Source of the DNA: a virus
Direction: 5' to 3' (one strand)
Length of the DNA: 60,874 bases
UHGV virus genome: UHGV-0342847
Notes under the pieces: generated by a model
What the model was told of the DNA's origin: nothing
Databases searched by the model: none
Seen by the model: only the letters and a program-made list of their open reading frames with translations
Shown: positions 1 through 60,874 of the stretch, piece after piece
Numbering within the stretch: the first letter of the stretch is position 1
Layout of the letters: each line of letters opens with the position of its first letter
Position numbers and translations under genes: made by a program

Positions 1-137
1 CGATGCAGTTCCATGTTCTCTTCACTATCGAGGTCGTGGCGTTTGCCTGCCTTTACCGGCTCGGCTGACGGCATTCTGGTGTAAGGGTCGCTATTGTCCC
101 AGCGCCCCTGTGAAATGCCGCTGTCTTTGTAGTCAGC
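1..137 (-). CDS. 3'-partial? No: 5'-proximal fragment of a further late-strand ORF that continues beyond the window start (hypothetical)
   Basis: The minus-strand frame is open across 137..1 (VFDADYKDSGISQGRWDNSDPYTRMPSAEPVKAGKRHDLDSEENMELH...), directly after the stop of the 139..555 ORF. No motif recognised. Confidence 0.25.
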
Positions 138-138
138 A

Positions 139-555
139 TCAAACACGTTTGACGATCTCCTGGTGGAATGTTTTGCCGGTGCTGCGGTCGGTGCGGATAG
201 CGTCAGCGACTACAACGTTACTGGTGGGTTTGACCGGCATCCTGATCAGGTCGCCCAGGTGATCATGAATAAGTGACAGCACTCGATGGTGAGTCATCAG
301 GTTAGTGGCATCCATCCCGTTCTTGTTCAGGAAGGCGGTAATCATGGGGGCCACCATGCGCGGGTTAGCGTCAGGGTCATCAGGATTCCACTTCCACGCG
401 CTGTCCAGCTCAATGACCAGCGGCACGCCGCGGTGATTAGTACGCGTCACCACCAGACACGGGCGCAAGCGCTCGCCATACCAGCAGCCATACAGGGTTA
501 AATCTCCCCGGCTTTTCACAAACGCGCTTTGCGTCAGGTCTAAATCATGTTGCAT
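139..555 (-). CDS. hypothetical protein downstream of terminase large subunit
   Basis: 138-aa ORF on the late strand, tightly spaced after TerL. No recognisable motif. Confidence 0.4.
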   Translation of the reverse strand: MQHDLDLTQSAFVKSRGDLTLYGCWYGERLRPCLVVTRTNHRGVPLVIELDSAWKWNPDDPDANPRMVAPMITAFLNKNGMDATNLMTHHRVLSLIHDHLGDLIRMPVKPTSNVVVADAIRTDRSTGKTFHQEIVKRV

Positions 556-606
556 AAAATCGCCCCGTTATGAATATGTACCGTATGTTGCCACAATCGC
601 AACAGT

Positions 607-2262
607 TTACGCAGCCATACCTGATTTGTTTCTGCGTTTTGGTCTGTTCCCTGACTTCACCACTGGATTATTACCGACAAACGTCTGCGCCGCCTGTCTG
701 AATGAGTCAGCCGCTTCAGAGTGTACATCGTGCAAAGGCTGATCGGTGAAGCATGCCAGCCTGTCGTTCCACGTCCGTTGGTAGCTATCCAGGTGAGCAA
801 TACCCTCTTTGCAGCGTTCCTCGTCAAACTCACACATAGCCAGGAAGTCACGGGTTGCTTGAATGCCGTGCTGTATCTCGCTGACACGTTCAACAATCTC
901 TATCTTCTTCAGGCCCAGATTTTCCAGCATGGTGCGCGGGCTGTTATTGTTGGTTTCTCCCTGCTTCTCGTGCGCCCCGTCATGCGGCAGGTAGTGACGC
1001 CCCCACACACAGCCAGTCTTGCGCTGGTATTCTTCCATTCTTCGCACGAAATAGCTGTAAGGTTCTCCCCAGCCCTCTTCGAAGTTGACGAACCGGTGCA
1101 TTGATCCTACCTGCTGGTGGAACCAGATAGCCGTTCCGTCCCTGTTACCGATATCCCAGAAGGTGTTGACCGGCAGAGACGGATCCAATGGCACCTTGCG
1201 AATACGGCGTTCTTTGCGAACTCGGGTCATCTGGATGGCGTAGTAAGCGCCCTTGTTCGACTGCTGGAATGCCTCGTCAGGTGTGGAAGGGTATTCCTGC
1301 CACATCTTCGACTCTTCGCCGGAATAGACGTTATCGCGCGTCGATATCCACCATGCCCGCTGCTCGATATCGATGAAGCAGCCCATCTTGCCTTCGACTT
1401 CATCAAAATACTCGTGCTCAGACGGGCTAATGTCCACGTTCTCAGGGTCAACGCGGTATTCCTGGTCATCCCACCATGGGAAGAAGTGGAAACGGAACTC
1501 TTTGCTGGTAAGCCTGCGCCCCAGATCGGCAATGCGGCGGGCGCGCTGCGTCATGTTGTAGAACTCACCCGCCCTGCCTTCGGCGGTGGACTCGATGAAT
1601 ATCATCCCCATTTCAGCAGCAGGGATTGAACCGGTCACAACCTCGTTGGCTTTTGCCGGGTTAGTGGCGCATATCTTACCGAACTCAGAAATATGCAGGT
1701 GTGTCAGCGTACCGCCACGGAATGACGTGCTGACGCGTACCCATGAGCCGTTATGCGAGAACTCCAGCTTATCAGCACGGTCACGCTCAAGAGGCATAGC
1801 CTCACGCAGGCTGGCTGGCAGTTGGTCATAGGCAAACTTAATCTTGTCCCTGAATATCTCCTTTGCCACCTCATCGACGTGAGCAACGATCGCCGCCGAT
1901 ACCGGGCGCGTTTTGTGGGCAAACAGAGCACTATCCAGAAACAGGATGGCTATGAACGTGGTAAAGCCCAGCTGACGGGCTTTAAGGATAATATTTCGCT
2001 TATGCAGCCGCTTCAAAAGCCTGCGCTGCGCCCTGTTTGGCTTGAATGGCACAATCATTGGCTCAGCGTCTTCGTCTTCCTTACCGTTTACGTCCTTCGG
2101 CTTCGTCTTGATCTTGTACAACTGACCAGAGCACAAACGCCATAGAGGGTCTGACAGGCAAACAGCCAGGTCAGCAGCCGATCGCGGTACAAAATCATAG
2201 GCAACCGGTATAGAAACTGTAGGCGGTGCATTCGGGTCGAGGTAATTCGACAATTCACTCAT
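607..2262 (-). CDS. terL: terminase large subunit
   Basis: 551 aa. It sits next to a Terminase_2-type small subunit and an HNH gene. It has the long N-terminal ATPase region and C-terminal nuclease region typical of TerL (FKPNRAQRRLLKRL..., acidic nuclease-like segments). Its ATG overlaps the stop of the upstream 100-aa ORF (ATGA). Confidence 0.85.
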   Translation of the reverse strand: MSELSNYLDPNAPPTVSIPVAYDFVPRSAADLAVCLSDPLWRLCSGQLYKIKTKPKDVNGKEDEDAEPMIVPFKPNRAQRRLLKRLHKRNIILKARQLGFTTFIAILFLDSALFAHKTRPVSAAIVAHVDEVAKEIFRDKIKFAYDQLPASLREAMPLERDRADKLEFSHNGSWVRVSTSFRGGTLTHLHISEFGKICATNPAKANEVVTGSIPAAEMGMIFIESTAEGRAGEFYNMTQRARRIADLGRRLTSKEFRFHFFPWWDDQEYRVDPENVDISPSEHEYFDEVEGKMGCFIDIEQRAWWISTRDNVYSGEESKMWQEYPSTPDEAFQQSNKGAYYAIQMTRVRKERRIRKVPLDPSLPVNTFWDIGNRDGTAIWFHQQVGSMHRFVNFEEGWGEPYSYFVRRMEEYQRKTGCVWGRHYLPHDGAHEKQGETNNNSPRTMLENLGLKKIEIVERVSEIQHGIQATRDFLAMCEFDEERCKEGIAHLDSYQRTWNDRLACFTDQPLHDVHSEAADSFRQAAQTFVGNNPVVKSGNRPKRRNKSGMAA

Positions 2263-2561
2263 AAAAATCCAGCTTCACGAAGTGCAATTCTTTCGTAATT
2301 TGCTAATATTTCACCGGGGCTATTACGAAATATTTGCATATCGCGAGGTGATGAATGAACGGATTTGAACTGAAACTCTGGCGCAAGGGCATGAACTGGA
2401 CACAAGCACGGGCAGCAGAAGAGCTTGGCGTCGTCCTCCGCACCTATCAGGGATGGGAAAAGCGCAAGGAGGTGCCAAAGGTTGTCACCCTGGCTACAAA
2501 AGGCCTCTCTCTCTCCCAGCTGGCAAATAGCATCACTCAACTCAGCACCATTGCCCGTCAT
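2259..2561 (-). CDS. questionable 100-aa ORF exactly bridging TerS stop (TAATG overlap) and TerL start (ATGA overlap); antisense to the HTH gene
   Basis: Both overlaps are perfect translational-coupling overlaps. The Cys-rich product has no recognisable fold. It may be spurious or a genuine overlapping gene. Confidence 0.25.
   Translation of the reverse strand: MTGNGAELSDAICQLGEREAFCSQGDNLWHLLALFPSLIGAEDDAKLFCCPCLCPVHALAPEFQFKSVHSSPRDMQIFRNSPGEILANYERIALREAGFL
2288..2340 (+). promoter_or_regulatory. inverted-repeat half-sites (TTTCGTAA / AATATTTC ... TTACGAAATATT) upstream of the small HTH gene; candidate operator/promoter
   Basis: Inspection only: 2291-2298 and 2305-2312 versus 2323-2334. 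Confidence 0.25.
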
Positions 2562-2564
2562 TAA
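2355..2564 (+). CDS. Cro/CI-family (XRE) helix-turn-helix transcriptional regulator encoded antisense between TerS and TerL
   Basis: 69 aa. LKLWRKGMNWTQARAAEELGVVLRTYQGWEKRKEVP is a textbook XRE HTH. Strong SD GAGGTGA 5 nt upstream of the ATG. Inverted repeats lie in its upstream region. Confidence 0.6.
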   Translation: MNGFELKLWRKGMNWTQARAAEELGVVLRTYQGWEKRKEVPKVVTLATKGLSLSQLANSITQLSTIARH

Positions 2565-3310
2565 TCCTCCCCGACTGGTTTGATTAGCGCGCCAGGTAGC
2601 TGCTGAAGGATAGCCACAAGCGGGTTCTCTTTATCGCCTTGCAGCATAAGCTTGTCATTGAACATGCCCAAGTGCCTGGCGATCTGGTCAAGCGCCGCTT
2701 TTTGGTCGTGTGTCTTAACCTCCATGCCGTTCTGAGTGAGTTTCACTCCTGCATAGAGAACCTTTGCCGCTGGCGATAGATTACGGGTATCCTGAAAGAA
2801 AGCATCAGCATGCCCCTCACCGAAACACTTCGGGCATTTTGCGTGAGGTGATAGCGTTGGGTCAAATCCATATCCACCATCATCACTTGGCAGGTCTGGC
2901 GTTTCACCTTCCCCAGCGTCTTCCCGTATCTCATTGCAAACGCGCTCGTATTCTGCTTCATCCTTCCATTGATAACGGTGATCTTTCCCGTAGCAGTGAC
3001 GGCAACATAGGCGGCGAACCTGCATTATCTCGTTTGGGTCAGCAGTTGCCATCATCCAATAGCGTTGAAGAACCATATCAGCGGTGATCTTGGTGCGCTC
3101 AGATCTCTTCTCCATGGCCTTCTGGACTGCATCGAATACCAGCGGCTTCGTCTTACTATTGCTTACCCATAAATAAGCCTTTGTGCGGGCCACTGTAGCA
3201 CTGTAACCCGCAGCAATGGCTGCTCGTTGCGGATCCAAATCAATTATGTATTCGTCTACAAAACGCTTATCACGCGCGTTCAGGCGTTGTTTCTTCGCTT
3301 TATTTTGCAT
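2561..3310 (-). CDS. terS: terminase small subunit (Terminase_2-like)
   Basis: RFVDEYIIDLDPQRAAIAAGYSATVART... is a typical TerS N-terminal DNA-binding region. The start is re-chosen at ATG 3310 (MQNKAKKQ); the track ORF extends to 3358. The HNH stop overlaps the first codons. Confidence 0.8.
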   Translation of the reverse strand: MQNKAKKQRLNARDKRFVDEYIIDLDPQRAAIAAGYSATVARTKAYLWVSNSKTKPLVFDAVQKAMEKRSERTKITADMVLQRYWMMATADPNEIMQVRRLCCRHCYGKDHRYQWKDEAEYERVCNEIREDAGEGETPDLPSDDGGYGFDPTLSPHAKCPKCFGEGHADAFFQDTRNLSPAAKVLYAGVKLTQNGMEVKTHDQKAALDQIARHLGMFNDKLMLQGDKENPLVAILQQLPGALIKPVGED

Positions 3311-3800
3311 GTTCGTCTCGATGGCAGTCTTCGCAGAGGGTAATCCCGTTCCCAACACTAACCCTTAGCATCGGCTCATCAGCCCATCTGACAATGTGGT
3401 GTGCTTCAAGTTTATTTATTGCCCCGCAGTTTTTGCATTCAAATCCGTCTCGTTCGAGGACAGCGCGCCGCCATGAGGTTACTGCTGGGTCGCTCCTGCT
3501 AATTGCTGAAGCTCCTAATATCTCTTCGGTGGATGAGTTGCGCCAGCGAGGGTTTATGCAATCGAGAACCAACTTAGCAACAGATCGCCTAAAATCGTTG
3601 CTTTCTGGGTTTCGTAATATCGCGATTGCCACCAATCCATACAGAAAGTAGTCGTTTACTCTCTGTAAAATTACTTCATCGCTTATTTGTCTAGTTTTTA
3701 CGGATGACAGCAAGCCGATATGCCAGGCAATACACCTACTTGCGTGAAGTGATACTGCCTGTTGATGGGTGATACCTTGCTCTATGACTTTCATTCTCAT
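3300..3800 (-). CDS. HNH endonuclease (terminase-associated)
   Basis: CKNCG...LEAHHIVRW...GITLCEDCH is an HNH motif. Its position immediately upstream of TerS is as in cos phages that need an HNH for cos cleavage. Confidence 0.8.
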   Translation of the reverse strand: MRMKVIEQGITHQQAVSLHASRCIAWHIGLLSSVKTRQISDEVILQRVNDYFLYGLVAIAILRNPESNDFRRSVAKLVLDCINPRWRNSSTEEILGASAISRSDPAVTSWRRAVLERDGFECKNCGAINKLEAHHIVRWADEPMLRVSVGNGITLCEDCHRDEHAK

Positions 3801-3886
3801 TCGCTCAGGTGGGGGTTGACTCCAGTGATCGCGCCGTGTGTAACGCCGCGATCGAATGATGCGATTTTAGAAACGGGGGTTGCAAA

Positions 3887-4150
3887 ATGCAAACAGTAGC
3901 TGATTCAGCGAAGGAGATTGTGAGCTGGGAGCTTCGCCTGCTGCAAAACGGCGCTTACAGGATCTCGAATGCGAGACGGCTTAAAGAGGCTCCGGTAGTG
4001 GATTTATATACAGAACGCATTGACATAGCTCAATTCACAGATTCGCTGGAATGCGTGAAAGAGGTTCTTGGCCTAACTGATGGCGAATGGGTAGGCCTTG
4101 AGCGCCGTTCCGGTTCCCGCGTCGAAGTAATTGCAATGAAGATGGAATAA
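3887..4150 (+). CDS. hypothetical protein
   Basis: 87-aa ORF, first gene of a small rightward cluster divergent from the late operon. Confidence 0.4.
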   Translation: MQTVADSAKEIVSWELRLLQNGAYRISNARRLKEAPVVDLYTERIDIAQFTDSLECVKEVLGLTDGEWVGLERRSGSRVEVIAMKME

Positions 4151-4151
4151 A

Positions 4152-4178
4152 AAAAGCCCATCGTGGGGGATGGGCTAA
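4152..4178 (-). terminator. hairpin AGCCCATC-gtggg-GATGGGCT with an A-run on the plus side (T-run on the minus strand): intrinsic terminator oriented for leftward transcripts
   Basis: Seen in sequence. The T-tract is only on the minus-strand reading. Confidence 0.4.
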
Positions 4179-4325
4179 GACTACATACAGCATATTGCAG
4201 TTACTAACTTGTGGGTTCGAAATAAATCTACATCACTACATCCATTTATGCAACCCAGACTTGCAAATATACAATCTCAGTTGTAAGATAATCTTAGTTT
4301 AAAGATTTATCACAGCGAGGATGTT

Positions 4326-4520
4326 ATGAGGAAAATAACCGCGGAAATGATGGATATGGCTAGATCTGTGCGCATAGCAATGCTGCACGCAGAAGCCATC
4401 AAAGAAGACCTGGCGCGTGAAGAGGCAAAAAACCAGCCTCGTGTGTGTGACCTCACTTACATCCACGACGTTTATGGTCGCCCCAAGGTCGTTCTGTCTG
4501 AGGATGAAATCCCATACTGA
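4326..4520 (+). CDS. hypothetical protein
   Basis: 64-aa ORF. Confidence 0.35.
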   Translation: MRKITAEMMDMARSVRIAMLHAEAIKEDLAREEAKNQPRVCDLTYIHDVYGRPKVVLSEDEIPY

Positions 4521-4609
4521 GCAATGCGCAATTAATTCGTATTTTGTTCGATTATTACCGAGGCGATAGCGAATATTTTTCGCATCGCTATTTCACAAGA
4601 GGACACACC

Positions 4610-5383
4610 ATGCAACGCAATGAACTAATCACGCAGTTGGAAACGTTTCTGTCTGCCAATCAGCAGGTCGCAGACGAAGCAGCCCCTGCCCTTAAACTCC
4701 TGCGAGCGGCTTACGCAGAACTGCGCAAACCCGTTTCGGGTGATGATACTACAGCGCAGCGTTATCTGGCTGAACTGTCCACCGCTGACCGTACGATCAA
4801 CGGACTGAATGACCGACTCGTAGAGCTGGAATTTTTTATCTATGACCTGCTCGCTGAAATGGGCATGGTTCCAGAGATTAACGACGAACCAGTAGCCAGC
4901 CTGAGCGATGCTCTGGAACGCGTACCTAACCTTCTTGAAGCTCTGAAAGAGGCCGTATCTTCATTCTCTAGCGATGATGACACCGCAAAAGCAAAACGCT
5001 TCATCTTCGCTGTTCGCAACCTGCTGGGGGCTGGCGATGTATCACTTGAAGAGGTGTACGCCGCATTAGAAAGCAAGGCTCAATATCTGGCTGGCCTTGA
5101 GAACGGGATTGCAGAGCGAGACAAGAATGTTTCTGAGCTTGAGGCGCTGGTTAGCGCCTGCCTGGACGCTGCTGGAGAGGACTGGCAGGACGTTGAAGGT
5201 CTGCCAGGTGTTATCAAACAGATTCGGCAGAACGCTGAGAGTGAAGGCGCTCCACTTTCTGGATGGGTGTCTGATGCTATCGACCTCGCTCATGCCGTTC
5301 GTGGCAACCTTGCGCCGGAAAACCGCGTAATGGCTAAAGCAGCCGAAGCCCTGATTTTAAAATCTCCGCGGGGTGAAGCATGA
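4610..5383 (+). CDS. hypothetical protein, predicted helical/coiled-coil
   Basis: 257 aa. Start re-chosen at ATG 4610 with SD AAGAGGA upstream. No motif recognised. Confidence 0.45.
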   Translation: MQRNELITQLETFLSANQQVADEAAPALKLLRAAYAELRKPVSGDDTTAQRYLAELSTADRTINGLNDRLVELEFFIYDLLAEMGMVPEINDEPVASLSDALERVPNLLEALKEAVSSFSSDDDTAKAKRFIFAVRNLLGAGDVSLEEVYAALESKAQYLAGLENGIAERDKNVSELEALVSACLDAAGEDWQDVEGLPGVIKQIRQNAESEGAPLSGWVSDAIDLAHAVRGNLAPENRVMAKAAEALILKSPRGEA

Positions 5384-5592
5384 AATCAACTGTCGGCCCA
5401 AGCCAGATACAGCATTACAACAACATGATGACGCAAGCCTGCTCGTGCGAGCGCCATAAGCAGTGGGGTCACGCTGGCAAGATGTGGCGTGAATGCGAGC
5501 GGATGGCTCAGGATAATTTCTGGCGCTGGAAAGAAACATGGTGCGCTAAACGTGCTGAGTTCTGCGAAAACGCCGTGCGGAGTGGTTGGTAA
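5380..5592 (+). CDS. hypothetical Cys/His-rich small protein
   Basis: 70 aa with several C/H residues (CSCERHKQWGH...CER...C). Confidence 0.4.
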   Translation: MKSTVGPSQIQHYNNMMTQACSCERHKQWGHAGKMWRECERMAQDNFWRWKETWCAKRAEFCENAVRSGW

Positions 5593-5846
5593 TGTCTACT
5601 GTTACAGGATGGATATTTGTTATCGGTTGCGCCGTTGGCACGCCAGCAGACCAGTGCATTGAAGAGCCAGTAAACGGATACGCCTACAATGATGTTCAGA
5701 GCTGTCAAATGGATAACGCTGGCGACCCACGCCCTAATATGAAGTGCATCGAGGTGATTGTTGTCAGGGACGCTGGCGAGGATCCTGCTGCTGGTTCAAT
5801 TGAGCGCATTCTGGATAGCTTTGATGACAGCGCGGGGCGTGGATGA
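5592..5846 (+). CDS. putative lipoprotein (candidate superinfection-exclusion/surface moron)
   Basis: MSTVTGWIFVIGC has a hydrophobic signal plus a lipobox-like VIGC. The ATG overlaps the upstream stop (TAATG). Confidence 0.45.
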   Translation: MSTVTGWIFVIGCAVGTPADQCIEEPVNGYAYNDVQSCQMDNAGDPRPNMKCIEVIVVRDAGEDPAAGSIERILDSFDDSAGRG

Positions 5847-6049
5847 TGGAAACAGTAGACAAAAAAGCCCGCCAGCGACAATACAATAAGCGCCACGCTG
5901 ACCGTCGCAGGGATGCTGGCGATACGTGTCACACCGTATGGCTGTCAGCTGAGGGAACTGCGGCATTGGCGCGGTTAACTGGGAATGGCATTGTTCCGAA
6001 GGAATTAGCAATCAACGACGCAATAATCGAAGCAGCCAAACAGAAATAA
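5843..6049 (+). CDS. hypothetical basic protein, possible DNA-binding
   Basis: 68 aa with a basic N-terminus (KKARQRQYNKRHADRRRD). Confidence 0.35.
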   Translation: MMETVDKKARQRQYNKRHADRRRDAGDTCHTVWLSAEGTAALARLTGNGIVPKELAINDAIIEAAKQK

Positions 6050-6055
6050 CGTACG

Positions 6056-6095
6056 CAGCCGCTGACAGGGTAATTTACACCTCAGCGGCTTTTTT
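6056..6095 (+). terminator. rho-independent terminator ending the 3887-6049 cluster
   Basis: Stem GCAGCCGCTGA...TCAGCGGCT followed by TTTTTTGTG. Confidence 0.55.
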
Positions 6096-6127
6096 GTGCC
6101 TGTAGGTATACATTCGGACGGTTGAAA

Positions 6128-6160
6128 AGAAAGAGCGCCCTAAAGCGCTCCTGTTTCGTT
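6128..6160 (-). terminator. rho-independent terminator for the leftward early operon
   Basis: Minus-strand stem GAGCGC-tttagg-GCGCTC followed by TTTCTTTTC. Confidence 0.45.
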
Positions 6161-6178
6161 TTAGCGGCATGGATATAA

Positions 6179-6358
6179 TTACAGTGTGCTGGCATTATCC
6201 TGACCATTGCCACTTTCAGCCGGGTTAGCAACCTGCATCATTTCGCTGAAATGCCGCTCGCGCATGTGTTGCATTCGAATCTCATGCTGCTCCTTAGCTC
6301 TGCGAACCTCTTCCTCGTGGCGCTTTCGCATTTGCTGATATGTCTCATTCATCGTCAT
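6179..6358 (-). CDS. hypothetical protein (last gene of leftward early operon)
   Basis: The start overlaps the stop of the 245-aa ORF (translational coupling). The product is basic and helical. Confidence 0.35.
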   Translation of the reverse strand: MTMNETYQQMRKRHEEEVRRAKEQHEIRMQHMRERHFSEMMQVANPAESGNGQDNASTL

Positions 6359-7082
6359 TCTCCAGTCTGCGCTGCCATTCGGCGCGCTGTTCGTCAAAAC
6401 GGCGGTTAACTTCTTTCATGCGCACTGCATGCCGTTCCCGGCGATCGGCATCTTCCTGCTGCTTTGTGATTGCCATCCGTTTAGATAGTTCACGCAGGCC
6501 TTCGGCAATCTTCTGCCGATTACTGTTAGCGACTTCCGTGGAGAGGTTAGGCAGCGCCAGGTGCTCAGTGCGTGGAGGTGGAAGTAGGCCTTGCTGCTGG
6601 GCTTTCTGCTCAACTAGCTGACGCAGTCCTCCATCCCATCCAGCTGACAGTTCGTTATGTGGCGTCTTCCCTGACGCCTTAGCTGTTGCCACGTTGCGAT
6701 CGTAGGCGGCGATGAAGGCCATGCGAGCGCCTACCTTGTCACCAGACTCCATGAGTGGAAGCGCAACATTCCACGCCTGTTTCGCCTCTTCGGTCCACAC
6801 AACAGAATTACGCTCGTCAACAGCAGGCAGCGCCAGCGACCACGCCTCATTTGCCGAAAGCCAGCCCCCTTGCGGGGCCAGCAGATCGATAATCGCCTTC
6901 AGAGTCAGCTTGCCGGTGATCTCTTTACGGCAGCGCGTGAGCGCCACCATAACATCACTGAAGTTGTACTCAGCCAGATCCTGAGCCATCACCATGACAG
7001 CAGTCGGCTTCATCTCATGCCCCATGACCTCAGCTGTGACCACCAGCTGCTGCATGACGCGCTCTACCTCTTGCGGGTTCAC
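6345..7082 (-). CDS. putative replication protein (lambda P-like / helicase-loader position)
   Basis: 245 aa immediately downstream of, and overlapping, the O-like gene. No Walker motif is clear, so the call is from position plus weak resemblance. Confidence 0.4.
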   Translation of the reverse strand: MNPQEVERVMQQLVVTAEVMGHEMKPTAVMVMAQDLAEYNFSDVMVALTRCRKEITGKLTLKAIIDLLAPQGGWLSANEAWSLALPAVDERNSVVWTEEAKQAWNVALPLMESGDKVGARMAFIAAYDRNVATAKASGKTPHNELSAGWDGGLRQLVEQKAQQQGLLPPPRTEHLALPNLSTEVANSNRQKIAEGLRELSKRMAITKQQEDADRRERHAVRMKEVNRRFDEQRAEWQRRLENDDE

Positions 7083-7975
7083 TGTTCACCCCCTTTTGCC
7101 TGCTGTACGCGGAACATACGGATCGCTTCGTCAGCTGCGTTCGCGTTGGTCTGGGTGCTGTCGATCTGGCGAGCCTGACCAGAAGTCATTGCTCGGCCGG
7201 TTGCCCACTGCGTGCGGTAGCCTTCTGCGCCTTTAAGCAGGATGCCCAGCGGGTGGCTGTTTTTCACCACGTACTGGTCATTCACGCTTCGCACGTAGAA
7301 ACAGGCCACTGCTGGCGCTTCCTTGCCAAGGCACTCCACCAGCTTCTTCATCTGCGTGTTGATACGGGCATTACGCACAGGAGGAACACCATAACGATCC
7401 TGATAAGCCACCGTGAAACGTTCCCAGGCCACTTCAGTGATGCGCTCAGGTGTCAGCTGTTTCTGTTTTGGCAACACACCAGGCGCAGAATCAACCCCAT
7501 CGGCGGCGCAATTTTTCGACGCAGCAGAATCATTACTTGTTGGGTTTATCATTCCTTGTTGATGATCATTCTTTATTAGTGGTGGATTATCCGGCAGCGG
7601 TTCGTCCGGCGACGGTTTTTCCGGCTCCGGTTGTTGCTGATCTTCCGGCGACGGATTATCCGTCTCCGGTGACTCACTAACTACGTAGTCCATACCTCTG
7701 AATTTCCCGTTCTCAGAACGCGCTGTATCGGCTTTCATGTAGCCAGCCGCCACCAGCTCAGCGATAACCCCACGAACAGCGTCACGGCTTGATGGGCGTT
7801 GGCTATCAGCTGTCTGCTTGATGAGGTGAGCAACAGATACCGTCCAGTTATCCGGCTTTCCCAGTAGGAATATCAGCATGCCTCGCGCAGCCCAACTCAG
7901 GCGGGTATCTTCTGAAATATCTTTGTTCAGGGTGTAAAAGCGCGTATCGGGTCGCTTGCCGCGTCTAATGCTCAT
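7079..7975 (-). CDS. replication initiation / replisome-organizer protein (lambda O-like)
   Basis: The N-terminal winged-helix region (RLSWAARGMLIFLLGKPDNWTVSVAHL) is typical of phage replication-initiator N-domains. A Pro/Glu-rich linker is encoded over iteron-like repeats. Confidence 0.55.
   Translation of the reverse strand: MSIRRGKRPDTRFYTLNKDISEDTRLSWAARGMLIFLLGKPDNWTVSVAHLIKQTADSQRPSSRDAVRGVIAELVAAGYMKADTARSENGKFRGMDYVVSESPETDNPSPEDQQQPEPEKPSPDEPLPDNPPLIKNDHQQGMINPTSNDSAASKNCAADGVDSAPGVLPKQKQLTPERITEVAWERFTVAYQDRYGVPPVRNARINTQMKKLVECLGKEAPAVACFYVRSVNDQYVVKNSHPLGILLKGAEGYRTQWATGRAMTSGQARQIDSTQTNANAADEAIRMFRVQQAKGGEQ
7535..7665. repeat. iteron-like direct repeats plus AT-rich stretch inside the O-like gene (candidate ori)
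   Basis: TTGTTGggtttATCATTC / TTGTTGatgATCATTC, then TTTATTAG, then repeated GGATTATCCG and TCCGGCGACGG. Confidence 0.3.
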
Positions 7976-8409
7976 TGCAGATCCTCCACCAGCACGAACC
8001 TGAAGCCATCAGGATGCCCAGGAAGGCTTGCCGGAACCACCTGGAGGGGGGTGTCAAAGAATCCTAAGCGCCCGCGCATCGGATAGAACGGCAGCGGCTC
8101 GCTGGTGGACAGGATGAAACCCTTCGGGCCGAAAAACCACGGACTATCAGACGTATCGACGCAATTCACGATGTGTGTATAGCCAACAACGCCGCCGCGC
8201 TGGAGATCTTCGAAGTCCGGGATATCAACGCTTATTAGACGGTCAACGATCATCATGCAGGCTTCATCATACTCTTTTCTGGTCATTCCCTTAGCCGCGT
8301 GTACCAGCACCCTCCCACGGTATTTCGTGTTCCAGCTGCGGTTTTCGATATCTTTGTAGCCGTTGACGATAAGCCAGGCAAACGGCTGACGAATGGAGAT
8401 AGCTTTCAT
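7972..8409 (-). CDS. ASCH domain protein
   Basis: ISIRQPFAWLIVNGYKDIENRSW is the hallmark ASCH/PUA-like N-terminal motif. Confidence 0.7.
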   Translation of the reverse strand: MKAISIRQPFAWLIVNGYKDIENRSWNTKYRGRVLVHAAKGMTRKEYDEACMMIVDRLISVDIPDFEDLQRGGVVGYTHIVNCVDTSDSPWFFGPKGFILSTSEPLPFYPMRGRLGFFDTPLQVVPASLPGHPDGFRFVLVEDLQ

Positions 8410-8585
8410 CTGGCACCCCCATTCAAAACCATCAAAACAACGGAAATCACAGCGAAAATGAGCGATGTGCGAGCGTCACGACCTACATCCCAGCAATTCT
8501 TGAAATCCCAGTAGATGAATGACCAGATGAGTGAGAACACCCACGGCAGCGCAGCGCCAATAGCTGCAGCGATCAGAATATTCAT
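8406..8585 (-). CDS. small membrane protein (59 aa)
   Basis: Below the track cutoff. ATGA overlaps on both sides. Two hydrophobic segments (MNILIAAAIGAALPWVFSLIW...LIFAVISVVLMVL). Confidence 0.35.
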   Translation of the reverse strand: MNILIAAAIGAALPWVFSLIWSFIYWDFKNCWDVGRDARTSLIFAVISVVLMVLNGGAR

Positions 8586-8938
8586 TTTGCTTCCTTAGCC
8601 GCCTTGCGACGGCGATCCATCAGTACGATAAAACGATATGCTGGGAATTTTGGTGCGCCGTATTCCTGCACCACTTCACGCAGGTGCGCTTTCAGATCAC
8701 CAAAAGCGAATGTCTTCGGTGTGTCTTCGACGCCAGGCCAGTCTGTTTCTTCCAGCAACCAATCACGGGCAGCTTCACAATGCCCGCAAACCTTAAAGCT
8801 CTGACCGCGACCATCCCACACGCCGGATGTGTATTCGTAGACATCCAGCGGTTCGATGATCCCGTGGCACTCGCAGCATTTGTGCTCTTTGCGTGCCACG
8901 CGGTGCGTAACCGTCGAGCATGATGCAAATTCAGTCAT
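8582..8938 (-). CDS. hypothetical zinc-ribbon-like protein
   Basis: HKCCECHG...VCGHCEA cysteine pairs. Confidence 0.4.
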   Translation of the reverse strand: MTEFASCSTVTHRVARKEHKCCECHGIIEPLDVYEYTSGVWDGRGQSFKVCGHCEAARDWLLEETDWPGVEDTPKTFAFGDLKAHLREVVQEYGAPKFPAYRFIVLMDRRRKAAKEAK

Positions 8939-10208
8939 GACTGGCCTCCGCTATTGCTTTCATGATGCGATCGCCTATCCAGCGCATTACCGGTACTGCC
9001 ATGCTGTTTCCGATGGCTTTGTATCGGTGTCCGTTGGCCACTGGCTTACCCAGATATTCAATCAACGTGTGGCCATCAGGAAAACCCTGCAGGCGCTCGC
9101 ACTCTATTGGTGTCAGACGGCGAACGGAAAGCGGGTAAGTCACGGCCAGATCTGTAGCATCCTTGTAATCACGCGCCTTGCATGTCGATGCGGTTTCATC
9201 GTCTGCATATTCACCAAACGCGGTCATTCTGAATGCTCGCTGTTGGGAATAAGCCACAGCGCCTTCAAAACCACCGCCTTTCTCCCTTGCCTTTAAGGTC
9301 CCGAACAGTTCGTGTGCGGCGTTCTGTTCTTCGTCAAGACCAATACAAACCAAACCGCTGCCACGCTGGCTGAATAGCTCCTGATTGCTCTGGCCTATTC
9401 CTCCGATGTTGTGTGATTGGTTAAGGGTTGGGTGTGCGTTTGCTGGATTATCCCAGTAGCTACCGACTTTAACGCTACTTCCAGTAGTGGCGGAAGTGAC
9501 TTCCCGCGCTTCTCTGCACGGCGCAGTATCCCTTCGCACGCCTTCTGACTCAAAAAGAACTCTTGCGGGATTGAAGTCTCTTCTAGCACTTGCGACAACA
9601 AACACACGGCGGCGTCGTTGGGCCACTCCGAAATATTGGGCATCAAGTACCCGCCACGCGATTGTTCTTTTGCCTCGAAGCACACAACCAGCGTTTGCCC
9701 AGCGATTCCCTGGTGGCTGTAACTCACAGTCTTCGCCGGCAAGCAGTCCAAGGAAGGCTCCGAAAGCGTTATCTTTGCTGCTGAGCACTCCAGGTACGTT
9801 TTCCCAGACGATAATAGTTGGTGGAAGTCCTGCTGCTGCTCGGCGGTAGTCGATGGCATCCGCTAATTCTCCGTATGAAATTGTGAGTTGACCGCGTGGG
9901 TCGGAAAGGCCAGCGCGAGCGCCAGCAACAGAAAATGCCTGGCACGGCGTGCCGCCAACCAGAATGTCGGGGGCTTCCATTTCTCCTGCGCGCATTTTGG
10001 CTGCGAGTTTGGTCATGTCGCCCAGGTTCGGCACTTCCGGCCAGTGATGAGCGAGAACGGCAGACGGGAAGTCCGGGCCATTCTGGTATTTGTGTTCGGG
10101 ATCGAACTGGGAGAACCACGCAGGGCTAAAGCCAAGCACTTCCCACGCTACGCTTGCTGCTTCGATACCGCTGCACACAGAGCCGTAGCTGATAGTGTTT
10201 GTATTCAT
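8931..10208 (-). CDS. DNA (cytosine-5)-methyltransferase
   Basis: Motif I SVCSGIEAAS, motif IV GTPCQAFS, motif VI VWENVPGVL and motif VIII QRRRRVFVV. Confidence 0.85.
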   Translation of the reverse strand: MNTNTISYGSVCSGIEAASVAWEVLGFSPAWFSQFDPEHKYQNGPDFPSAVLAHHWPEVPNLGDMTKLAAKMRAGEMEAPDILVGGTPCQAFSVAGARAGLSDPRGQLTISYGELADAIDYRRAAAGLPPTIIVWENVPGVLSSKDNAFGAFLGLLAGEDCELQPPGNRWANAGCVLRGKRTIAWRVLDAQYFGVAQRRRRVFVVASARRDFNPARVLFESEGVRRDTAPCREAREVTSATTGSSVKVGSYWDNPANAHPTLNQSHNIGGIGQSNQELFSQRGSGLVCIGLDEEQNAAHELFGTLKAREKGGGFEGAVAYSQQRAFRMTAFGEYADDETASTCKARDYKDATDLAVTYPLSVRRLTPIECERLQGFPDGHTLIEYLGKPVANGHRYKAIGNSMAVPVMRWIGDRIMKAIAEASHD

Positions 10209-10564
10209 TTTGGCTCCTGTGTTTCTGAAATCGCAACACGCACGGCAACGTCGTTCAGCAGCTTTGTAAGGTGCTTAGTTAGGTTGTCGCAGTCGTGCAG
10301 TCTGCTGAATTTCGTCAGACTACCGCCAAGCGCGATAACAGCGTCAGCCGGGCTGTCCAGTTGGAAGGATTTACTGTAATCCTCGTACCACTGTTCGGCC
10401 TTGTAATCGTAATATTTCCCCATCAGATACCAGGAACCGAGGCGGAACTGCATTTCGTAGCTGAAGCCGTTGCCAATCTCACATTCCACGTCATCAACCG
10501 TGAACCAGTCGAGTGAATAGCGGAAGCGCTTAATCTTTACGGTTTTCGCGACCTGCTCTTTCAT
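10205..10564 (-). CDS. hypothetical protein between the two methyltransferase genes
   Basis: 119 aa, no motif recognised. Confidence 0.4.
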   Translation of the reverse strand: MKEQVAKTVKIKRFRYSLDWFTVDDVECEIGNGFSYEMQFRLGSWYLMGKYYDYKAEQWYEDYSKSFQLDSPADAVIALGGSLTKFSRLHDCDNLTKHLTKLLNDVAVRVAISETQEPK

Positions 10565-11697
10565 GCTCCCCCCTTCTTGTTGTCGTTGTCAGCTTTCTTG
10601 TGTGAGAAGGCGATGCGCGCCGATGCGATGGTGGCAAAGTCCGGGTTAAGGTCGATGCCGATGAAGCTAAAACCTTCCTCGATGGCTGCGCGGCCTGTGC
10701 TGCCACTTCCCATCCACGGATCCAGAACCGTACCGCCTGGCTGGGTGATGAGGCGGCAAAGGTATTTCATCAGTGCGATCGGCTTCACAGTCGGGTGATT
10801 GTTTTTCGCGCCGTTAGTGCGACCGGCACCAGCTCGAGGATCGTTCAGGCCTGCGCTACCCTCTTTGCGCCCGCCAGTCATTTCCGATGCGCTGGTGGGC
10901 ATGAACCGCTACAGACCTTCGTCACGCTCTTTCGGCTTGACCTTTGCGCAGTAGAAGAACCGCGCCGCGCTGCCTTTGTCGCCGTGATGCTTGGTACCGA
11001 CACGCTTGCGCAGGCCCAGAACCTGACCAGTTGACGCAGATGACGGTTCATCCCCTGTTACAGGCGCAGCGGCGCCGGCATTTTTAGGGAAGCAGGCGAT
11101 CACTTCATCGCTGCCGTCGTGAATTAGGTTAGCAGGCCATCGTCCATCAGGTGACTGCTCATAATCGCCTGTTGGCTGCGTTCCGTCGCGCTGGTGAGAT
11201 AGAAGTCCACCAGCGCCACCATTGAGCTTTTCGTCTGTTGGGATGCGGCAGGCTGCGATATTCAGTGCGCCTGTGCCGTGCTCTGCCATGTTTTCGGCAA
11301 CGGTTTTCTTGAAAGGCTTACGGGCCATTACGATCGGCTCGTGTGCTGGTTTCAGCGCCGTTCCCCATCCTTCCCAATCACCATCGAGGTTGTGAGACTT
11401 CGGGAATCCACTGCCATAAACCCAGAGGATTTGATCACGGATTTCAAAGCCAGCATCTTCGGCGTTGACAACCAGACGGTGATAGGTTCGGGAACCACCA
11501 AATGCCAGCAGATACCCGCCAGGCTTCAGCACGCGCAGACATTCCTGCCATTGCTCAATTGTCGGGACGTCGTAATCCCATTTTTGGTTCTGGAAGTTCA
11601 GTCCGTACGGTGGATCCGTGACAATGGCGTCAACGGAGTTATCCGGCAGCGTTTTGAGTACGTCTTCGCAGCGCCCTACATGCAATTGATAGCTCAC
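10561..11697 (-). pseudogene. beta-class N6-adenine/N4-cytosine DNA methyltransferase interrupted by a single in-frame TAG (10909-10911)
   Basis: The N-terminal part 10909-11697 carries motif IV IVTDPPYG. The C-terminal part 10561-10902 carries motif I VLDPWMGSGSTG and HPTVKP. Both parts are in the same frame, separated by ...EGL-TAG-RF-MPTS... Confidence 0.7.
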
Positions 11698-12017
11698 TGG
11701 GCATCCTCCGCAACATACAGCAGGGATGCGTCCAGCAGTTCTTCCAGCGGGAAAGCTTGCAGGCTACGGACAACGTGCTGCATGTGCTGCACGTATCGTT
11801 TTGCGCCGTGGGTGTTGATGACGTCCAGAACGGGAATAGGCTTGTTGCGCTGTGCGTACTGCTCCAGCAACCAGGCGTGAATGATACGGGCCTGCTCACT
11901 GATGCCAGCCGCACTACCGGCGACAGGAACAACGCTCTTCATGTGAGGAATGACTTTAACGCCGCCCTTCGCTCGTGGGGGTGACGGTTTAAAGGTGGAT
12001 AACTCAATTCCTTTCAT
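11694..12017 (-). CDS. hypothetical protein
   Basis: Start re-chosen at MKGIEL. The stop overlaps the methyltransferase start. Confidence 0.4.
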   Translation of the reverse strand: MKGIELSTFKPSPPRAKGGVKVIPHMKSVVPVAGSAAGISEQARIIHAWLLEQYAQRNKPIPVLDVINTHGAKRYVQHMQHVVRSLQAFPLEELLDASLLYVAEDAQ

Positions 12018-12212
12018 ACTGTACCTGCAATAAAAAACCGCTCTGGCTTCAGTGGTGACACTCCGCACGCGCAAAACGCGATTGGACACTGAAATCAAAG
12101 CGGTTAGGTCATTATCTTAGCTTAACAGCTTCAGGGTGTCACGCCTGATATGGCCGGTAAGCTATCGAATCGGTGTTACGATCCTGCTCTATCTGTTGCC
12201 AGTTTGACAACA

Positions 12213-12659
12213 CTAAATTTCTTCAAAAATCCAGCCACCACCATCTTTCTGCGTCCTGGGGAACGCGTAGCGGAAAACAAATGGATAGTGCTCAGCTGCA
12301 ATTTTCATTTTTGCACTGGCGTCGTCCTCGATGATGGCCTTTGCGCCCTTCACGTCGTACATCACCAGCAATCCGTCAGCGTGCATCACGTTAAAATCGA
12401 CGGTTAGCGTCGTGCGGTCAGCTAACTGCAGCTTTATCCCTTCGTGCTTCCACCAGAGCACCTCCCCGGTGATCTCCAGCGTGCGGAGGTAGTTAGCGAA
12501 TTTCTGCTCTGTGGCATTCATTTCGCCTTTCTTTTTGCGCCCCAGAGCATGCAGACGCTCTTTGCTGGTGGGCTTTGAGGATTTAGGGGCAGACTTCGCC
12601 GTTTTCTTCTGACGCTCGTTGTGACGCGCCAGATCCTCTTCAGTCCAGTTCAGGCTCAC
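12213..12659 (-). CDS. putative PD-(D/E)xK-fold nuclease (DUF1064-like)
   Basis: Lys-rich N-terminus, then a VDFNVMHADGLLVMYDVKGAK D...D-x-K pattern. Confidence 0.4.
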   Translation of the reverse strand: MSLNWTEEDLARHNERQKKTAKSAPKSSKPTSKERLHALGRKKKGEMNATEQKFANYLRTLEITGEVLWWKHEGIKLQLADRTTLTVDFNVMHADGLLVMYDVKGAKAIIEDDASAKMKIAAEHYPFVFRYAFPRTQKDGGGWIFEEI

Positions 12660-12976
12660 AGCCGTTCCTCTGCTTCGACCTTTTCAGGGCTGATGCCTGC
12701 GATAGCGCAGAATGCCTTTTTCTCTGCATAGGTGGGCTTGCGGATGAAATACACGGCAGATGCTTCGTCACCCTCGGACAGAATTAAACGCCAGTTAGCC
12801 CAGTGCGGCCACTCCACCAGCTCGGCATTTTTGGTTTCCTGCGTTTCGTCAACAGCCACCAGCCCGCGGGTAATGATCGGGTGTTCTAGCGGAACCTGAT
12901 GCAGATAACCCTTCGCTACTGCGTCCTCTAATGCCTGTTTTAACAGCTCATCAGAACGGCGTGTGTTCATGCTCAT
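12656..12976 (-). CDS. hypothetical protein
   Basis: 106-aa ORF coupled to its neighbours. Confidence 0.4.
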   Translation of the reverse strand: MSMNTRRSDELLKQALEDAVAKGYLHQVPLEHPIITRGLVAVDETQETKNAELVEWPHWANWRLILSEGDEASAVYFIRKPTYAEKKAFCAIAGISPEKVEAEERL

Positions 12977-13293
12977 ATATTTTCCTCGTTCAGCCCCAGC
13001 TCTTTCAGGGTGCGTTCGTATAATTCCAGCTCGGTGCCGAACTGGGCTTCAAATGCTCTTTTCGCCATGTGGATAGATGGCGTACGCGGGTGATCTGCGC
13101 CGCGGTGATGTGCTGGACAGAGTGCGATGCTCTTCTGGTGTTCTGCTCGCTGCCCGCGGCCAAGACCTTCACGCAGGTGATGGATTTCTGCTGGAGTGCC
13201 AGGCGTCCCCTGTACGAGGCAGGCGATACATCCGATCCCAGTAGCTGCTGCCATCCACGCGTTATCCGCTTTTGTGCGGTGCTTAGTTGCCAT
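12973..13293 (-). CDS. HNH-like nuclease (Ref-like)
   Basis: CIACLVQG...EIHHL...CPAHH; His/Cys motif reminiscent of P1 Ref/HNH proteins. Confidence 0.45.
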   Translation of the reverse strand: MATKHRTKADNAWMAAATGIGCIACLVQGTPGTPAEIHHLREGLGRGQRAEHQKSIALCPAHHRGADHPRTPSIHMAKRAFEAQFGTELELYERTLKELGLNEENI

Positions 13294-13296
13294 GGG

Positions 13297-13476
13297 TTAG
13301 CCCTTACCGATAACCGCGTTAATTTGATTGAGAACGATATCTGTCATCAGGCCTTTCCCGTTTACAGCGACGTGGGCCAGAATTTCACTGCGAGCGGCTT
13401 TGAGTGCTCCGACGCTCACCATCACCATTCTCTGATTCTCTTTATTTGCAGCTTTCAAGCGCTCTAAAGGTGTCAT
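13297..13476 (-). CDS. hypothetical small protein (59 aa)
   Basis: Open frame with ATG, below the track cutoff, in operon context. Confidence 0.3.
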   Translation of the reverse strand: MTPLERLKAANKENQRMVMVSVGALKAARSEILAHVAVNGKGLMTDIVLNQINAVIGKG

Positions 13477-13479
13477 GGG

Positions 13480-13698
13480 TTAGTCCTCCCTGTACGGATT
13501 TAATTTGTTGTGCAGTTTGTTAAATGGCCCCCATACGATGGAGCTATACCACTCAGCTATTTTTTCTGCCTGCTCTCCTGCTAGCCAGATGAGGACTATC
13601 GGTAATATTGGAATCATTAAAATAAGAAAGAGAAGGAAAAATAGAGCCTCTTTAACCCGGCTTTGGCGCGGGTAATTCTTCCGGAATATTTTTGTCAT
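13480..13698 (-). CDS. small single-pass membrane protein in an AT-rich patch (moron-like)
   Basis: ALFFLLFLILMIPILPIVLIWLAG TM helix. Local GC is clearly below its surroundings. Confidence 0.45.
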   Translation of the reverse strand: MTKIFRKNYPRQSRVKEALFFLLFLILMIPILPIVLIWLAGEQAEKIAEWYSSIVWGPFNKLHNKLNPYRED

Positions 13699-13699
13699 C

Positions 13700-14203
13700 T
13701 CACTCCCCCTTCACGCCAATGCCAGCGGCGGCAAGCACTTTGCTAACAAGAACCTTATAAGCATTCTGAGCACGTACAGCGTCAACGGAGCGCCATTTCT
13801 CCACATCTGGAAGTGTTACAGTGCGCGCTTCCATTTCCTCTGGTGCTACAGTCGCTGGTGCGTCGTCCCATTCACGAATAACTGCTGCAAGTTTCTCGGC
13901 GTCAGATGCGGAGATATCGCCATCAATAAACATCACTGGCTTACACTTATTCGCCTCCAGTTCTGCCATGCGACGACGGCGGTCAGCAATAACGCCTTCG
14001 TAATACTCACGTTGTTCTGCTACGCGCTTCTCTGTGGCTTCCAACTCATCCAGCAGCGCCAGCACAACCTCTGGGGTTATAGCATCATTGAATTCGTCGC
14101 GGTCATAACCCCAACTATCGGATGCTGCTCTCTCCGCCATTTCACGCAACGCCTGTTTGTTGAGTGCTGTCATTGTCATCATTTCGACCTCGTTACCAGG
14201 CAT
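13700..14203 (-). CDS. Ead/Ea22-like family protein
   Basis: Acidic coiled-coil protein with ALLDELEATEKRVAEQREYYE typical of lambdoid Ea22/Ead proteins. Confidence 0.5.
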   Translation of the reverse strand: MPGNEVEMMTMTALNKQALREMAERAASDSWGYDRDEFNDAITPEVVLALLDELEATEKRVAEQREYYEGVIADRRRRMAELEANKCKPVMFIDGDISASDAEKLAAVIREWDDAPATVAPEEMEARTVTLPDVEKWRSVDAVRAQNAYKVLVSKVLAAAGIGVKGE

Positions 14204-14216
14204 GTATTCTCACCAG

Positions 14217-14423
14217 TCACTTGAACAGCGAACTGTAAGCCCTTTGCCGGTATGTTTTATTGTAACTCTCACAGAGGCCTGACAGCTGCTCTCTGTCGTG
14301 TGGTGTGCTGATATCGCTGTATTCAACGACGTCGCCCACGTTCATCATCAGGAACGGGTGTTTCAGCTCTCTGCCTTCAGTTGGCTTTGCGCGATAGACC
14401 CACTTCCACGGGAATGTTTTCAC
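14217..14423 (-). CDS. hypothetical protein
   Basis: 68-aa ORF. Confidence 0.35.
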   Translation of the reverse strand: MKTFPWKWVYRAKPTEGRELKHPFLMMNVGDVVEYSDISTPHDREQLSGLCESYNKTYRQRAYSSLFK

Positions 14424-14432
14424 TTTTCCCCC

Positions 14433-14732
14433 TTACGCCTGGCCCCAGAGGAAAAAGCCCAGAATGATAAATCCGGCACCGGCCAGAAGAGCGAAAATGC
14501 CAGCCATCGCGAAGATGAAACGACACAGCATTTCATCAATACGATCCCATCCCATGTCCCACTCGTAGAAAATCACCAGCGGATTGTAGAATTTCAGGGA
14601 GAATGCGAACTCTTTACGCCACGCAGCCCAGCCAGGGACTTCATTCTCACGCAGTGGTGCTTTGCCCATCGGATAGATAACCATTCCGATAAGGCAAACG
14701 CCTGCGAGGATTGCCATTATTGCTTCACCCAT
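14433..14732 (-). CDS. two-TM membrane protein next to the immunity region (candidate exclusion/Kil-like)
   Basis: Hydrophobic N- and C-terminal helices. Second gene of the Cro-side operon. Confidence 0.4.
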   Translation of the reverse strand: MGEAIMAILAGVCLIGMVIYPMGKAPLRENEVPGWAAWRKEFAFSLKFYNPLVIFYEWDMGWDRIDEMLCRFIFAMAGIFALLAGAGFIILGFFLWGQA

Positions 14733-15045
14733 TACTCAGCTCCTTAAGAGCACTCTCTAATGCGGAACGCGCAGCTTCAACGCTCAGCGGTTTATCGGAT
14801 TTGATGCGCTGCTCGAAAGCGTGGAACTCTTCGCTATCAATGTCAGTTGGTACGCCCAGTACGTGCTGGAGGTAGACCAGACGGCGAACATGTTCGGGGA
14901 TCGGCGTCCGTCCAATTTCGTACGAACATCCTCGCGTCGTGCTGTACCCGATTGCGCCCCAGAACGCTTTCTGAGATAGCCCCTTTGCAATTCGAAGCTC
15001 CAGGAGCGCTGCGGGGCTAAGATTTTTGTCTTGCATATGATTCAC
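14725..15045 (-). CDS. Cro-like HTH regulator
   Basis: LELRIAKGLSQKAFWGAIGYS is an XRE HTH. It is divergent from the CI-like gene. Confidence 0.55.
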   Translation of the reverse strand: MNHMQDKNLSPAALLELRIAKGLSQKAFWGAIGYSTTRGCSYEIGRTPIPEHVRRLVYLQHVLGVPTDIDSEEFHAFEQRIKSDKPLSVEAARSALESALKELSNG

Positions 15046-15164
15046 CGTGTTGTTATTTCAGAAACATTATGTGCAAAAATAGGATGTGATTGCAAGAACA
15101 GGAGTTGCATTTTCACAACATCGATCATATCAGGAATCAAAAATCACGGAACAGGAGGTTCCAA
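15046..15164. promoter_or_regulatory. immunity region: divergent promoters/operators between the Cro-like and CI-like genes
   Basis: Repeated TTGCAA/TTGCAT/GTGCAA elements and TGTGA...TCACA. SD AGGAGG before the CI-like gene. Confidence 0.35.
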
Positions 15165-15755
15165 ATGTCTATTAACAAACGATATTTTCATGACCTGATG
15201 AAAGACCGCCGCTTATCACTCCGTGAAGTGGCTCGCAGAATGGAAGTGTGGCCCGCTGCATTATCCCGTTCCCTCGATGGAAAGCGGAAGATGCAGATCC
15301 CCGAAGCCGTTGCGCTGGCGCGCATTCTCACGGTCCCGCTTACAGAGGTAATGCTCAACGCCGGGATCGAACAAGTTAAAACCGTAGGCAGGCGTTGCAG
15401 CATTATAGGCCATGTTCATGAGGGTGCTGTTGTTGAACCAGTTCCAGCTGGTGTGATTGAGCGTGTTTCTATTCCTGATGGGCTGGATGACAACGTGGTG
15501 GCTGTGCAGGTACATACTTCAGAAACGCCAGCTGCTTATTCTGATGGATGGATAATATTTCTCGGGCCAGAGGTAGACCCGGCTGACTGCCTTGGCTGTT
15601 ATTCGCTGGTATACGTCGAAGATGACGGCTGGGTACTCGGTACTATTCGGCGTGGTTACTATCCCGGTACATGGAATGTCTTTCTCCCTATGCGGGACAA
15701 CAGAAAGAACGTGCGGATAATCTGGGCGCGCCGCGCAATTCTCACAATTCATTAA
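15165..15755 (+). CDS. CI-like phage repressor (N-terminal XRE HTH plus C-terminal domain)
   Basis: LSLREVARRMEVWPAALSRSLDGKRKMQIPEAVALARILTVPLTEV. The C-terminal roughly 110 aa could not be confirmed as an S24 peptidase. Confidence 0.6.
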   Translation: MSINKRYFHDLMKDRRLSLREVARRMEVWPAALSRSLDGKRKMQIPEAVALARILTVPLTEVMLNAGIEQVKTVGRRCSIIGHVHEGAVVEPVPAGVIERVSIPDGLDDNVVAVQVHTSETPAAYSDGWIIFLGPEVDPADCLGCYSLVYVEDDGWVLGTIRRGYYPGTWNVFLPMRDNRKNVRIIWARRAILTIH

Positions 15756-15763
15756 AAAACATG

Positions 15764-15830
15764 TTGCGCATTTGCACGCCATTATTCTATCATGCAACTA
15801 CAGGTTGAGAATATTTGGTGAACAATCACC
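15764..15830 (+). promoter_or_regulatory. PL-like promoter (TTGCGC-18-TATCAT) followed by hairpin GGTGA-acaa-TCACC (boxB-like?)
   Basis: Seen in sequence. It sits between the repressor and the first early-right gene. Confidence 0.3.
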
Positions 15831-15843
15831 AATAAGGGGATTT

Positions 15844-16320
15844 ATGTTTAAGGCATTATGGCGAGCAATTATCTCGCTGTTTGAATGCAGCAAAGAAGAG
15901 CGCTGGGAACGGCTTGACCGCCTGGCTGAGACAAACCCTCAGAAGTACCGGGCTGAAATTGCAACTCTCTCCATGAAAGAGCTTAACGCCTACATGGATT
16001 CAGAGCTTTACCCGCTTCCGTCCGGAGAAGCTGCACGCCAGAAGCGTGAAGAAGTTATGCAACACACCTATGTTGACCACGCATCACCAACTGGTGACAC
16101 AACAGCCGTGTCTGTAGTCCGTGTTGTTGATGAGGTCGTGGTTATCGATAAGGAATATCACTGGAAGCCTGGACAGGAGCACCTAGAGCCAGCAAAGCAG
16201 CCAGTCAGGAAGAAGAACCGTCCAGGCGTTTTTGACCGTCCAGCAATGAACAGGAGGGATCGCCGCAAGGCTGATGCCGCCGCTCGCCGCCAGCGTAATG
16301 CTGGTAAGGATGCAGTATGA
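15844..16320 (+). CDS. hypothetical early protein with C-terminal arginine-rich motif (N-like?)
   Basis: The C-terminal NRRDRRKADAAARRQRNAGK resembles the lambda N ARM (TRRRERRAEKQAQWK). Strong SD AAGGGGA. Confidence 0.4.
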   Translation: MFKALWRAIISLFECSKEERWERLDRLAETNPQKYRAEIATLSMKELNAYMDSELYPLPSGEAARQKREEVMQHTYVDHASPTGDTTAVSVVRVVDEVVVIDKEYHWKPGQEHLEPAKQPVRKKNRPGVFDRPAMNRRDRRKADAAARRQRNAGKDAV

Positions 16321-16784
16321 GAACTGACACCTGGAAACCTGAAGAGGTTAAGTTTCTGCTGGATAACAACGGTTCTATGCCCGTCACTGAAATGTCGCGC
16401 CAACTGAAACGCAGCTCAGCAGCAATCAGGACAAAACTGTGTCGTATCGGCGGTAGAGTGAAGCCCTTTGCTAAGTGGTCACGCGCTGAAACTCTCTTTC
16501 TTGAGAGCAATGCAGATCGCATGATGGCTAAAAATATCGCTGCTCATCTGGGGCGAACCACCAGCTCAGTTCTTGGTAAGGCATCGCATCTGGGAATACG
16601 TTTTACGTCAAACAGAAAAATACATAGCGATGAAGATGTAAGGCTCTGCATTGCTCTGCACGCTGATGGTATGAGCATACCCCTGATCGCTGAGAAAATG
16701 GAAATGTCTATCCACACGGTGAAGAGCTTCATCTATCGCTCACACCGCGGTTATCGTGAACTAAAACAGTCCCGTCAGGGATAA
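16317..16784 (+). CDS. DNA-binding protein with three HTH-like repeats (putative regulator)
   Basis: Repeated ...LDNNGSMPVTEMSRQL..., ...MMAKNIAAHLGRTTSSV... and ...MSIPLIAEKMEMSIHTVK... segments. Confidence 0.4.
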   Translation: MRTDTWKPEEVKFLLDNNGSMPVTEMSRQLKRSSAAIRTKLCRIGGRVKPFAKWSRAETLFLESNADRMMAKNIAAHLGRTTSSVLGKASHLGIRFTSNRKIHSDEDVRLCIALHADGMSIPLIAEKMEMSIHTVKSFIYRSHRGYRELKQSRQG

Positions 16785-16792
16785 GGAAAGGT

Positions 16793-17653
16793 ATGAATAA
16801 GTCTGAAATGGTACTGGTGCCTCGCTCTTTACTCGACGCAGTGGCTAGCGCGTTAGAAACTGGAAATCCGGTAGCGAAAACGCTGGAATCAGTCAGAGAG
16901 TTTTATCTCGTTGATGGTAGCGAAGAGCAACCAAGCGAGGCAGTAGTAACCCTGCTCGCAATCGCCTCTCAAGTCGGACTGGATCTGTCCGGACTGCTTC
17001 CTGAAGGTGAGCTTTCAACGGTTATCATCAATGCCATTCGTGGTAGTGCTGATGATTTCACAGACGTCAAAACGTTACAGGAATCTGGCAAATTTACTGC
17101 CAGTGCAGACTGGGCATTAGCTGATGACGGAATAGACCTTGAAGCCGCCGACTTCTCTGACGCGCTGATGTGGTTGAAAGAAGGTAAGCGCGTTCGCCGT
17201 TCTGGGTGGAATGCTGGTGGTCAGTGGGCTGAGCGCATCATAAATTCAGGTATTGTTTTCCGTTCAGAGCTAACTGGAGAAACTTACCAAGTTGCTGATA
17301 GCCTGATCCTGAAAAATGCGCAGGGCATCGTTGTGCAGTGGGTTCCTTCCATTGGCGACCTGATGGCTACCGACTGGCAAGTGTATGAAGGACAGTCGGT
17401 ATTCGTTAATAAAACTGCCCAAGTGCCTCTTTCTAGCGAGCTTGTGAAGCTGGAAGCAGATATTCCACCTCACCAGCTGCGCGTGCTGGAAGAGTTGGCC
17501 CAGCTGACTGATCGCCTGGACAAGCTTACGGCATTCTTTGACACAGACGTTTACCGTTCTCTTGATGTTGACGAGCGCGGGCGCCTGAAAGAGCAGTGCG
17601 CGCTGATGGGCGAGCTGCAGCGCGTTCTGGCTGAGAGGGTGGCAGCGTTCTGA
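16793..17653 (+). CDS. DUF2829-domain protein (Tad2-like candidate) with flanking coiled-coil regions
   Basis: FSDALMWLKEGKRVRRSGWNAGGQW...VVQWVPSIGDLMATDWQVYE matches the DUF2829 pattern. Confidence 0.5.
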   Translation: MNKSEMVLVPRSLLDAVASALETGNPVAKTLESVREFYLVDGSEEQPSEAVVTLLAIASQVGLDLSGLLPEGELSTVIINAIRGSADDFTDVKTLQESGKFTASADWALADDGIDLEAADFSDALMWLKEGKRVRRSGWNAGGQWAERIINSGIVFRSELTGETYQVADSLILKNAQGIVVQWVPSIGDLMATDWQVYEGQSVFVNKTAQVPLSSELVKLEADIPPHQLRVLEELAQLTDRLDKLTAFFDTDVYRSLDVDERGRLKEQCALMGELQRVLAERVAAF

Positions 17654-17886
17654 TGAAAACCGAAGTGGGCCGTGAAGCTGTTTGGCAGCACGCAGAAGAA
17701 GCTGACATTCAGGATATGATCCGCAAGGTAGCGTCACACTTCGATATCGCTGATATAGCGATACATACGCCGGGGAAACTTACTTATGTGCATGAGGCTC
17801 CCCGGAAATACACACGCATAAGACCGTTTGAAAGTGACGTTAAGCTTGACGTCGCCACCGGTCAGTTACTGAGGAAAGGAAAGTGA
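17653..17886 (+). CDS. hypothetical protein
   Basis: 77-aa ORF with ATGA overlap to the upstream gene. Confidence 0.35.
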   Translation: MKTEVGREAVWQHAEEADIQDMIRKVASHFDIADIAIHTPGKLTYVHEAPRKYTRIRPFESDVKLDVATGQLLRKGK

Positions 17887-18018
17887 TCGACTGGCTTAAC
17901 TCGCTGTCACCGATTAACGGTCGTCGTATCGCGTTGCTGTTCTGTATTTGTACATGGGCGCTAACAGTTGTGGGTTTAGCGTTTCTGTTTTGAAAACACC
18001 GTTTAAGGAATAAAAACA

Positions 18019-18825
18019 ATGTCCGAAGCAAATATCGCCACCAGCCTGGCTAATGCCATCAATGAGCACTGCCGCCAGTTCGAAGCGTCAGACGAATTTA
18101 GCGAAATGATCATTAAGCACGTTCGCTGCTTGTACGAAAACGCCATTCAGGATGTTTTCCGCTGGGGTAAGTTTCCTGATGCCGTGAAAGAAGCGCTTAA
18201 AGAGGCATTACCCGCCAACATCACAGAAGTGTGTGACCTGCCGCGATACAACCTGCTGCTGGCCCGCACGCTGGATGAGCAGTGGAAAACTAACGCTGTC
18301 AGCGATCGCCTGGTAAATCAGATGCAGGCGCTGGTGAAAGACTTCATCGAACAGGATCAGGTTCCTAAATACATCAAAGCGTCTGACCTGTGGGCAGCGT
18401 ATATCGAAGAACACGAGGAAGAGGCGGCACAGGAAGGATGGGATCGCCCGCAGGTTGTCATTGCTGAGCAAGATGAAGAATGGTTGAAAAACTACTTCCA
18501 GATTGGCCTGGAGAAACAGCCACACGAGACTTCTCGCTGGAGCACATCGCGTGAAAAAACGCACTACTTCCAGTGCGAAACATACCTCTGTTTCCGTAAG
18601 CAAACTACCAGAGAAGACAGAAAAGAAGTTCCGGTGCTGCATGACGGACAGGAAGTCTATTCGCTTTACACGGGGAAGCTTTATGGTAGCGATACCCTTG
18701 GCAAGAAGCCTGTTCAATTCCGTTCCCGGTTCGAGAAGCTCGTTGGCGCGCTGTATTACGGCGATAGCCTGCTGATCCTCGATGCTTCCGACGCAGACGA
18801 TATTTACTACCCGTCAGCGTACTGA
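18019..18825 (+). CDS. hypothetical protein
   Basis: 268 aa, no motif recognised. Confidence 0.4.
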   Translation: MSEANIATSLANAINEHCRQFEASDEFSEMIIKHVRCLYENAIQDVFRWGKFPDAVKEALKEALPANITEVCDLPRYNLLLARTLDEQWKTNAVSDRLVNQMQALVKDFIEQDQVPKYIKASDLWAAYIEEHEEEAAQEGWDRPQVVIAEQDEEWLKNYFQIGLEKQPHETSRWSTSREKTHYFQCETYLCFRKQTTREDRKEVPVLHDGQEVYSLYTGKLYGSDTLGKKPVQFRSRFEKLVGALYYGDSLLILDASDADDIYYPSAY

Positions 18826-19235
18826 TGAAGAGAGTAGCCTTTTACCGCCGGTCGGGTGATCAAAGCACCAAACTAGCGGGACTGAAAGAGCGGGTTGTCT
18901 GGCGTTTATCGAAAGGCCCGGCAACCGGCAGCGAATTAGCGGCGATATTCGATATCACCCGCGTGCAAATGAACAGGATCGCGTCGAAGTGGCACTACCA
19001 CCAGAAGACGGCGCAGATCTCCGCTGGGGAGTGGTTCGACTTACCTGAAGGGGGAAAGGACAGGGTTTATACCCTTGAGAAGGTTAAACGCGTAACGCCG
19101 CAGGGTGAAACGCCGAAATATACACGCAAAACTTTTCTAACCGCCAACGAGGAATCTCGGCGCATTAATACAGAAAAGGCAAAGCGTCGGGCGCGGCTGA
19201 TTAAAGCTGGGCTTTATATACCTGAATTTGATTAA
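18825..19235 (+). CDS. putative winged-helix DNA-binding protein
   Basis: VVWRLSKGPATGSELAAIFDITRVQMNRIASKW. Confidence 0.35.
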   Translation: MKRVAFYRRSGDQSTKLAGLKERVVWRLSKGPATGSELAAIFDITRVQMNRIASKWHYHQKTAQISAGEWFDLPEGGKDRVYTLEKVKRVTPQGETPKYTRKTFLTANEESRRINTEKAKRRARLIKAGLYIPEFD

Positions 19236-19244
19236 GGTCGTTTC

Positions 19245-19433
19245 GTGGAAAAATTATCTGTTCAACGCTGCAAGTGCGGCGGTGAAGCAAAAATAAATAT
19301 GACGGTCGAGAGTGGTGTGCAGCGGTTTTATGTTCGTTGCAATGCCTGCGGCCTGACCAGTTCAACCAACAAATCACCTGTGAAAGTGGTAGACCGCTGG
19401 AACGGGAAAAATGAGGAAAGGACTTGTGAATAA
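19245..19433 (+). CDS. Lar-family restriction-alleviation-like zinc-ribbon protein
   Basis: CKCGGEAKI...YVRCNACGL...VVDRWNGKN pattern (CxxGG...CxxC...WN). Confidence 0.5.
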   Translation: MEKLSVQRCKCGGEAKINMTVESGVQRFYVRCNACGLTSSTNKSPVKVVDRWNGKNEERTCE

Positions 19434-20502
19434 ACCACTGGCTTACATCATCGACCTGGACGGCACGCTGTACGATAACAGTCATCGCCAGCACCTGATA
19501 CCGGCAGACCGCAGCAATACCGCTGGCTGGGTGGAATTTAACTGCGCATGTACCGACGACGTGCTGCGCGAGGATATGGCTGACCTGGTTCGCAGCGTCA
19601 TGCTTTCTGGTCGTGAAGTAATTTTCCTCACCGGCCGCGGTGAGGCAGCTGGCGAACAGACAATGCAGCGTCTGCTGAAAGACTTCAATTTCATTGAGCA
19701 GCCGACGCTGATCATGCGCCCGATGGACTGTCATACATCGGCTGCAGAGTTCAAACGCGATGCTGTAAAGCGCATACGGGATTCTAAACGTTGGGCAGGT
19801 TACGACTTGATCGCGCTGGAAGACGATCCTTCAATCGTGGAGGTGATGCGCGGCATTGGAGTCACCGTTCTGCATATCGATAGCAAGTGCTGCACCGTTG
19901 AGAAACCGCACCACAACGGCATGATGCAGCTTTCCAATGAGCTGGCAGACGCAAAATCAGCGCTGCGCCGCCTTAGCGCGTTTGCGCGTTCCCATGCTGG
20001 CGATATCCAGTACACCGGCGATCACCCTATCGCAGTTGCTGAAAAACTGGCTGGGCAGTCGTTCGGTAATGCCGAACAACTGGATACAGCCCCAGCGCAG
20101 TTCGAGTCACTATCCGGTGATAAATCTGTAAGCCAGCCTTGCAATTTTCCAATTGAAATGACGCCTGAAATGATGCGTGCCGTTCAGATTGGCAGTGAGC
20201 TTGGGGCGTACGCCGCCGCCAACTTGTCTGGTGCGTATGGATTATTTGCTGAGTTTTGGGATGTGGCCTGTCGAGCTGCTGGCAACTCTCCGGTAATTCC
20301 GGATGGTTGGATTAATTGCAGAGAGCGGATGCCAGAGGAAGGTCAGGAAATAATCGTCATGGATGTGACGCGAGGAGAAGTTCAGTCTGGGATGATTTAT
20401 CAAAATGGGCGCTTTGTAGATTTCAATGAAGAATCTTACGAGGTGAAAAGCCCATCGCACTGGATGCCACTGCCAGCAGCACCGCAGCAGGAGGTGGTAT
20501 GA
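19411..20502 (+). CDS. HAD-superfamily phosphatase-like N-domain fused to a C-terminal DUF551 domain
   Basis: YIIDLDGTLYD (HAD motif I). The C-terminus has GWINCRERMPEEGQEIIVMD...SHWMPLPAAP (DUF551). Confidence 0.5.
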   Translation: MRKGLVNKPLAYIIDLDGTLYDNSHRQHLIPADRSNTAGWVEFNCACTDDVLREDMADLVRSVMLSGREVIFLTGRGEAAGEQTMQRLLKDFNFIEQPTLIMRPMDCHTSAAEFKRDAVKRIRDSKRWAGYDLIALEDDPSIVEVMRGIGVTVLHIDSKCCTVEKPHHNGMMQLSNELADAKSALRRLSAFARSHAGDIQYTGDHPIAVAEKLAGQSFGNAEQLDTAPAQFESLSGDKSVSQPCNFPIEMTPEMMRAVQIGSELGAYAAANLSGAYGLFAEFWDVACRAAGNSPVIPDGWINCRERMPEEGQEIIVMDVTRGEVQSGMIYQNGRFVDFNEESYEVKSPSHWMPLPAAPQQEVV

Positions 20503-20584
20503 AGAAAAAATACACTCTGCCAGCAAAAATATTCCTCGCATTTATTTTTGGCGGCAACGCCGTTCTGTTTATCGCTTTTATTGC

Positions 20585-21118
20585 ATGGGCTATCAGGGAG
20601 GCTATGTGAGCTTTTGGAAATTTAGCAGTAAAGAAGCGCTGGCGGCGTGGGATGAGATGGAGCGCCAGGAAGCTGAGCTGAAGAAGCAGGGTGATGAGTT
20701 CTCAGCTCTGTTTGGTGGAAAGCCTGTATATCAGAAAACAGCTTGTGACTGGCGTTTCTACGGCGTGCGCTTCGATGGGCGCGAGTACAACAACCCGGCG
20801 CTGTGGACGAAATCCACCAGCAAGAACGGCTATGCTCAACAGCCACGCGTAAAGGTTCCGGCCGCTCTTAAGCGTGAATCAGAGGCGCTATGGCAGCTGT
20901 GGAATGATCAGCGCCCGCACAAAATCGCAGACCGTGAAGCATTTTATCAGTCCATTGGTATGGACTGGGGGAACCTGCTGTTTTCCGGCTTCGCGATGTT
21001 CCGTCATGGTGACGTGATCTACGTCGAAACAGGGGCTACGCCAAAAGCAGAAGCTGGTGGCGTGGAAATTCTTGGAAGTGAATACGGTGCCGCACGTAAA
21101 GCGGCAGATGGGAAATGA
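20585..21118 (+). CDS. hypothetical protein
   Basis: 177-aa ORF. An alternative start is at 20609. Confidence 0.35.
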   Translation: MGYQGGYVSFWKFSSKEALAAWDEMERQEAELKKQGDEFSALFGGKPVYQKTACDWRFYGVRFDGREYNNPALWTKSTSKNGYAQQPRVKVPAALKRESEALWQLWNDQRPHKIADREAFYQSIGMDWGNLLFSGFAMFRHGDVIYVETGATPKAEAGGVEILGSEYGAARKAADGK

Positions 21119-21468
21119 TGGGATGCGGATACCAAGGGCATGAGTTCGGTGCTCATTACCCAGACAGCATTTGCTGTGATGGATATTTGTGGGATGCCGA
21201 TAGTGGTGGAGAAGGTTATCTCGATCGCGGAGGCGATATTCCGTGCCCAGAGTGCAATCGCAAGGCGTGGATGGCTTACCACCGCGAAGAGATCATTGAA
21301 TGCGGCATGGAAGAATCTGAGCGTAAGCGCGGCCCTCGGACGGTAAAATATGGCGGATATCCGCGCACTGTCCTCGATGACAAAAAGGCTATGCGAACGA
21401 TCCGGCGCTGGTTGCGCCGTGGATGGTACAAGGGCAAGAAGTTCGACGCTGATCAGTACAAGAGCTAA
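21115..21468 (+). CDS. hypothetical Cys-rich protein
   Basis: CCDGYLWD...CPECNRKAW. Confidence 0.35.
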   Translation: MMGCGYQGHEFGAHYPDSICCDGYLWDADSGGEGYLDRGGDIPCPECNRKAWMAYHREEIIECGMEESERKRGPRTVKYGGYPRTVLDDKKAMRTIRRWLRRGWYKGKKFDADQYKS

Positions 21469-21509
21469 TCGGCCGCAAGACACAACAACAACCCATAAGG
21501 GGATATTTA

Positions 21510-21988
21510 TGTCAGAAACTGAAAACAAGTACGCTTTGCAAGCTCTCGTGGAAGCTAAGCGCCATACTCTGCACTCCATGCTGCTTGATATGGCAGGACA
21601 GGCTGGCGTCAAAAATCTAGCAGCAGTGGATACTAATTCGATCGCTGACCTGGTAAACGCTTCATACCGTCGTTTAGAAAACCCTGATATGGGTGAAGTG
21701 TCTGACGGCTACCATACGTTCAATGAGCTTTATGCTCACCGCGTACGCCTGTTTTCTACCCTGATGCGCGCCTATCCTGATAAATCATGGTGGAGCGATA
21801 CCCACCACGACGGCAGCGTGTGGGATGGGTGGATCATCGCTGGCATCGACACACCAGCGGGAACGGCGACGTATCACCTACCGGTGTCTGAGGTTGACCT
21901 GCTGGGGGCTATTCCCCGCCTTGATCGCGGTAAGGAATGGGATGGTCATACCTCCGATGACGTACTGGAGCGCCTGAAGTCTCTTTAA
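21510..21988 (+). CDS. hypothetical protein
   Basis: Start MSETENKY with SD AAGGGGA. No motif recognised. Confidence 0.4.
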
Positions 21989-22079
21989 GTCGGATGGCAG
22001 GGGAGTTCACTGGATTCCCCTTTTCAATCTGTTTCGCTCCTGTTATCGATGTTTCGATTTCAACAACAGGAGCGATCCA

Positions 22080-22283
22080 ATGAAGAAGCGTTATCTCACT
22101 CAGGATGAAGTAGCCGATCGCTACCGTGGACTCATATCGGTGCGAACATTGTGTAATTGGCGCTCCCTTAGAATTGGCCCGCCTTATTGCAAGATCGGTA
22201 AGACAGTTCTCTACGAAGAGGCTGAGCTTGATGCGTGGGATGCGAAGAACACGGTTAAGTGCGCGTCTTCTGTTCGCGATTGA
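22080..22283 (+). CDS. AlpA/excisionase-family HTH protein (putative Xis/regulator)
   Basis: YLTQDEVADRYRGLISVRTLCNWRSLRIGPPYCKIGKTVLYEEAELDAWD. Confidence 0.55.
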   Translation: MKKRYLTQDEVADRYRGLISVRTLCNWRSLRIGPPYCKIGKTVLYEEAELDAWDAKNTVKCASSVRD

Positions 22284-22297
22284 CCGACCACCAGCGG

Positions 22298-22549
22298 CCC
22301 ATGCGCCCGCTATGGAGCAATGTGGAAAAGCAAATTAGCGATACCAACGTCGTTGAAGGCGTGATCGGCACCCTGAAGCGCTACGGCTGGAACGTAGACC
22401 GCAAATCCCTGTCGCCTGTGCTGGTTGTTATCTTGCAGCAACTGAAGGCTCACCGTGACGTCGCTGACGTGATGATCCGCTACCTTCAGGATCCTGAGCT
22501 GCTGGCGATTGATACCGCGCCGGTGAAAAACGATGGCAACCAAAGCTGA
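22298..22549 (+). CDS. hypothetical protein
   Basis: Part of the track ORF 22259-22549. Start uncertain. Confidence 0.3.
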   Translation, partial: PMRPLWSNVEKQISDTNVVEGVIGTLKRYGWNVDRKSLSPVLVVILQQLKAHRDVADVMIRYLQDPELLAIDTAPVKNDGNQS

Positions 22550-22826
22550 GTTACAGCTGCGCGTGGATGCGTTGGAGAATGAAAATCACGATCTCCGGCG
22601 CATGCTTGCCAGGGCAGAGCGCGAGCTGGAAGGCAAGCTGCTGCCGGAAGAGCTTGCACCTGACGGCATGACCAACAGCGTCAAAAAGTGGATGCTCGAA
22701 TACAAACTACCGTGGGAAATATTCTGGTGTGCCGATCACCATCAGTGGATGGATGAGTTGGGCAGCAGCTTCCCATACGATATTTATGCAGAATGCCCCG
22801 GTTGCCGGGGTAAGGACGAGGTGTGA
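22533..22826 (+). CDS. hypothetical coiled-coil/zinc-binding protein
   Basis: LQLRVDALENENHDLRRML...CPGCRGKDEV. Confidence 0.35.
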   Translation: MATKAELQLRVDALENENHDLRRMLARAERELEGKLLPEELAPDGMTNSVKKWMLEYKLPWEIFWCADHHQWMDELGSSFPYDIYAECPGCRGKDEV

Positions 22827-23056
22827 GACATTATTACAAAGCCCGCCAGCGCCTGCATCACTGGCTGCTAATACTCAAACCAGGTCAGTGCATGGAATTT
22901 AGCCCAGCTGATTTTGATATCAAAGCCGAAACAGCGGTGGCTTACGTGGAGGATATTAACCGCCTTCACGTCAATGCCCGCTTCAAAACGTGCAGCACCG
23001 GCAAGGATACGATTGGTGTTCGCCGTCTGGTCGATGCGGGAGTGGCGAATGGTTAA
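22823..23056 (+). CDS. hypothetical protein
   Basis: 77-aa ORF. Confidence 0.3.
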   Translation: MRHYYKARQRLHHWLLILKPGQCMEFSPADFDIKAETAVAYVEDINRLHVNARFKTCSTGKDTIGVRRLVDAGVANG

Positions 23057-23333
23057 GCCAAAAATGATAATGGTTAAGGAGGTATGGTACTGCGGAGAGC
23101 CAAACCGAAAAGCCATTGATGACACATTCGGCAGTGGAGTAACGCCAGTTGGCGCGTGGCGAAAGTGGTACGAATTTACACGCTATGTAGCGATTAGATT
23201 TATACCAACCGCTGTAACTTATAACGTTCTCGGTGGTTCTCGCCTACAGCAAAAATGCAAAGGCATAATCTTTCATGACAGATACCTGTTGAAAGTGGAT
23301 AGCCGCCAGCCTGGCGGTAAGGGGAATATGTGA
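23053..23333 (+). CDS. hypothetical protein
   Basis: In-frame ATG inside the track ORF 22914-23333. Coupled to the downstream HNH gene. Confidence 0.3.
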
Positions 23334-24082
23334 AGCTGAGCAAATCAGCCAGGCAAACCGTTCTGGATAAGTCTGGAGGCCACTGCTGGTACTGCGGCGC
23401 GAACATCGCCAGCACGCGATGGCAGGCTGACCACTTTCACCCGATTGTGCGCTTTAACGATCGCTGCCTGTATCCGCTGCTGGATGCAATTGAGAACATG
23501 GTTCCGGCGTGCGGGCCATGCAACAACTACAAACACAGCATGAGCATCGAGGTGTTCCGCAATAACGTCGCCAGACAGCGGGAGGCTACGCTAAAAGCCA
23601 GCACAGGCCTGCGCCAGCTGCTGCGGCTTGGAAGAGTGGAATTCAGCAGCGATCCTGTTGTGTTCTGGTTTGAGCGCGCCGGACTACAGGCACCGGATAT
23701 GATGGCAATCATGGGCGTCAGTGACGAGGCGAAATCAGTCGAGTGGCACGAAGATCGCACAGAACCCGGATGCTTTTATGCTGATATAAGCGGGCGCATG
23801 GTTACGGTAAGGCGGCTGCGAGACAGCAGTACCAATCTGGCGATCATCACGGGTGCTGACTGGAATCAAATTAGGTTCGAATTTGACGGTGGGCATATGA
23901 AGCTGCTGGCGGCTCAATGGGCAATTGATACCATCGCAAGAGGCTGGGACGGTGCCGACGGTAACGCTGGTGACGGTGTGGGCGCGAACGGGAACATGCG
24001 AGAGGTCGAAGCGCTACCAGTACCAGACCGCAGCACCAGTAAACCCGACTTATCGACTAACGTTATTGAAAAGATTGAGTAA
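23330..24082 (+). CDS. HNH endonuclease
   Basis: HCWYCGANIAS...ADHFHPIV...ENMVPACGPCNNYKH. Confidence 0.75.
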   Translation: MKLSKSARQTVLDKSGGHCWYCGANIASTRWQADHFHPIVRFNDRCLYPLLDAIENMVPACGPCNNYKHSMSIEVFRNNVARQREATLKASTGLRQLLRLGRVEFSSDPVVFWFERAGLQAPDMMAIMGVSDEAKSVEWHEDRTEPGCFYADISGRMVTVRRLRDSSTNLAIITGADWNQIRFEFDGGHMKLLAAQWAIDTIARGWDGADGNAGDGVGANGNMREVEALPVPDRSTSKPDLSTNVIEKIE

Positions 24083-24089
24083 TTTTAAA

Positions 24090-24135
24090 CGGCGTAGGTT
24101 GATCCACAATCACCCTTACGCCATTTTTTAGTTCA
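24090..24135 (+). terminator. rho-independent terminator after the HNH gene
   Basis: GGCGTAGG...CCTTACGCC followed by ATTTTTTA. Confidence 0.45.
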
Positions 24136-24300
24136 CGCTGGTTCACGCTGAAACCCTTTGATTACCGGAGAAAAAGCACGCTATTGACTGGTAGCGGCTT
24201 CCGATCAATAAAACAGCTACGGTTGTCAAACCGATACCAACAACAGCACCAGCTAACACCCCAAAACCACCACCAGCCCATGATGGGCTAAGGACTGAAA

Positions 24301-24960
24301 GTGAGCAAGATAACAAAACAATTGCTGAACGAGATCGAAGAGCGCGCAATCGACGCCGCCAAAATTTACGGCGACACATGGGATAGCTCACTGGTTCAGT
24401 TAGGCCCGGAAAACAACGTTCATGCCATCACGTCAGAAACGACAAATGACGTTGTGGTATCAGCTGCCGACGATAGTCGGGAATCTTCATGGCTGTGCGA
24501 CTACCTGGAGAGCGTCAGCCCTTCTGTAATTGTGGAACTGGTTAAGATTGCCAGCGCAGCTGAAAGACTGGTTCGCTGTAAGGGCCGCTATCACAGTGAG
24601 CAGAACTACCGATCGCTGGCTGCGATATTTGGCGTGACAGCGCCAGACCTACCACCTCTGGAAGGCGAGCAACAGCAAGCGCCATTTTACCCAGATACGT
24701 TACCCTGCCCGGTTCGCCTTGAACCGGGATTGCTCTTCGGTAAAGGCGTCACCACCAGCACCATGCTTGATGCTCTACAGCGTCGTGCAGAATACCACGA
24801 AGAACTGGAGTCCATGACACCGGAGGAACGGGAAGAGCGTGAGAAAAATATCAAGGCATTTAAGGCGGGGTTAGAAACCGGGCAGGCCTTCTCACCATTC
24901 GAAGAGGTGAGCATAGAAGAGCTTCAGCGTCGGTATCCACCAAAACCAGAACAGCAGTAA
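24301..24960 (+). CDS. Ead/Ea22-like acidic protein
   Basis: GTG start with SD AAGGA. Acidic C-terminal half. Confidence 0.4.
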   Translation: MSKITKQLLNEIEERAIDAAKIYGDTWDSSLVQLGPENNVHAITSETTNDVVVSAADDSRESSWLCDYLESVSPSVIVELVKIASAAERLVRCKGRYHSEQNYRSLAAIFGVTAPDLPPLEGEQQQAPFYPDTLPCPVRLEPGLLFGKGVTTSTMLDALQRRAEYHEELESMTPEEREEREKNIKAFKAGLETGQAFSPFEEVSIEELQRRYPPKPEQQ

Positions 24961-24977
24961 CAGCAGGAGACGACCGC

Positions 24978-26039
24978 ATGCCGAGTTTAACAGACGGACA
25001 AATCAAGAACGCGCTGAAGCGTGTAGCCAAAGCGCAGAAACCTGAAACGCTGGTGGACGGCGAAGGGCGCGGCACCGGTCGTCTTGTTCTGATTATCAAA
25101 CCCCAGCCGACGCGAGTGACGTCGGTCTGGTACGCGCAGCAGTGGAACGATGGCAAGCGCAAGCTGAAGAAGATAGGTGATTACCATCATATCTCGCTTG
25201 CTGATGCCAGAGAGCTGTTTACGCGAGATTTCGCAGGAGCCATCAATAAAGGTTCTTCCATTAAGGTGCAGGGTGATACCCGTCCAGGCACCGTGGGGGA
25301 TTTATTCGAAGCCTATGCCGACTGGCTGCGCGATAGCGGCAAGTCCAGCCACAAAGAGGCCCGTAAAGGCCTGAACAAGATAGCCGACGATCTGGGGCGC
25401 AATAAACTGGCCCGTGACGTTGAGCCTGCCGACGTCGTGAACGTTATCCGTCCCATCTTTGAGCGCGGTAAGCGGTCTATGGCTGACCACGTACGCAGTT
25501 ACATTCGCAGCGCCTACAGCTGGGGGATGAAGAGCGAACACGATTACCGCTCCACCAGCCCGCGTCGCTTCATGCTGGTACATAACCCGGCTGCAGGGAT
25601 CCCCACCGAACCGAAAACTGTCGGCACACGCTGGCTGTCAGAAGATGAATGGTGTGACCTGTATTTCTGGCTGGACGTGCCTGACGTGACAATATTCCCC
25701 GGCTACACCCGCGCTATGCAGTTTCTCATGCTCACCGGCCAGCGCGTAGAAGAGATAGCCCGCCTGCACGTTGACCAGTACGACAAAGCGGAAGGCCTGA
25801 TCGACTGGTCGAAGACGAAGAACGGGAGACAGCACTGCATTCCGCTACCGTCGCTGGCGATTGAGCTGCTGGAGCGTATCACGCCAAATGAGCATGGCTG
25901 GTTTTTCCCGTCAGCGATGGACCCAGAGAAGCCAGTAAGCCACGGTTCACTGTACGCGTTCCTGTGGCGGCAGCGTGACCGCGGCATACTGCCAGACAGC
26001 ACTAACCGCGATCTGCGCCGCATTAAGATTGTTGCATAA
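24978..26039 (+). CDS. int: P4-type tyrosine integrase, apparently lacking the C-terminal catalytic-Tyr segment
   Basis: N-terminal arm-binding region (DUF4102-like). Box I MLTGQRVEEIARL, the K hairpin SKTKNGRQH, and FPSAMDPEKPVS. The ORF stops 5 codons after an RDLRR (HDLRR-like) box, with no downstream Tyr. Confidence 0.75.
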   Translation: MPSLTDGQIKNALKRVAKAQKPETLVDGEGRGTGRLVLIIKPQPTRVTSVWYAQQWNDGKRKLKKIGDYHHISLADARELFTRDFAGAINKGSSIKVQGDTRPGTVGDLFEAYADWLRDSGKSSHKEARKGLNKIADDLGRNKLARDVEPADVVNVIRPIFERGKRSMADHVRSYIRSAYSWGMKSEHDYRSTSPRRFMLVHNPAAGIPTEPKTVGTRWLSEDEWCDLYFWLDVPDVTIFPGYTRAMQFLMLTGQRVEEIARLHVDQYDKAEGLIDWSKTKNGRQHCIPLPSLAIELLERITPNEHGWFFPSAMDPEKPVSHGSLYAFLWRQRDRGILPDSTNRDLRRIKIVA

Positions 26040-26042
26040 GGA

Positions 26043-26068
26043 AAGCCCCGTTCTGGGGCTTTATTTTT
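26043..26068 (+). terminator. rho-independent terminator directly after int
   Basis: AAGCCCC-gttct-GGGGCTT then TTTATTTTT. Confidence 0.6.
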
Positions 26069-26339
26069 AAATCAGGCTGCGAAGTTCGCTCTCTATTTCT
26101 CTCAGTTCCTGAATTATAAGGTCGGTATCCTGAATGCCCCTTTCAAGGGCATGAATAATTCCAGATGGCGAACCATCTTTTTTCTCTTTCAGCGTTTCAG
26201 GGTGTTCGCCGCGCAGCCGAGCCAGCGTCTGCAACAGACAAATTTTTACATCGTTCAGATCAGTATTCTGGCGTTTCTGCATGCTAACTACAGATTCAAG
26301 TCTGCTTTGTACTGCACACTCATCATTGTCAATATTCAT
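26067..26339 (-). CDS. hypothetical 90-aa protein adjacent to int/att region
   Basis: SD GAGGG 8 nt upstream. Helical, no motif recognised. Confidence 0.4.
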   Translation of the reverse strand: MNIDNDECAVQSRLESVVSMQKRQNTDLNDVKICLLQTLARLRGEHPETLKEKKDGSPSGIIHALERGIQDTDLIIQELREIESELRSLI

Positions 26340-27249
26340 AGCAATACCCTCAATTAAGTTTGATTCTTAATTTTCAGGGTTTCAAGGAAGGAAGTACAAC
26401 GAGGAATTTTTACCGAAACGATAAAAAGCGTCCCTGGCGGTCAGAACAATTATCTTCTTCCTCCGATTAGTTAGAAGACCCCGCCAGGGCGAAAATTTCA
26501 CATCCACGAATGTTATGGCTGTTACCTCATAACGCAGGTATCCCTCCAGTTGGATTTAACGCCAAGACCTCATTGAGGAAACGGAGTTCTGAAAGAATAC
26601 CTGCGTTATGAGTTGTGTTCGTGGGGTCTACTTCCCTCCTGTCACGGTTCTTTCCCCGCGTCATCATGTGTTCATTCGGTACATGAAACCCATTTGTCGG
26701 GATTCCACCGACGCCCATCTGTTTTTAAAGCCACTCAGATATCGTCCGGGCTTGTTGTGGTGTCCGGTGCTGAACCCCGGATTAATGGCGATAGGCGCGT
26801 GGAGTCGCCTCGTTTTACGTCTTGTCCGATATACCATCCTCCGCGACACCGCATAAAACTCTGCGGATTAGCATCACCCGGCTCACGGTCTTGCCAGCTC
26901 GTTTAGGGACTTTTCCAAAGTACCTGACAAGTTCTCGCTCATCTGATTAGCGCATCAGCCTGCGCATTCACCACAACGGAAAGAGCACTGGCTAACCAGG
27001 CGCGCCGACTCTTCACGATTATCGGCTCAATGCTCTTACCTGTTGCATCCTCGTCTCTTCCGAGGTGTCACACCGTACCGCCACGATGGTGAGTCGCTGT
27101 CGTGCATGTTGGAGCATGGCTTGCACATTCCGGTTGCCCTGGTCGGGTATGGATAAAGGACCGACCAGCCCGCTAACGCTGCATGTGCCATACAACGTAC
27201 TGCACATACACTATAGCAAAACAGAATATTAATTTGCAAACATGCAATA
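26340..27249. other. ORF-poor, stem-rich 0.9-kb region (candidate attP and/or structured ncRNA)
   Basis: No convincing ORF in six frames. Perfect 16-bp inverted repeat 26526-26541 / 26597-26612, and a 9-bp IR 26432-26440 / 26481-26489, among many further stems. Confidence 0.35.
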
Positions 27250-27288
27250 AAAGAAAAGCCCCAGACGTGTGAACTGGGGCTTTTGTCG
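27250..27288 (-). terminator. strong rho-independent terminator closing the late/lysis operon
   Basis: GCCCCAG-acgtgtgaa-CTGGGGC. The minus strand is followed by TTTTCTTTT. Confidence 0.6.
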
Positions 27289-27326
27289 TACTGATGGAAG
27301 CAATGTCGCGAAGCAAGTTAAATATA

Positions 27327-27896
27327 TCAGGGCTTACACTGTTTCGCCACGTCGTTTATGTAATTTTGCAGATACTGGATTACTTCGTCGTCGCGCTGGG
27401 TTGACTCTCTGAGATCGAGAACAGTTTGTTGACCAGCTGCGGAGAGTTCGATTTGTACTGCATCGCCCATGCTGCTGCTGCCGGTATCTCTGCTTGTGGC
27501 GCGCTGACCAGCTGCAAGTTTGGCTGTGGCGAGGTTTGCGGAGAGGATACGCACCCGCTTGTCACCAGCGGCAACAGCATCGCGCAGAGCATCATTTTCA
27601 CGTTTGGCATTGGCTAACTTCTCCTGAGAGGTTTTATCGGCGTTTGCGGCTGCTTCCTGTGCGGCATGCGTACGCTGTAGAGCGGAAGCGGTGTCTTGCT
27701 GCGCTTTTATGGTGATTGCAGTCTTCTCGCGGCCCCACTCCTCACGATCATTTGAGTGCTGTTGCTTCAGGTCTGCAATATCGGCTTTGTAGCTGGTGGA
27801 TGTTGCCCACCATGCGATTCCGGCACCGGACCCGGCGATAATCGCAACAGCCAGGGCAGCACCAACTGCTTTTACCTTCCAGGAGAGGGGGTTCAT
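27327..27896 (-). CDS. i-spanin (Rz-like)
   Basis: N-terminal TM segment (AVGAALAVAIIAGSGAGIAWW) and a long coiled-coil periplasmic domain. Last gene of the lysis cassette. Confidence 0.65.
   Translation of the reverse strand: MNPLSWKVKAVGAALAVAIIAGSGAGIAWWATSTSYKADIADLKQQHSNDREEWGREKTAITIKAQQDTASALQRTHAAQEAAANADKTSQEKLANAKRENDALRDAVAAGDKRVRILSANLATAKLAAGQRATSRDTGSSSMGDAVQIELSAAGQQTVLDLRESTQRDDEVIQYLQNYINDVAKQCKP
27380..27610 (-). CDS. o-spanin (Rz1-like) embedded in the +1 frame of Rz
   Basis: Lipobox LVTSGC and a Pro-rich mature region, fully inside the Rz gene. Confidence 0.55.
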   Translation of the reverse strand: MPNVKMMLCAMLLPLVTSGCVSSPQTSPQPNLQLVSAPQAEIPAAAAWAMQYKSNSPQLVNKLFSISESQPSATTK

Positions 27897-28198
27897 GTTC
27901 GCGGTTTCCGGTGTGATTTAAGCATCTTCATGAAGAAATGCCGCAGCCCTATACAGGCTACGGCGACGACGACAATCTGATTGGATCTGTAAATCGTGAG
28001 CGAGTGCTCAGAGAAAATCGCCGCAAATGCGGCGATAGCGATAGCTGAGTACATAATGCGTCCGAGAATGCCATCCTTCACACTCTGACTGAAGACGCAC
28101 CATGTAGCCCACAAGAGGATTACGATATAAACGCCGGTTACGATCATTGAGAGCCTCCACCAAAACGAGATTTGATAACCTCCTTTGCCAGCGACCAT
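27893..28198 (-). CDS. membrane protein in lysis cassette (possible antiholin/second holin)
   Basis: Two or three hydrophobic helices. Overlaps its neighbours. Confidence 0.35.
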   Translation of the reverse strand: MVAGKGGYQISFWWRLSMIVTGVYIVILLWATWCVFSQSVKDGILGRIMYSAIAIAAFAAIFSEHSLTIYRSNQIVVVAVACIGLRHFFMKMLKSHRKPRT

Positions 28199-28479
28199 AG
28201 ATCAGCCGCTTCCAGTGCTCTCAGTATGGCAATGATTATTGCACCGCCAAACATGCCCAGCAAAAATCCGATTCCTCCTAAGTTCTCCCCGGTAAATTTA
28301 AGCCATTGGCTTACAGGGATACTCAGATAGTGGGCTGTTGCCGCACCGGAAAGGACAAAGATAACAATGTCCTTTTTAGTTTTCGTGTCTTTTTGGTAGC
28401 GGGCGACCACCAGCGCCCCGAAGAATCCGGCGATCGCTAACTGGAACTTGACTACCATGTATTCAAGCCATTCCATCAA
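28144..28479 (-). CDS. holin
   Basis: 111 aa with 2-3 TM segments and a charged C-terminus. Sits between endolysin and spanins. Confidence 0.55.
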   Translation of the reverse strand: MMEWLEYMVVKFQLAIAGFFGALVVARYQKDTKTKKDIVIFVLSGAATAHYLSIPVSQWLKFTGENLGGIGFLLGMFGGAIIIAILRALEAADLWSLAKEVIKSRFGGGSQ

Positions 28480-29066
28480 GCACCCCCGAAGCGCTTATCA
28501 GCGGCTGCAAGTTTCGTATCGTAGGCGTTCTTCGCGTAGGCTGGCCCGTTGTAGACGCGCGCAAAAGTCGCCCAGTCTTTCATCTTCAGAGCGCGGTAAA
28601 GTCTGCTGTCAGCCTGGATGAAGCGAACGAAGGAATTTAACTGACCGGCAGCGGTCTGTTGTGCGTTGATGAATTGCTGAAGTGTTTCGTAGCCGCACGT
28701 CTTCCAGTGGTAGCCCATGATCTGAAATGCGCCCCAGCTGGCTGACTCAAGAGCACACTGCCGGTCGATAACCTGTGCAGCACGTGCCATGTCTTTATCT
28801 TCTTTGTCCAGTGACTGATAGCTGCCTGGCTTTAGCGCCACCAGGTCAGGATGCGCCGCCAATTCCCTGTCAGCGCGTGGTTGTCCGAATTTTGTTTTCA
28901 ACTGCCGATACATAACGTGAGGTTCGTACTGAACCTTAACCAGACCGTCAGGCAGGAAGCCGCCGCCATTACTTTCTACGGTTGCCACTGCCTTCACCGC
29001 CGAGAGGTCGGCTCCCAGCACGGCGGCAGCGTTCCGATAGTCCTGCTCAACAAGCGTCTTGCTCAT
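28476..29066 (-). CDS. endolysin (N-acetylmuramidase-family-like)
   Basis: AVATVESNGGGF...GAFQIMGYHW...FARVYNGPAYAKNAYDTKL pattern. Start re-chosen at MSKTLVEQ with SD TAAGGGG. Confidence 0.65.
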   Translation of the reverse strand: MSKTLVEQDYRNAAAVLGADLSAVKAVATVESNGGGFLPDGLVKVQYEPHVMYRQLKTKFGQPRADRELAAHPDLVALKPGSYQSLDKEDKDMARAAQVIDRQCALESASWGAFQIMGYHWKTCGYETLQQFINAQQTAAGQLNSFVRFIQADSRLYRALKMKDWATFARVYNGPAYAKNAYDTKLAAADKRFGGA

Positions 29067-29121
29067 GAAATGCCCCTTAAAGGTAGTCAGCACGTCATGT
29101 GCAGTTGTTGTATTCGTCCTG

Positions 29122-29150
29122 ATTATAGAACGGGTGTTTTTATTTCAACA
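29122..29150 (-). promoter_or_regulatory. candidate sigma70 promoter (TGTTGA-17-TATAAT) in front of the lysis cassette
   Basis: Seen on the minus strand immediately after the terminator below. Functional status unknown. Confidence 0.25.
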
Positions 29151-29154
29151 ACGC

Positions 29155-29177
29155 AAAAAACCCGGCACGTGGCCGGG
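29155..29177 (-). terminator. rho-independent terminator after the giant gene
   Basis: CCCGGC-acgtg-GCCGGG with T6 on the minus strand. Confidence 0.5.
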
Positions 29178-29287
29178 TATGGGCAGACTGTGACGATTAC
29201 GCCCTGCCCGCAGCGCTCATCGAGGTGAGCATGTCATTTGCTTCGCAGGTGAGCCGGATCGCACGCCAGCCCACCTGCGCATCGGCG

Positions 29288-32200
29288 CTAGTCGTAAATT
29301 CTGGGTGCTTGTTCCTCCAGAATTCGTTCGCGCAGCTTCCGATTGTAGCGCATTCCACCCGTCGCGCTCTCAGCATTTTGCGCACGCGTTTTCATGGAAC
29401 TCTTGATGCTCTTGCCTGTGATGGCCTGCTCTGGGTATTTCTCGTTGAACTTAGTGATTTCATCAACGATCTTATCTTTCGCAGTGTCATCGCCTTTCTT
29501 ATCGGCTTTCCAGTACCCATCCATGAGTTTAGAACGCTGGCGCAATATCGTTTGCTGCAGGTTGTAGCCAGCATTGTTGATATCGTACTGCTCTGCCAGT
29601 TTCGCCGGGGTGGAGCCAAGAGCCTGCCGGATAACGTCGCCGTAGCCAACATCATCAACGATCGTGTCGCCTTTCAGGTTCGTTGCACCTTCTGTGGCGT
29701 AACGGTAAGCCTTCATCGGATCCTTAACCGCTTTCGGCATCATCGTTTCAATGCCGCGGTAGGTTTCTCCCTGTTTCATGAGGTTGAAGCCACGGAAGAT
29801 ATTGCTGGCGATCGACGGCGTAGCCCCCAGCAGCTGAGACTGCCAGTATTCAAACTCGCTTTTCCCTTCCAGCTCTGTAGATGGGGAACGGAACCAGAGA
29901 TCGCGCATCCCCAAGGATTCAGACTGGCTGGTGCCGGTCACGTAACCCGGCACGCCATCGAGGATAATACCGGTCATCATCGGGCCAAGCGCTTCGACCA
30001 TGTTCTTTTTCAGCTCCTGCTCTGGGTCTTTGTCATCATCCATGAACATAGAGGCCAGGGCAAACACGATACCAGCTCCCCACGTTCCAGCCAGGCCAGC
30101 GCCAAGCATCATCATTCCTGTGATACCGGCCAACTGGATCCGCGCCTCTCTCTTCGCTGCCGGGCTATCTCCTTTCACCGACTGGTGAATATCGCGGAAC
30201 AGACGATACAGCATGTTGATCGAGTAGTTACGGAAGACCAGTGCCACCTTCATCATATCGTTGTGCATGACACGAGGACGGCTGTTGTTCTGGTAGTCGA
30301 AATGGGTTTTCCACGTCAGATCGTTAGCTGCTTCAATCGCTTTCTGGTGGCTAAGGCCTTTGGCGCGCGCCATACGGTACGCCATCAGCACAGTGACCTC
30401 GCGGTTGATGCGCTCTGTATGGTGGAATGCCCACGACGCAGCAGCCATCAGGCGAGTTTTCAGCGGGCTGTAGTCAATGCCAGTTTCGCCAATGCTCGCC
30501 AGGTCATGCGCCTGCGTACGGTCAATGATGCCGATATCATAAGCAGCCTGAATCGCCTTCTTCTCGTCGGCGGTCAGGTTTTTGCTTTCACCGATAGAGC
30601 CTTTACCACGCACCAAATCGGAAGATGCGCGGGCAAACTGATTAATTGCCCGGGTAAACCCTTTCGCCGTTCCGTCGTACGCAGCCATCACCGGAATACC
30701 AATCATCGGCGTCTGGGCAAGGTTTCTAATTGCCGTGATAGGTGACGCAGCCATGAACCAGAGGAATGCCGCGCTGGTGAGCTTAGTCGCAATCGATCCA
30801 CCTGTCGGGTTCATGATGTACTGGTGTCGTTTCTCCATTTCGTTGACAACCAGACCGTCGCGAACAGGATCCTTCGTCTTGCCAGCCTCTTCGCGGGCAG
30901 CGTCCAGAGCCTCTTCCATATCGAAGGTGTACTTCAGGCGCGCCAGTTGGTGTGCGCTATGGAACATCTGATTACCAAATGCCCGCAGCGCGTCAGCGTT
31001 GTACCCCTTGCGGCCAGTACGGTGGATACGGTTTTTACGGATGGAGAAATCCGGCAGGCTTTCCAGATAGCGCTGCCACACCTCATCCTTCACGGTTTCG
31101 GCGTTTGGCAGGTCAGCCAGAATGTCTTCGACGTCGGCCACAAAGTTAGCGTCTACTGCTTTGCGGGTCGTCATACTGTCGTCCAGCGCGCCAACCTGCA
31201 CCGTATATTTCGGGTTTTCGCGCATCAGCTGAGCAAATTCACGCTGTTCACGGGCAGATTCAAAGCGGCTGAATGACTCGACCTTTCCGGATTCCTTATC
31301 GCGCACGGTGACAAACAGGTTTCCGAAGCGAGCCAGCGGGAAGTATGGCCCCTGCAAGCGGTTCATTTCGAACTGCGTACGCAGTTGGGTGATACGTGCC
31401 TTACGGTTCCATGCTGTCTTCGTCTTGGCGATTTTCAGCTTTTTATCTGCTTCGGCCTGGGCATCTGCTTTCTCCTGCCCGGTCAGACCTTCATCAACGA
31501 TACGCTGCAGATCGGCGCGGTGCTCACGCTCAGCGCGTTTGATGCGCACGTTAATGGCCTTCTCCATGTTGCCCAGTAGGGTTTTCTCGTACTCGTTGGT
31601 GATTTCCGTATAGGCGTCACGAACTTCCTTGAAGATTTCCTGGCCTTCTCCGGACAGCTTCTTATAACGGGCGTTCAGATCACCCCATGCTGAATACCGG
31701 AGATCATCCTGTGCCGCTTTCGCCACCAGCTCCAGTTCTTGCTCGCTGCCAGCGGCAACGGTACGCAGAGCATCACGATCCCGGTCAGTCATCATCGGTT
31801 CAAACGATTCAGACGGGTCTACCTGGGAAATGGTGGCGTCGTGCATCAGATCCATCAGCTCGACGTTTTCAACCGGATGCAGTACGCGGTACTTCAGCCA
31901 TTTCTGCGCCGTTCCGTCAGTCTTCGAATGCCATTTGTTACGCATGGCGTCCATTGACTGCTTCAGAGACATGTATTTAACCAATGACAGGATGTTTTTT
32001 CCCAACTCCGTTACCAGCGGGCGAAGCGGCAACAGCCCCAGACCATGCTTCATTGAGTCAGTAATCTTGTCAGCAGGCAGGTTTTTGAGGCGATCCCACC
32101 AGGTGCGTACCTTCGCGTTGTCCTGCGCTTCGGTTGGGATGTTAGGGTCCGGCTCCATGCCAGAGCGCAGGGATTGCAGGTCTGGAGACTGATAGTCACC

Positions 32201-35200
32201 AAACTGATTAACCAGACCATACATATCATCGCCGGTGCGGTTGATAATCTGGTTGTTCACAAACTTGCCGTCACCGGCCAGAACGGAATCCAGAGCCTCC
32301 ATTACCGCGCTCGGGTCGTCGCCTTTGGCACCCAGGATAGAGCGGATTTTCGCGATGATCTGCTTCATCACTTCAACAGCGCGATCCACCCATGTTTTCG
32401 GTGCATCACCGCGGGCCTTACGCTCTGCGATGATACGCGCGCCGTTCTCCGCCCAGTATTCAGACGGGGAAGCGTACTGGTAATCGCCTGGCGGCAACTC
32501 TCCAGTAGCAAATGCCTGTCGAGCACGCTCCAACCCCTCTTTATCGCCGTACATACCAGCAACCAGATCCGCTAACAGGTGCTCGCGACGGGTATCCCCG
32601 GCGTCTGCATATTCCTGCATGCGAGCTTCAAGTGCCTGCGTCCACTCTTTTGCAATGGCTTCCTGCACGTTCCGCGGCAGCATGCGCTCCATGTGGTGCA
32701 TGATTTCGTGCGTTGCGGTATTGGCATCGGTCGTTCTTACCGGCGCACCATTACGGGCAAAATCGCTGAAGAGAGTAATCAAACGGTTAGGAACGTTGTA
32801 GTTACCGGCTGGCAGTGAATCCCCTCCGCGGGCCAGCTCGATGTTCAGTGAGTTAGCGATGTGCGGATACTGACGAACCAGCCACTGAGCCAACTGCGCC
32901 CCTTCTTTGCTGTATACCCCGCTAATTTCAGCAGCACGCAGGGTAGCAAGAACTTTCTCCTGGTTTGTGGTAGCTGTGCGGTTCTGGAATTCGATACGGG
33001 ATACCAATTCAGCAAATTTATCAGCCGGGATAGCTTGGCTTTCTTGCCCGCGCATACGGGTAAGAGCTGCAATATCGTCAGCAGATGCCTGGCGCTGGTC
33101 GTTCGTGAATGCCGGAAGTTGTTCTCCCTGCGGCTCACGGTACATCGTTTCGCTGATCTCGTAGTCCTTGTTGCGCCCTTTGTTGTCCACAAAGCCAAAG
33201 CGCTTATAGAACTCATTGAGACGCGACTTGTTACCGCCAAAGTCACTGGACGGTGACAGCGCTACAGTTTTTCCGTTGGCATCGGCCCAGTTGGTAATCT
33301 GCTGCATGATAGCCGTACCGGTTCCAAGATTTCTGGAATCAGATGGCAGTTCGATGCGTTGCAGTGTCACAACATTACCGGTTCCCGTGAGGCTGAGTTT
33401 CAACCCGGGATACTGTGCTTTCAGCTGGTCTGCAAACTCTCGTGTGGTTTGCTCACGACGGAAAGACGGCAGGTCGCTCATCTGCTGCTGGCGACCTTCA
33501 CGATCGCTAACAGACAGGTCTTCAATCTGGTCAAACAGATCGTTGATGCTGTTGGCATTGCTCAGGTCTTCCTGCTGGGTCTGCGGTGCCTGATAGTCCT
33601 CGCTGGTGTTCTTCTCCAGTACTAGGACGCGGGTATTAACCTGTGTACCGGCGCGTTCAAACGTGGATCGCGGCATCCAGATATCTGCTACCAGATGAAT
33701 ACCGTTCTCTTCGTTGTCGCGCATAAACTGGTTAAAACGCTGGTCAGCCAGACCACCGCGCGGCACCAGCGCCACGATGCGACCGCCTTCACGAAGGTGC
33801 TGCACTGCTTTCGATACGTGATCGTAGGCAGTTTTCCCACCCATGCCGTAAGGCGGGTTCATAACGATAGCGTCGTACTTGTTGGTGCGGTTCAGGTCTT
33901 CAAAGCGACTGTTAACGATACGTGCCACGCCATTCACCAGCGCAGCGCGCTGTGACAGGTTCAGGGAAGGTTCAACCATCGTCACGTCAGTCTGTGCAGG
34001 GAAGAAGCGAGCGATCGCGCCGTGACCAGCTGACGGCTCCAGCACTTTGTCGCCTGGCTTAATGCCAGCCCATTCTACCATCTTCATGCCCACCGGTTCC
34101 GGCGTGGCGTAATAGTCCACCCCTTCGCGGTTATCCCTGCTCTTACTGTTCTTCTGCTGGGCGTAGTAGTAGGACTTCGCCTTGTCGAACTCAGAGATCG
34201 TATTGCTGTCCCGCTGGTCTGCTGCCTTGCCGCCTTTCCCGTCAGACTTACTCGCAGTAATAGGTGCTGCATCCTGATAGGAATTGATGAAAGACTGCTT
34301 CAGAGCACGGGAATCCGGCCCCATGGCGAGGTTTTCAGCGGTAGATGCACGCTCTGCAAGTTTCGATGCGAACGCGCTGGCTTCCCACGCTGTGCCGGTT
34401 GTCATGTATCGGAAAATAGCGTCAGAAGCCTGGCCGGTGCGATAGATGCGCCCCTCAAGCTGGATCGCCTTCGTCGGCTGCGTCGGCAGGCCAAGGTTAA
34501 TCTCTACGCGCTGGTGCTTGCCGCTGGTGTCGTGAACGCTGACACCCTCACGCATAGCGTCAGACTGGGCAATCAGGATGTTCGGCCCTGTCAGATCGTC
34601 GTTGAACTTATCCGCATTCGCTCGGCGCTTAGACTTCGGCACCGTACCGTTAAAGGTCATCGCATTCGGGAACGCCGCCAGCAGGGTATTCAGTGCAGAG
34701 TCAAGCCCGCTGAAGTTAATGCGGAACAGTGGCCTTTGGAACAATTCACGGGCAACCTGGCGCAAAGCCGGATCCATATCCTTCAGAGATTCAGCAAACG
34801 GATTGAAGCCGCCGCCCTGGTTGTAGTCGTGAACTACCAGAACCTTACGGCCTAACGCGAGGTGTTGCTTAATGATCGGGATAGCGGCTCGGGCCTTCAT
34901 CGACTCCAGAAGGAACATTTTGCGCTGGTGGTCGAAGGTATCCATTACCGCACTGTAGATATTGCGGTACATGCCATTCTCGCCGCTGTTCAGGTACTCC
35001 AGAGCCTGATCAAGCTTCTTGCCCGCGGCATCGTCAATCAGGACGAATTTGCGGTCGTAGTCGAATGGAACATCGAGGGAACGGCCAATCAGAGCACCGG
35101 TATCTTTCAAATACTGGTTGAAGTTCTGCTCCATCAGCTCGGTGTTAACCTCAGCATCAGGGCGAGTCAGCCGGTTGTACCGCATGCGGTAGCCGAAATT

Positions 35201-38200
35201 CTGAATATAGAACATATCTCGCGGGTTGCCGCTGTTGTACCCGCCGCCGCTGCGGTCTTTGAAACGATCCGCTGGTGGCGTGTGGTGGAACAGGTAGCCT
35301 TCTGCGTAATCGGTATTCATGACGTACGCGAAAGGAGTGGCAGACATGAAGACGGTTTTCGGCAGGTTCTCCTGCTTCTCCCAGCGCGCATTCCATTTCG
35401 CACGCTCGCTTTTATACAGATCATTCCACTGCGCCAGCAGACGGTCATAACGCGCTGAACGCTTCTCGGCGGCATCGGTTTTGTTGTTTTCTGTAGCATC
35501 CTTGTCGCGGGCATGCTGTGCGGCCACCAGCTCAGCATACTGATCGCCATACTTCGCCTGCAGCCATGAAGAAAAGCCATCCGGATGACCAGTTAGCGCC
35601 CGGAACATGCGCAACTGCTCGGTAACGTCGCCGCTTTCGTTCTGCATCAGGCGGTGAGACTCATCAGGGATAACCAGGTCCCACTCACGCTGGGCCAGGA
35701 AATTATTCTGCCCAAGGTTTGCGTAGGTGGTGATCACAGGACCGCTGCCGCCATTGTCAGTGATACCGCTCAGCTGCTTCAGTGGCATATCCAGCCAGCC
35801 AGCTGATTTAACCCAGTCAGAGGCGATCTTGTCGGACGGGACAAGAATCAGGATGTTTTCGCGACCTGCGTTATGGAAGCGCTTAGCCACGCCAAGGCCT
35901 GACATGGTTTTACCCGTTCCGGTACCGTTGGTAATGACGATCCCGTTGTCTTTTTGGTGGCGCTGTTCCACTTTGACAACATCATCCTGCTGCGCAGACA
36001 GTAGCATAGGCAGAGAGGCGCGTACGCTATCAGCATCACCCCACTTAGTTTCTTTCGGCGCTTTCTTCTGCGCTGCTAAACGTTGAGCGAACTCCCCGGC
36101 TCCAGCGGCGTGAGCATTTGCAGTAACTGCTGCTGCTCGGCTTCGCTCAGTTGATAGTCCTGCTTCGCTACGCCCAGCGCTTCCGGTGCGGATATCACTT
36201 CCGGACACGCCTTGCGAAGGTCGGAATTGCCCGTCTTCTCGATGTACGCGCTGATCGCCTGGTTCTCCGCGAGTAGCGGCCCCATCGTCTGATACGCGTT
36301 GATCACGCTGTCCGGTGTCCCGTTCTTCGTTAACGCGTCGGCCTGCTGTTGCAGGGCGCTGTCCATCTGTTCCTGATCCATTGCCATCAGCGCTTTCATT
36401 GACGGGTTTTGCATTTCCGGCTGCTGCGCTATCTGGTTCCAGACCTGTGCGGGGAGTTGATACATTAGGCACCTCGTTATCGAACTGTGACACCATATCA
36501 TCCATTGCGCCGATTGCCCGGGATGGTTGACGGGTGCTTGATTTTTGCGCTTCATCCTGCTGTGCGGCTGGCGCGTTTGGTTGATCGTTGCTTGCTGCTG
36601 GCTGCTCATTCAGTTTCGCCAGCTCGCTGCGCACGGTTTCCGCGGTATCCATCCCCTCGATACTGACACCGCTATCCTCCATCATATCGCGGGCACCGTT
36701 ATACCAGCTGCGCAGGTACGGACGAACACGGTTAAGCGGCAGGTCGAGATCGTTCGCCATCGCTTTCGCGAAATCGGCAAATTTACGGACACCGGCCTCA
36801 ATGTGGAACACGGCCAACTCGGTACCGATCGCCAGAATCTCCGGGTCAATACCGCTATTCAGCTGGGAGAATTTAGCCTTCAGGCGCTGGCGCAGCTCTG
36901 CCGCACGATCCTGAGATACCAGTTTGTTGTTGGCTCCGTACTCCGCTGATTTGGCTGCTTCCTGCGGCTGCTCAGTCACCTGGCTGGCATCGTAACCCTT
37001 TTTCCACGCATCAAACTCGGCCTTACCCTCTTGGGTGGATCTAGATGGAATACCCAGCGTTGCACGCACGCTAGTAATGAAACCTGTGCGTTCTTCCTTG
37101 CCGACAAATTTCAAACGGTCAGATAGCTCGCTTTCAACCTGCGCTACCGTCTTACCGTCAGCAAACAGCCTTTCAATGTCCAAAGTCAAACCCGCTTTAT
37201 CCGCACGATCACGATCTTGCTGTGCGTTCTGGTTTACCCAGCTCTGCTCATCTTTCCCAACGGTGACGCGAGGCGTCTCTCTGGTTTCAGGAATATTTTC
37301 AGGAATATTTTGTTGTTCGTTTTGTCGTGCTGATGCTGAGCGATTTTTTGCAGTCGGGCCTTCAGGATCGCCAAACAACAAGCTATTAACGGTATCCTGG
37401 TCTGATTGAGACATTCGGTTAGGGTCAATGGCTTTCAGTAGGGTAGCATTCCAGTCATTCCCAGTTTCCTGAGCCTCTTTTACTGCTTCCTCATACATCC
37501 AGTTGTTCAGACGCTTCGTGCTGTTGCTTAGTTTCTGAGGGCCAGTAGTGTCAATCTTAGGTGCGGGTGATAATTTACGCCCACTCATACTGTAAAGCTG
37601 TTCACCGGACTCGACCACTCCATCACGCGGCGGCTTACGTTCGTTTCGTTGTTCTTGCTGAGGAGATGTTTTGGTTTCCGCAACAGTCTCTGCAGTAGAT
37701 TGAGCAACTGGCTCAGTCTTATTCCACGTCACATTACGGGAACGGCCAGATTCCATTTCGGCAACAGAAAGCGTGGTGCTGCTTCCGGTTTCCTGGTTGG
37801 TGAGGTGGATCGTTCCGTTTTTATCGATGCCGTTGATCTTGTACTTGCCACCAGCCTTCGCATAGCCGACATCACCAGACGGTGACACGATATTTCCCTC
37901 TGCACCGACAACCTTACGGGCGCGGTTAACGCGTGGGCTTTCCTTCTTCCCTTTCGGCAGTTTAGGTGCTTCTGCTTTGGCACCCTCATTCGTGAGGGTA
38001 CCAGACGTTTCCGCCAGCGCTGGTTGTTCAACCTTGTGGATCTCGAAACGATTAGGCTTCACCTGTACCGCGTCGTAACCATCCAGCTTGCGGCGATCGA
38101 TAAAGGCCTTTGCCTTCTCCTGGGTAGAGAACCATTTCGGCTTGCCGTCACCGCCGATCAGTGCAGGGCTGGCGTCGGCGGTTGCAGTGTCACCAGAAAC

Positions 38201-41200
38201 AGTAGCTCGTCCACCGGCAGCAGGCTGGTCGGCAACACCCGCGTCATTTCGTTCACCGGATCCAGCAACTCGGCTTTCATCTGGTTGTACTGCAGTTGTG
38301 ATATCAGGATCTGCCTGCGCAGGAGTTTCAGCGCCTGCAGGCTGCTCATTTCTCTGTTCCTGTTGAATTGCCGCATTCTGTGAACCTCTCTGTTTAAGGC
38401 CAGCAATAGCGTTTTTATCAATAACAGCGTATTCGGTGCGCCCACGCGGGTCAGTGCCCACGACAACGCCGTAACCTTTCGATAGCAGATCGTTGATAGT
38501 GTTCTCTGACAGGCGGGTGATATCACCTTCCTTACGGAAAACCTTTGTTCCAGGCTTGATATTGACGTCGTAAACCGTTGGCGTTCCGCCCATCATCCCG
38601 GCGTAACCTTCAGCCTGTGCCGCGTCCTCCGCCCGGGTGCCGTAGAAACCACCATAAACGCGACCTTTCTTGCCTTGCTTCTGGCCTTCAGGACGGATGA
38701 TCTGGATATCATCGGCAGTGAGGTTAGGGTTTCCGGATCCATGAACGATGGTCATGCCTTCGTTGCCTACGGTTTCCCCGTCACTTTCACTATTCCCTCG
38801 GTTCAGGAACTCTGCTGATTTGTCGTTGAGCCTTTTTGACTCTGCCGTCTCTTCGGCTGTGCGGTTGCTCTTGTTCAGCAATTCTTTCAGGCGCAGGGAT
38901 TCCGTTTTGGTCAGGCCAAAATCATCGACTGCGTTACCGCTTTCCCGGTCTTTTACTTTGGCGTTAAGCGCTTTTTCCACCTGGCGGCGTGCATCCATCA
39001 GACGCTTATCCATCCCGCCGTTCTGTTTTGCCTGCTGCGCAATATAACGCATCCGGCCGCGCAGCTCGTCTTCACTCAGATCGGTAAGTGGGCGCTCCTG
39101 CGGCACGTCGATTTCGCGCACAGCTGGCTTGCCATCGATGATTTCACCAGTAGCAGGGTCAACGGTCATGCCGTCATCGGTAGCCTGCTGCTGGATTTCC
39201 GGCTGCGCTGCAGGCTGTTCTTCCTGCACTGGTGCGGCGGCTTGCTCAGTCTGAGGCAGGTTAATGTCGATATCATCAGGAGTGACGGTGTACGGCGTGC
39301 CGGTTCCGTCGCGAACGGTAACACTGCCGTCATTCTCGTAACGGTCAATGGTGACGTCCATCGCGGTAGACGGGTCGCCTTTTGCCTGAATGTTGATGGC
39401 GTTTCCAGGTTCTCCCGCCCAGAGATTGCCGTTTGCCGCTGTTGGTTGATCAGCCGTTCCACGCACTGCTCGCTCAAGCGGTCCAGCATCATCCGACAGG
39501 CCACTATCGTCACGCGGAGGTGTTGGTGCAGCATCCGTGGCCGCATCCTGCATCTGTGCTTCCGGATCTGTAGGCGCAACTTGTACAGGAGTGGTTTCTG
39601 CTGGCGTAGCATCCTGTTGCTGGCTAACGCGAGGGGCAGCAAGCCCCATTCCTGCCCCCATCATCCCACCAAGAGCAGCGCCGCCAGCTACCTGGTTAGC
39701 TACGCCCTTCATCAGAGGCGTGCTCGGGTCAGCTTCCTGCATGGCATAGTTCTGCCCCATCTGCTGGAATGCGCTTTGCGGGGCTTCTTCAAACAGGCCT
39801 TCACCTATAGCGCCGGTAAGGGCAGACTTCAGGCGACCACCAGCATTCCCAGTGATGATTTTCGCCATAGCGCGATCGCCCATGCCGCCGAAAATACCGG
39901 TACCGACACCGGCCAGCAGGAAAGCTTTCGACGCGGCGTTTTCTGCCAACTCTGAACGGGCTTGTTCAAACGTCTTGCCGCCGTCCATAAGAGATTTAAG
40001 CGCCTGGCTGTCTTTCAACTGGTCAGGCGTCATCTGGTTGATCTGCTCACGCGTTTCGCGGGCAGACTGCGCACCACCTAAACCACCTTCCAGAATGCCA
40101 CCAGCAACGGTAGCAGTACGGGCAGCAGCCTTTGCTGCCACCTCACGTGAAGCACCACTCGCAATAGCTCTTTTATAGGCCATAGACGCAAGGCGACCAG
40201 ATCCGCCCATCGTTACCGCCATTTCTGGCAGTGATTCAAGGATTCCGGACATATACGCACGAGGATCCGACCACGCCGGGCCGAAACTGTAGCCAGTGGC
40301 TTTCTTGCCGCCGCCGATATCATCACCAGGCTCGACCACCCACGCCTTTTTGCGGGCAGCGGCAAGCTCAGGCGAGTAGGATTTCTCAGTGGATTTGTCC
40401 CACTCTTTGAAAATTTCCTCAGAGCTTTTCCCATTTGCCCAGCGGTCAAAGCGATCGGCAGCATTGACGATTGGCTTACCGATCAGCGGTACACGGCTTA
40501 CCAGCTCCTTTGTATCCTTTGCGGCAATGTTCACACCGGATTGTAGGAGGTTCATCACGTCAGCGCCCATTTCCAGCGCGTCGTCCATGATCCCCTGTTG
40601 TTTGGCGGTCTGCGCCTGCTGCTTCTGCTCTTCCTGTGCCATATGCTCAGGAATGGATACGGGCTGAGTAATAGCCTTCACATCCTGCTGTAACTGGTTA
40701 GCCTTGCCGATTACGTCACTTTCCTGCTGCTGTACCTGTGCCATTTCAGAGGCGGTCAGCGGTCGGTAACGACCAGGCTCTTCGGCGTTAAGTTGATCGA
40801 GAACGTTTTGTGTTTCGATAGCACGAGCACGGAGATCGTTCTGCTCCATGTTCTCCATAGCACTCTGCGCTGCCGGGTATTCAGCTGCAAAATCACGCTG
40901 CGTCTGTGCTGGCTGCTTGATCTGCCCCTGCGTACCATCAAAGAAGGTCTGCGCCTTGTTAAGGACGTCAACACCGTACTGGCGGGTTTTTGGCCCCCAC
41001 TGTTTGCGGTCATCACCGCCGAAATGCGCGGATATCGCTTCCTGAATGGAATAGCCTTTATCGAGGCGCTGCTTCAGCTGCTTAGCTGCGGCGTCAATCG
41101 CCTGGCGTGGATCGTACGGGTTAATGCCCATCCCGGCAGCGGTAGAGTCGAGATACTGCATCAGGCCTTTGGCTCTGCCCCATTTGGTACGTTGCCCCAG

Positions 41201-41431
41201 CGCGGTAGGGTTGAAACTGGATTCCTGTTGCGCGAGCGCCATCAGTACGTTCACCGGAACACCGTATTTCTGCGATGCACTGGCAAAGTCTGACTGGAAC
41301 GGCACGTTGCCTGGTTCAAATGTGACCTGTTGGCGTCCTTCCTGTGACTTCTGGAATGACTCTGGCAAACCGAAAGACGGCGCTTTTGCCAGCGCCGCTT
41401 CAATTGGTGACGGAAGAGTATCTCGTGCCAC
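29288..41431 (-). CDS. giant (4047 aa) multi-domain virion/ejection 'polyvalent' protein: SLT lytic transglycosylase + SF2 helicase + N6-adenine methyltransferase + GNAT + HExxH peptidase-like + C-terminal membrane segments
   Basis: SLT AQQESSFNP...GLMQYLDSTAAGMGINPY (about 40950-41315). Helicase GTGTGKT / DESH / SAT / QLEGRIYRTGQ (about 34400-35930). MTase VLEPSAGHGAI + NPPYG (about 33700-34130). GNAT RNLGTGTAIM...FYKRFGF (about 33150-33420). HEIMHH (about 32683-32725). Hydrophobic C-terminal segments (about 29700-30750). Confidence 0.85.
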   Translation of the reverse strand: MARDTLPSPIEAALAKAPSFGLPESFQKSQEGRQQVTFEPGNVPFQSDFASASQKYGVPVNVLMALAQQESSFNPTALGQRTKWGRAKGLMQYLDSTAAGMGINPYDPRQAIDAAAKQLKQRLDKGYSIQEAISAHFGGDDRKQWGPKTRQYGVDVLNKAQTFFDGTQGQIKQPAQTQRDFAAEYPAAQSAMENMEQNDLRARAIETQNVLDQLNAEEPGRYRPLTASEMAQVQQQESDVIGKANQLQQDVKAITQPVSIPEHMAQEEQKQQAQTAKQQGIMDDALEMGADVMNLLQSGVNIAAKDTKELVSRVPLIGKPIVNAADRFDRWANGKSSEEIFKEWDKSTEKSYSPELAAARKKAWVVEPGDDIGGGKKATGYSFGPAWSDPRAYMSGILESLPEMAVTMGGSGRLASMAYKRAIASGASREVAAKAAARTATVAGGILEGGLGGAQSARETREQINQMTPDQLKDSQALKSLMDGGKTFEQARSELAENAASKAFLLAGVGTGIFGGMGDRAMAKIITGNAGGRLKSALTGAIGEGLFEEAPQSAFQQMGQNYAMQEADPSTPLMKGVANQVAGGAALGGMMGAGMGLAAPRVSQQQDATPAETTPVQVAPTDPEAQMQDAATDAAPTPPRDDSGLSDDAGPLERAVRGTADQPTAANGNLWAGEPGNAINIQAKGDPSTAMDVTIDRYENDGSVTVRDGTGTPYTVTPDDIDINLPQTEQAAAPVQEEQPAAQPEIQQQATDDGMTVDPATGEIIDGKPAVREIDVPQERPLTDLSEDELRGRMRYIAQQAKQNGGMDKRLMDARRQVEKALNAKVKDRESGNAVDDFGLTKTESLRLKELLNKSNRTAEETAESKRLNDKSAEFLNRGNSESDGETVGNEGMTIVHGSGNPNLTADDIQIIRPEGQKQGKKGRVYGGFYGTRAEDAAQAEGYAGMMGGTPTVYDVNIKPGTKVFRKEGDITRLSENTINDLLSKGYGVVVGTDPRGRTEYAVIDKNAIAGLKQRGSQNAAIQQEQRNEQPAGAETPAQADPDITTAVQPDESRVAGSGERNDAGVADQPAAGGRATVSGDTATADASPALIGGDGKPKWFSTQEKAKAFIDRRKLDGYDAVQVKPNRFEIHKVEQPALAETSGTLTNEGAKAEAPKLPKGKKESPRVNRARKVVGAEGNIVSPSGDVGYAKAGGKYKINGIDKNGTIHLTNQETGSSTTLSVAEMESGRSRNVTWNKTEPVAQSTAETVAETKTSPQQEQRNERKPPRDGVVESGEQLYSMSGRKLSPAPKIDTTGPQKLSNSTKRLNNWMYEEAVKEAQETGNDWNATLLKAIDPNRMSQSDQDTVNSLLFGDPEGPTAKNRSASARQNEQQNIPENIPETRETPRVTVGKDEQSWVNQNAQQDRDRADKAGLTLDIERLFADGKTVAQVESELSDRLKFVGKEERTGFITSVRATLGIPSRSTQEGKAEFDAWKKGYDASQVTEQPQEAAKSAEYGANNKLVSQDRAAELRQRLKAKFSQLNSGIDPEILAIGTELAVFHIEAGVRKFADFAKAMANDLDLPLNRVRPYLRSWYNGARDMMEDSGVSIEGMDTAETVRSELAKLNEQPAASNDQPNAPAAQQDEAQKSSTRQPSRAIGAMDDMVSQFDNEVPNVSTPRTGLEPDSAAAGNAKPVNESADGNGSGTDGQRPATAGRRVNEERDTGQRDQRVSDDGAATRGEPGDQRVHREDGQFRPSQGVSGSDIRTGSAGRSEAGLSTERSRAAAVTANAHAAGAGEFAQRLAAQKKAPKETKWGDADSVRASLPMLLSAQQDDVVKVEQRHQKDNGIVITNGTGTGKTMSGLGVAKRFHNAGRENILILVPSDKIASDWVKSAGWLDMPLKQLSGITDNGGSGPVITTYANLGQNNFLAQREWDLVIPDESHRLMQNESGDVTEQLRMFRALTGHPDGFSSWLQAKYGDQYAELVAAQHARDKDATENNKTDAAEKRSARYDRLLAQWNDLYKSERAKWNARWEKQENLPKTVFMSATPFAYVMNTDYAEGYLFHHTPPADRFKDRSGGGYNSGNPRDMFYIQNFGYRMRYNRLTRPDAEVNTELMEQNFNQYLKDTGALIGRSLDVPFDYDRKFVLIDDAAGKKLDQALEYLNSGENGMYRNIYSAVMDTFDHQRKMFLLESMKARAAIPIIKQHLALGRKVLVVHDYNQGGGFNPFAESLKDMDPALRQVARELFQRPLFRINFSGLDSALNTLLAAFPNAMTFNGTVPKSKRRANADKFNDDLTGPNILIAQSDAMREGVSVHDTSGKHQRVEINLGLPTQPTKAIQLEGRIYRTGQASDAIFRYMTTGTAWEASAFASKLAERASTAENLAMGPDSRALKQSFINSYQDAAPITASKSDGKGGKAADQRDSNTISEFDKAKSYYYAQQKNSKSRDNREGVDYYATPEPVGMKMVEWAGIKPGDKVLEPSAGHGAIARFFPAQTDVTMVEPSLNLSQRAALVNGVARIVNSRFEDLNRTNKYDAIVMNPPYGMGGKTAYDHVSKAVQHLREGGRIVALVPRGGLADQRFNQFMRDNEENGIHLVADIWMPRSTFERAGTQVNTRVLVLEKNTSEDYQAPQTQQEDLSNANSINDLFDQIEDLSVSDREGRQQQMSDLPSFRREQTTREFADQLKAQYPGLKLSLTGTGNVVTLQRIELPSDSRNLGTGTAIMQQITNWADANGKTVALSPSSDFGGNKSRLNEFYKRFGFVDNKGRNKDYEISETMYREPQGEQLPAFTNDQRQASADDIAALTRMRGQESQAIPADKFAELVSRIEFQNRTATTNQEKVLATLRAAEISGVYSKEGAQLAQWLVRQYPHIANSLNIELARGGDSLPAGNYNVPNRLITLFSDFARNGAPVRTTDANTATHEIMHHMERMLPRNVQEAIAKEWTQALEARMQEYADAGDTRREHLLADLVAGMYGDKEGLERARQAFATGELPPGDYQYASPSEYWAENGARIIAERKARGDAPKTWVDRAVEVMKQIIAKIRSILGAKGDDPSAVMEALDSVLAGDGKFVNNQIINRTGDDMYGLVNQFGDYQSPDLQSLRSGMEPDPNIPTEAQDNAKVRTWWDRLKNLPADKITDSMKHGLGLLPLRPLVTELGKNILSLVKYMSLKQSMDAMRNKWHSKTDGTAQKWLKYRVLHPVENVELMDLMHDATISQVDPSESFEPMMTDRDRDALRTVAAGSEQELELVAKAAQDDLRYSAWGDLNARYKKLSGEGQEIFKEVRDAYTEITNEYEKTLLGNMEKAINVRIKRAEREHRADLQRIVDEGLTGQEKADAQAEADKKLKIAKTKTAWNRKARITQLRTQFEMNRLQGPYFPLARFGNLFVTVRDKESGKVESFSRFESAREQREFAQLMRENPKYTVQVGALDDSMTTRKAVDANFVADVEDILADLPNAETVKDEVWQRYLESLPDFSIRKNRIHRTGRKGYNADALRAFGNQMFHSAHQLARLKYTFDMEEALDAAREEAGKTKDPVRDGLVVNEMEKRHQYIMNPTGGSIATKLTSAAFLWFMAASPITAIRNLAQTPMIGIPVMAAYDGTAKGFTRAINQFARASSDLVRGKGSIGESKNLTADEKKAIQAAYDIGIIDRTQAHDLASIGETGIDYSPLKTRLMAAASWAFHHTERINREVTVLMAYRMARAKGLSHQKAIEAANDLTWKTHFDYQNNSRPRVMHNDMMKVALVFRNYSINMLYRLFRDIHQSVKGDSPAAKREARIQLAGITGMMMLGAGLAGTWGAGIVFALASMFMDDDKDPEQELKKNMVEALGPMMTGIILDGVPGYVTGTSQSESLGMRDLWFRSPSTELEGKSEFEYWQSQLLGATPSIASNIFRGFNLMKQGETYRGIETMMPKAVKDPMKAYRYATEGATNLKGDTIVDDVGYGDVIRQALGSTPAKLAEQYDINNAGYNLQQTILRQRSKLMDGYWKADKKGDDTAKDKIVDEITKFNEKYPEQAITGKSIKSSMKTRAQNAESATGGMRYNRKLRERILEEQAPRIYD

Positions 41432-41440
41432 GGTATATCC

Positions 41441-42598
41441 TCAACGTGAAATAATTTGTCCGGTTCGGGTATCGAGATACATCAATCCGCTGCCGCCTTG
41501 CGGTTGTGATTGCTGTTGTCCTGGTAGACCGATTCCCTGCTGTTCATTGATGAGTCTATCACGCATCTTAATAGCGTCTAACGCCTGTTTGGTTTGTTCT
41601 TGAGGCGACAGCTTTTTCCATTCTTTATCGGTGAAGTCTTCTGAGCGAGACTTGATATAATCATCGAGACGCTTGGACATAGGTGCTGACTGGTTTTGCA
41701 CGCCGATAAGAGCCGGGGCCAGCGCTTTAATCTGCGACTCTGGAACGCCACGAGAGCGCAGGTAATCCTCCGCTGCCTTTGCATCCTGCACCTTTTTATT
41801 TCCCGATCCACCTTCAGCTGATTTTTCTGCACGGCGCAGCTGGCTTTCGTTGTTCTGTCCTTCGAGTTTGTAATTCTGGTCAATTTCCTTTTCGGTGAGC
41901 TTACGCTGCCAGTCACGCTGCTCTTTTGCAGACTCAGCGGTAATCTTCTGTCCCGACTTCAGCTGGTCAATGCCGTACTCAAAGACGTTTTTCGGATCAC
42001 CGAACTGCATGGCGGTCTTGTAAATATCATCCATGCTGTTGAAACTATGCGTTGTCTCTTTGCCGGTCTTATCGTTCTTCAGGGTAATATCCCAACCAGC
42101 GGCATTCCCGTCCTTGTCACGGCGAACATCGGCCTTAACAGCGGTCATGCCATCCTCAAAATAGCCAGGCTGGTTGTACAGTTTGACCATGTTATCCATT
42201 ACGGCATCGGGATTTCCCATTTGCGCCGCACGGATCATTCCAACACCGTATTTCATGCCCTGCTGTACGTTGGTGTCCTGAATCCACTTCCCGAAGGCGT
42301 TGGCCTTGTCCATATCGCCTTGCGACAGCCAGTATTGCTGAAGTTTCGGCGCGGTGTTCTGCATGTAGTAGTTCATAACGTTATCGATTTGCCCGTCAGT
42401 TTTTGCAGCGGCTTCATCAGCACCCTGCGCTGCGAGATCGATAGCGCCCTGTTTTGACTTGTTTTCGCGATCCAGTTCGTTAACCCTCATATCCGTCAAC
42501 TTCTGACGGCTGCGAGCGTTCTGGATGTTTGCGTAAGCGTCAGCGCCCTGGGCCACACCAGACAGGAATGAACCAAGCCCGATACCGAAATTTGCCAT
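41441..42598 (-). CDS. internal virion/ejection protein (Gly-rich N-terminus)
   Basis: MANFGIGLGSFLSGVAQG N-terminus, paralogous to the next gene. Position is upstream of the giant gene. Confidence 0.45.
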   Translation of the reverse strand: MANFGIGLGSFLSGVAQGADAYANIQNARSRQKLTDMRVNELDRENKSKQGAIDLAAQGADEAAAKTDGQIDNVMNYYMQNTAPKLQQYWLSQGDMDKANAFGKWIQDTNVQQGMKYGVGMIRAAQMGNPDAVMDNMVKLYNQPGYFEDGMTAVKADVRRDKDGNAAGWDITLKNDKTGKETTHSFNSMDDIYKTAMQFGDPKNVFEYGIDQLKSGQKITAESAKEQRDWQRKLTEKEIDQNYKLEGQNNESQLRRAEKSAEGGSGNKKVQDAKAAEDYLRSRGVPESQIKALAPALIGVQNQSAPMSKRLDDYIKSRSEDFTDKEWKKLSPQEQTKQALDAIKMRDRLINEQQGIGLPGQQQSQPQGGSGLMYLDTRTGQIISR

Positions 42599-42607
42599 GA
42601 TGACCCC

Positions 42608-42964
42608 TTAGAAAAAGCTGGCAATGGTTCCCCAGTTGCCTGAGTTATTGGTTGCAGTCTTCGCCTGCGGAGAGCTGGGCATCACCTGGCTCTGTGTCGG
42701 GTTGTAACCCATGCCAATACCGGCATTACTACCCAGATCGTCAAAACTGCTTTGTGGTGGCATTTGCCCGGGTAAGTCCATTGAACCAGGCTGAGCTGCT
42801 GCATTCTGGATAGCCGTGCCAGAACCAACGCCTCCACCAGAGCCGTTCTTCGCTGCCATATTCTCCAACGCATCGGACATTTTCTTATTTCGGTCCATGC
42901 TCATACCCAACTGCATGCCGCCAGATACACCTTCAAGAAACGAACCTAATCCCATACCAGCCAT
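42608..42964 (-). CDS. small Gly-rich internal virion protein
   Basis: MAGMGLGSFLEGVSGG... low complexity. Confidence 0.4.
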   Translation of the reverse strand: MAGMGLGSFLEGVSGGMQLGMSMDRNKKMSDALENMAAKNGSGGGVGSGTAIQNAAAQPGSMDLPGQMPPQSSFDDLGSNAGIGMGYNPTQSQVMPSSPQAKTATNNSGNWGTIASFF

Positions 42965-43209
42965 TACGTATCCTCCCGCACGGATAAGCCCATGCCTTTA
43001 GCCGAAGCCATCTTATCGACCTTCTTACTCAAGTCCTGAACGGCCTTCATCGTCAGCCCCAGACCATCAACGAGGTTGAGCGTCGTACCGTCACCCTTAC
43101 CAGTTGCTTTCGTGAAGTCTTCAGCATAAACGCCGATGTGCTCGCCACCATCAGAAACGCCGTCTTTGTACTTCCACTCTTCAACCGGTTGTTTGTTCTC
43201 TTTGAGCTT

Positions 43210-44187
43210 TTAGGAAGAGAACGCCATCAGGCCCATACCGGCCAGCGAACCAATGCCACCCCACAAGCTTGATGAAGACTGGTTCTTCATTTGCTGCTGG
43301 GCCAGATTGTTCTGGAATTGCTGGTTCAGGATATTAGCCTGCTGACCATAGCCATTCATCGCACCCTGGAAGCCGCTACCCATAATGTTGGCATTACCAG
43401 CTGCCTGCGCGTTGTTGCTGGCGGTCGTGCCGTATCCTGCTGATGCAGTGGATGAACTTAGCCCCAGCGAGGTGGCCGGGTTTACACCCAGACCAGATCC
43501 AAGGTTGATGGCGTCACCCTTCAGTGACATAGCCTGATTACGTACCGTGTTGCGCGCCTGGTTCTGTGCTCCTGCGGCAGCGAGAGTTGTCGCCCCCTCC
43601 GCTGCGCGGTCAACACCGGCATAACGCCCGCTGGTTGGATTAACGCCCATACTGGCCTGCTGACGCTGCGTTGCGGCGCGCTGCTGGCTGGCATTGGTCA
43701 GTACGTCGGCCTTTGCCTCAGCCGCCATCTGCTGCTGTCGTTCTGGGCTATCCCAGTTGTTCGCCTTATCAATAAATTCGTCCTGGAGAGGGACAAACGT
43801 ATTTTGATAGCGGTCACGGTCGGAGGTGGCCCATTCCTGCGCCTGTTTGCTGGCGTCGAGCTGCTGCTGAGTGACCGCGTTAGCGAGCTTGTCCTGTTCC
43901 TTCTGTCGCTCATTGGCGACAGCGAACTGCTCATTGGCGAATTTTAGCCAGTCCTCGCCGGTCTGTGCAGTTTTCAGGGCTGCAATGCCTATATTAGGAT
44001 CTGATTGCACATTGGTGCTGCTACCCTTTTTGAACATGACGTTCTTTTCCCATTCAGCCTCTTCGGGCTTCTCTGGTTTTGGTAGAGCATCACCGATAGC
44101 TGCCAGAGCCGTATCTGGCAGCTGCGGCCACAACGTCATAACCATGATTAACATCATGGTGAGCATGAGTGGGATCTCATTTTGCAT
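43210..44187 (-). CDS. internal virion/ejection protein with N-terminal TM segment
   Basis: N-terminal hydrophobic helix, Gln/Ala-rich body and Gly-rich C-terminus. Confidence 0.45.
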   Translation of the reverse strand: MQNEIPLMLTMMLIMVMTLWPQLPDTALAAIGDALPKPEKPEEAEWEKNVMFKKGSSTNVQSDPNIGIAALKTAQTGEDWLKFANEQFAVANERQKEQDKLANAVTQQQLDASKQAQEWATSDRDRYQNTFVPLQDEFIDKANNWDSPERQQQMAAEAKADVLTNASQQRAATQRQQASMGVNPTSGRYAGVDRAAEGATTLAAAGAQNQARNTVRNQAMSLKGDAINLGSGLGVNPATSLGLSSSTASAGYGTTASNNAQAAGNANIMGSGFQGAMNGYGQQANILNQQFQNNLAQQQMKNQSSSSLWGGIGSLAGMGLMAFSS

Positions 44188-44647
44188 CGTGTTTCCTCCG
44201 GTATTTCTTCTGGATTTCGATAAATCGCTCTCTCAGCATGCCAAGGATGATTAAATCATCGTCTGGCAGTGCCTGCCTGAGATATCCCTCGCGCTCGAAC
44301 CCAAGATGCAGATCAAACCGAAGGGCTTTCTCATTTTTTGCTGGCACCAGGCCGGTCACACGGCGAAGGTTCCACACCACAAAAGGCTGGTAAAAACTCA
44401 TGTTGAGGTAGGTTCGTGAGAACCAGTGACCGGTTAGATCACTGGCAATATGGATGTTGCAGTCACACTCAGAAAACCCGTCATAGAGCGTGACTGCGTG
44501 AATACCTTTCTCGCTAACCAGACCAATGCACTTTGCATCAGGACGCGGCTTGAAATGTATTCTCTCCGCTGCCCATGCGATCAGCTCATCGCTGTGACCT
44601 ACTATCTGTCTCACAATGCAATCCTCATGTTGCCCTTTCGACAACAT
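44177..44647 (-). CDS. GNAT-like acetyltransferase-fold protein within the virion module
   Basis: LRRVTGLVPAKNEKALRFDLHLGFEREG resembles GNAT motif A and the acetyl-CoA binding region. Confidence 0.4.
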   Translation of the reverse strand: MLSKGQHEDCIVRQIVGHSDELIAWAAERIHFKPRPDAKCIGLVSEKGIHAVTLYDGFSECDCNIHIASDLTGHWFSRTYLNMSFYQPFVVWNLRRVTGLVPAKNEKALRFDLHLGFEREGYLRQALPDDDLIILGMLRERFIEIQKKYRRKHDAK

Positions 44648-44679
44648 GATAGATGGAAAGGCAACATTTAAACAGCAAG

Positions 44680-45861
44680 CTACGCCGACAGGCGAGTTAT
44701 TTTCACGCCAGCATTGGCTAGCTGATATGACCCAGAGCCTGAGTTATAGAAATAGACTACGCGCTGTGCTCCAGCAGCAAGCCTTTCCATACATACCAGT
44801 CTGATTAATGTCGTAGAGTTTTCCCCCATAGATACTACTCCAGCAGCGCTGTAACCTGTCCTCAGCGATGTTGGCACTGTGGTGGTATCGGTGCTGATTC
44901 CCAGCAATGCTCCTTCAGGAGGCTGACCGGAACCGCCGCCAACAACCCTTATCCACAACTCAAACATGTATATCCCTGCCTGGGGAACAGTGAATATGGT
45001 ATTGCTCGTTTTGGTTATCCCGCCACTCAGCTCATTACTGGTGAAAAATGGTATCGCGGTGTAAGCGCCAGCAGGGAACGTCGTAGCGCCTGGATTTACC
45101 TGGTCAGCGTATGGCGCAGCCTGTAGGGAGGCAAGATCCTGCCATGCACCCCACACACCGCCAGACCTGAAACGAACATACGTCCTGCCTGTTGCGTTGA
45201 TAACGCCGAACTGAGTGAGGTCGTTACCACTCGATGCCACTGTCCAGCCATGGCCAAAGCTACCTGCTACTGGCGTATTTGTTGATGCACTCGACCACTG
45301 GAACTCTTTATTCCTGACGGCAGTGTTTAGATCTGCGGTGACGTTAAGAAACGATGCACCCAACTCAAGATCGTTAACATCAACTTCAAGCTGAGCGATA
45401 TCGCCTTCATTTGCCGTCACTCTCGCAGTTAGTGCAGTCAGGTCTGTTTGTAGATGTGAAACATCGATCTGCAACTGAGTGACGTCACCTCCGACACTAT
45501 TCAGCTCGTTACTGATCGTGGCAATGTCATTTTCCAGTTGGGTGAGCGCCCCTTCCGCATCAGCAATTCGCTGCTCCAGTGCGCTCATTGCTGTTTCAAG
45601 GTCATTAATATTCTGCTCGACCTCGTTAAGTCTGATTTCAATCTGTGTTATCTGCGCATTGATATCGTCAATATCATCCTTGACCTCCTTCAGCGCAGTT
45701 TTCAGGCTTTCAATGGATTTCCTGACCTCTGCGATGATCTTCTGAACGTCCACCAGCTCGCCACGCCTCAGCGCCCACTCTCGTGGATTGCCACGCGAAC
45801 CCCAGAGAATTTCCAGCTTTTCGGTAGCTAACTGTCCGCCAACACCGGCACGTCCCGCCAT
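44680..45861 (-). CDS. tail fiber protein (N-terminal anchor, heptad coiled coil, C-terminal globular domain)
   Basis: Long run of heptads DIDDINAQITQIEIRLNEVEQNINDLETAMSALEQRIADAEGALTQLEND..., then a Gly/Ser/Thr-rich distal domain. Confidence 0.6.
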   Translation of the reverse strand: MAGRAGVGGQLATEKLEILWGSRGNPREWALRRGELVDVQKIIAEVRKSIESLKTALKEVKDDIDDINAQITQIEIRLNEVEQNINDLETAMSALEQRIADAEGALTQLENDIATISNELNSVGGDVTQLQIDVSHLQTDLTALTARVTANEGDIAQLEVDVNDLELGASFLNVTADLNTAVRNKEFQWSSASTNTPVAGSFGHGWTVASSGNDLTQFGVINATGRTYVRFRSGGVWGAWQDLASLQAAPYADQVNPGATTFPAGAYTAIPFFTSNELSGGITKTSNTIFTVPQAGIYMFELWIRVVGGGSGQPPEGALLGISTDTTTVPTSLRTGYSAAGVVSMGENSTTLIRLVCMERLAAGAQRVVYFYNSGSGSYQLANAGVKITRLSA

Positions 45862-47597
45862 TACGCCCCCTCAGCCATTTCTGACGCTGAAGTAGCCATT
45901 ACAATCTGCGACACCTGAATGTTGCCGCGCACCTCAATTTCCCATGTACGGGCCAGAAATCCGGCAGGCAGGCGAATGACCTTGTTCAGCTTTGATGTTG
46001 TCCAGATAAGTTTGTCGTCAGCATAAACGGACACAGCCAGAGAGGACGGGTCGCCAGAAACAGCATCGAGCAAGCTACCTGCAAATGGGATAACACCAAT
46101 CGCTACGCCGCCGATTTCACCACCAGAACGGTGCTGGTCCATGATGGCTTTATTTGCCGCCATGATAGCCTTCGCTTTATCCTCCAGCGTCTTCTTCTGC
46201 GCAGCTGTGGTAACGTCATCCCCTTCAACGAGAAGAGCACCAAAACAGGTTTCAGTAGGAGAGACGAACTTCTTTGATCGCCATAACTGCTCACCGAATG
46301 GCTCAGCTATAGCGTCCCACTCGTAGATATCCGTTCCGGACTTCAGCAGATACAACGCGCCTGTCTCAATGTCGTAATACATCGAGTGTGCATAGTCGTT
46401 ATTCCGGATGATGAACGGCTGATCGCCAGTAAGGTCGATGATGATTATCCCGCGCTTACCTTCACCAGCTTCATCCGTGTATGCGTATGAAGCCATCCAC
46501 CGGCCAGCATACTGACCGGATATGAAAGAATAGGGATTCATCTGCAGCCACTGGTCACGGGTGAGAATGCCGGTAGTCGCCACTGACGCGCCGTTGCTGC
46601 TAATTGAAACCAGCCCCAGATGTGACGGATACGCAACGGAATACCCAAGATCGACAACACCGCGGGCATTGATACACGGCAGGTTAACCTCCACCCGTTC
46701 CATTACCATGCTTTCCGGGCCTGTGCCTGATGCCACATACGGCATACCCTTTGTCAAAATCGCAACACTTGAGCCAAATGCACCCAGCGCTACGATCTCA
46801 TAGTCAGTGGTAAGGATGTACTTTTCAGGCCACGCGTGGGGGATCCATGGTTCACTGAAGTACAGCTTTTTACCAACGAATGCAGCCAGCATGCCGTTAG
46901 GTAGTGCAGTGATGCCCTGAAGGTCATCAGGAGGCGCATTGTAGTCAGTTGACGGGATCGGCTCTACGATATCGAGATTGTCATCAATGAAGTCGCCCAC
47001 ACCTGCAGGACGCTCAGCAATGAAGTAAAGCTCAGTCGCGCCGGTCGCTGACGTCTGAGAACGGTAAATGCGCATCAACGTGACGCGGCGGTTTGCTGGT
47101 GGCTGAGAAAATCCACGCACAGTGACAATCAGGCCAGGACTCCATTCAACACTGTCACTCAGTGGTGACGGCTCAGACTCTTCACCCAGGTCCGTTACCC
47201 ACGTATACGCGTAGATGATACTGGAAAGCAGGTCTGGATCAGGCGTTCCCGCAACACTGGCGACCGGCACACCATCCGGGCGAGCAATAGCGAGGTTGTA
47301 CACCTGATCCTGATACATCAACTTTGGCGCACCATCACCGGTAAAATACAGGCGATCGTCCGCAACAGGTCCAGGCACAACATCAACGACTGACGGCCAG
47401 CTAATCCACTCCCCTTTATGGAGATAGATGGTCTGCGCGGTATCACTCAGCGCTTCAACAAAACGGGCGCGGTGAATAGGCTTAAGTGCGCCGTTCTCCA
47501 GTTTCGTGTTATACGCCTGCTGTGCCATGCTTTCCGGAAGAAGCCGCGGGATTGTGCGAGGGCTTTCACCCTGAAACGCAGAAAGTTTAATAATCAT
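45861..47597 (-). CDS. tail protein (putative tail hub/tubular component)
   Basis: 578 aa between tailspikes and fiber. Start overlaps the downstream stop. Confidence 0.45.
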   Translation of the reverse strand: MIIKLSAFQGESPRTIPRLLPESMAQQAYNTKLENGALKPIHRARFVEALSDTAQTIYLHKGEWISWPSVVDVVPGPVADDRLYFTGDGAPKLMYQDQVYNLAIARPDGVPVASVAGTPDPDLLSSIIYAYTWVTDLGEESEPSPLSDSVEWSPGLIVTVRGFSQPPANRRVTLMRIYRSQTSATGATELYFIAERPAGVGDFIDDNLDIVEPIPSTDYNAPPDDLQGITALPNGMLAAFVGKKLYFSEPWIPHAWPEKYILTTDYEIVALGAFGSSVAILTKGMPYVASGTGPESMVMERVEVNLPCINARGVVDLGYSVAYPSHLGLVSISSNGASVATTGILTRDQWLQMNPYSFISGQYAGRWMASYAYTDEAGEGKRGIIIIDLTGDQPFIIRNNDYAHSMYYDIETGALYLLKSGTDIYEWDAIAEPFGEQLWRSKKFVSPTETCFGALLVEGDDVTTAAQKKTLEDKAKAIMAANKAIMDQHRSGGEIGGVAIGVIPFAGSLLDAVSGDPSSLAVSVYADDKLIWTTSKLNKVIRLPAGFLARTWEIEVRGNIQVSQIVMATSASEMAEGA

Positions 47598-47950
47598 CCC
47601 GTCACCGTCGCATCACTGATTGAAATATTAACAGGACCATCAATAACACCCAGCGCGGCAAGTGCTGCTGTTGTCAGTGGCAGGAATACAACGTCACCGG
47701 CATCAAATACCATGGCTTGTGTTCCTTCTTGTTCGCGGAGAACGGTCATTACGTCACCTGCTCTCGCGGTAGCTCGCATATATTCGATATCCCCCTGTGC
47801 ATTCTGCACTGCCAGAGGAAACCAGTCACCAACGCCAAGCGTGGGAAACTTGATGCCATGACCGGCCAGCACGCGCACCATCGTTTCATCTACAGACAAT
47901 GAAGCCGCCAGACTGCTACCTGCATTATTTTTGAGTTTAAGCCCCATCAT
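47594..47950 (-). CDS. tail-associated protein
   Basis: 118 aa with ATGA overlaps on both sides. Confidence 0.35.
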   Translation of the reverse strand: MMGLKLKNNAGSSLAASLSVDETMVRVLAGHGIKFPTLGVGDWFPLAVQNAQGDIEYMRATARAGDVMTVLREQEGTQAMVFDAGDVVFLPLTTAALAALGVIDGPVNISISDATVTG

Positions 47951-50900
47951 TCAACTCCCGTTTCCTGTAACCATTGCGCAGTAAGGCGCAGACGCTCACG
48001 CAAAACAGCATCGGTGATCGCTGCTGGCCTAACGGATTTGCCTTCGTCAAGCATAACCGAAATCGACGTTACGATCTCGAAATGCCAGAAGCCGAACCAT
48101 TCACCAGCATCTGGGTCTGGCGACCACGTATAGCGCATTGGCCCCTGCGTTACCCAACAGCTTTCAATGTAATCCCAGCAGCGCATGATCAGATCATCGA
48201 GAACTGACGCATTGCCATATCCTGATAGCTTCATCCATATGCAGGAGCGCATGATGATAGCCGGGGAATGCGGTTCTTCATAAAGTGTCTGCGGAGGGCT
48301 TACACGCGGGTCAGGGAAGTCTGTCGGCATACCTCGAATAGCGCCATTGAGGTCAGGCCAATAACCATTTAGCCATGTCAGCCAGTCGGATGCCATCTTC
48401 CCCGCCATATCGCGGCATGTTTTCCACCCAGCACCGAAGCGGGATATCCACGTCATGCGCGCCAGACTTTCCACTACGCGAGCCTGGTAGCCAGCCCATC
48501 GAGTGTTAGGATCGTCGTTTGTGTACACCCATGTGTGCGGCGTGGGGTTTCCCAGAGACATACGAGCTGGGGTATTCAGGACGAACGTATGAGCGAATGG
48601 TCCAAACTGCCCACCGTCAATTTGCCACCGTTGCTGTGCATGTTTCAGAAAATATAGCTGCTGTTCCATCAGTAGAGCAGCTTTCGGCTTGGCATATCCG
48701 TCGCTGCTGGTGGCGGTAATTGGCGTGCTGATAACACCCGTTGCCGGGTCAGCAACAGTTAGATCAGACAATTTAAGACCTGGATGTACGGCATCAGCCT
48801 CTGCTGTGAGGATAAACCAGTAATCAGGCAACTGATACCCGTGGAATGGCGATCCGTTCCATCCGACAAACTGCTGCGCTATCGTGTCGGCGTTGATGGC
48901 AAACGGCATTGCCCCAGGAAAGTACGGCATTTTCGAGCCTTTACGGGATTCAACAGTCTTATCCTTCACCATACGCATGCTACCGATCTTAACTGTGTAG
49001 CCGCCAGGATGTTCTATTGAGATCCCGAAATTTTCAAAATGTGTGCCATCTGGTAATTCGCTATTGTTAGCATCCTTCAGTTTGAAGGAACTGCGCGGGA
49101 TGTAGAAGTTAACCTGCTGTCCTGCGTTGAACGCCGTCACCACATCATTCCAGCCGTCGATAGTTTTCAGGTCAGCATACCAGCGCTTATTTGCGTCATA
49201 GTTTTTAGTGCTGGACACGTACACGAAGATATTGCCGGTGTACTCCACGTCGTAATTCAGCGTTTCAGTCAGTTTTTGACCGACAGTAAGCGCTTTTACA
49301 TCGTCATTTTCTTTGTCCAGCGTGAACTGACAATACCCAGCAGTCTGAATGACAAAATGCCCGTATTTTCCGTCTTTATCTGCGGCACCTGATACAAATG
49401 GCGTACCAGTACCATAAAGACCTTCAAGCAAATCGCCATCAATCACATCAGCCTTTTCGGTCTTTCCGAATGCGGTTAGTTCAAATCCATCTGCCACCTT
49501 CTTAATGATGATATCTTTGCTTTTAGCCTGCTTGTAGCCGTTGCTTTCCAGCTTTGATGACAGGCTGATGGATAACCATAGATAGCCGTCAGCGTCCTGA
49601 TAGCTGTTTGCCTGACGCCATTGGTCATTGAATCCCCTGCCGATCTGCGTCTGTATTGGGAGATTCCCAGAAGGAACTACACCAACGATGTTACCCGCAG
49701 TGTCTCGTGAAAAGAAATTAGACCCAGCCCCGCCCTGTCCGCTGGTGGCTTGCTTATGTGTTGAATGGCAGTACATGCCATCAGGCTGTTTTCCGCTTGC
49801 CGGGAAAACTGGCATTCCTGCCAAAGGCTTCATTACTTCACGCAGATCGGTTATCGCCTGCCCGCGAACAGCTGACTTCCTCAAAGCTGCGCGGAGCGTT
49901 GACCACCTTTGATCGCTAACTACCTTCATCGCTTCAGTGATGGCTATATCAAACCAGCGGAAGGTATCAGGGGCGCATGCTGAGTAGCCGTCAGCAATCG
50001 GAGTCCAGAACGGATAAGCCTCAAAACCCTGCCCCTGCTTAATCAGTCCCTGGTAGTGTCCGAAGACCACCTTCCATTGCGCCTTGTCTGGCGCTGTCGG
50101 CGGGACGGTGATAATGGTCTGTCCGTTCTCGATACGCCAGTCAGCGATTTGCACCTGCACCTCATTGCCGTTTTCGTCGTAGGCTGGGCTGAATGGGCGC
50201 TGATACAGCAGCGCAGCATCGACTGGATAAATCATCCAGACATTGAAGATATCGGTGCGCGGTATCGTGACCACCCCATTCGACACGTTTCCTATGTAAT
50301 CGTATATGGCAACTTGACCTGGGATGCCACCCTTGGCGGCGAATAGCCAGTGAAGCAAGGTGATGGTGTTGGCATCCGTGGGAAACTCCTGGCGAAGGAT
50401 TGGCCCATTCCGCGATCCACTGCCAATGCCATACAGAAGTGATGCCCCCATCAGCTTAAACCAGTTTCCTGCAATTCTGTCCGCATCATTGCCACCCAGC
50501 ATCGTGCGGCACGCCCGCATAGCCCCCTCAATAGCGACGGACTGTCCTTCGGATGTTCCTGAGTTCGAATGAAAATATCCACCTCGCCCCAGTTGATTAT
50601 TGTAGGCATTGGTAATCAGGCTTGACTTTATGAGTGGACCATTAATTACTACCGGAATAATTTTGCATTCGGCGCTACCGCGCGAGATGACGGAATTTAC
50701 CGGGTCGGAAACAATGACAAAAAATCTCCTGGCGTTGCTGGTTTCTCGTGGCATTATTTCCACACTGATCGACTTGGAGGTTTCTCCAGGCGAGAATTTA
50801 GTTACGCCGTTAGCTTCCTTGTAATCAATGCCAGAAAGCGCAGTGTCATCTTTGGTTGCCCATGACACAGACACATCCTCTGTAGCCGCCATCGAAAGGA

Positions 50901-50955
50901 AAATATTAATCCCCACACTAACAACCCCCTTTGGTTGCTGGAATTGTGGATTCAT
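47947..50955 (-). CDS. tailspike/receptor-binding depolymerase 2 with N-terminal Calx-beta/Ig-like anchor
   Basis: The N-terminus VSVSWATKDDTALSGIDYKEANGVTKFSPGETSKSISVEIM is homologous to the N-terminus of the 833-aa tailspike. The large C-terminal region has Trp-rich hydrolase-like segments. Confidence 0.55.
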   Translation of the reverse strand: MNPQFQQPKGVVSVGINIFLSMAATEDVSVSWATKDDTALSGIDYKEANGVTKFSPGETSKSISVEIMPRETSNARRFFVIVSDPVNSVISRGSAECKIIPVVINGPLIKSSLITNAYNNQLGRGGYFHSNSGTSEGQSVAIEGAMRACRTMLGGNDADRIAGNWFKLMGASLLYGIGSGSRNGPILRQEFPTDANTITLLHWLFAAKGGIPGQVAIYDYIGNVSNGVVTIPRTDIFNVWMIYPVDAALLYQRPFSPAYDENGNEVQVQIADWRIENGQTIITVPPTAPDKAQWKVVFGHYQGLIKQGQGFEAYPFWTPIADGYSACAPDTFRWFDIAITEAMKVVSDQRWSTLRAALRKSAVRGQAITDLREVMKPLAGMPVFPASGKQPDGMYCHSTHKQATSGQGGAGSNFFSRDTAGNIVGVVPSGNLPIQTQIGRGFNDQWRQANSYQDADGYLWLSISLSSKLESNGYKQAKSKDIIIKKVADGFELTAFGKTEKADVIDGDLLEGLYGTGTPFVSGAADKDGKYGHFVIQTAGYCQFTLDKENDDVKALTVGQKLTETLNYDVEYTGNIFVYVSSTKNYDANKRWYADLKTIDGWNDVVTAFNAGQQVNFYIPRSSFKLKDANNSELPDGTHFENFGISIEHPGGYTVKIGSMRMVKDKTVESRKGSKMPYFPGAMPFAINADTIAQQFVGWNGSPFHGYQLPDYWFILTAEADAVHPGLKLSDLTVADPATGVISTPITATSSDGYAKPKAALLMEQQLYFLKHAQQRWQIDGGQFGPFAHTFVLNTPARMSLGNPTPHTWVYTNDDPNTRWAGYQARVVESLARMTWISRFGAGWKTCRDMAGKMASDWLTWLNGYWPDLNGAIRGMPTDFPDPRVSPPQTLYEEPHSPAIIMRSCIWMKLSGYGNASVLDDLIMRCWDYIESCWVTQGPMRYTWSPDPDAGEWFGFWHFEIVTSISVMLDEGKSVRPAAITDAVLRERLRLTAQWLQETGVE

Positions 50956-50984
50956 AGACCCTCCTGTTGCTTTTTCGAAAAACT

Positions 50985-51008
50985 AACCCCGCCGAAGCGG
51001 GGTTTTTT
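50985..51008 (-). terminator. bidirectional intrinsic terminator between the two tailspike genes
   Basis: AACCCCGC-cgaa-GCGGGGTT with T-runs on both strands. Confidence 0.45.
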
Positions 51009-51009
51009 A

Positions 51010-53511
51010 TCAATAACCTGCTGTTGTATTTAGAGCATTTATTACAAAGTTAAGATTACCTAACCTAACATCATCCTTATCAAAATACACATAAGAACCT
51101 ACTTCCTCTGCTATGCGTATAGGGTATATCTTGCCATTCTCATATGTGATATCAGTTTGGTTACCAGCACTACTGGCTAGCATAGTCCTACTCGTAATGT
51201 TGCCTACAGTATTATCAATACCTAAACTATCCGGTAACGATATACCAAAGTATGCGTCAGTGATGTTTTTATCAGTACAAGTAATTTTGGCAGTCACCCT
51301 AATATTATCAATACCTTCTTTCCTAAACTCGATATTACCAGTGAAACCTCCTCCAGCAATTAGTGAAGAAGCCGGGTAAGTGAATCTATTAGTCAGATAT
51401 GTAACATTACCCCCTAACACGTGGTTCTGCCATTTACGTACAGCAGATTGGTAGATTACAGCAGGAGTACCCAAGGCAGAATCATTATTAACCATTAAGT
51501 TACTAATAGTATTCTGCGTACCAATAGCATTATACAGCTTAACCTTACCGGGTTTAGTTTGCCCATGAACCAGGATGAAGCACTTATCAATAGTAGAATT
51601 GTAACCATTAAAGACTATATTCACCCCATCATTACCTGATTGTGCTACATCATAACCTTCAGTATCAACGCTATCTAAATAGCAGTGCGTGACGTGGGTA
51701 TTACTATCGAGACTAAGCGCAGTGAGTAGCTGTCTGTTTTGATATTCATTTCCTGACGTTGCAGGGAATCCCCACGGATGGCAAAAATCAATGTGGTTAG
51801 TTCCTGATGATCTGATACCGCGAGCATAGCCGACACAAACAAGCGAGCCGTTTATTCCGTCAGCAGCAGATAAGTCTATTCCCCATTTTGACTTATCTGT
51901 CCAACTAGTAATCCAACAGGTTACGGTTTTAATGGTGATCTCATACCCTTTTGGGCCTGTCTTAACGCCACCAAGCCTGCACCCATATGTGTAAACATTT
52001 TCAACGATAACTTTGGGTGTTGTTATCAATAGGCCCATAACGTCACGGTCAACAATTAAACCTTCCCCGATAACAGGACTAGTAGACAAGATTAGCGTAC
52101 CAATACGAGTTGTTTTCTCGTTAACAATTCCGTGGTCATCAACAGACCACATCAGGCCGTTCTCAAGCCCTGACGGGTCTTCGCAAAATATAATACCATT
52201 GCGGCAGTCTACTGAGCTGTTTGGGGGCTGCTTAACAGTCTTTGTTATTCTCACCTTTCCAGTAATATCCAGTGTCAGTCCATGAGCTGCCGAATATGCC
52301 AACGCCTCAATTAACCCGTCATCTGCAGGTAAAACGCCGGTAGTATCCACAAACCGCGATACTGGAAGACGTGAATTTAGCTCACTAAAAACAGTTCCGC
52401 CGAGGTGACTTACGAGGCTAGAACCTTCTGGCTGCAATAATGCTGATTTTAAATCTCCATCCTTTACATCTGCCCAACCACCAACTCCTAACCCTCCAGT
52501 TGAGGCAGGAGTTGAATCCGGTGGGACTGACTTAGGTAGCGGACCGCTCCACACAAAATAAGGGCCAGATCCTGATGGAGCAGCTTCCCAAAGCAACGCA
52601 TCCTTCACGGTTTTTATTTCCGAGCTACCTTTCTCGAATGATTTATGTTTGTTGTAATACCCTGGCTCAGTCACGGACAGGATTGATTCGCGTGAGTTGT
52701 AGTCAGAAACTAAGTCATATTGCACGGCATAGAGAACATCACCAGCAACAGCTGAATGAATAACAATGCTTCCGTTTTTGAGAAGCTCCCATTTTGGCGA
52801 CAGAAAAGACCCGGACCGCAAGATGCGTGGGTAGAATCCTGCACCAGAGAAATCAACAGCATCACCTGAGAGATCGGTAGCAGAGAGTGTGTTATCGCCA
52901 TCAGACAGGGTAACTGTAGCTATTTTGGCCTGGGAGGCGTATGCAATTCGACGAACAGCAACTTTAACCGTGGTGCTGTCTGGTTTACTGAGAGCTTCAG
53001 TCCCATCTGCAATAAGCGTCGTGTCACCTACATCAATAAGCGGCGCAACTTCCAGAGCAATCTCTGCAGGATCGCCCTTGAGTGAATCAACCCATTCAGC
53101 CTCGGTCATTGGCGGGTTATCTGTTGTCGTATCCAGATACGATTGATAAGCACTCTTACCAACTGGTCCAACAGGCCCGGTCGGTACAATAATCTGTGTA
53201 ACAGGCGTACTGCCACTGGTGTCTACCGTGATAATGCACTCACCAATTGATGCGCCAAGAATGGCATTCGTTGGTGGCAACATTTCAACGTAGAAAGAAC
53301 GGTCTTCTGCGCCTACTGCGCGCCCATAAACCAGAATATCGACGGTCTTTGCTGTTTCTCCAGGAGCGAAAACAACAGTACCCTTGTTAGCAGCATAATC
53401 GACGGAGGCCTTCGCCGTTCCGTCCGATGTGTGCCATTCAACCTGAACAGGCTCAGTAACAGCTGTGCTCAGGGTGATCGTGAATCTTGCGAGTGCAGAA
53501 CCGGTATTCAT
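51010..53511 (-). CDS. tailspike/receptor-binding depolymerase 1 (beta-helix) with N-terminal Calx-beta/Ig-like anchor
   Basis: TITLSTAVTEPVQVEWHTSDGTAKASVDYAANKGTVVFAPGETAKTVDILVY at the N-terminus. A long Asn/Gly/Thr-rich repetitive beta-helix-like C-terminal region is encoded by low-GC DNA. Confidence 0.6.
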   Translation of the reverse strand: MNTGSALARFTITLSTAVTEPVQVEWHTSDGTAKASVDYAANKGTVVFAPGETAKTVDILVYGRAVGAEDRSFYVEMLPPTNAILGASIGECIITVDTSGSTPVTQIIVPTGPVGPVGKSAYQSYLDTTTDNPPMTEAEWVDSLKGDPAEIALEVAPLIDVGDTTLIADGTEALSKPDSTTVKVAVRRIAYASQAKIATVTLSDGDNTLSATDLSGDAVDFSGAGFYPRILRSGSFLSPKWELLKNGSIVIHSAVAGDVLYAVQYDLVSDYNSRESILSVTEPGYYNKHKSFEKGSSEIKTVKDALLWEAAPSGSGPYFVWSGPLPKSVPPDSTPASTGGLGVGGWADVKDGDLKSALLQPEGSSLVSHLGGTVFSELNSRLPVSRFVDTTGVLPADDGLIEALAYSAAHGLTLDITGKVRITKTVKQPPNSSVDCRNGIIFCEDPSGLENGLMWSVDDHGIVNEKTTRIGTLILSTSPVIGEGLIVDRDVMGLLITTPKVIVENVYTYGCRLGGVKTGPKGYEITIKTVTCWITSWTDKSKWGIDLSAADGINGSLVCVGYARGIRSSGTNHIDFCHPWGFPATSGNEYQNRQLLTALSLDSNTHVTHCYLDSVDTEGYDVAQSGNDGVNIVFNGYNSTIDKCFILVHGQTKPGKVKLYNAIGTQNTISNLMVNNDSALGTPAVIYQSAVRKWQNHVLGGNVTYLTNRFTYPASSLIAGGGFTGNIEFRKEGIDNIRVTAKITCTDKNITDAYFGISLPDSLGIDNTVGNITSRTMLASSAGNQTDITYENGKIYPIRIAEEVGSYVYFDKDDVRLGNLNFVINALNTTAGY

Positions 53512-53520
53512 GCGTAATCC

Positions 53521-53877
53521 TTATTGATCAAAGCCGATTGTTGCCGTTGTGTCGGCAATATCTACGATAGCCACGCCGCCAGATGTGCCGGTCGTCGTCA
53601 GCAGGAATGATTGCTCTTTGCGTCGTCCCTGGTCGGTGTCTATGGTAACGGTAATGGTGTACTGGATCTTGTCCTCACCACCAGCCAGCCAGACGGCGAC
53701 CTGATTTTTCGTGTAGCCCACTCGCGTAATCTGCAACGTGCTAGCCGGTTCGGTTATGGATGGGGCTGAGATAACGGCGCTGGCACCAATGATGTATTCA
53801 CGCCCAACCAGGAAGCGATTGAAATCGATCGTGTAGTCCAGCGCCTCCCGGCTGTCTTTGCAGTAGTATTCCAGCAT
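53521..53877 (-). CDS. hypothetical virion protein
   Basis: 118-aa ORF in the head-tail joining region. Confidence 0.35.
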   Translation of the reverse strand: MLEYYCKDSREALDYTIDFNRFLVGREYIIGASAVISAPSITEPASTLQITRVGYTKNQVAVWLAGGEDKIQYTITVTIDTDQGRRKEQSFLLTTTGTSGGVAIVDIADTTATIGFDQ

Positions 53878-53964
53878 CAGCGGATATCCCTGTTATCAGA
53901 TGGTGCAACCATGCGGCGCTGGGGATTCTGCGGCGCGGTGTCTATGGGTATGCCCTGTACCCTC

Positions 53965-54582
53965 TCAGAAATAATCGGGCTTGGTTCTTGTCCTTGCACG
54001 TTGTTGACCTCTCAGGTTGTCGCGGAAATGATTATTGCACGCTGCCTCAAACTCACCAGCAAAATTTATCGCCAGCTGGGGCTGCGTGAAATCGTACCCC
54101 GGGAGCATCAGAATCTTTCTCAGTGCGCCCGCGGCGATAATGTCTGGGTGCAGCTCAACAAGATAATCAGGAACTTCAGTCGCCTGCTGGTCTGGCTTCA
54201 GATACATGATGACGCGCAGCTCACCAGCAGTGAACGGAGACACCTGCAGCTTTCCCGCCAACCTCTGCGAGAAGTGTAAAGGGTTTCCGTCCTGATAGTT
54301 GCCGGCGATCTCTTCGTACTGCGATGGAGTCATGGGTACCTGCCACTGATCACCAGGAGACTGACGCCAGCGCACGCTTTCAATGTCGTGAATCACGCCA
54401 TCACAGCTTGCCATAATGTCGATCTCGTCGGTGATGAGCTGATAAACCTTGTCAACTCGCCAACTTCTGGAACGGCAGCAGAAATCAATTGCAGCTTCGC
54501 GCAGGTAGCGAATCATGATCGGCTCAGGACAGTTCGGCGCAAAGGGAAGAACATGCGGGCTTATTTCGATGAGATCCCTCAC
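53965..54582 (-). CDS. putative head-tail adaptor/neck protein
   Basis: Position only. Confidence 0.35.
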   Translation of the reverse strand: MRDLIEISPHVLPFAPNCPEPIMIRYLREAAIDFCCRSRSWRVDKVYQLITDEIDIMASCDGVIHDIESVRWRQSPGDQWQVPMTPSQYEEIAGNYQDGNPLHFSQRLAGKLQVSPFTAGELRVIMYLKPDQQATEVPDYLVELHPDIIAAGALRKILMLPGYDFTQPQLAINFAGEFEAACNNHFRDNLRGQQRARTRTKPDYF

Positions 54583-55286
54583 GATGCGTTACCCCCGGTA
54601 GCTTTGTAGTTAGGGCTGTTGACCATTGCAGCATTTGACTTGATGCCCAGCGCATTGGTGAATTGCTGGTAATAAAGCGCTGCACGGTTGGCGGCACCGG
54701 CATTTTGTGCATCTTTGCAGTAAGCACGGTACAGCGTGTAATCCAGAATGAGGTTCGCGTAGACGTCGAGCACATCGAGCGTCATGCTGTATGAATCTAG
54801 GCTTTCCGGGTCTTTACCGTCATCTGCCTTCACAGCAGTAGGGATAACAGACACAACAGCTTCAACATGGCCGGTGCCGTCATTGCCAGGCCAGACGTAA
54901 AACGTCAGCGGATCCGTTTCATCGAAAACGAAGTGTCTGGCATACGGTTTGAAACGCACATACTGCCCGTCGTGCCAGTTCGGATTCTCAGCATCGATGG
55001 CGCGCCGGTCAACGATAGTGACCACGCCCTTTCCAACGCGGTTATCGCCTTCCAAATCTACGTTTCGAACAACGCGCAGTACCTGCTGGCAATCGGCAGG
55101 AAGGCGCTGAAACGTACCTTCAACGAGATTGATAACGATATTTCGAGAGGTAGCCGTAGGAACGTAAAGCGCCACTTCGCGCAGCGCATCGGTAAGCCAA
55201 TCAGCCAGCTCCGTCATGGTCCAGCGGGTATAGTCTTCATCCAGCAGGATGCGGCTGGCGCGCGTCATAATTTCACTGGCTTTCAT
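54579..55286 (-). CDS. putative head completion/connector protein
   Basis: Position only. Overlapping stop/start. Confidence 0.35.
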   Translation of the reverse strand: MKASEIMTRASRILLDEDYTRWTMTELADWLTDALREVALYVPTATSRNIVINLVEGTFQRLPADCQQVLRVVRNVDLEGDNRVGKGVVTIVDRRAIDAENPNWHDGQYVRFKPYARHFVFDETDPLTFYVWPGNDGTGHVEAVVSVIPTAVKADDGKDPESLDSYSMTLDVLDVYANLILDYTLYRAYCKDAQNAGAANRAALYYQQFTNALGIKSNAAMVNSPNYKATGGNAS

Positions 55287-55288
55287 GG

Positions 55289-55918
55289 TTATTCGTCGTC
55301 CTGGCTCAGAGCACGGGCGATCGCTGGCTTGTCCATCTGAGTGGATGGCTTGCGACCGAAGCGTTTCTGGAACATTTCAACCAGCTGAGGGCGCGTAAAG
55401 TCGTCAGGATTGAGAGCACCGGTAACGGCAGCAGGTTCTTCTTTCTGCTCTTCAGTCTCTTCCTCAACCTTTTCGACTGGCGCGGCTGGCTCTTCTTCTG
55501 CAACTTCGCTGCCCTGCAGCTCCTTCAGCACTACATTGATGCGATCGCCGCGTTCGGCGTCGGAAAGCGTGTTCCAGTCTTTAATCTCCAGTTCGGAGTC
55601 ATCGAGGGCCATATTGATCAGTACGCGAACATCGACGGTATCACCGCCCATTATTTTATAGCTGGTGGCAGTGATTACTGACGATCCCAGCGGTTGCGGC
55701 CCTTCAACTTCAGGCAGCGGTGCAGGCGCTTCGCCTTCATACAGGCGGTAGGCTTCAGTGTGTCGCAGGAACAAGCTGGCGTGTCCATCATCGGTGACAA
55801 CAGCTACGTGCGGTTCTTCAAAGTCGCCGTTCTCTGGTGCGAATTTATAGGTAATAGTCGGGTGATCCATCTTAACGACGGTCCCTTTTTTGCGCTTAAT
55901 GATGCTCTCGATTTTCAT
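55289..55918 (-). CDS. acidic virion protein with C-terminal Rho-N/SAP-like segment
   Basis: FTRPQLVEMFQKRFGRKPSTQMDKPAIARAL at the C-terminus. Glu-rich centre. Confidence 0.35.
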   Translation of the reverse strand: MKIESIIKRKKGTVVKMDHPTITYKFAPENGDFEEPHVAVVTDDGHASLFLRHTEAYRLYEGEAPAPLPEVEGPQPLGSSVITATSYKIMGGDTVDVRVLINMALDDSELEIKDWNTLSDAERGDRINVVLKELQGSEVAEEEPAAPVEKVEEETEEQKEEPAAVTGALNPDDFTRPQLVEMFQKRFGRKPSTQMDKPAIARALSQDDE

Positions 55919-55974
55919 GCGATGGCCTCTTGAAAGAAAAAAGGGAGGGCTAAGCCTCCCTCTCAGTCAGTGGA

Positions 55975-56433
55975 TTACTGATGGTAGAACAGCAGGAGGG
56001 TGAGCTTCTTGCCAGCGGCAGCAGCTACCGCGCCGGAGAATTTCACGCCTACACTGCGGTTGCTTTCGGTTGCCGTCAGCAGGATAGCGTCAGGCTTGGA
56101 AAGAGCAGACAGCTTAACGGTCAGATCAACGTCGTCCCACAGCTCTACGCCGCTGGTACGTGCAGTGGTGCCGTCAGGCATAAAGTCAGCCCCGGTGTCA
56201 CCGGTCATCATGCCAACATCAGCAGTAATGCCAGTCCAGGTGCCTTCTGGGATCAGCGTTGCGTGGGTGATGCGGCAGTACGGAGGCAGAACACCCAGCT
56301 CCAGAATGTCGGAAGCACCAACGCCGACCTTTGACAGATCGAACTCAAAGCGGGTGACGCTGTTGTCACCTGCAGTTTGCGGGCGAATGGTCTGCGCTTC
56401 GCCCTTAGCCCATAAAGATTTAACAATAGCCAT
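55975..56433 (-). CDS. putative capsid-associated (decoration-like) protein
   Basis: 152 aa immediately downstream of the major capsid gene. Confidence 0.35.
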   Translation of the reverse strand: MAIVKSLWAKGEAQTIRPQTAGDNSVTRFEFDLSKVGVGASDILELGVLPPYCRITHATLIPEGTWTGITADVGMMTGDTGADFMPDGTTARTSGVELWDDVDLTVKLSALSKPDAILLTATESNRSVGVKFSGAVAAAAGKKLTLLLFYHQ

Positions 56434-56443
56434 TGTTCGCCTC

Positions 56444-57541
56444 TTACGCGTTAGGGTCTTTGGAAGCGGTGTCTACGGAGATCACCCCGAAGTCGCGCTG
56501 GTTAAAGCGGGTTTTGCTCACTCCGATGATAGTACCGGCCGCAACGGAAGGTTCGTTACCGTAGTCGTCGGTTTCTTCTTTCCAGGTGAAGCGCAGACCG
56601 CCAGCAGTACCGTACGCAACAACGCCAGCCTGACGGCCCATGAACAGCGCACGCGCAGCCAGAACGTTATTACCAGCGCCGTAGTCGTTGTAACGAATTA
56701 CGGATTCGTGGGAGTGCAGAACAACGTTGTTGATCATACCCAGACCACCCTGGAACAGCGGGTTTTTGCGGCCTTCAGCAGCAGCAGCAGCTTTCTGGAT
56801 TTCCAGCCAGCCTTTTTCATCTGCTACGCGCAGGTCATGCTCCTGGAAAGGAGACATAAGCATAACGAAATGCTTCTCTGCGCCGACAGTTACCGGCAGA
56901 ATGTTGGAGTTTTCACGGTTTACAGCGCGCAACATGCGGGCTTTAGTGGCCGCTTTCTCTACAACCTGGCGAGTCATCTTATCGTCGTCGGTCAGTGACG
57001 CTTTGCTGGTGGCATCACCTCCGTACATCAGGTGATCGGCATCAGGCGCACGGAACGGGTTGCCAGCATGACCAGCATAAGCCGGATCCTGCTCCAGAAA
57101 GTCCTGGTTAACACCACGAGAGCCAGACAGGTACATGAAGTTCAGTTCATCGATGTACTGCGCCCAGTAGTCAGACAGACGGTCTTTAGCTACCTGACGC
57201 AGGTCATGCGCGGTACGCTTACGCGTCATACGACCACCTGCAGACACCGCGTGACGGATCTGGTCGATGATGATTTCGTCTGTGAAGAACTTCAGCGCTT
57301 CTTCTTTGCCTTTTACGCGAACATCGCCGGAAGTCGGTTTACCACGTAGCTGAACAGAGAGATCGAAGGAGATGCGATCGCCTCTATCCGATTCCAGCTC
57401 AGTCTTCTGCTGGATAATGCTGTTATCTGATTTACCGATAAAGCGATCGAAGTATGATTTCTTGTTGGTTTCAACCGCCAGCGCACTAGACCATTTCTTT
57501 TGCGCTTTCGGATCGCCAAACTTGATTACGGTTTGACCCAT
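56444..57541 (-). CDS. major capsid protein (HK97-fold type)
   Basis: 365 aa following scaffold and portal. Size and composition are typical. No motif proof. Confidence 0.65.
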   Translation of the reverse strand: MGQTVIKFGDPKAQKKWSSALAVETNKKSYFDRFIGKSDNSIIQQKTELESDRGDRISFDLSVQLRGKPTSGDVRVKGKEEALKFFTDEIIIDQIRHAVSAGGRMTRKRTAHDLRQVAKDRLSDYWAQYIDELNFMYLSGSRGVNQDFLEQDPAYAGHAGNPFRAPDADHLMYGGDATSKASLTDDDKMTRQVVEKAATKARMLRAVNRENSNILPVTVGAEKHFVMLMSPFQEHDLRVADEKGWLEIQKAAAAAEGRKNPLFQGGLGMINNVVLHSHESVIRYNDYGAGNNVLAARALFMGRQAGVVAYGTAGGLRFTWKEETDDYGNEPSVAAGTIIGVSKTRFNQRDFGVISVDTASKDPNA

Positions 57542-57653
57542 GATAATTCCTCACATGTGCGGAGATAGTTTTTTACCCCACGTCATGTGCGGCACATTCA
57601 ATCGTTGTGATTATCAATGCAGTGTTGCCGAAATGCAAACACTGCATTGCTGA

Positions 57654-57836
57654 TTAAACAAGCTGGGCTTTTTCCTTATCCTCCTGATTGCCTTGAGACT
57701 GCACTGGTTTGGTGACTTTCACATGCTCTGGCGCTTCGATCTGGAGAGAGCAAACGCGCCCTGACTTCTGCACCATACGCAGCTTTGTTTCACCGATCCA
57801 AATCTCATCGCCTGGCTTCAAATCTTGTCTAATCAC
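57654..57836 (-). CDS. CsrA-like small RNA-binding protein homolog
   Basis: GDEIWIGETKLRMVQKSGRVCSLQIEAPEHVKV aligns in pattern to CsrA (GESI/MIGDEV.V.VL.VKGNQVRIGI.APK.V.V). SD AAGGA. Sits between scaffold and capsid. Confidence 0.4.
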   Translation of the reverse strand: MIRQDLKPGDEIWIGETKLRMVQKSGRVCSLQIEAPEHVKVTKPVQSQGNQEDKEKAQLV

Positions 57837-57845
57837 GATAGTTCC

Positions 57846-58748
57846 TTATGCAGATTGCAGGTATGCGTCACGGTCGGCGTCTGACAACTTCGCCAACTCG
57901 GATTCATAACGCAGCGGATCGGTATCAATCAGGCGGTCGAGCTGCGCCCAGCGACCATCTTCTGTGCCGGTAGCAGATGAAGCTGGCAGACCACCCAGGA
58001 CAGGAGGAACTTTGTTAGGCTGCTTCTCCTGCTTCTGTTCAGTCTCCGGCTTCTTCGCATCCAGCCCAAACTCTTTCGCCAGTTGCGCGTAGGCTTTATC
58101 GATCTCGGCCTGACCTGGCATACCGCCTGCTGCCATAATCGGCGCGGTGACTTCACGCAGAATCTGGTCAAAGGCGTTCTGGCGTACCGGTGTGGAAATT
58201 GCTTCTGGATGAGCACCAATGAATGAACCCATCAGGGTATCCCAGTGCTGTTGCAGGGATACAGTAGCGCTCTGGTCAGAGATTTCAGAGCGTAGCTTGA
58301 TCTCGCGCAGGTCTTGTTTTTCATCGGCTAGCTTATCGCGAGCATCTTCATACTCATCGAAAGAGATATCGCCGTCATTGTACTTTTTACGCAGGTCTTT
58401 CATCGCCGCGGCGTTCTGTTCAACGCGCTGCTGATAGTCTTCAGGCAGGGTGTCATTCAGCACACCACGCGGGCGAGGCGTAACGACCGTCTTCTCTGGC
58501 TCCGGTTCTGGCTCGGTTTTCTTCGCTGCATCTGCTTCAGTTTGTACCTTTGCCGCTGCTGCGTCTTCTTCTGCCTTTTTGTCGGCTTCTGCCTTTGCGT
58601 CAGCCTCCGCTTTAGCTGCTGCATCAGCCTCAGCTTTCGCCTCAGCGTCATCATTGCTTTCTTCTTCCTCAACCTCATCAGGTTCAGCAAGGGCTGCACG
58701 CTCTTCATCAGTCAAAAGCGCCAGTTCTTCTTCGGTATATCCGTCCAT
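57846..58748 (-). CDS. scaffolding protein
   Basis: Highly acidic Ala/Glu/Lys repeat protein (AEADAAAKAEADAKAEADKKAEEDAAAAK) between portal and capsid. Confidence 0.65.
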   Translation of the reverse strand: MDGYTEEELALLTDEERAALAEPDEVEEEESNDDAEAKAEADAAAKAEADAKAEADKKAEEDAAAAKVQTEADAAKKTEPEPEPEKTVVTPRPRGVLNDTLPEDYQQRVEQNAAAMKDLRKKYNDGDISFDEYEDARDKLADEKQDLREIKLRSEISDQSATVSLQQHWDTLMGSFIGAHPEAISTPVRQNAFDQILREVTAPIMAAGGMPGQAEIDKAYAQLAKEFGLDAKKPETEQKQEKQPNKVPPVLGGLPASSATGTEDGRWAQLDRLIDTDPLRYESELAKLSDADRDAYLQSA

Positions 58749-58758
58749 CTAATTCACC

Positions 58759-60874
58759 TCATTGCATCTGTTGGGGTTGGGGTTGCTGCTGGGCCTGTTG
58801 CTCAGCTGCCTGTTGTTCAGCCATTTCCTGCTGTTGTTGCTCTATGTTGTCTTCTTCTTCCGTTCTGGAAACGAAACCTGCTTCATGAAGCATACCATCT
58901 GCGACACGAACTGCACCCGGAACAGTAAGAGCCTGAACAGCTGCGCTGAGTGCTTGTAGCTGCGCCTGAATACCTTTAAGCGCGGTATCAGTCTGGATCT
59001 GGCGAGTGCTGGCAACGTCTTTACCTGCTGAAGCCATATCTTTCTGTGCTTTCGCCTCTTTCACAGCTATCTCAGCCATGGCGTTACGCTCCTGAACCTC
59101 AGCCTGTTTCTGCTCAGCCTGTGCTTTCACCTGCATTTCTGCCTGCTCTTCCGGCGTCATTTCAGTCTGATCCGGGTCACGCATGCCAGTAACCTGACGG
59201 ATACGTTTAACGATTTCGTCACGGTTCGGGATATCCATCGTTTCAACAAGCAGGTCCAGCATAACAATGACAACCTGCGGGGCCATCGGTGCCAGCTGCT
59301 GAAGCAGTGCAAACAGCTCTTCCGATTGCGCCTGACGAATTGTAGCGCGCCAGTCTTCGTCACTGATAATAAAGTCTGCCTTACTGCGAACAATATCATT
59401 CTCTGGCAGACCGTCGTTAACTTCAACATATTCAGGAGTACCGCGCATATTTGTGATGCGGAACGCCTTTTGCTCAGTGAAATACTGCTCAATGAGGGAT
59501 AATTCTTTCTGGCCGTGCAGCTGAACAGCTAAACGCAGGTTATCGAAGATGCCCGCCGTGGTCATTGCCCCCTGCTCCTGGCGGCGACCGATAGCTATCC
59601 CGCTGGTGGCATTGGTCTGACGCCCCATATTCTCATCAGTAACGCCAGACAGAGACTGAATCATCGAGATAGAACGGCTCATCAGGTCAAGGTGGGCCGG
59701 TGCAAGCTCGCGCTCAGCGTTGATAACCAACTCTGCCCCGCGTTTCTTGACGATCACGGCATCCGGACGGCTAACCTCTTCCATGAACTCGTCGAGGTCA
59801 TCAACCGCCCCCTCTTCCATGATTGTTTTGTTGGTAGACAGGATGTGCAGCGCCTTGGAAGCTCGCTTGTTAATGTCCTCCTGAATGTCACGCATCATGC
59901 GGATCATTCCATAAGGCAGGCCATCACGCCCACGGCGGTAACACCAGATGGGGGTAAACGGGAAGTCGTTGTGACGATAAGGAGAAACGTCGTTGTATAG
60001 CAGGCCAGTGCTACAGAATAACGCGACGTGCATGCACATCATCTTTTTGCGAACTGTCGGGACTGCACCCTCTTTCTCAATGCTGTACTGGTGCGCTGGG
60101 GCTGGATTTTCTTTGTCGTAAACCTCTCCCTTAAACTCACCGCCGCGCATAATCATGACGTCGGTTGGCTTGCGGTACCAGATCTCAATGACGCGAACAC
60201 GCTCACGACGCACACCGTCAACCACTGAACGAATTGACGTGTACCCGCCTAACTCGTTTTCCTGGCTATCCATTGCGGTGTCTCCCAACTCATCCAGGCC
60301 ATATGAGCGATTACCAGCCGCAGACGAACGCAGGGCAGCAGTGCGATCAGGGAAAATAGCTTCGGCCACATCGAGATCGAGCCACTTCGACCGGATTACA
60401 TAGCGGCAGTCTTCAAGGTCTTTGGTTGTGCAGGCGCTATCCCAGAGCATGTTACGCCAGCTTTCATAGCGCATAACAACGGGTTCACCGTCGTCATCGT
60501 TCTGTACGCTCGCTTCCATCCAGCCAATACCGACCTTCGCGGCATCCTCAAACGCCTGGCTACGCTTGAATGGCTCCATGTTCACATCGCTGAGGTACTT
60601 CATCAGCTGCGTCTTGCGCTCTGCTGGTTTGCCGGATTCTTTGCGACGTGGCAGGATCTTGTAATCGGTACGCCCGCGCTTCTCTGTACCGATAACCCAG
60701 TTAACTGCAGACGAAATGACGTTATAGACCAGCGGCACCTGCCCGCGCTTCTTCAGCTCGGCGGCATCTTCCTCCCGCCACTGAATAGAATCATAGAAAT
60801 CCTCGTCAATGGCCTGCTCTGAACGGTTCTCTGCCTGGCGGTCCAGCTCATCTTCATAGATGGCCTGAAGCCTG
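58759..60874 (-). CDS. portal protein, 5'-partial (continues beyond window end)
   Basis: The frame stays open upstream of the listed Met to the window edge (...DFYDSIQWREEDAAELKKRGQVPLVYNVIS...). Its size above 700 aa and its position before scaffold fit a portal. Confidence 0.75.
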   Translation of the reverse strand, partial: RLQAIYEDELDRQAENRSEQAIDEDFYDSIQWREEDAAELKKRGQVPLVYNVISSAVNWVIGTEKRGRTDYKILPRRKESGKPAERKTQLMKYLSDVNMEPFKRSQAFEDAAKVGIGWMEASVQNDDDGEPVVMRYESWRNMLWDSACTTKDLEDCRYVIRSKWLDLDVAEAIFPDRTAALRSSAAGNRSYGLDELGDTAMDSQENELGGYTSIRSVVDGVRRERVRVIEIWYRKPTDVMIMRGGEFKGEVYDKENPAPAHQYSIEKEGAVPTVRKKMMCMHVALFCSTGLLYNDVSPYRHNDFPFTPIWCYRRGRDGLPYGMIRMMRDIQEDINKRASKALHILSTNKTIMEEGAVDDLDEFMEEVSRPDAVIVKKRGAELVINAERELAPAHLDLMSRSISMIQSLSGVTDENMGRQTNATSGIAIGRRQEQGAMTTAGIFDNLRLAVQLHGQKELSLIEQYFTEQKAFRITNMRGTPEYVEVNDGLPENDIVRSKADFIISDEDWRATIRQAQSEELFALLQQLAPMAPQVVIVMLDLLVETMDIPNRDEIVKRIRQVTGMRDPDQTEMTPEEQAEMQVKAQAEQKQAEVQERNAMAEIAVKEAKAQKDMASAGKDVASTRQIQTDTALKGIQAQLQALSAAVQALTVPGAVRVADGMLHEAGFVSRTEEEDNIEQQQQEMAEQQAAEQQAQQQPQPQQMQ

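Follow-up and report, generated by a model that had tools for sequence, protein, structure and literature searches.

A lone in-frame amber codon divides a beta-class DNA methyltransferase gene in a podophage-like genome and is probably a very recent nonsense allele

Orphan beta-class DNA methyltransferases (PF01555) are carried by prophages of Enterobacteriaceae and by Lastavirus phages; in the Klebsiella phages LASTA and SJM3, such a gene is annotated 'DNA methyltransferase HindIII' (P0060; PMC10052179). The gene described here lies in the virus genome UHGV-0342847, whose whole analysed stretch of 60,874 nucleotides is called the window below. Over its full length it is 66-93% identical to the prophage and Lastavirus enzymes, with which it shares the motif order DPPY ... 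HPTVKP ... DPWMGSGSTG, the conserved loop MTGGRKEGSAGLNDPRAGAGRT and a place in the early operon beside a C5 methyltransferase. Unlike these genes, which are uninterrupted, the window copy has a TAG codon instead of Glu 263. The solved beta-class enzymes CcrM (6pbd), M.RsrI (1eg2), DpnA (5hek), M.MboIIA (1g60) and M.PvuII (1boo) can also be aligned with it in the DPPY and AdoMet-binding regions (E 1e-8 to 8e-18), but only the core is common to both, whereas the middle 170 residues and a Gly/Arg-rich loop of the window's family have no counterpart in these structures.

Division of one methyltransferase fold over two polypeptides has been described for C5 enzymes, either as natural two-subunit proteins (M.AquI and M.EcoHK31I) or as split ones (M.HhaI, M.BspRI and M.SssI; PMC3404938, PMC3439449, PMC2836561). 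The window gene resembles them in that one fold would be distributed over two polypeptides, with the division at or near a variable region, and in that both pieces could in principle come from one transcript. On the other hand, the two-piece state of the C5 enzymes is conserved or engineered and has been shown to be active, whereas the window gene encodes an amino-methyltransferase whose two-piece state is unique to this sequence.

On the minus strand, positions 11697 to 10561 form a single reading frame of 378 codons, a count that takes in the internal TAG and leaves out the final TGA. The sole internal stop is the TAG at 10909-10911 ('cta' on the plus strand), found in the context FFYCAKVKPKERDEGL*RFMPTSASEM, the sequence that flanks it being FFYCAKVKPKERDEGL*RFMPTSASEMTGG (* marks the stop). 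The elements of the gene are as follows:

10561..11697, minus strand: whole gene of a beta-class N6A/N4C DNA methyltransferase (PF01555), 93% identical to the intact 392-aa protein P0001
10909..11697, minus strand: N-fragment ORF, 262 aa and TAG, with a GTG start, motif IV DPPY and the variable middle region
10909..10911, minus strand: premature amber codon TAG, replacing GAG (Glu 263), the codon of the relatives
10900..10902, minus strand: ATG (Met), a possible restart codon and codon 1 of the C-fragment ORF, 6 nt after the TAG
10561..10902, minus strand: C-fragment ORF, 113 aa, with an ATG start, HPTVKP and the AdoMet-binding motif DPWMGSGSTG

The GTG start of the N-fragment is preceded by GGAGG, 8 nt upstream, and the same start is used in the closest DNA relative, L001. 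In the joined sequence, DPPY occupies residues 28-31 while HPTVKP and DPWMGSGSTG occupy residues about 301-335; DPPY is N-terminal to the AdoMet motif I, which is the permuted order of the beta class. The C-fragment itself contains HPTVKP and VLDPWMGSGSTG. When compared with the PF01555 profile (N6_N4_Mtase), the N-half matches positions 1-111 (E 2e-13, 51.2 bits), the C-half positions 156-219 (E 8e-19, 68.9 bits) and the joined sequence positions 1-219 of 221 in one stretch (E 1.5e-33, 117.1 bits); the joined sequence and each half alone pass the gathering cut-off of 26.7 bits. This pattern of matches indicates, far beyond chance, that the N- and C-ORFs are complementary halves of one PF01555 domain. 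An earlier note on this DNA had described a beta-class methyltransferase split by a lone in-frame TAG, with the DPPY half and the motif I half kept in the same frame and parted by this codon alone, and the translation, the two profile halves and the motif order all bear out that description. The TAG thus deprives the window copy of an uninterrupted frame across both halves. The gene falls outside the CcrM and YhdJ-type equivalogs, given that intact P0001, scored as a stand-in for the whole protein, reached 81 bits where the cut-off is 830 and 75 bits where it is 292 (NCBIfam NF050803, NF008572).

We searched the joined sequence against 5.8 billion proteins, and the more than 120 relatives listed, 66-93% identical, come from Enterobacter, Klebsiella, Salmonella, Citrobacter, Serratia and other prophages and from Klebsiella phage LASTA. 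The listed homologues are single proteins of about 375 aa, uninterrupted in 120 cases out of 120. Their lengths range from 350 to 470 aa apart from three, given as 328, 340 and 433 aa; the 328-aa protein, P0097, is encoded on a 1.3-kb contig and is cut at the contig end. A stop at codon 263 occurs in none of the more than 120 listed relatives, the 34 close loci or the 119 aligned proteins. Instead, the residue at this position is Glu in 113 of the 119 protein homologues and Asp in the other 6, and the codon in the 34 close loci is GAG (31 loci), GAA (2) or GAT (1). Thus, the comparison of homologues proposed in the earlier note does reveal a sense codon at the TAG site. In L001, which is 91% identical at the nucleotide level, the site reads CTG GAG CGC TTT CTC, as against CTG TAG CGG TTC ATG in the window, and the TAG is a single G>T step on the coding strand away from GAG.

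The same note had asked whether the two halves are normally separate genes. L191 and L192, a syntenic phage-like contig, speak against it: their methyltransferase gene (protein P0002, 378 aa, 87% identical to the joined translation) is intact with exactly 378 codons, and after it come a 120-aa ORF and a C5 methyltransferase, which is the window's arrangement, unbroken. Since this syntenic gene is continuous, and the homologues are single proteins, the halves are not normally separate genes.

The TAG allele itself was sought in several collections. Megablast of the locus gave no match in phage records or in 5,426 E. coli genomes; a more distant blastn search matched four E. coli genomes, all annotated as intact and too few to give a pseudogene frequency. 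Look-ups of the exact product of each half, begun with either V or M, found no record. When viral and metagenome contigs were scanned with degenerate DNA patterns for a stop at this or the next codon, the TAG allele was not found among the matches listed; a tblastn screen showed these to be chance sequence unrelated to the gene, apart from L068, which is one and the same contig as L025 (see below). The exact TAG allele therefore appears to be new to the collections searched, while the gene belongs to a known and widely annotated family.

The divergence of the gene from its relatives helps to date the lesion. Pairwise dN/dS values against five relatives are 0.02-0.13 in both halves. On the window branch, defined by sites at which L001 and L191 agree with each other but not with the window, there are 40 synonymous changes as against 3 missense and 1 nonsense; downstream of the stop, the count is 9 synonymous and 0 missense. 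The gene has no frameshifts and has kept every family-invariant residue. These dN/dS values, the branch counts, the intact frame and the retained invariant residues indicate purifying selection over essentially the whole period that separates the gene from its nearest sampled relative. Such an absence of decay would mean either that the stop is very recent or that the gene still functions, and the data fit both equally.

The position of the break relative to the fold was examined next to the available structures. The C-fragment aligns to the C-terminal regions of CcrM, M.RsrI and DpnA in the PDB. In an AlphaFold2 model of intact P0001 (mean pLDDT 53.6), residues about 1-130 and 306-375, which form the Rossmann-type core, are confident, whereas residues 131-305, including the break at 263, lie below 50, and the model is too poor around the break to tell a true loop. 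Each fragment is thus predicted to hold part of the catalytic fold, and since the Rossmann core needs residues from both, neither should be active alone. The C-fragment corresponds, from its residue about 4 onwards, to a module that is 55-70% identical across very diverse larger proteins, and in distant homologues the segment right after the break site is deleted or variable. Because the C-terminal module is separately conserved and the adjacent segment is variable or deleted, the break falls at a module boundary. In the representative-library search with the C-fragment, stand-alone ORFs and contig-end cuts look alike, as with P0159, which lies at a contig end. The Gly/Arg-rich loop SASEMTGGRKEGSAGLNDPRAGAGRTNGAKNNHPT, at positions 10820-10900 of the window (residues 4-40 of the C-fragment), hardly varies among close homologues, and many PF01555 proteins that are much larger (400-800 aa) and more diverse have it too, with 55-70% identity (P0130-P0279).

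Collectively, these data make it probable that the TAG is a real and very recent loss-of-function nonsense allele (GAG, Glu, to TAG) of an orphan beta-class methyltransferase gene, in other words a pseudogene in the making. This is the recent nonsense mutation that the earlier note listed among its readings, and it is supported by homologues that are single proteins with GAG at the site and by a window branch free of decay. According to this scenario, one G>T change on the coding strand would have turned GAG into TAG in a gene that is otherwise intact, and in a non-suppressing host translation would end after residue 262. The resulting N-fragment would retain DPPY and the variable middle region but lack the AdoMet-binding half of the Rossmann fold, whereas a C-fragment restarted at the ATG would have the AdoMet-binding motif without the catalytic motif. 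Since each fragment misses half of the catalytic fold, little or no methylation would be expected from this enzyme; the C5 methyltransferase nearby stays intact. The nearby restart ATG may help to keep the coupled downstream genes expressed. Such an allele could be neutral; it could even be of benefit in hosts that restrict methylated DNA or are devoid of the cognate restriction enzyme. Loss also fits the general pattern, as the prophage or phage methyltransferase of this family is often lost. Some hints count against a null allele, namely the ATG 6 nt past the stop and the breaks within three codons of it in two other family members, L025 and L193, which hint that there may be a reason why breaks are tolerated here.

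The main consequence is for annotation: the 262-aa and 113-aa ORFs are best treated as a single disrupted methyltransferase gene (pseudogene or nonsense allele) and not as two genes, and the phage DNA should not be assumed to carry the methylation of the split enzyme. Moreover, loss of a phage methyltransferase alters which restriction systems the phage evades, which bears on host range in experimental use.

An alternative is that translation stops at the TAG and restarts at the ATG, and that the 262-aa and 113-aa fragments associate non-covalently into an enzyme that is active, perhaps less so. We consider this unlikely, although the layout of the locus offers it several footholds. With an ATG only 6 nt downstream, termination followed by restart is plausible. 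The break is located inside residues 217-305, where pLDDT is below 50, and at the upstream edge of the separately conserved C-terminal module, next to a segment that is deleted or variable in distant homologues. The C-half has also remained without missense changes on the window branch. Furthermore, the codon after the site is TGA in L025, followed by an ATG after 24 nt; in L193, three codons past the site, a 1-nt deletion creates an ATGA stop-start overlap; and fragment complementation is documented for C5 methyltransferases (PMC3404938). Nevertheless, the two-piece state is normal in none of the more than 120 listed homologues; natural two-subunit enzymes would be expected to have a two-gene arrangement conserved in their relatives, and here the relatives are single genes. 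The lone Shine-Dalgarno-like sequence available for the restart, GAAGG, is 13 nt from the ATG, a poor spacing. Other broken members of the family are disrupted at many other places, and L193 came from a query with the N-half, which is biased to late breaks. We know of no demonstration of fragment complementation for beta-class amino-methyltransferases.

We also considered whether the ATG that follows the stop might be a compensating novelty and rejected this, because Met occurs there in intact homologues too (3 of the 119). In the DNA loci examined, the codon at this position is ATA, ATT, ATC, CTC, TTG, GTT or ACT, and the Met in the window is an ordinary polymorphism. Were the fragments nonetheless to reassemble, the locus would provide a natural precedent for bisecting beta-class amino-methyltransferases before the AdoMet-binding module, of use in split-enzyme engineering.

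Several independently disrupted members of the window's family were found, with other lesions and in other lineages, none of them carrying the window's TAG. In L025 (= L068; L025:6790-6822), CGA has become TGA at the codon after the window's TAG site. In L193 (P0122; L193:3780-3816), the 1-nt deletion lies in a T-run, and the resulting 271-aa ORF ends in a TGA that overlaps the ATG of a 101-aa C-fragment ORF. P0125 has a frameshift near residue 236, P0123 is fused after about residue 240, its N-half being joined to a DksA/TraR zinc-finger ORF, P0127/P0283 are broken near 205-211, and P0288 has an internal deletion; C-terminal ORFs of 95-197 aa also occur among the broken members. The probability that a nonsense change placed at random lies no more than one codon from the window site is about 2/122, so the near-coincident breaks in L025, L193 and the window are mildly surprising. 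One could propose that codons 263-266 form a permissive split point, hit in three independent lineages that each keep two translatable ORFs, either because the fragments reassemble or because restart keeps the break from having polar effects on the downstream C5 methyltransferase and replication genes. We regard this proposal as quite doubtful; if true, it would reveal a natural split amino-methyltransferase, or show that the survival of nonsense alleles in a phage operon depends on their position. More generally, the orphan methyltransferase often decays, perhaps with a preference for survivable breaks near a restart codon. Chimeric relatives exist as well: P0124 is fused to a tyrosine integrase, and P0284 combines the C-half with the N-terminus of a different, DPPW-type methyltransferase. 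Together with P0123, these chimeras point to frequent recombination inside the methyltransferase gene.

A sequencing, consensus or assembly error, the true phage having GAG and an intact gene, was also raised in the earlier note and seems improbable to us. The TAG is indeed a single-base difference from a near-universal GAG, neither truncated product is on record in exact look-ups, and the allele is absent from the listed pattern-scan matches in viral and metagenome contigs. However, the assembly looks clean, with a chain of tightly packed overlapping genes and a very long ORF that show no other break:

29288-41431, minus strand: 4047-aa ORF (12.1 kb, 4047 codons) of the structural region, ending in TAG

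In addition, consensus assemblies seldom hold substitution errors, and real broken alleles are common in this methyltransferase family.

Conditional expression of a full-length enzyme, by amber suppression (a supE/supF-type host or a suppressor tRNA) or by programmed or leaky read-through of UAG-C giving a low, regulated dose, is very unlikely: it can draw on a stop that is in frame, so that any read-through would give back the full-length protein, on a 3' base (C) that makes UAG a comparatively weak termination context in E. coli, and on the catalytic nature of methyltransferases, of which a little might do, but the stop is present in no relative and is thus not a conserved recoding site, and natural hosts seldom carry amber suppressors. 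Low-level spontaneous read-through of UAG followed by C is possible on general grounds. A phage-encoded suppressor tRNA was rejected since ARAGORN found no tRNA or tmRNA gene in the window and Rfam no element at gathering thresholds. A read-through-stimulating RNA structure was likewise rejected, as the predicted fold of the 141 nt that surround the stop is no more stable than that of shuffled sequence (z -0.41). A programmed read-through site would be recognised by a conserved stop and by a stimulatory structure or suppressor tRNA, and the locus has neither. Genome-wide recoding of TAG was rejected too: in a crude set of 74 ORFs the terminators are TGA (39), TAA (30) and TAG (5, the N-fragment included), TAG being the normal stop of at least four other ORFs, among them the 4047-aa one, and the TAG at 10909-10911 is the only one in the window that splits a domain. 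None of these tests gives positive support to a conserved read-through device, a suppressor or a changed genetic code, and the earlier idea of a conditionally expressed methyltransferase serving as a regulatory device is not supported.

The nonsense allele is embedded in a minus-strand chain of translationally coupled early genes, whose members around the methyltransferase are:

11694..12098, minus strand: upstream 134-aa ORF of the same operon, whose stop overlaps the GTG start of the methyltransferase
10205..10564, minus strand: 119-aa ORF between both methyltransferase genes, with an ATGA overlap with each neighbour
8931..10208, minus strand: intact C5 cytosine DNA methyltransferase (Dcm-like), 425 aa, matching PF00145 positions 5-323 of 324 (E 4e-38)

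The overlap between the upstream ORF and the methyltransferase is GTGA, and those between the methyltransferase and the 119-aa ORF and between the latter and the C5 methyltransferase are both ATGA. Genes with an ASCH domain and of replication-initiator-like type are found further downstream in the chain. The C5 methyltransferase scores 119.6 bits against TIGR00675 dcm (cut-off 100.65). It had been described earlier as an intact Dcm-like enzyme sitting next to the split gene; it is intact, but the two genes do not adjoin, the 119-aa ORF lying in between. Family profile searches gave no match for the 134-aa ORF, and the 119-aa ORF has none in Pfam, PHROG or NCBIfam. An ORF of 120 aa occupies the equivalent place in L191 and L192 and is absent in L001. 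The end of the 119-aa ORF (...VAISETQEPK) equals the C-terminus of the intact methyltransferases P0001 and P0009, both of which are without this ORF. It looks like a small gene gained by insertion at the 3' end of the methyltransferase gene, or lost from there by deletion.

As judged from its matches, the window looks like the complete genome, of about 61 kb, of a podophage similar to Lastavirus, SopranoGao and Bcep22. Its portal, major capsid and large terminase genes have weak nucleotide matches to Klebsiella phage SopranoGao, Burkholderia Bcep22-like phages and Erwinia phage Stean, the early region matches Klebsiella phages ZX1, SopranoGao and LASTA/SJM3 (genomes of 61-62 kb), and the 4047-aa ORF is a feature common to the window and the Lastavirus/SopranoGao/Bcep22-like group.

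Two patches of the window are closely similar to other phages. Within an 833-aa tailspike-like ORF (51010..53511, minus strand), 1.4 kb at 50985-52400 shows 89-94% DNA identity to tailspikes of large Salmonella myophages (pertopsoe, LPST94 and Se-B), one segment being 94% identical to Salmonella Kuttervirus tailspikes; the remaining structural region has weak matches at most to any phage record. This stretch looks like a receptor-binding module that was exchanged horizontally between phages of unrelated types. The second patch, a short one at 13472-13972, matches P22-like phages of Salmonella and E. coli (ES18, HK225, epsilon34 and epsilon15) in their ead/Ea22-like and DUF551 region with 92-96% identity, a mosaic patch in an otherwise distant genome. 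Because of these identities with the Kuttervirus tailspikes and the P22-like early block, the host is probably Salmonella.

Follow-up and report, generated by a model that had tools for sequence, protein, structure and literature searches.

A Tad2-Sequestin fusion with an additional N-terminal module in a temperate podophage, a candidate dual sponge for TIR-derived signals

The window analysed here, i.e. the whole 60,874-nt stretch of DNA UHGV-0342847, is essentially the complete genome (about 61 kb) of a temperate podophage of the SopranoGao/LASTA group. Besides a tyrosine integrase (Table 1), it encodes a terminase small subunit and an ORF of 4047 aa. Its kin are the Klebsiella phages SopranoGao, LASTA and ZX1 and, more distantly, the Burkholderia phage BcepMigl; the nucleotide matches to isolated phages were confined to short segments, and no close relative was found in the complete genomes of E. 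coli. A tailspike segment is 94% identical to its counterpart in a Salmonella phage, which suggests that the host is Salmonella.

A rightward operon begins where two HTH regulator genes diverge. The gene under study lies in it, directly 3' of a sigma70_r4-HTH gene and 5' of a conserved 77-aa gene, an arrangement kept in six related contigs of 61-62 kb. It codes for a protein of 286 aa in which four modules follow each other: an N-terminal orphan module, a Tad2-like domain, a linker and a Sequestin domain (Table 1). The stop codon of the sigma70_r4-HTH gene is at 16782-16784, and just past it comes the Shine-Dalgarno-like AAGGAAAGG. At the other end, the sequence TGATG (17651-17655) makes the stop codon of the ORF (TGA, 17651-17653) overlap the ATG of the next gene, which starts at 17653. 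Taken together, the upstream AAGGAAAGG and the TGA/ATG overlap fit a translationally coupled operon. A scan for promoters and terminators gave fewer sites than shuffled sequence yields. The first-pass annotation, made from the sequence alone, had placed the gene next to other anti-defence-like genes. This can be upheld in part: the operon neighbours include a Lar-like ORF (a weak match, E=7e-6), a PNKP-type phosphatase fused to DUF551 and, farther along, a WDGH-domain protein in a slot held elsewhere by Acb2- and Acb4-type proteins; the left arm of the genome carries two orphan DNA methylases.

Table 1. Coordinates of the features in the window
Feature	Position	Strand	Basis or remark
Complete ORF, 286 aa plus stop	16793..17653	+	open, no internal stop
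Shine-Dalgarno-like AAGGAAAGG	16783..16791	+	read from the sequence
N-terminal orphan module, aa 1-115	16793..17137	+	no family match
Tad2-like domain (PF11195, formerly DUF2829), aa 116-200	17138..17392	+	Pfam, PDB sequence matches, Foldseek
Variable insertion cassette in the Tad2 domain, about aa 132-172, type mid1	17187..17308	+	unalignable with L006
Flexible linker, aa 201-224, carries QSVFVNKTAQVPLSSELVKLEA	17393..17464	+	low pLDDT
Sequestin domain (PF21825, crAss001_48), aa 225-286	17465..17650	+	Pfam, model, alignment
WDGH-domain protein, occupant of the second slot, start probably at Met54	21350-21988		
Tyrosine integrase	24978-26039		

The central part of the protein had been singled out for a DUF2829 signature, read around FSDALMWLKEGKRVRRSGWNAGGQW (aa 121-145) and WVPSIGDLMATDWQVYE (aa 183-199). 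The profile search bore this out: PF11195, as which DUF2829 has been renamed 'Tad2-like', matched aa 120-197 with 65.9 bits (cut-off 25; E=4.9e-18), i.e. far above chance, over positions 2-72 of the 73 of the profile. That DUF2829 is the fold of the anti-Thoeris protein Tad2, as the annotation had stated, is correct according to the literature. In a sequence search of the PDB the domain found ModTad2 (2e-10) and SPO1 Tad2 (3e-5) and, weakly, SptTad2 and HgmTad2/AcrIIA7. An AlphaFold2 model of the full protein, built on 54 homologues, gave pLDDT values of 80-89 for aa 120-200, with a helix at 121-129, strands between 134 and 182, a helix at 187-191 and a last strand at 194-197. Structure prediction followed by comparison with Tad2 was one of the checks that the first-pass annotation had proposed: the best 24 Foldseek matches in the PDB were all Tad2 structures (E from 3e-8 to 4e-5, target-normalised TM 0.62-0.85), and the match that came after them had an E-value of 0.06.

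The residues expected to contact the ligand are retained. In SPO1 Tad2, the main contacts with 1''-3' gcADPR are W25, N26, W73 and D79; I63, T65 and T78 contact the adenine, and D67, H71 and S76 coordinate water (Yirmiya et al.). By alignment, the predicted primary pocket for ADPR signals consists of W139, N140, L173, N175, Q177, V181, W183, S186, G188 and D189, where W139, N140, W183, D189 and S186 correspond to W25, N26, W73, D79 and S76 of SPO1 Tad2. These five are invariant across the characterised Tad2 proteins that were aligned, and at least 90% conserved in the 54 relatives; in HgmTad2, the primary-pocket residues are W21/N22 and S90/T92/D93. The helix alpha1, which is the tetramer interface in Tad2, is nearly invariant among the 54 relatives. 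This is consistent with tetramerisation without proving it. Profile match, fold and conservation of the ligand-contact residues, all three of them computational tests, thus agree with the idea of a signalling-molecule sponge that the first-pass annotation had put forward.

Which signals this pocket would take was approached through known and tested homologues. SPO1 Tad2 (gp34.65; 8SME/8SMF/8SMG), also phage-encoded, has the same fold (Foldseek E of about 1e-6, target-normalised TM 0.7-0.8) and shares the core contacts W, N, W, S and D. However, it is a single domain of 89 aa, whereas the domain here is aa 116-200 of 286; identity between the two is only about 28%, and adenine- and water-contact positions have changed (I63L, T65N, D67Q, H71V and T78G, from SPO1 Tad2 to the 286-aa protein). 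The best match among solved structures was ModTad2/MoTad2 (9EIB, 8V3E; E=3e-8, 35% identity), a sponge for His-ADPR and cUMP. It differs in being a single domain, in showing no inhibition of type I Thoeris and in having T, D, A and S in the pocket where the 286-aa protein has N, Q, V and G. Among the homologues whose sequences and phenotypes are given in Table S2 of Hadary et al., the nearest was Tad2_68 (IMG/VR Ga0135441_1000161), with 47.6% identity over 82 aa (E=1.6e-19). [quoted passage not shown] Since Tad2_68 is the closest and its pocket is the same, 3'cADPR and His-ADPR are proposed as candidate ligands of the primary pocket. The specificity is nevertheless extrapolated, because the likeness lies mainly in the conserved flanks: Tad2_68 is a stand-alone protein of 87 aa and its insertion cassette, 'mid2', is about five residues longer than the 'mid1' of the multi-domain 286-aa protein. 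In the published screen, about 5 of the 18 Tad2 homologues were inactive.

The first-pass annotation had described the parts on either side of this domain as coiled-coil extensions. On the C-terminal side this has to be replaced, as that part is a discrete Pfam domain, PF21825, which matched aa 225-284 with 54.7 bits (cut-off 24.8; E=9.7e-15) over profile positions 1-60 of 61. The family was named Sequestin by Tal et al. (bioRxiv 10.1101/2025.07.12.664507); a newer Pfam release already carries that name. Its discovery came from its record of fusions: no other Pfam family is joined as often to Tad2 (60 instances) or to Acb4 (91 instances) (Tal et al.). Ten of 13 Sequestins tested inhibited type I Thoeris and three were inactive, and purified Sequestin depleted 3'cADPR (Tal et al., bioRxiv 10.1101/2025.07.12.664507). 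The general model of a Sequestin is an antiparallel homodimer with two symmetric 3'cADPR pockets, and it is supported by the structure and SEC-MALS data of the domain from phage Ab09 (see below). In the AlphaFold2 model the domain of the 286-aa protein is a two-helix hairpin (helices 226-248 and 259-285, pLDDT 86-97), as in the known members of the family (SequestinA-J and T4 Y16Q, printed Y16O; Tal et al. 2025), and a superposition with crAss001 gp48, the founder of the family, gave a target-normalised TM of 0.97 and an rmsd of 0.6 A over 63 aa. With SequestinC, one of the tested members, the domain shares 45% identity (E=1e-17). When aa 221-286 were aligned with SequestinA-E (sequences from Table S1 of Tal et al.), R230, E234, Q268 and R282 fell in invariant columns, and they are at least 90% conserved in the relatives. 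This quartet corresponds to the functional residues R8, E12, Q47 and R61 of SequestinA, of which E, Q and R are essential: E12A, Q47A and R61A each abolish activity (Tal et al., bioRxiv 10.1101/2025.07.12.664507). The spacing of R, E, Q and R (4, 34, 14) is common to SequestinB and the 286-aa protein. Most Sequestins stand alone and have a length of 60-80 aa, whereas here the hairpin is a C-terminal domain behind a linker of about 24 aa. The pLDDT of the linker is below 50 at aa 202-221, and its QSVFVNKTAQVPLSSELVKLEA recurs at different domain junctions in three relatives (P0013, P0006 and P0081).

The N-terminal side gave a different picture. The predicted 'coiled coil' came down to weakly predicted helices over aa 1-115, with pLDDT below 50 in two independent AlphaFold2 predictions, one of the full protein (54 sequences) and a dedicated one (28 sequences). 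No Pfam, PHROG or PDB sequence match was found for aa 1-115. The module, with a net charge of -13, has a conserved head (aa 1-39) and an acidic tail (aa 87-113); between them lies an insert of about 47 aa (aa 40-86), which is optional. When 1.84 billion representatives were searched exhaustively with HMMER, the genuine matches came down to about nine clusters, all of them from the same gene family. A kinship with proteins of 637-4530 aa, each with 4-13 matching stretches and low HMMER E-values, was rejected: the individual repeats scored 8-16 bits, and the E-values sum identical tandem SpaA-type repeats. The 4047-aa ORF of the same phage, considered in connection with these giant proteins, gave no match to the module. 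Nor was any PDB match found for the alternative N-terminal modules of the relatives, which we had considered as possible instances of the 'PDB 6E3C' domain excluded by Hadary et al. In the protein, the 115-aa module stands immediately before helix alpha1, which forms the tetramer interface in Tad2; this placement might hinder tetramerisation, a point against the assembly proposed below. The models are of a monomer.

From the above we concluded that the 286-aa protein is, by its sequence, a Tad2-Sequestin dual sponge with an additional N-terminal module and not a decorated Tad2, because its C-terminal 'extension' is an independent, validated sponge domain. Both sponge domains lie in one uninterrupted frame, Tad2 at 120-197 and then Sequestin at 225-284. 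We put the probability that the protein is a counter-defence protein sequestering TIR-derived ADPR signals with both domains at about 0.8, judging from sequence and from analogy with relatives. The proposed course of events is as follows. After infection, the protein would assemble through its Tad2 domain into a tetramer, as expected from its relatives, while the C-terminal Sequestin hairpins would pair as antiparallel dimers, as measured for gp59 of Pseudomonas phage Ab09. By analogy, such a tetramer would consist of a Tad2 core and two Sequestin dimers, offering two primary Tad2 pockets, each formed between protomers, and four Sequestin pockets. It would bind and sequester the ADP-ribose-derived second messengers made by bacterial TIR enzymes of the ThsB type, so that the Thoeris effector would never be switched on. 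The ligand of the Sequestin domain is most likely 3'cADPR (1''-3' gcADPR, type I Thoeris). The Tad2 domain would extend the coverage past that of Sequestin alone, and its short variable insertion may make a second pocket. Two domains that both possibly bind 3'cADPR may look redundant, which counts against the proposal.

This class of fusion is already known, and the 286-aa protein is a further example of it. Of the Tad2 fusions in Pfam, Tad2-PF21825 is the most frequent, with 60 instances (Tal et al., bioRxiv 10.1101/2025.07.12.664507), e.g. on a mobile element of Comamonas sp. 26, where the two domains follow each other as they do here (Tal et al. Fig. 1B). The product of Cronobacter phage JK004 is 46% identical over aa 114-283 and is devoid of the N-terminal orphan module. 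Both are modelled or catalogued examples; Tad2-Sequestin fusions were explicitly removed from the functional survey of Hadary et al., and our search of the literature found no binding or phage-rescue experiment for any of them. An analogous fusion that has been characterised is Ab09 gp59, in which Sequestin is likewise the C-terminal domain of a dual sponge. The protein forms a tetramer, within which the Sequestin domain is an antiparallel dimer (crystal structure and SEC-MALS); it is a tight binder of gcADPR and an inhibitor of type I Thoeris, and it is located in an anti-signalling hot spot (bioRxiv 10.64898/2026.06.04.730250). It differs from the 286-aa protein in that the partner is Acb4 and not Tad2, in its length (147 aa, without N-terminal extension) and in its origin, an N4-like lytic phage. 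An Acb4-Tad2 fusion blocks Thoeris as well as CBASS. Among the isolated phages of the collection, the best coverage of the 286-aa protein was at most 59%. Its relatives are annotated 'hypothetical' or 'DUF2829', labels that could be replaced by proper names.

The comparison of relatives revealed an extensive mosaicism. The modules of 121 sequences (120 homologues and the 286-aa protein) were clustered by global identity with average linkage, which gave 27 N-terminal types, 22 cassettes for the Tad2 insertion and 11 Sequestin subtypes. Both sponge domains are present in 49 of the 121 sequences, Tad2 without Sequestin in 53 and Sequestin without Tad2 in 17. Among 48 three-module proteins there are 29 distinct combinations, and the N-terminal type of the 286-aa protein occurs with six cassette types. 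The same appears at the DNA level. The related locus L006 is 94.4% identical to the phage up to the start codon and 91.5% from 17457 on; inside the gene it aligns only at two short junctions (17132-17186 and 17309-17390). In another locus, L004, DNA comparison showed that the Tad2 domain is cleanly absent. The conserved coding junctions are IDLEAADFSDALMWLKEGKRV, WVPSxGDLMATDWQV and PPHQLRVLEEL. A role for them as DNA-level recombination linkers was considered and discarded: of their conserved residues, a fraction of 0.52-0.79 had identical codons, a range that includes the 0.72 of a control gene nearby, and in view of this lack of excess we take them to be conserved for protein function and not as recombination sites.

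The segment that is exchanged within the Tad2 domain is the beta2-beta5 insertion, so that the boundaries of the swaps match the division of the fold by function. In Tad2, the protomers of a dimer meet at this insertion, which also builds a second pocket, one that takes cyclic dinucleotides; across the family the insertion varies greatly, whereas the gcADPR pocket is kept (Li et al., PMC10680739). As to their nearest characterised relatives, mid2 goes with Tad2_68 (68% identity), mid3 with SPO1 Tad2, and mid4 and mid7 with MoTad2. For the mid1 cassette of the 286-aa protein, a large dinucleotide pocket of the HgmTad2 type is unlikely from the sequence because the cassette is short.

The variability of the insertion leads to one of the alternatives, namely that the main target of the Tad2 domain is some nucleotide messenger other than a Thoeris signal, bound in the second pocket, with cassette swapping as the means to retune specificity. 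Candidates would be the cyclic dinucleotides of CBASS, cUMP or cCMP of Pycsar, N7-cADPR or some undescribed TIR product. Tad2 homologues do bind cGG and cGAMP (HgmTad2), cUMP (MoTad2) and N7-cADPR (Tad2_71), the variable part, with its 22 cassette types, is the very one of which the second pocket is made, and mid2, mid3 and mid4/mid7 are nearest to characterised proteins of differing specificity. Yet the insertion of the 286-aa protein is short (32 residues between N140 and L173, against 36-37 in SPO1 Tad2, MoTad2 and Tad2_68), dinucleotide binding has been tied to insertions about twice as long as that of SPO1 Tad2 (Li et al., PMC10680739), and the primary ADPR pocket is fully conserved. We regard this alternative as rather improbable; it would in any case add to the dual-sponge explanation, with which it is compatible. 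Less probable still is a third activity residing in the acidic N-terminal module, e.g. that of an anti-restriction nucleic-acid mimic or of another sponge or decoy, which would make the protein a three-function counter-defence hub. The net charge of -13 over 115 aa would suit such a role, 27 unrelated module types reassort freely with the sponge domains, and Sequestin itself was discovered by guilt-by-fusion. The searches, however, returned no homologue, fold or motif for the module, short or near-absent forms exist (the N7 type, 28-36 aa), and the low pLDDT may mean that aa 1-115 are simply a disordered spacer.

That only one of the two domains works as a sponge seems to us somewhat less plausible again. 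The other would then be mainly an oligomerisation scaffold, e.g. a Tad2 tetramer that holds Sequestin dimers to raise avidity, or with these roles exchanged. At the same locus, there are relatives that dispense with one domain (L004/P0006 cleanly lacks Tad2), as do the 17 Sequestin-only and 53 Tad2-only members of the set of 121; certain tested members of both families are inactive, and the two domains may share 3'cADPR as ligand. Against this stand the conservation of the contact residues of both domains (at least 90%), which argues for selection on both pockets, and the precedent of the characterised Acb4-Tad2 and Acb4-Sequestin fusions, which use both their domains. DUF2829 had first been linked to inhibition of Cas9, and an AcrIIA7-like anti-CRISPR therefore had to be considered; there are weak sequence matches in that direction (8kbi, E=0.024; 9kzr, E=0.032) and a likeness of fold to 8kbi and 8kbk. 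This we hold to be scarcely credible. Enterobacteriaceae do not typically carry type II-A CRISPR-Cas9. The inhibition of Cas9 by HgmTad2 and other Tad2 homologues could not be reproduced in vitro or in vivo (Li et al., PMC10680739), and Yirmiya et al. arrived at the same reinterpretation. The 286-aa protein is not filed as AcrIIA7 because, upon this re-examination, no Cas9 inhibition by DUF2829 proteins is reported.

A second variable slot is found about 4.5 kb downstream of the gene, just ahead of a conserved 67-aa HTH_17 gene. In the 11 genomes compared, it is occupied by a WDGH-domain protein in three (UHGV-0342847 included), by an Acb4-family protein in three, by an Acb2-like protein in two and by unknown small proteins in two; it is empty in one. 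Acb2 and Acb4 are known sponges. For WDGH, we found no phage literature and no sequence relative in the PDB.

To a specialist, the gene itself will come as no surprise; the reassortment of cassettes, the orphan N-terminal modules and the WDGH occupant of the second slot are what is worth following, and more is to be gained from the comparison of relatives than from this one gene. A tentative interpretation, to which we give less than even odds, is that of a plug-and-play counter-defence gene in which the N-terminal module, the second-pocket cassette and the Sequestin subtype would be swapped independently among phages of one family by way of the conserved coding junctions, rapidly retuning the signals that are absorbed; the 27 N-terminal types and WDGH would then be undescribed anti-defence domains. 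If that is true, the orphan modules and WDGH could be discovered as such by guilt-by-fusion or guilt-by-position. They are concrete and inexpensive candidates for new anti-defence families. The nearly identical backbones that carry different cassettes or N-terminal modules, or that miss a sponge, are a natural experiment for mapping the segment responsible for specificity. As to the 286-aa protein, if it works as we infer, the multi-sponge fusions, of which there are few, would gain a natural example, and a temperate phage of enterobacteria could neutralise two or more types of Thoeris with a single early gene.

A second variable 'sponge slot' directly precedes a conserved HTH_17 gene of 67 aa in the window and in its relatives. 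In related genomes it holds an Acb2-like or an Acb4-family (PF13876) sponge, i.e. a phage protein soaking up bacterial immune signals; in the window and in the related loci L001 and L002 it is occupied instead by an uncharacterised WDGH-domain protein (PF25311). No phage literature was found for this domain, and a search of the PDB returned no relative. Because related genomes place sponges in this very slot, the WDGH protein is, from its position, a candidate new counter-defence protein.

Variation also affects the 286-aa sponge protein itself. Among its homologues, the same Tad2(-Sequestin) core is joined to other N-terminal modules, 27 types in total, as in P0016, P0031 and P0043 (N-terminal parts of about 100-120 aa) and in P0023, P0039, P0081 and P0086. 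One type carries 'RKKPVVIEAxQ...GDWIIRGxKGELYPCKPDIFAATYE', another 'KCHKVVRAGKI...GGYFVVYEDGYLSYSPADVFEAGY'. In some relatives two N-terminal modules stand in tandem, the protein reaching up to 455 aa. A Pfam scan of the N-terminal parts of 10 relatives gave no match, and the window protein's own N-terminal module is absent from the 4047-aa ORF, the giant protein characteristic of Bcep22/SopranoGao-like podophages. A short element, 'EGQSxFVNKTAQVPLSxxLVKLEA', recurs at differing domain junctions and behaves like a portable linker. It lies between Tad2 and Sequestin in the window, between the N-module and Tad2 in P0013, and between the N-module and Sequestin in P0006.

Features of the window and second-slot occupants of related loci (L)
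Feature	Position	Strand	Remarks
Orphan C-5 cytosine methylase	8931-10208	-	E=4e-38
Orphan N6/N4 DNA methylase	10909-11697	-	E=2e-13
RsaL-like HTH_92 regulator	14725-15045	-	
221-aa repressor-like HTH regulator	15090-15755	+	
Junction element	17387-17464 (aa 199-224)		equivalents in P0013, P0006, P0081
Lar-like restriction-alleviation ORF (small)	19245-19433	+	phrog_599, weak match, E=7e-6
PNKP-type HAD phosphatase, C-terminal DUF551	19411-20502	+	one protein
WDGH-domain protein, second slot	21350-21988	+	PF25311, E=1.5e-39
67-aa HTH_17	22080-22283		
Tyrosine integrase, arm-binding domain	24978-26039	+	
4047-aa ORF	29288-41431	-	
Tailspike/tail-fibre-like segment	50985-52400		inside ORF 51010-53511 (-)
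Second-slot occupants	L001 9973-10374; L002 9793-10272; L004 10545-10868; L005 10903-11217; L006 10482-10865; L007 11584-12030; L011 6628-6900		

Both orphan DNA methyltransferases lie in the leftward early arm and probably serve in self-protection against restriction; in relatives, the equivalent position is taken by MT-A70 and C5 methylases. The Lar-like ORF is followed by the phosphatase-DUF551 gene.

The RsaL-like and repressor-like genes form a divergent HTH pair which, together with the integrase, indicates a temperate lifestyle. The tailspike-like segment shows 92-94% nucleotide identity to genes for tailspikes or tail fibres in two large myophages of Salmonella, pertopsoe and LPST94. 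For the remainder of the genome, close nucleotide relatives are almost absent. Together these observations suggest that a receptor-binding module was exchanged horizontally and that Salmonella is the host.

Follow-up and report, generated by a model that had tools for sequence, protein, structure and literature searches.

A recent loss-of-function deletion between two 7-bp repeats has, very likely, inactivated the integrase gene (int) of a temperate-type phage of ~61 kb. The gene lies in UHGV virus genome UHGV-0342847, a DNA stretch of 60,874 nucleotides to which we refer as the window. An earlier note, made from the letters alone, had described an integrase ORF that ends before the catalytic-Tyr segment, with a P4-family N-terminal arm domain, the box I Arg and the Lys hairpin, and the ORF, its domains and its RDLRR-IKIVA-stop ending are all as described there. 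The features of the gene are as follows:

24978..26039, plus strand: inactivated integrase gene with internal in-frame deletion, 353 aa against 416 aa in the parental protein (ORF list, Pfam, alignments)
24987..25220 (aa 4-81), plus strand: arm-type DNA-binding domain, intact (PF13356, Arm-DNA-bind_3, E = 2.3e-6)
25347..25541 (aa 124-188), plus strand: central/core-binding domain, intact (PF22022, Phage_int_M, E = 1.6e-6)
25713..26021 (aa 246-348), plus strand: catalytic-domain remnant, with R256, K279/K281 and R344-D-L-R347 kept (PF00589 match, family alignment)
26016..26022, plus strand: deletion junction, with the lone surviving copy of CGCCGCA (alignment with contig L003)
26022..26039, plus strand: native C-terminal tail IKIVA and native stop, homologous to the ...RRKRRIKIVA-stop ending of P0001, the closest relative of the protein

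Domains and residues retained by the integrase

Both the arm-binding and the core-binding domains of heterobivalent integrases of the lambda/P4 type are present (PF13356 and PF22022), together with the first two thirds of the catalytic domain. The PF00589 (Phage_integrase) match at residues 246-338 (E = 9.3e-9; 35.7 bits, for a cut-off of 27.1) covers only profile positions 27-124 of 172 in the 353-aa protein; in the full-length SopranoGao integrase it extends to position 161. Within the remnant, Arg I is R256 in LTGQRVEEI (codon 25743-25745), invariant across the family alignment, and the KTKNGRQH hairpin holds K279, nearly invariant, and K281, invariant in KTKNG, both of them identified by motif position alone. 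RDLRR occupies residues 344-348 (window 26007-26021) and includes Arg II, after which the protein closes as ...TNRDLRR-IKIVA, with the stop five residues past the motif. Subfamily-wide, apparently functional members included, the first His of box II is an invariant Arg in the alignment (N-R-D-L-R-R-T).

The arrangement of arm-binding, core-binding and catalytic domains and the box I/box II logic are those of lambda Int (1z1g/1z1b/5j0n), from which the window integrase differs in sequence (16-19% identity), in the Arg that its subfamily has for the first box II His, and in the attB of its family, which appears to be protein-coding radC. The PF13356 domain is likewise that of P4-type integrases (Arm-DNA-bind_3/DUF4102 N-terminus), although the probable target of the window integrase is radC and not a tRNA gene.

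Loss of the catalytic His and Tyr

His II and the nucleophilic Tyr are both missing from the window integrase. In a family alignment of 16 sequences, numbered after P0001, H370 and Y380 are nearly invariant and both fall within the deleted block, in a segment that reads LQNH...SSKSYDRY and carries the second His and the nucleophilic Tyr. Beyond the common TNRDLRR, the integrases of SopranoGao and ZX1 (421 aa) run on as TFKTLAGKAGLTQEIRDRLQNHARFDVSSRHYDRYSY..., and the family pattern R-D-L-R-R-T...L-Q-N-H...S-S-K-x-Y-D-R is the classical box II pattern of tyrosine recombinases. P0001 (93% amino acid identity over the retained part) and the integrases of SopranoGao (ASV45100.1) and ZX1 (QTH79861.1), which are 76-77% identical, share the three-domain architecture and the gene neighbourhood of the window integrase but carry the TW/FKTLAGKAG...LQNH...SSKxYDRY stretch that it lacks. 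The earlier note had allowed for a catalytic Tyr placed upstream in this subfamily; the family alignment puts it in the deleted block.

The AlphaFold model of P0001, with pLDDT mostly between 70 and 95 in the catalytic domain, has its best PDB fold match in full-length lambda integrase (1z1g, E = 1e-9). In this model most of helix 343-357 falls within the deletion, together with helix 361-368, the low-confidence loop on which H370 and Y380 lie, and the greater part of the C-terminal helix. Since PDB sequence searches with P0001 and with the 16-sequence profile returned no match at E <= 0.01, the assignment of the catalytic residues relies on the family alignment, on the box II pattern and on the fold match to lambda Int, and not on residue-level superposition. 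Lacking His II and Tyr, the protein is a tyrosine recombinase by descent and not a functional member, and its annotation should read inactivated (internally deleted) integrase.

Extent and junction of the deletion

Pairwise DNA alignment of window positions 25880-27340 with L003, one of the contigs that encode P0001, contains one 189-nt gap within int and is collinear on both sides of it. The loss amounts to 63 codons, in frame, equivalent to residues 349-411 of the parental 416-aa protein. The deletion is bounded by 7-bp direct repeats, CGCCGCA, whose two copies in L003 lie 189 bp apart at int nt 1038, in codons R347-R348 of RDLRR, and at nt 1227, in codons of ...RRKRR, each copy encoding an Arg-Arg pair. 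Across the junction the window has ...GATCTGCGCCGC joined to ATTAAGATTGTTGCATAA, the latter lying directly 3' of its CGCCGCA copy and corresponding to ATCAAAATCGTCGCATAA in L003, where the same region reads CGCCGCACG...(189 nt)...CGCCGCATCAAAATCGTCGCATAA. From the relatives (86% nucleotide identity for L003) we infer that both copies of the repeat were ancestrally present. A spontaneous and recent deletion between them, by replication slippage or short-homology illegitimate recombination, would account for the lesion, because a 189-bp loss between 7-bp repeats is the signature of such events.

Judged by its homology to P0001, the IKIVA-stop ending is the gene's own 3' end, with no read-through into foreign DNA. 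The deletion being in frame, the reading frame continues through the five native codons at the end to the native stop, and the gene keeps its own terminator. The intrinsic terminator that had been claimed after the stop was found at 26042-26062, as a terminator-like hairpin, AAAGCCCCGTTCTGGGGCTTT, followed by a T-run. The missing segment had been said to occur in none of the downstream frames, and we agree: a six-frame tblastn of the missing C-terminus (81 aa of the SopranoGao Int) against the whole window gave a best match of 18 aa at E = 0.12, which is at chance level, and blastn over the whole window gave chance matches only. The figure of roughly 35 missing residues was correct as to their absence, whereas in count and place it gives way to 63 residues lost from inside the gene by comparison with P0001. 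In the same manner, the suggestion of a deletion or insertion at the 3' end of int holds for a deletion (189 bp, between 7-bp repeats) and fails for an insertion and for the proposed link to the 0.9-kb region that follows. The lesion is an in-frame deletion and involves no frameshift of the kind that, as the note had considered, a reading error might have introduced.

Integrity of int in relatives and age of the lesion

At E <= 1e-20, 1278 homologues were retrieved from 5.8 billion protein clusters, and the best 120 of them are all 410-432 aa long. The closest among the matches listed, P0001 (416 aa, 93% identical to the window integrase), is encoded on the ~61-kb Logan contigs L003-L005, in an int neighbourhood like that of the window. 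A look at related genomes for the missing C-terminal codons, as the earlier note had proposed, finds them in P0001/L003, collinear around the 189-nt gap. A complete int of 413-421 aa is present in 11 of 13 close IMG/VR relatives, and in another, L023, the contig end removes part of the gene but spares its C-terminus. L022 (IMGVR_UViG_2602041892_000001, ~4080-4100) has a +1 G insertion in int after ...EIR (AGGGGACCGG vs CGCGACCGG), which puts the gene out of frame immediately ahead of the His II/Tyr segment and is either a real independent inactivation or a homopolymer sequencing error.

The 348 retained codons of the window gene contain no stops and no frameshifts. When the codon differences between the window and L003 are polarised against six outgroups, 34 synonymous and 11 non-synonymous changes fall on the window branch of int. 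This purifying pattern indicates a gene that remained constrained along most of the branch, and hence a recent deletion.

By gene order and by patchy megablast matches at ~77%, the window appears to be a ~61-kb phage related to Lastavirus (Klebsiella phages SopranoGao, vB_KpnP_ZX1 and LASTA). The int region shows ~77% nucleotide identity to SopranoGao and ZX1, and the order of genes is as in ZX1: int, a small convergent ORF, a non-coding stretch, Rz, holin-like genes, an endolysin and a giant ORF. ZX1, whose int is full length and which also has a repressor and an anti-repressor, has been described as temperate (PMC9505181). In LASTA and SJM3, int is reduced to 258 bp by the authors' count and was called non-functional, and lysogeny was found neither by PFGE nor by sequencing of a resistant clone; both phages were shown to be virulent, and a temperate past was proposed for them (PMC10052179). 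They resemble the window in having the same int orthologue at the same genomic position, followed by the small convergent ORF, the non-coding cassette and Rz, and in combining a deletion-inactivated int with an otherwise temperate-looking phage. The lesions differ, however. LASTA keeps only the first 258 bp (the remnant is annotated as 273 bp) and has lost all of int downstream of it, whereas the window keeps 348 of 416 codons and the native tail around a 189-bp in-frame microhomology deletion; the two are independent events. Together, the LASTA/SJM3 remnants and the window lesion make integrase decay recurrent in the Lastavirus-like group, with the window as an independent further case.

The probable attachment site

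Two features upstream of int bear on the site of integration:

24102..24115, plus strand: probable attP core ATCCACAATCACCC, the same as the radC IHNHP-coding sequence at prophage junctions
24131..24150, plus strand: tandem repeat GTTCACGCTG x2, candidate Int-binding sites, conserved in relatives and at prophage junctions

The probable core precedes the int start codon by ~0.9 kb. In the integrated copies L009, L029, L030 and L031, radC lies immediately upstream of int, the gene order in the alphaproteobacterial loci L029-L031 being map-radC-int. By blastn, the homology of L008 and L009 to the window starts at ~24099 and extends rightwards only. In the alignment, what lies to the left of the core ATCCACAATCACCC is host radC for L009 and L008, while the window and L003 have phage sequence there. 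The window DNA is thus in the excised attP form, with phage sequence contiguous across the core as in phage-form relatives.

The apparent target of this integrase family is radC, at its IHNHP-coding sequence (L009 ~9091, L008 ~9810, and L029-L031). L009 is a Lastavirus-like prophage in PhaC-SfsA-map-RadC synteny. Integrases ~70% identical to that of the window are found directly after map-radC in Asticcacaulis and Rhizobium chromosomes, and integrase conservation is unusually high between alpha- and gammaproteobacterial elements. Downstream of int (~5700-9242), L029-L031 have genes for an RNase T-like protein, a UvrD-family helicase and an OLD-like TOPRIM/AAA ATPase, a set that resembles a Gabija-type defence island more than a phage. 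The tRNA-Arg gene of ZX1 was also considered as a mark of attP and was ruled out by the prophage junctions, which are at radC upstream of int.

The region downstream of int

Between int and Rz the window contains the following features, given with the lengths of the corresponding stretch in relatives:

26042..26068: terminator-like hairpin AAAGCCCCGTTCTGGGGCTTT with T-run, common to int (plus strand) and the convergent small ORF (minus strand); conserved in L003
26067..26339, minus strand: small convergent ORF, 90 aa, phrog_6238, with counterparts by position in L003 (92 aa), ZX1, LASTA, L008 and L009
26415..27239, minus strand: probable non-coding transcription unit, with promoter-like site, structured RNA of ~790 nt, terminal hairpin and U-run
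Stretch from small ORF to Rz, window: ~990 bp
Same stretch, ZX1: ~880 bp
Same stretch, L003: ~510 bp
Same stretch, L008 and L009: ~150 bp

The earlier note had tied the truncation to the unusual 0.9-kb region. That region is separated from int by the terminator and the ORF at 26067-26339, both conserved in L003; from the int stop through the terminator to the small ORF the window is collinear with relatives, and relatives with an intact int carry a similar cassette. A truncating insertion of the 0.9-kb region is accordingly ruled out by the collinearity with L003 and by the presence of the same cassette beside intact int genes.

Positions 26415-27239 probably constitute a structured non-coding RNA unit of ~790 nt on the minus strand, to judge from its signals and predicted folding. 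A promoter-like TTGCAA-N18-TATAGT lies at 27239-27210 (minus strand), and a long hairpin with a U-run at ~26470-26420 ends the minus-strand unit. Compared with shuffled sequences (20 shuffles only), the folding of the 791-nt minus-strand RNA has z = -7.4, against z = -2.3 for the plus strand. The 3' module (26412-26625) is conserved in six Lastavirus-type loci, with 50 predicted pairs and 97% of cells paired; in these six loci nine pairs show compensatory changes, compared with 1.7 in column shuffles, and the conserved G-U pairs are such on the minus strand only. The same module comes directly after a tRNA-Arg(UCU) gene in LASTA and, by coordinates, in ZX1. As neither a search of window positions 25800-27500 against Rfam 15 at E <= 1 nor ARAGORN over the window returned any RNA family or tRNA, the 0.9-kb region fits no known RNA family.

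Two further modules, at 26695-27045 and at 27027-27209, reappear at identities of 75-99%, without annotation in every case, in ~240 other records of temperate phages and in the prophages of several hundred E. coli chromosomes. Their place in IME10 and in the P22-like prophages of E. coli is between the Q antiterminator and the holin; elsewhere it is between terminase and portal, beside tRNA-Arg or a pseudo-tRNA (pseudo-tRNA-Gly); the loci used for these placements were L006, L007, L025, L026, L032 and L033. Our best reading of the region is that of a mosaic tRNA/ncRNA 'moron' cassette from which the tRNA would have been lost in the window, its modules perhaps representing a mobile tRNA/leader cassette.

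Consequences for lifestyle and alternative explanations

A tyrosine recombinase without its Tyr nucleophile cannot cleave DNA. Loss of this residue thus implies no DNA cleavage and, unaided, neither integration at the radC attB nor stable lysogens; on these chemical grounds the phage very probably cannot integrate any more. The deleted int would yield at most a DNA-binding, catalytically dead protein, and of the options listed in the earlier note that of a crippled integrase is the one that agrees with the 189-bp in-frame loss of His II and Tyr. A related resident prophage could provide Int in trans. The following regulatory genes are found in the early half of the window:

15090..15755, plus strand: CI-like repressor, intact (44% identity to the annotated ZX1 repressor; HTH domain)
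15024-14875: cro-like ORF, divergent from the CI-like repressor

With repressor and attP intact, infection would lead at most to abortive or unstable lysogens, and in practice the phage would be virulent like LASTA/SJM3.

Other explanations for the short gene can be weighed against this one. It is unlikely that the short allele is an artefact of assembly or sequencing, or that it represents a minority in a population that really has the full-length 416-aa gene. The exact 353-aa sequence has no record in a contig index of 153 billion gene positions and the close relatives are full length, which makes the deletion a singleton observation; yet a 7-bp repeat is far too short for assembly collapse, the junction is clean and in frame with good homology on both flanks, and independent int lesions occur in the same phage group (LASTA/SJM3, L022). 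Retention of the truncated Int for a non-catalytic role, either as a regulator binding arm- and core-site DNA or as a dominant-negative protein that poisons the integrases of related phages, is improbable. This would agree with an in-frame deletion that leaves both DNA-binding domains and the expression signals intact, with the candidate binding repeats still there at attP, and with the purifying pattern in the retained codons (34 synonymous to 11 non-synonymous). That pattern, however, is equally expected from mere recency of the deletion, one in three deletions is in frame by chance, and about a third of the catalytic domain is lost, probably destabilising the fold; moreover, an allele shared by no second genome gives no sign of selection for the truncated Int. 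We give still less credence to the specific proposal that the Tyr-less Int is a retained DNA-binding protein which hinders integration or excision of related radC-targeting phages, or which controls attP-proximal genes.

Integration-dependent remodelling of a gene is exemplified by intP of Mx8 and by the repressors of cluster G mycobacteriophages, and the earlier note had raised an attP overlap, in which the 3' end of int would contain attP and a functional C-terminus would depend on the other DNA configuration. All that speaks for such an arrangement is the early end of the ORF and the non-coding DNA after it, and it is extremely improbable here: int is full length in phage-form L003 and circular ZX1 and equally in the integrated copies L009 and L029-L031, from which it follows that recombination does not remodel its 3' end; the host junctions lie upstream of int at the radC-derived core, in the window at 24102-24115; and the IKIVA-stop ending is the native one of P0001, the missing codons being found nowhere in the window. 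A plasmid-like lifestyle, or a grounded prophage past needing an integrase, is also very improbable, even though a dead int beside an intact CI-like repressor might suggest it. The window carries an uninterrupted attP whose core is flanked by phage DNA to the left and to the right, and this excised configuration means that it is not a trapped prophage; and among 20 early-half ORFs scanned (those of ~140 aa or more) there was no ParA/ParB, plasmid replication protein, protelomerase or second recombinase, which speaks against a plasmid. The 20 ORFs include methylases, HNH nucleases, a small terminase subunit, a sigma-like regulator and a Tad2-like protein.

Inactivation of int by a recent deletion between short repeats, which remains our preferred reading, is of a kind already published, even for this phage group; the specific lesion is new and unusually cleanly defined. 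It adds a second case of integrase decay in Lastavirus-like phages, one that is defined mechanistically, with a possible frameshift in a third relative, and it supports the view that virulent Lastavirus-like members are recent derivatives of temperate phages, without calling for any new mechanism. The intact repressor and attP place the phage one small deletion away from its temperate ancestor. A match to the annotation 'integrase' would wrongly flag it as capable of lysogeny, and this bears on lifestyle calls of the kind made for phage therapy.

Other observations on the window

A tailspike segment at ~50985-52400 (ORF 51010-53511, minus strand) has 94% nucleotide identity to the tail spike of Salmonella phage pertopsoe. 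A match at the same level is found in other 158-kb Salmonella phages, whereas for the remainder of the structural region no known phage gives a close match. The 94% tailspike match suggests that the host is a Salmonella and that the receptor-binding domain has been exchanged horizontally. The ORF at 16793-17653 (plus strand) combines a Tad2-like (anti-Thoeris) domain with a crAss001_48-like domain. A giant ORF of 4047 aa at 29288-41431 (minus strand) adjoins the lysis genes, in the same position as in ZX1, L003, L008 and L009; the giant ORFs of L003, L008 and L009 contain SLT, helicase and LPD39 domains, and that of ZX1 is annotated as a PLxRFG protein.

Follow-up and report, generated by a model that had tools for sequence, protein, structure and literature searches.

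Several kinds of RNA that are not tRNAs adopt a tRNA-like shape, among them the tRNA-like domains of YrlA/Y-RNA and tmRNA and the 3' structures of some viral genomes. In these RNAs an acceptor-like helix is stacked on a T-arm-like hairpin, and a second hairpin occupies the D-arm position, with a loop-loop "elbow" between the two. Phages and prophages also encode the RNAs GOLLD and ROOL, which adjoin tRNA genes and are represented by models in the Rfam library. Large ornate structures are described for both (10.1101/2024.12.08.627333). Genuine tRNA genes are found as cassettes in the late leaders of lambdoid phages, in the interval between Q and the holin gene, as in phages L and Sf6 (PMC8022706).

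Here we consider positions 26340-27249 of the window, the 60,874-nucleotide stretch of virus genome UHGV-0342847 that was analysed, where an earlier note had suspected an attP site, a large structured RNA, or both. Our analysis suggests that the region is very probably a non-coding structured-RNA transcription unit. That the minus strand of 27239-26415 is a dedicated unit of a Lastavirus-like phage, built of tRNA-derived modules and processed by the host tRNA machinery, is a fuller reading that we hold to be probable, with less assurance. The stretch from promoter to terminator measures about 790 nt and, read from its upstream boundary, is organized as follows.

27250-27288, minus strand: intrinsic terminator that closes the lysis cassette (endolysin, holins, Rz/Rz1) and bounds the unit on its upstream side
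27210-27239, minus strand: predicted sigma-70 promoter, from its hexamers, their spacing, and conservation in relatives
27046-27198, minus strand: L1, a conserved RNA domain with multiple hairpins, about 150 nt, from an alignment of homologues
26978-27045, minus strand: P1 hairpin, from a match to lambda and covariation of the stem
26754-26977, minus strand: tRNA-like cloverleaf with a 168-nt arm, from a framework seen in 10 phage groups and covariation
26613-26753, minus strand: L2, a second leader-type module, from homology to L049 and others
26526-26612, minus strand: long 3' RNA hairpin formed by a 16-bp repeat, from an alignment of four phages
26415-26490, minus strand: predicted intrinsic terminator of the non-coding unit, from a GC-rich stem and a U-run

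Like the lambdoid tRNA cassettes, the units built on this cloverleaf share genomic niches and strand with phage tRNA genes and abut them, and relatives of this genome carry a tRNA in the same operon frame, directly upstream of the long hairpin (tRNA-Ser(gct) in L139 and tRNA-Arg(tct) in LASTA). Unlike those cassettes, the conserved elements here have no anticodon arm, their D- and T-like hairpins are non-canonical, and they escape both ARAGORN, which finds no tRNA gene in the window, and the Rfam tRNA model, with no RF00005 match even at E <= 10; they also have their own predicted promoter and terminator and lie outside any late leader. With YrlA, tmRNA, and viral tRNA-like RNAs they share an acceptor-like helix stacked on a T-arm-like hairpin, a hairpin in the D position, and a possible elbow, but there is no sequence or covariance-model similarity to these RNAs in Rfam 15, and most copies have neither a CCA end nor a canonical T loop. 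GOLLD and ROOL are likewise tRNA-gene-associated, structured, non-coding phage RNAs of unknown function, but the present region has no Rfam match and consists of modular units of 90-230 nt that occur separately, in phages of Proteobacteria.

The Rfam search, which covered models for large phage-associated RNAs, returned no family for the region: across 25500-28000, Rfam 15 gave no match at E <= 1 and only chance-level matches at E <= 10, and gathering-threshold scans of 15 homologous loci recovered only true tRNAs, int-alpA, and an IS frameshift element elsewhere. We also found no description of the element in the searchable literature, including by exact sequence strings. By eye, parts of the region superficially resemble hammerhead and other small ribozymes, integron attC sites, IS200/IS605 ends, retron ncRNA, and RNase P RNA, but these candidates were dropped, as covariance models gave them no support. 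Decayed tRNA genes were likewise rejected after alignment of 11 phage tRNAs to the region, which yielded only chance words of 7-9 nt.

The region contains no credible ORF, as had been claimed; none exceeds 97 aa within 26340-27249. The longest minus-strand ORF of the upper part, 62 aa long and lying over L1, is disrupted by stop codons or frameshifts in 17 of the 17 homologues examined, and indels in the L1 alignment are not multiples of three, so that no ORF kept in homologues points to a protein-coding gene. The lower 400 nt of the minus strand fold far better than shuffled sequences (z = -5.66, 0/100), while the upper 466 nt are no more stable than shuffled sequence on either strand (z = -1.39 for minus, -0.55 for plus). 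The description "stem-rich" is therefore statistically valid for the lower part only, and the predicted structure of the upper part is based on covariation and not on folding energy. That the region specifies an ncRNA is supported by a conserved promoter, a terminator, and compensatory changes in several helices of homologous phages, all read on the minus strand; "large structured RNA" is apt as to structure but not as to a monolithic molecule, since the transcript would be a chain of separable modules.

The late-operon terminator reported at 27250-27288 is visible in the sequence (minus strand AAAGCCCCAG-ttcacacgt-CTGGGGCTTTTCTTTTATT, inverted repeat I2), with stem arms AAAGCCCCAG and CTGGGGCTTTT 9 nt apart, and its position is kept in L139, SopranoGao, and LASTA; the terminator scan tool passed over it because the loop exceeds 8 nt. 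Just beyond it lies the only promoter-like site that a promoter scan found in 25900-27500. This predicted sigma-70 promoter has a -35 element TTGCAA (27239-27234), an 18-nt spacer ending in TGC (extended -10), and a -10 element TATAGT (27215-27210); transcription is predicted to start near 27203. Both hexamers and the spacing of 18 nt, which is within the usual 16-18 nt, are kept in four relatives, including L139 (TATGCT), SopranoGao (TATATT), and LASTA, although the spacer sequence diverges. In L139 the tRNA-like unit begins 6 nt past the -10 element. At the other end, the 9-bp inverted repeat 26432-26440 / 26481-26489 listed in the earlier note is real and is, from its sequence, a terminator stem: the GC-rich arms CCCTGGCGG (26489-26481) and CCGCCAGGG (26440-26432) enclose an inner stem and are followed by ACGCTTTTTATCGTTT, with the U-run CGCUUUUUAU on the transcribed strand. 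Its unusually large loop of 40 nt explains its absence from the scan-tool list. In L139 the U-run has a length of 8, and three pairs of this stem are altered in both arms (CCCCGCCAG / CTGGCGGGG). Terminator and long hairpin together show 9 compensatory pairs among four phages, with U-runs of 5-8, and in SopranoGao the U-run is overlapped by the int stop codon.

The central element is the tRNA-like cloverleaf. Its acceptor-like helix is formed by distant strands, GTTGTGGTG (26977-26969) and CACCACAAC (26762-26754), the first of which is followed by an AAT linker and by hairpin B, GCGCA-GGCTGA-TGCGC (26965-26950). A branched arm of 168 nt (26949-26782) occupies the position of the anticodon arm, and hairpin D, TCCGG-GGTTCAGCA-CCGGA (26781-26763), runs directly into the 3' acceptor strand, as expected of a tRNA-like architecture. 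The same framework was seen in 10 phage groups. Among 284 distinct units there are 65 different acceptor 9-mers, and an exact partner is present in 115 of the 284, compared with 4.6 expected. In 76 distinct copies, 93.7% of the cloverleaf positions are paired, compared with 83.9% in shuffles (none of 500 reached the observed value) and at most 47% in controls with slid partners. Cells altered on both sides number 161, against 43 in shuffles (again none of 500 reached the observed value); 7 of the 9 acceptor pairs and 4 of the 5 pairs of hairpin D covary, and among non-Watson-Crick pairs G.U is more numerous than A.C. The 168-nt arm of this genome shows 12 compensatory pairs across 5 homologues. 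Compensatory substitutions maintain the helices of the cloverleaf, and they also preserve the long hairpin and the stem of the terminator. In 98.9% of cells the loops of hairpins B (GCUGA) and D (UCAGC) are complementary, with changes that are only G.U-compatible; since the search pattern prescribed the 5' loop, this figure is not a sign of covariation, and the contact between the loops is a possible one. Hairpins B and D, which are not those of tRNA, are 95-100% conserved across genomes of 41% to 67% GC, a figure that for hairpin B holds partly by construction, since the family sample was gathered with a sequence pattern. The middle region of the units, in contrast, is hypervariable (29-170 nt).

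At least 281 phage loci, with 41-67% GC, carry the cloverleaf scaffold, which is thus common to hundreds of unrelated phages; copies are present in lambda, P22-like, P1-like, T1-like, N4-like, and Vi1-like phages; the lambda copy lies in the leader from tR' to S and is degenerate. Where tRNA genes are found within 1 kb of a unit, 79 of 80 are on the strand of the unit, and spacers measure 4-9 nt where the two abut. The proteins encoded downstream of the scaffold fall into 101 clusters among 145, on which ground we rejected the idea of a cis-regulator of one gene family.

We propose that the primary transcript would start at the conserved sigma-70 promoter just past the lysis-cassette terminator and end at the intrinsic terminator. 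Host tRNA-maturation enzymes would then cut it, RNase P on the 5' side of each acceptor-like helix and endo- and exonucleases on the 3' side, which would release stable tRNA-shaped RNAs with a conserved scaffold and a variable arm as payload. Processing of the unit by the tRNA machinery is, taken by itself, a possibility to which we give somewhat less than an even chance, and RNase P cleavage and any function in trans are steps that we purely infer. Our best guess is that the released RNAs bind or titrate a host factor that recognizes tRNA-shaped RNA; they may instead serve phage tRNA and late transcripts as punctuation for processing and stability. Tentatively, we suggest that the scaffold and its frequent partners L1 and P1 could represent an uncatalogued and very widespread class of phage-encoded, tRNA-derived RNA, found also in the lambda late leader, in which the frame would be read by a conserved host factor or the tRNA-processing machinery and the hypervariable arm would be a lineage-specific payload (such as a decoy against tRNA-targeting defences, a sponge, or an antisense RNA). 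If these RNAs are functional, lambda (between tR' and S) and P1-, P22-, T1-, N4-, and Vi1-like phages would carry an overlooked conserved structured RNA, a proteobacterial-phage counterpart to the unexplained tRNA-associated GOLLD and ROOL. Many gaps that look "empty" between annotated phage genes, and many small ORFs of doubtful standing, would thereby be accounted for, and the question of why phages carry tRNA islands, whether for translation supply or for interaction with tRNA-directed host defences or processing enzymes, would gain a concrete substrate.

Of the other explanations, the one that fares best, while still unlikely, is that the region is an eroded tRNA-gene island, in which functionless relics of tRNA genes and their spacers are passively carried. 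The units do derive from tRNA: in E2348/69 the cloverleaf version has canonical D and T arms and is labelled a pseudogenic tRNA-Gly in RefSeq. Erosion would also fit the shuffling of modules at short ..ACAAC junctions, the degenerate state of the lambda copy, and the loss in this genome of the real tRNA that its relatives have; given that this copy is without a real tRNA gene, the unit could be decaying here. However, the compensatory changes keep the helices across very divergent phages, the near-invariance of hairpins B and D extends over the whole range of GC content, the promoter and terminator are conserved, and 65 different acceptor stems kept paired are not expected of relics.

The proposal that the region, and especially 26424-26617 with its 16-bp repeat, is the attP of the neighbouring integrase we consider improbable. 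Two genes bear on this.

24978-26039, plus strand: tyrosine integrase gene (int) with an in-frame internal deletion, from alignment with SopranoGao int
26067-26339, minus strand: gene for a 90-aa protein, an ORF with a GAGGG ribosome-binding site (phrog_6238)

Several features speak for attP: the region is placed between int and the late genes, the stop codon of the intact SopranoGao int abuts the segment homologous to 26424-26617, and the repeat and its loop are kept in all five Lastavirus-like genomes examined. In LASTA and L139, moreover, the CCA end of a tRNA adjoins the long hairpin, and tRNA genes are common integration targets. As in the attP/sib region of lambda, the locus is near int, and relatives have a long hairpin and terminator close to the int stop; unlike in lambda, hairpin and terminator are here on the strand opposite int, and int is defective. 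The protein ends ...NRDLRR|IKIVA* and lacks about 70 residues of the 421-aa SopranoGao integrase, including the H...RHY segment with the catalytic Tyr, whereas the closest relative, L139, has an int of 416 aa ending ...RRKRRIKIVA*; the gene next to the region thus does not encode a catalytically competent integrase. Nor does the region follow int directly, as had been stated, since the 90-aa gene and a bidirectional terminator intervene.

The repeat itself also argues against attP. The perfect 16-bp inverted repeat (26526-26541 / 26597-26612) is real and extends to 24 nt with 88% complementarity (26526-26549 / 26589-26612). As minus-strand RNA it would form a stem of about 23 pairs with a conserved apical part (CCUCAAUGAGG and GGCGUUAAAUC), lengthened by three U.G pairs that only the minus-strand RNA can form. 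Inner pairs are altered on both sides in the alignment of four phages (GGTAT/ATACC, GGGCA/TGCCC, GAACGTC/GACGTTC), and this covariation, together with the U.G extension, is the behaviour of an RNA hairpin and not of a protein-binding core. We did not detect a core/arm organization or arm-type direct repeats; two-copy repeats of 9-12 nt are of chance size, and none flanks the inverted repeat, while the 9-bp repeat belongs to a terminator with its U-run. The adjoining element differs among relatives (tRNA-Ser, tRNA-Arg, or a tRNA-like unit), which suggests cargo and not a rebuilt host gene. A comparison of 26400-26640 with 5,426 genomes of E. coli gave no match at E <= 1e-5, a threshold below which a short core would fall, and no sign was seen of the suggested host-gene 3' end carried as a replacement. 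No integrated relatives were found in GTDB species representatives (chance matches only) or in E. coli genomes, and the four relatives found in IMG/VR are all non-integrated. We conclude that 26340-27249 does not function as attP in this genome; a short attP core may be kept somewhere in the stretch by those relatives whose int is intact. By its sequence, this phage should be unable to integrate by its own int, and the gap near int would hold a predicted RNA module in place of a recombination site.

About equally improbable is the view that the region serves, as a long 5' leader or in cis-regulation, the 90-aa gene (26339-26067), whose product has no Pfam match and belongs to phrog_6238, a family of unknown function. 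The region is directly upstream of this gene on the same strand, and homologues of the gene occupy the same place in L139 and LASTA; in E2348/69 the stretch after the tRNA-like unit is classed as the 5'UTR of the next gene, and small same-strand genes also follow the Uetakevirus copies. On the other hand, a conserved terminator separates the RNA modules from the gene, SopranoGao has the modules without the gene, and elsewhere the scaffold precedes unrelated genes (the 101 clusters above), tRNA genes, or further units. The earlier suggestion of a leader would hold only by read-through of the terminator, and the 90-aa gene may be expressed in this way or from a weak promoter of its own. Least likely of all, to the point of being very improbable, is a mobile element at the level of DNA (MITE-like, bounded by terminal inverted repeats) or a set of small unannotated protein genes: the cloverleaf ends do resemble inverted repeats, each consisting of GTTGTGGTG and a hairpin with a GCTGA / TCAGC loop, and small ORFs are annotated over such elements (SopranoGao_1, Magnus, ZCKP8, and plp/upl in RCS47), but these ORFs are not conserved, G.U is tolerated on one strand only, the units are strictly co-oriented with tRNA genes, and the terminal 9-mers vary between copies yet always match their own partner, as an RNA helix would and a shared transposase site would not.

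To return to the proposed transcript, its remaining modules have relatives of their own. L1 is present in 53 of the first 135 loci and consists of conserved blocks (GTATGGCACATG, CAGCGG, GGGTAGCCGGAATGTGCAAGCC, GCACGAC, and TCACCATCGTGGCGGTACGGTGTGACACCTCGGAAGAGACGAGG) with variable hairpins between them. In 18 distinct homologues the junctions are conserved and the hairpins variable; conservation begins about 5 nt past the predicted transcription start, and 6 pairs show compensatory changes. P1 has the form CAACAGGTAAGAGCAtTG ... CAGTGCTCTTTCC around a variable insert, here two small hairpins (GCCGA/TCGGC and CTGG/CCAG), and is 96% identical to lambda 44789-44868, directly after tR'. Its stem covaries in RCS47 (GGTAAGGGTA / TACCCTTACC), and in RCS47 and Magnus the insert ends with a T-arm-like GGTTCGAWTCC hairpin. 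L2 contains a T-arm-like hairpin, GTCGG-TGGAATC-CCGAC, and ends ..GAACACAAC. It is 96% identical over 141 nt to L049, where a P1 hairpin and cloverleaf follow immediately, and SopranoGao, L138, IME11, L025, and L065 share its first 60 nt. At the point after L2, relatives have a tRNA gene or a further P1 and cloverleaf, and this genome has nothing.

Evidence on expression comes from a homologous locus in prophage PP10 of the EPEC strain E2348/69. There, L1 is directly upstream of a homologous unit that has been annotated as ncRNA ncR36, and the stretch just downstream of that unit, on the same strand, appears in Hfq-bound RIL-seq chimeras (PMC8550237 supplements). The homologous locus coincides with ncR36 and the neighbouring intergenic candidate but with no other named EPEC prophage sRNA; PasB was considered and rejected, as it belongs to a different prophage (PP6). 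Segment 26400-26625 is not homologous to the Hfq-bound intergenic RNA of E2348/69.

A further likeness is to the E. coli sRNA RydB (RF00118). The match is to the hairpin only, at 17.7 bits compared with a gathering score of 50, and RydB has neither hairpin B nor the AAU junction, but the two share an 18-nt hairpin, GCCGGAGAU(A/C)AGCGCCGG, after which comes a strand paired with sequence further upstream; any relationship of the unit to RydB is speculative. The order and combinations of the modules vary between loci, a pattern that is also compatible with recombination debris travelling with tRNA cassettes.

The window genome is that of a Lastavirus-like phage, its nearest records being the Klebsiella phages SopranoGao, ZX1 and LASTA (~77% nucleotide identity in int). 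Its gene-poor minus-strand stretch carries a promoter, a series of structured modules and a terminator with a U-run, and we therefore regard 27239-26415 as a likely promoter-to-terminator transcription unit for a non-coding structured RNA. An earlier note had proposed a large structured RNA or ncRNA here, and the promoter, the terminator and the covarying helices, on the minus strand, bear this out. The features discussed below are as follows.

29093-27327, minus: endolysin, holin and Rz/Rz1 genes, preceded by a gene for a 4047-aa protein
27288-27250, minus: terminator after the lysis genes, upper limit of the stretch
27198-27046, minus: module L1
26977-26969 / 26762-26754, minus: acceptor-like helix of the cloverleaf
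26965-26950, minus: hairpin B
Between hairpins B and D, minus: 168-nt branched arm in the anticodon-arm position
26781-26763, minus: hairpin D, adjoining the 3' acceptor strand directly, in T-arm fashion
26753-26613, minus: module L2
27045-27041, 26758-26754 and 26617-26613: (A)CAAC module ends
26339-26067, minus: 90-aa protein gene, lower limit of the stretch
26042-26062: bidirectional terminator between the 90-aa gene and int
24978-26039, plus: int

The 90-aa protein belongs to phrog_6238, a family of unknown function, and no Pfam match to it was found; homologues of its gene keep their position in L139, an IMG/VR contig and the closest relative found, and in LASTA, and are absent from SopranoGao.

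Lining up cloverleaf copies gave a framework that reads, in its 5' part, CAACAGGTAAGAGCAtTG, an insert and CAGTGCTCTTTCC, then GTTGTGGTG AAT GCGCA-GGCTGA-TGCGC, and, beyond the variable insert, GCCGG-AGATCAGCA-CCGGC CACCACAAC. A copy from an E2348/69 prophage, annotated in RefSeq as a 113-nt pseudogenic tRNA-Gly, has canonical tRNA D and T arms inside the same outer helix (GTTGTGG / CCACAAC). This makes the helix an acceptor stem and the cloverleaf family a derivative of tRNA. Loop B (GCUGA) is complementary to loop D (UCAGC), which suggests an elbow-like kissing contact; the two loops are 98.9% complementary in a sample whose search pattern fixed one of them. Inserts lying between hairpins B and D measure 29-170 nt and are unrelated in sequence among copies; that of the window also occurs in four other phages and shows 12 compensatory pairs.

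IMG/VR was scanned with three patterns built around hairpin B, and with annotated phage and prophage loci added, this yielded at least 284 distinct units in at least 281 loci (41-67% GC). The 284 units listed have 65 different 5' acceptor 9-mers, and 115 of them have the exact complement of that 9-mer no more than 430 nt away, compared with 4.6 expected from swapped controls. The structure was tested on 76 distinct copies aligned with their inserts trimmed. Here 93.7% of cells are paired, compared with 83.9 +/- 0.5% for shuffled alignments (0 of 500 reached the observed value), both-sided changes occur in 161 cells against 43, and slid partners pair in at most 47%. Covarying pairs make up seven of nine in the acceptor, two of five in hairpin B and four of five in hairpin D, and G.U pairs are commoner than A.C mismatches, the pattern expected of an RNA read from the minus strand. 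Among the loci listed, 80 tRNA genes lie no more than 1 kb from a unit; 79 of them are co-oriented with it, and several begin 4-9 nt past one. That the region holds inert tRNA relics is in our judgement unlikely. We also rejected a regulator of one gene family, since the downstream proteins are too varied (101 clusters among 145).

Only one site in the region resembles a sigma-70 promoter, namely TTGCAA-18-TATAGT, which has a TG extension (27239-27210, minus strand). Its hexamers and spacing are kept in L139, SopranoGao and LASTA despite differences in the sequence of the spacer. In L139 the cloverleaf starts 6 nt past the -10 and is followed by tRNA-Ser(gct), the long hairpin, a terminator (8-U run) and a 94-aa gene, and in LASTA tRNA-Arg(tct) occupies the slot of tRNA-Ser(gct). 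No tRNA gene was found in the window copy, though the RNA modules are present. Both inverted repeats pointed out previously exist. The 16-bp repeat, which has a longer form of 24 nt with 88% complementarity, is the stem of the long hairpin next to the tRNA slot, and the 9-bp repeat is the terminator stem, followed by a U-run and showing three compensatory changes in L139. From phage to phage, both strands of the long hairpin's inner stem have changed (GGTAT/ATACC, GGGCA/TGCCC, GAACGTC/GACGTTC), and three U.G pairs lengthen the stem in minus-strand RNA only. Comparative alignment found compensatory changes in the long hairpin, the terminator stem, the cloverleaf helices and L1. A leader of the 90-aa gene, which lies beyond this terminator on the same strand, is an improbable description of the region.

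The region is a mosaic whose pieces recur in unrelated phages, mostly in unannotated gaps; blastn found them in 237 phage records and in 235 genomes of E. coli. P22-like and lambda-like phages have them between Q and the holin gene, Uetakevirus and related prophages between terminase and portal genes, beside small genes on the reverse strand, and T1-like, N4-like, Vi1-like and P1-like phages in intergenic gaps. Window 26966-27045 matches the opposite strand of lambda at 44789-44868 (96% identity), and as this lambda segment comes directly past the tR' terminator, the element reads on the window's minus strand. For L1 there are 18 distinct homologues; they vary in their hairpins, agree closely in the junction blocks and show six compensatory pairs, and conservation sets in about 5 nt past the predicted transcription start. 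L2 is 96% identical to part of contig L049, where it lies directly 5' of a P1 hairpin and a cloverleaf, which indicates that modules are shuffled at short ..ACAAC junctions. The (A)CAAC motif closes L1, the 3' strand of the acceptor and L2, and is also found in L049 and the P1-like phage RCS47; it may be a processing site, or microhomology enabling module shuffling between phages.

In E2348/69 prophage PP10, within the segment NC_011601 2836815-2837365, an L1 homologue lies directly 5' of the tRNA-like unit. Entries in PMC8550237 annotate this unit as the ncRNA ncR36 (2837057-2837169, plus strand) and report an Hfq-bound RIL-seq sRNA candidate, ncR36.E2348C_2757.IGR, just 3' of it on the same strand. 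The RefSeq pseudogenic tRNA-Gly and ncR36 are one feature, a member of the tRNA-like family, and these data support transcription of the inferred strand at the PP10 homologue rather than in the window phage.

The earlier note had also suggested attP and placed the region directly after int, whereas the 90-aa gene and the bidirectional terminator stand between them. Aligned with the 421-aa SopranoGao integrase, the window int jumps from ...NRDLRR to IKIVA*, with about 63-70 codons missing between two RR motifs, the catalytic-Tyr segment among them. The L139 int has 416 aa and the C-terminus ...RRKRRIKIVA*, so the window int carries an in-frame internal deletion, and its own int should therefore not allow integration of this phage. 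Full-length int is retained in the relatives SopranoGao, ZX1, L138 and L139, and where int is intact a short attP core may lie in the region. A functional attP in the window itself is improbable: its integrase is predicted to be inactive, both repeats act like minus-strand RNA structures, no arm-type repeats were found in the region, 26400-26640 had no match in 5,426 E. coli genomes (E <= 1e-5), and searches of GTDB species representatives, E. coli genomes and IMG/VR turned up no integrated relative.

The absence of a credible ORF was confirmed: the longest has at most 97 aa, and 17 homologues do not preserve the ORF that overlies the upper part. A DNA transposon is very hard to credit as the nature of the region, and so are small proteins. 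The description as stem-rich holds for the lower 400 nt, which fold far better than shuffled sequence (z = -5.66), but not for the upper 466 nt, which fold no better (z = -1.39).

For the structured-RNA unit, we propose that host tRNA-maturation enzymes would process the transcript and so yield stable RNAs of tRNA shape, with the variable arm as a putative payload. These could act as a decoy or sponge for a host factor that recognises tRNA or, alternatively, as processing and stability punctuation. Its closest conceptual counterparts are phage tRNA cassettes, tRNA-like RNAs, and GOLLD and ROOL, which are tRNA-associated phage RNAs; the element resembles these in kind but belongs to a different family. 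True tRNAs apart, neither the region nor 15 homologous loci matched any Rfam 15 family, and no description of the element was found in openly searchable full text, sequence strings included.

Several further observations concern related loci. The core-genome sRNA RydB (E. coli K-12 1764713-1764780) has a hairpin, GCCGGAGAUAAGCGCCGG, that comes close to the family's hairpin D, and 3' of it an AUGGGG strand for which CCCCUU, upstream, is a potential pairing partner. With 17.7 bits and E = 0.13 in a 241-nt search, this is a weak match, and RydB is possibly a relic of a tRNA-like element. In Enterobacter phage Tyrion, an Rfam int-alpA RNA (locus L005, 2036-2100, minus strand; 44 bits, above the gathering score) lies ~1 kb downstream of tRNA-like units on the same strand, between terminase and portal genes and with no integrase nearby. 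The N4-like phage IME11 has a ~2-kb gap without annotated genes (locus L013, 473-2559). On one strand of this gap are a tRNA-like unit, a module of L2 type and two tRNA genes, and the whole looks like a larger non-coding RNA island. Small annotated ORFs also overlie units of this family, some on the opposite strand, and may be annotation artefacts:

RCS47 (locus L015), 1070-1543: plp and upl
SopranoGao (locus L001), 493-663: SopranoGao_1
Magnus (locus L012), 1136-1624: ORFs of 33-45 aa
ZCKP8 (locus L014), 1420-1518: an ORF of 32 aa
Lambda: the end of orf-64
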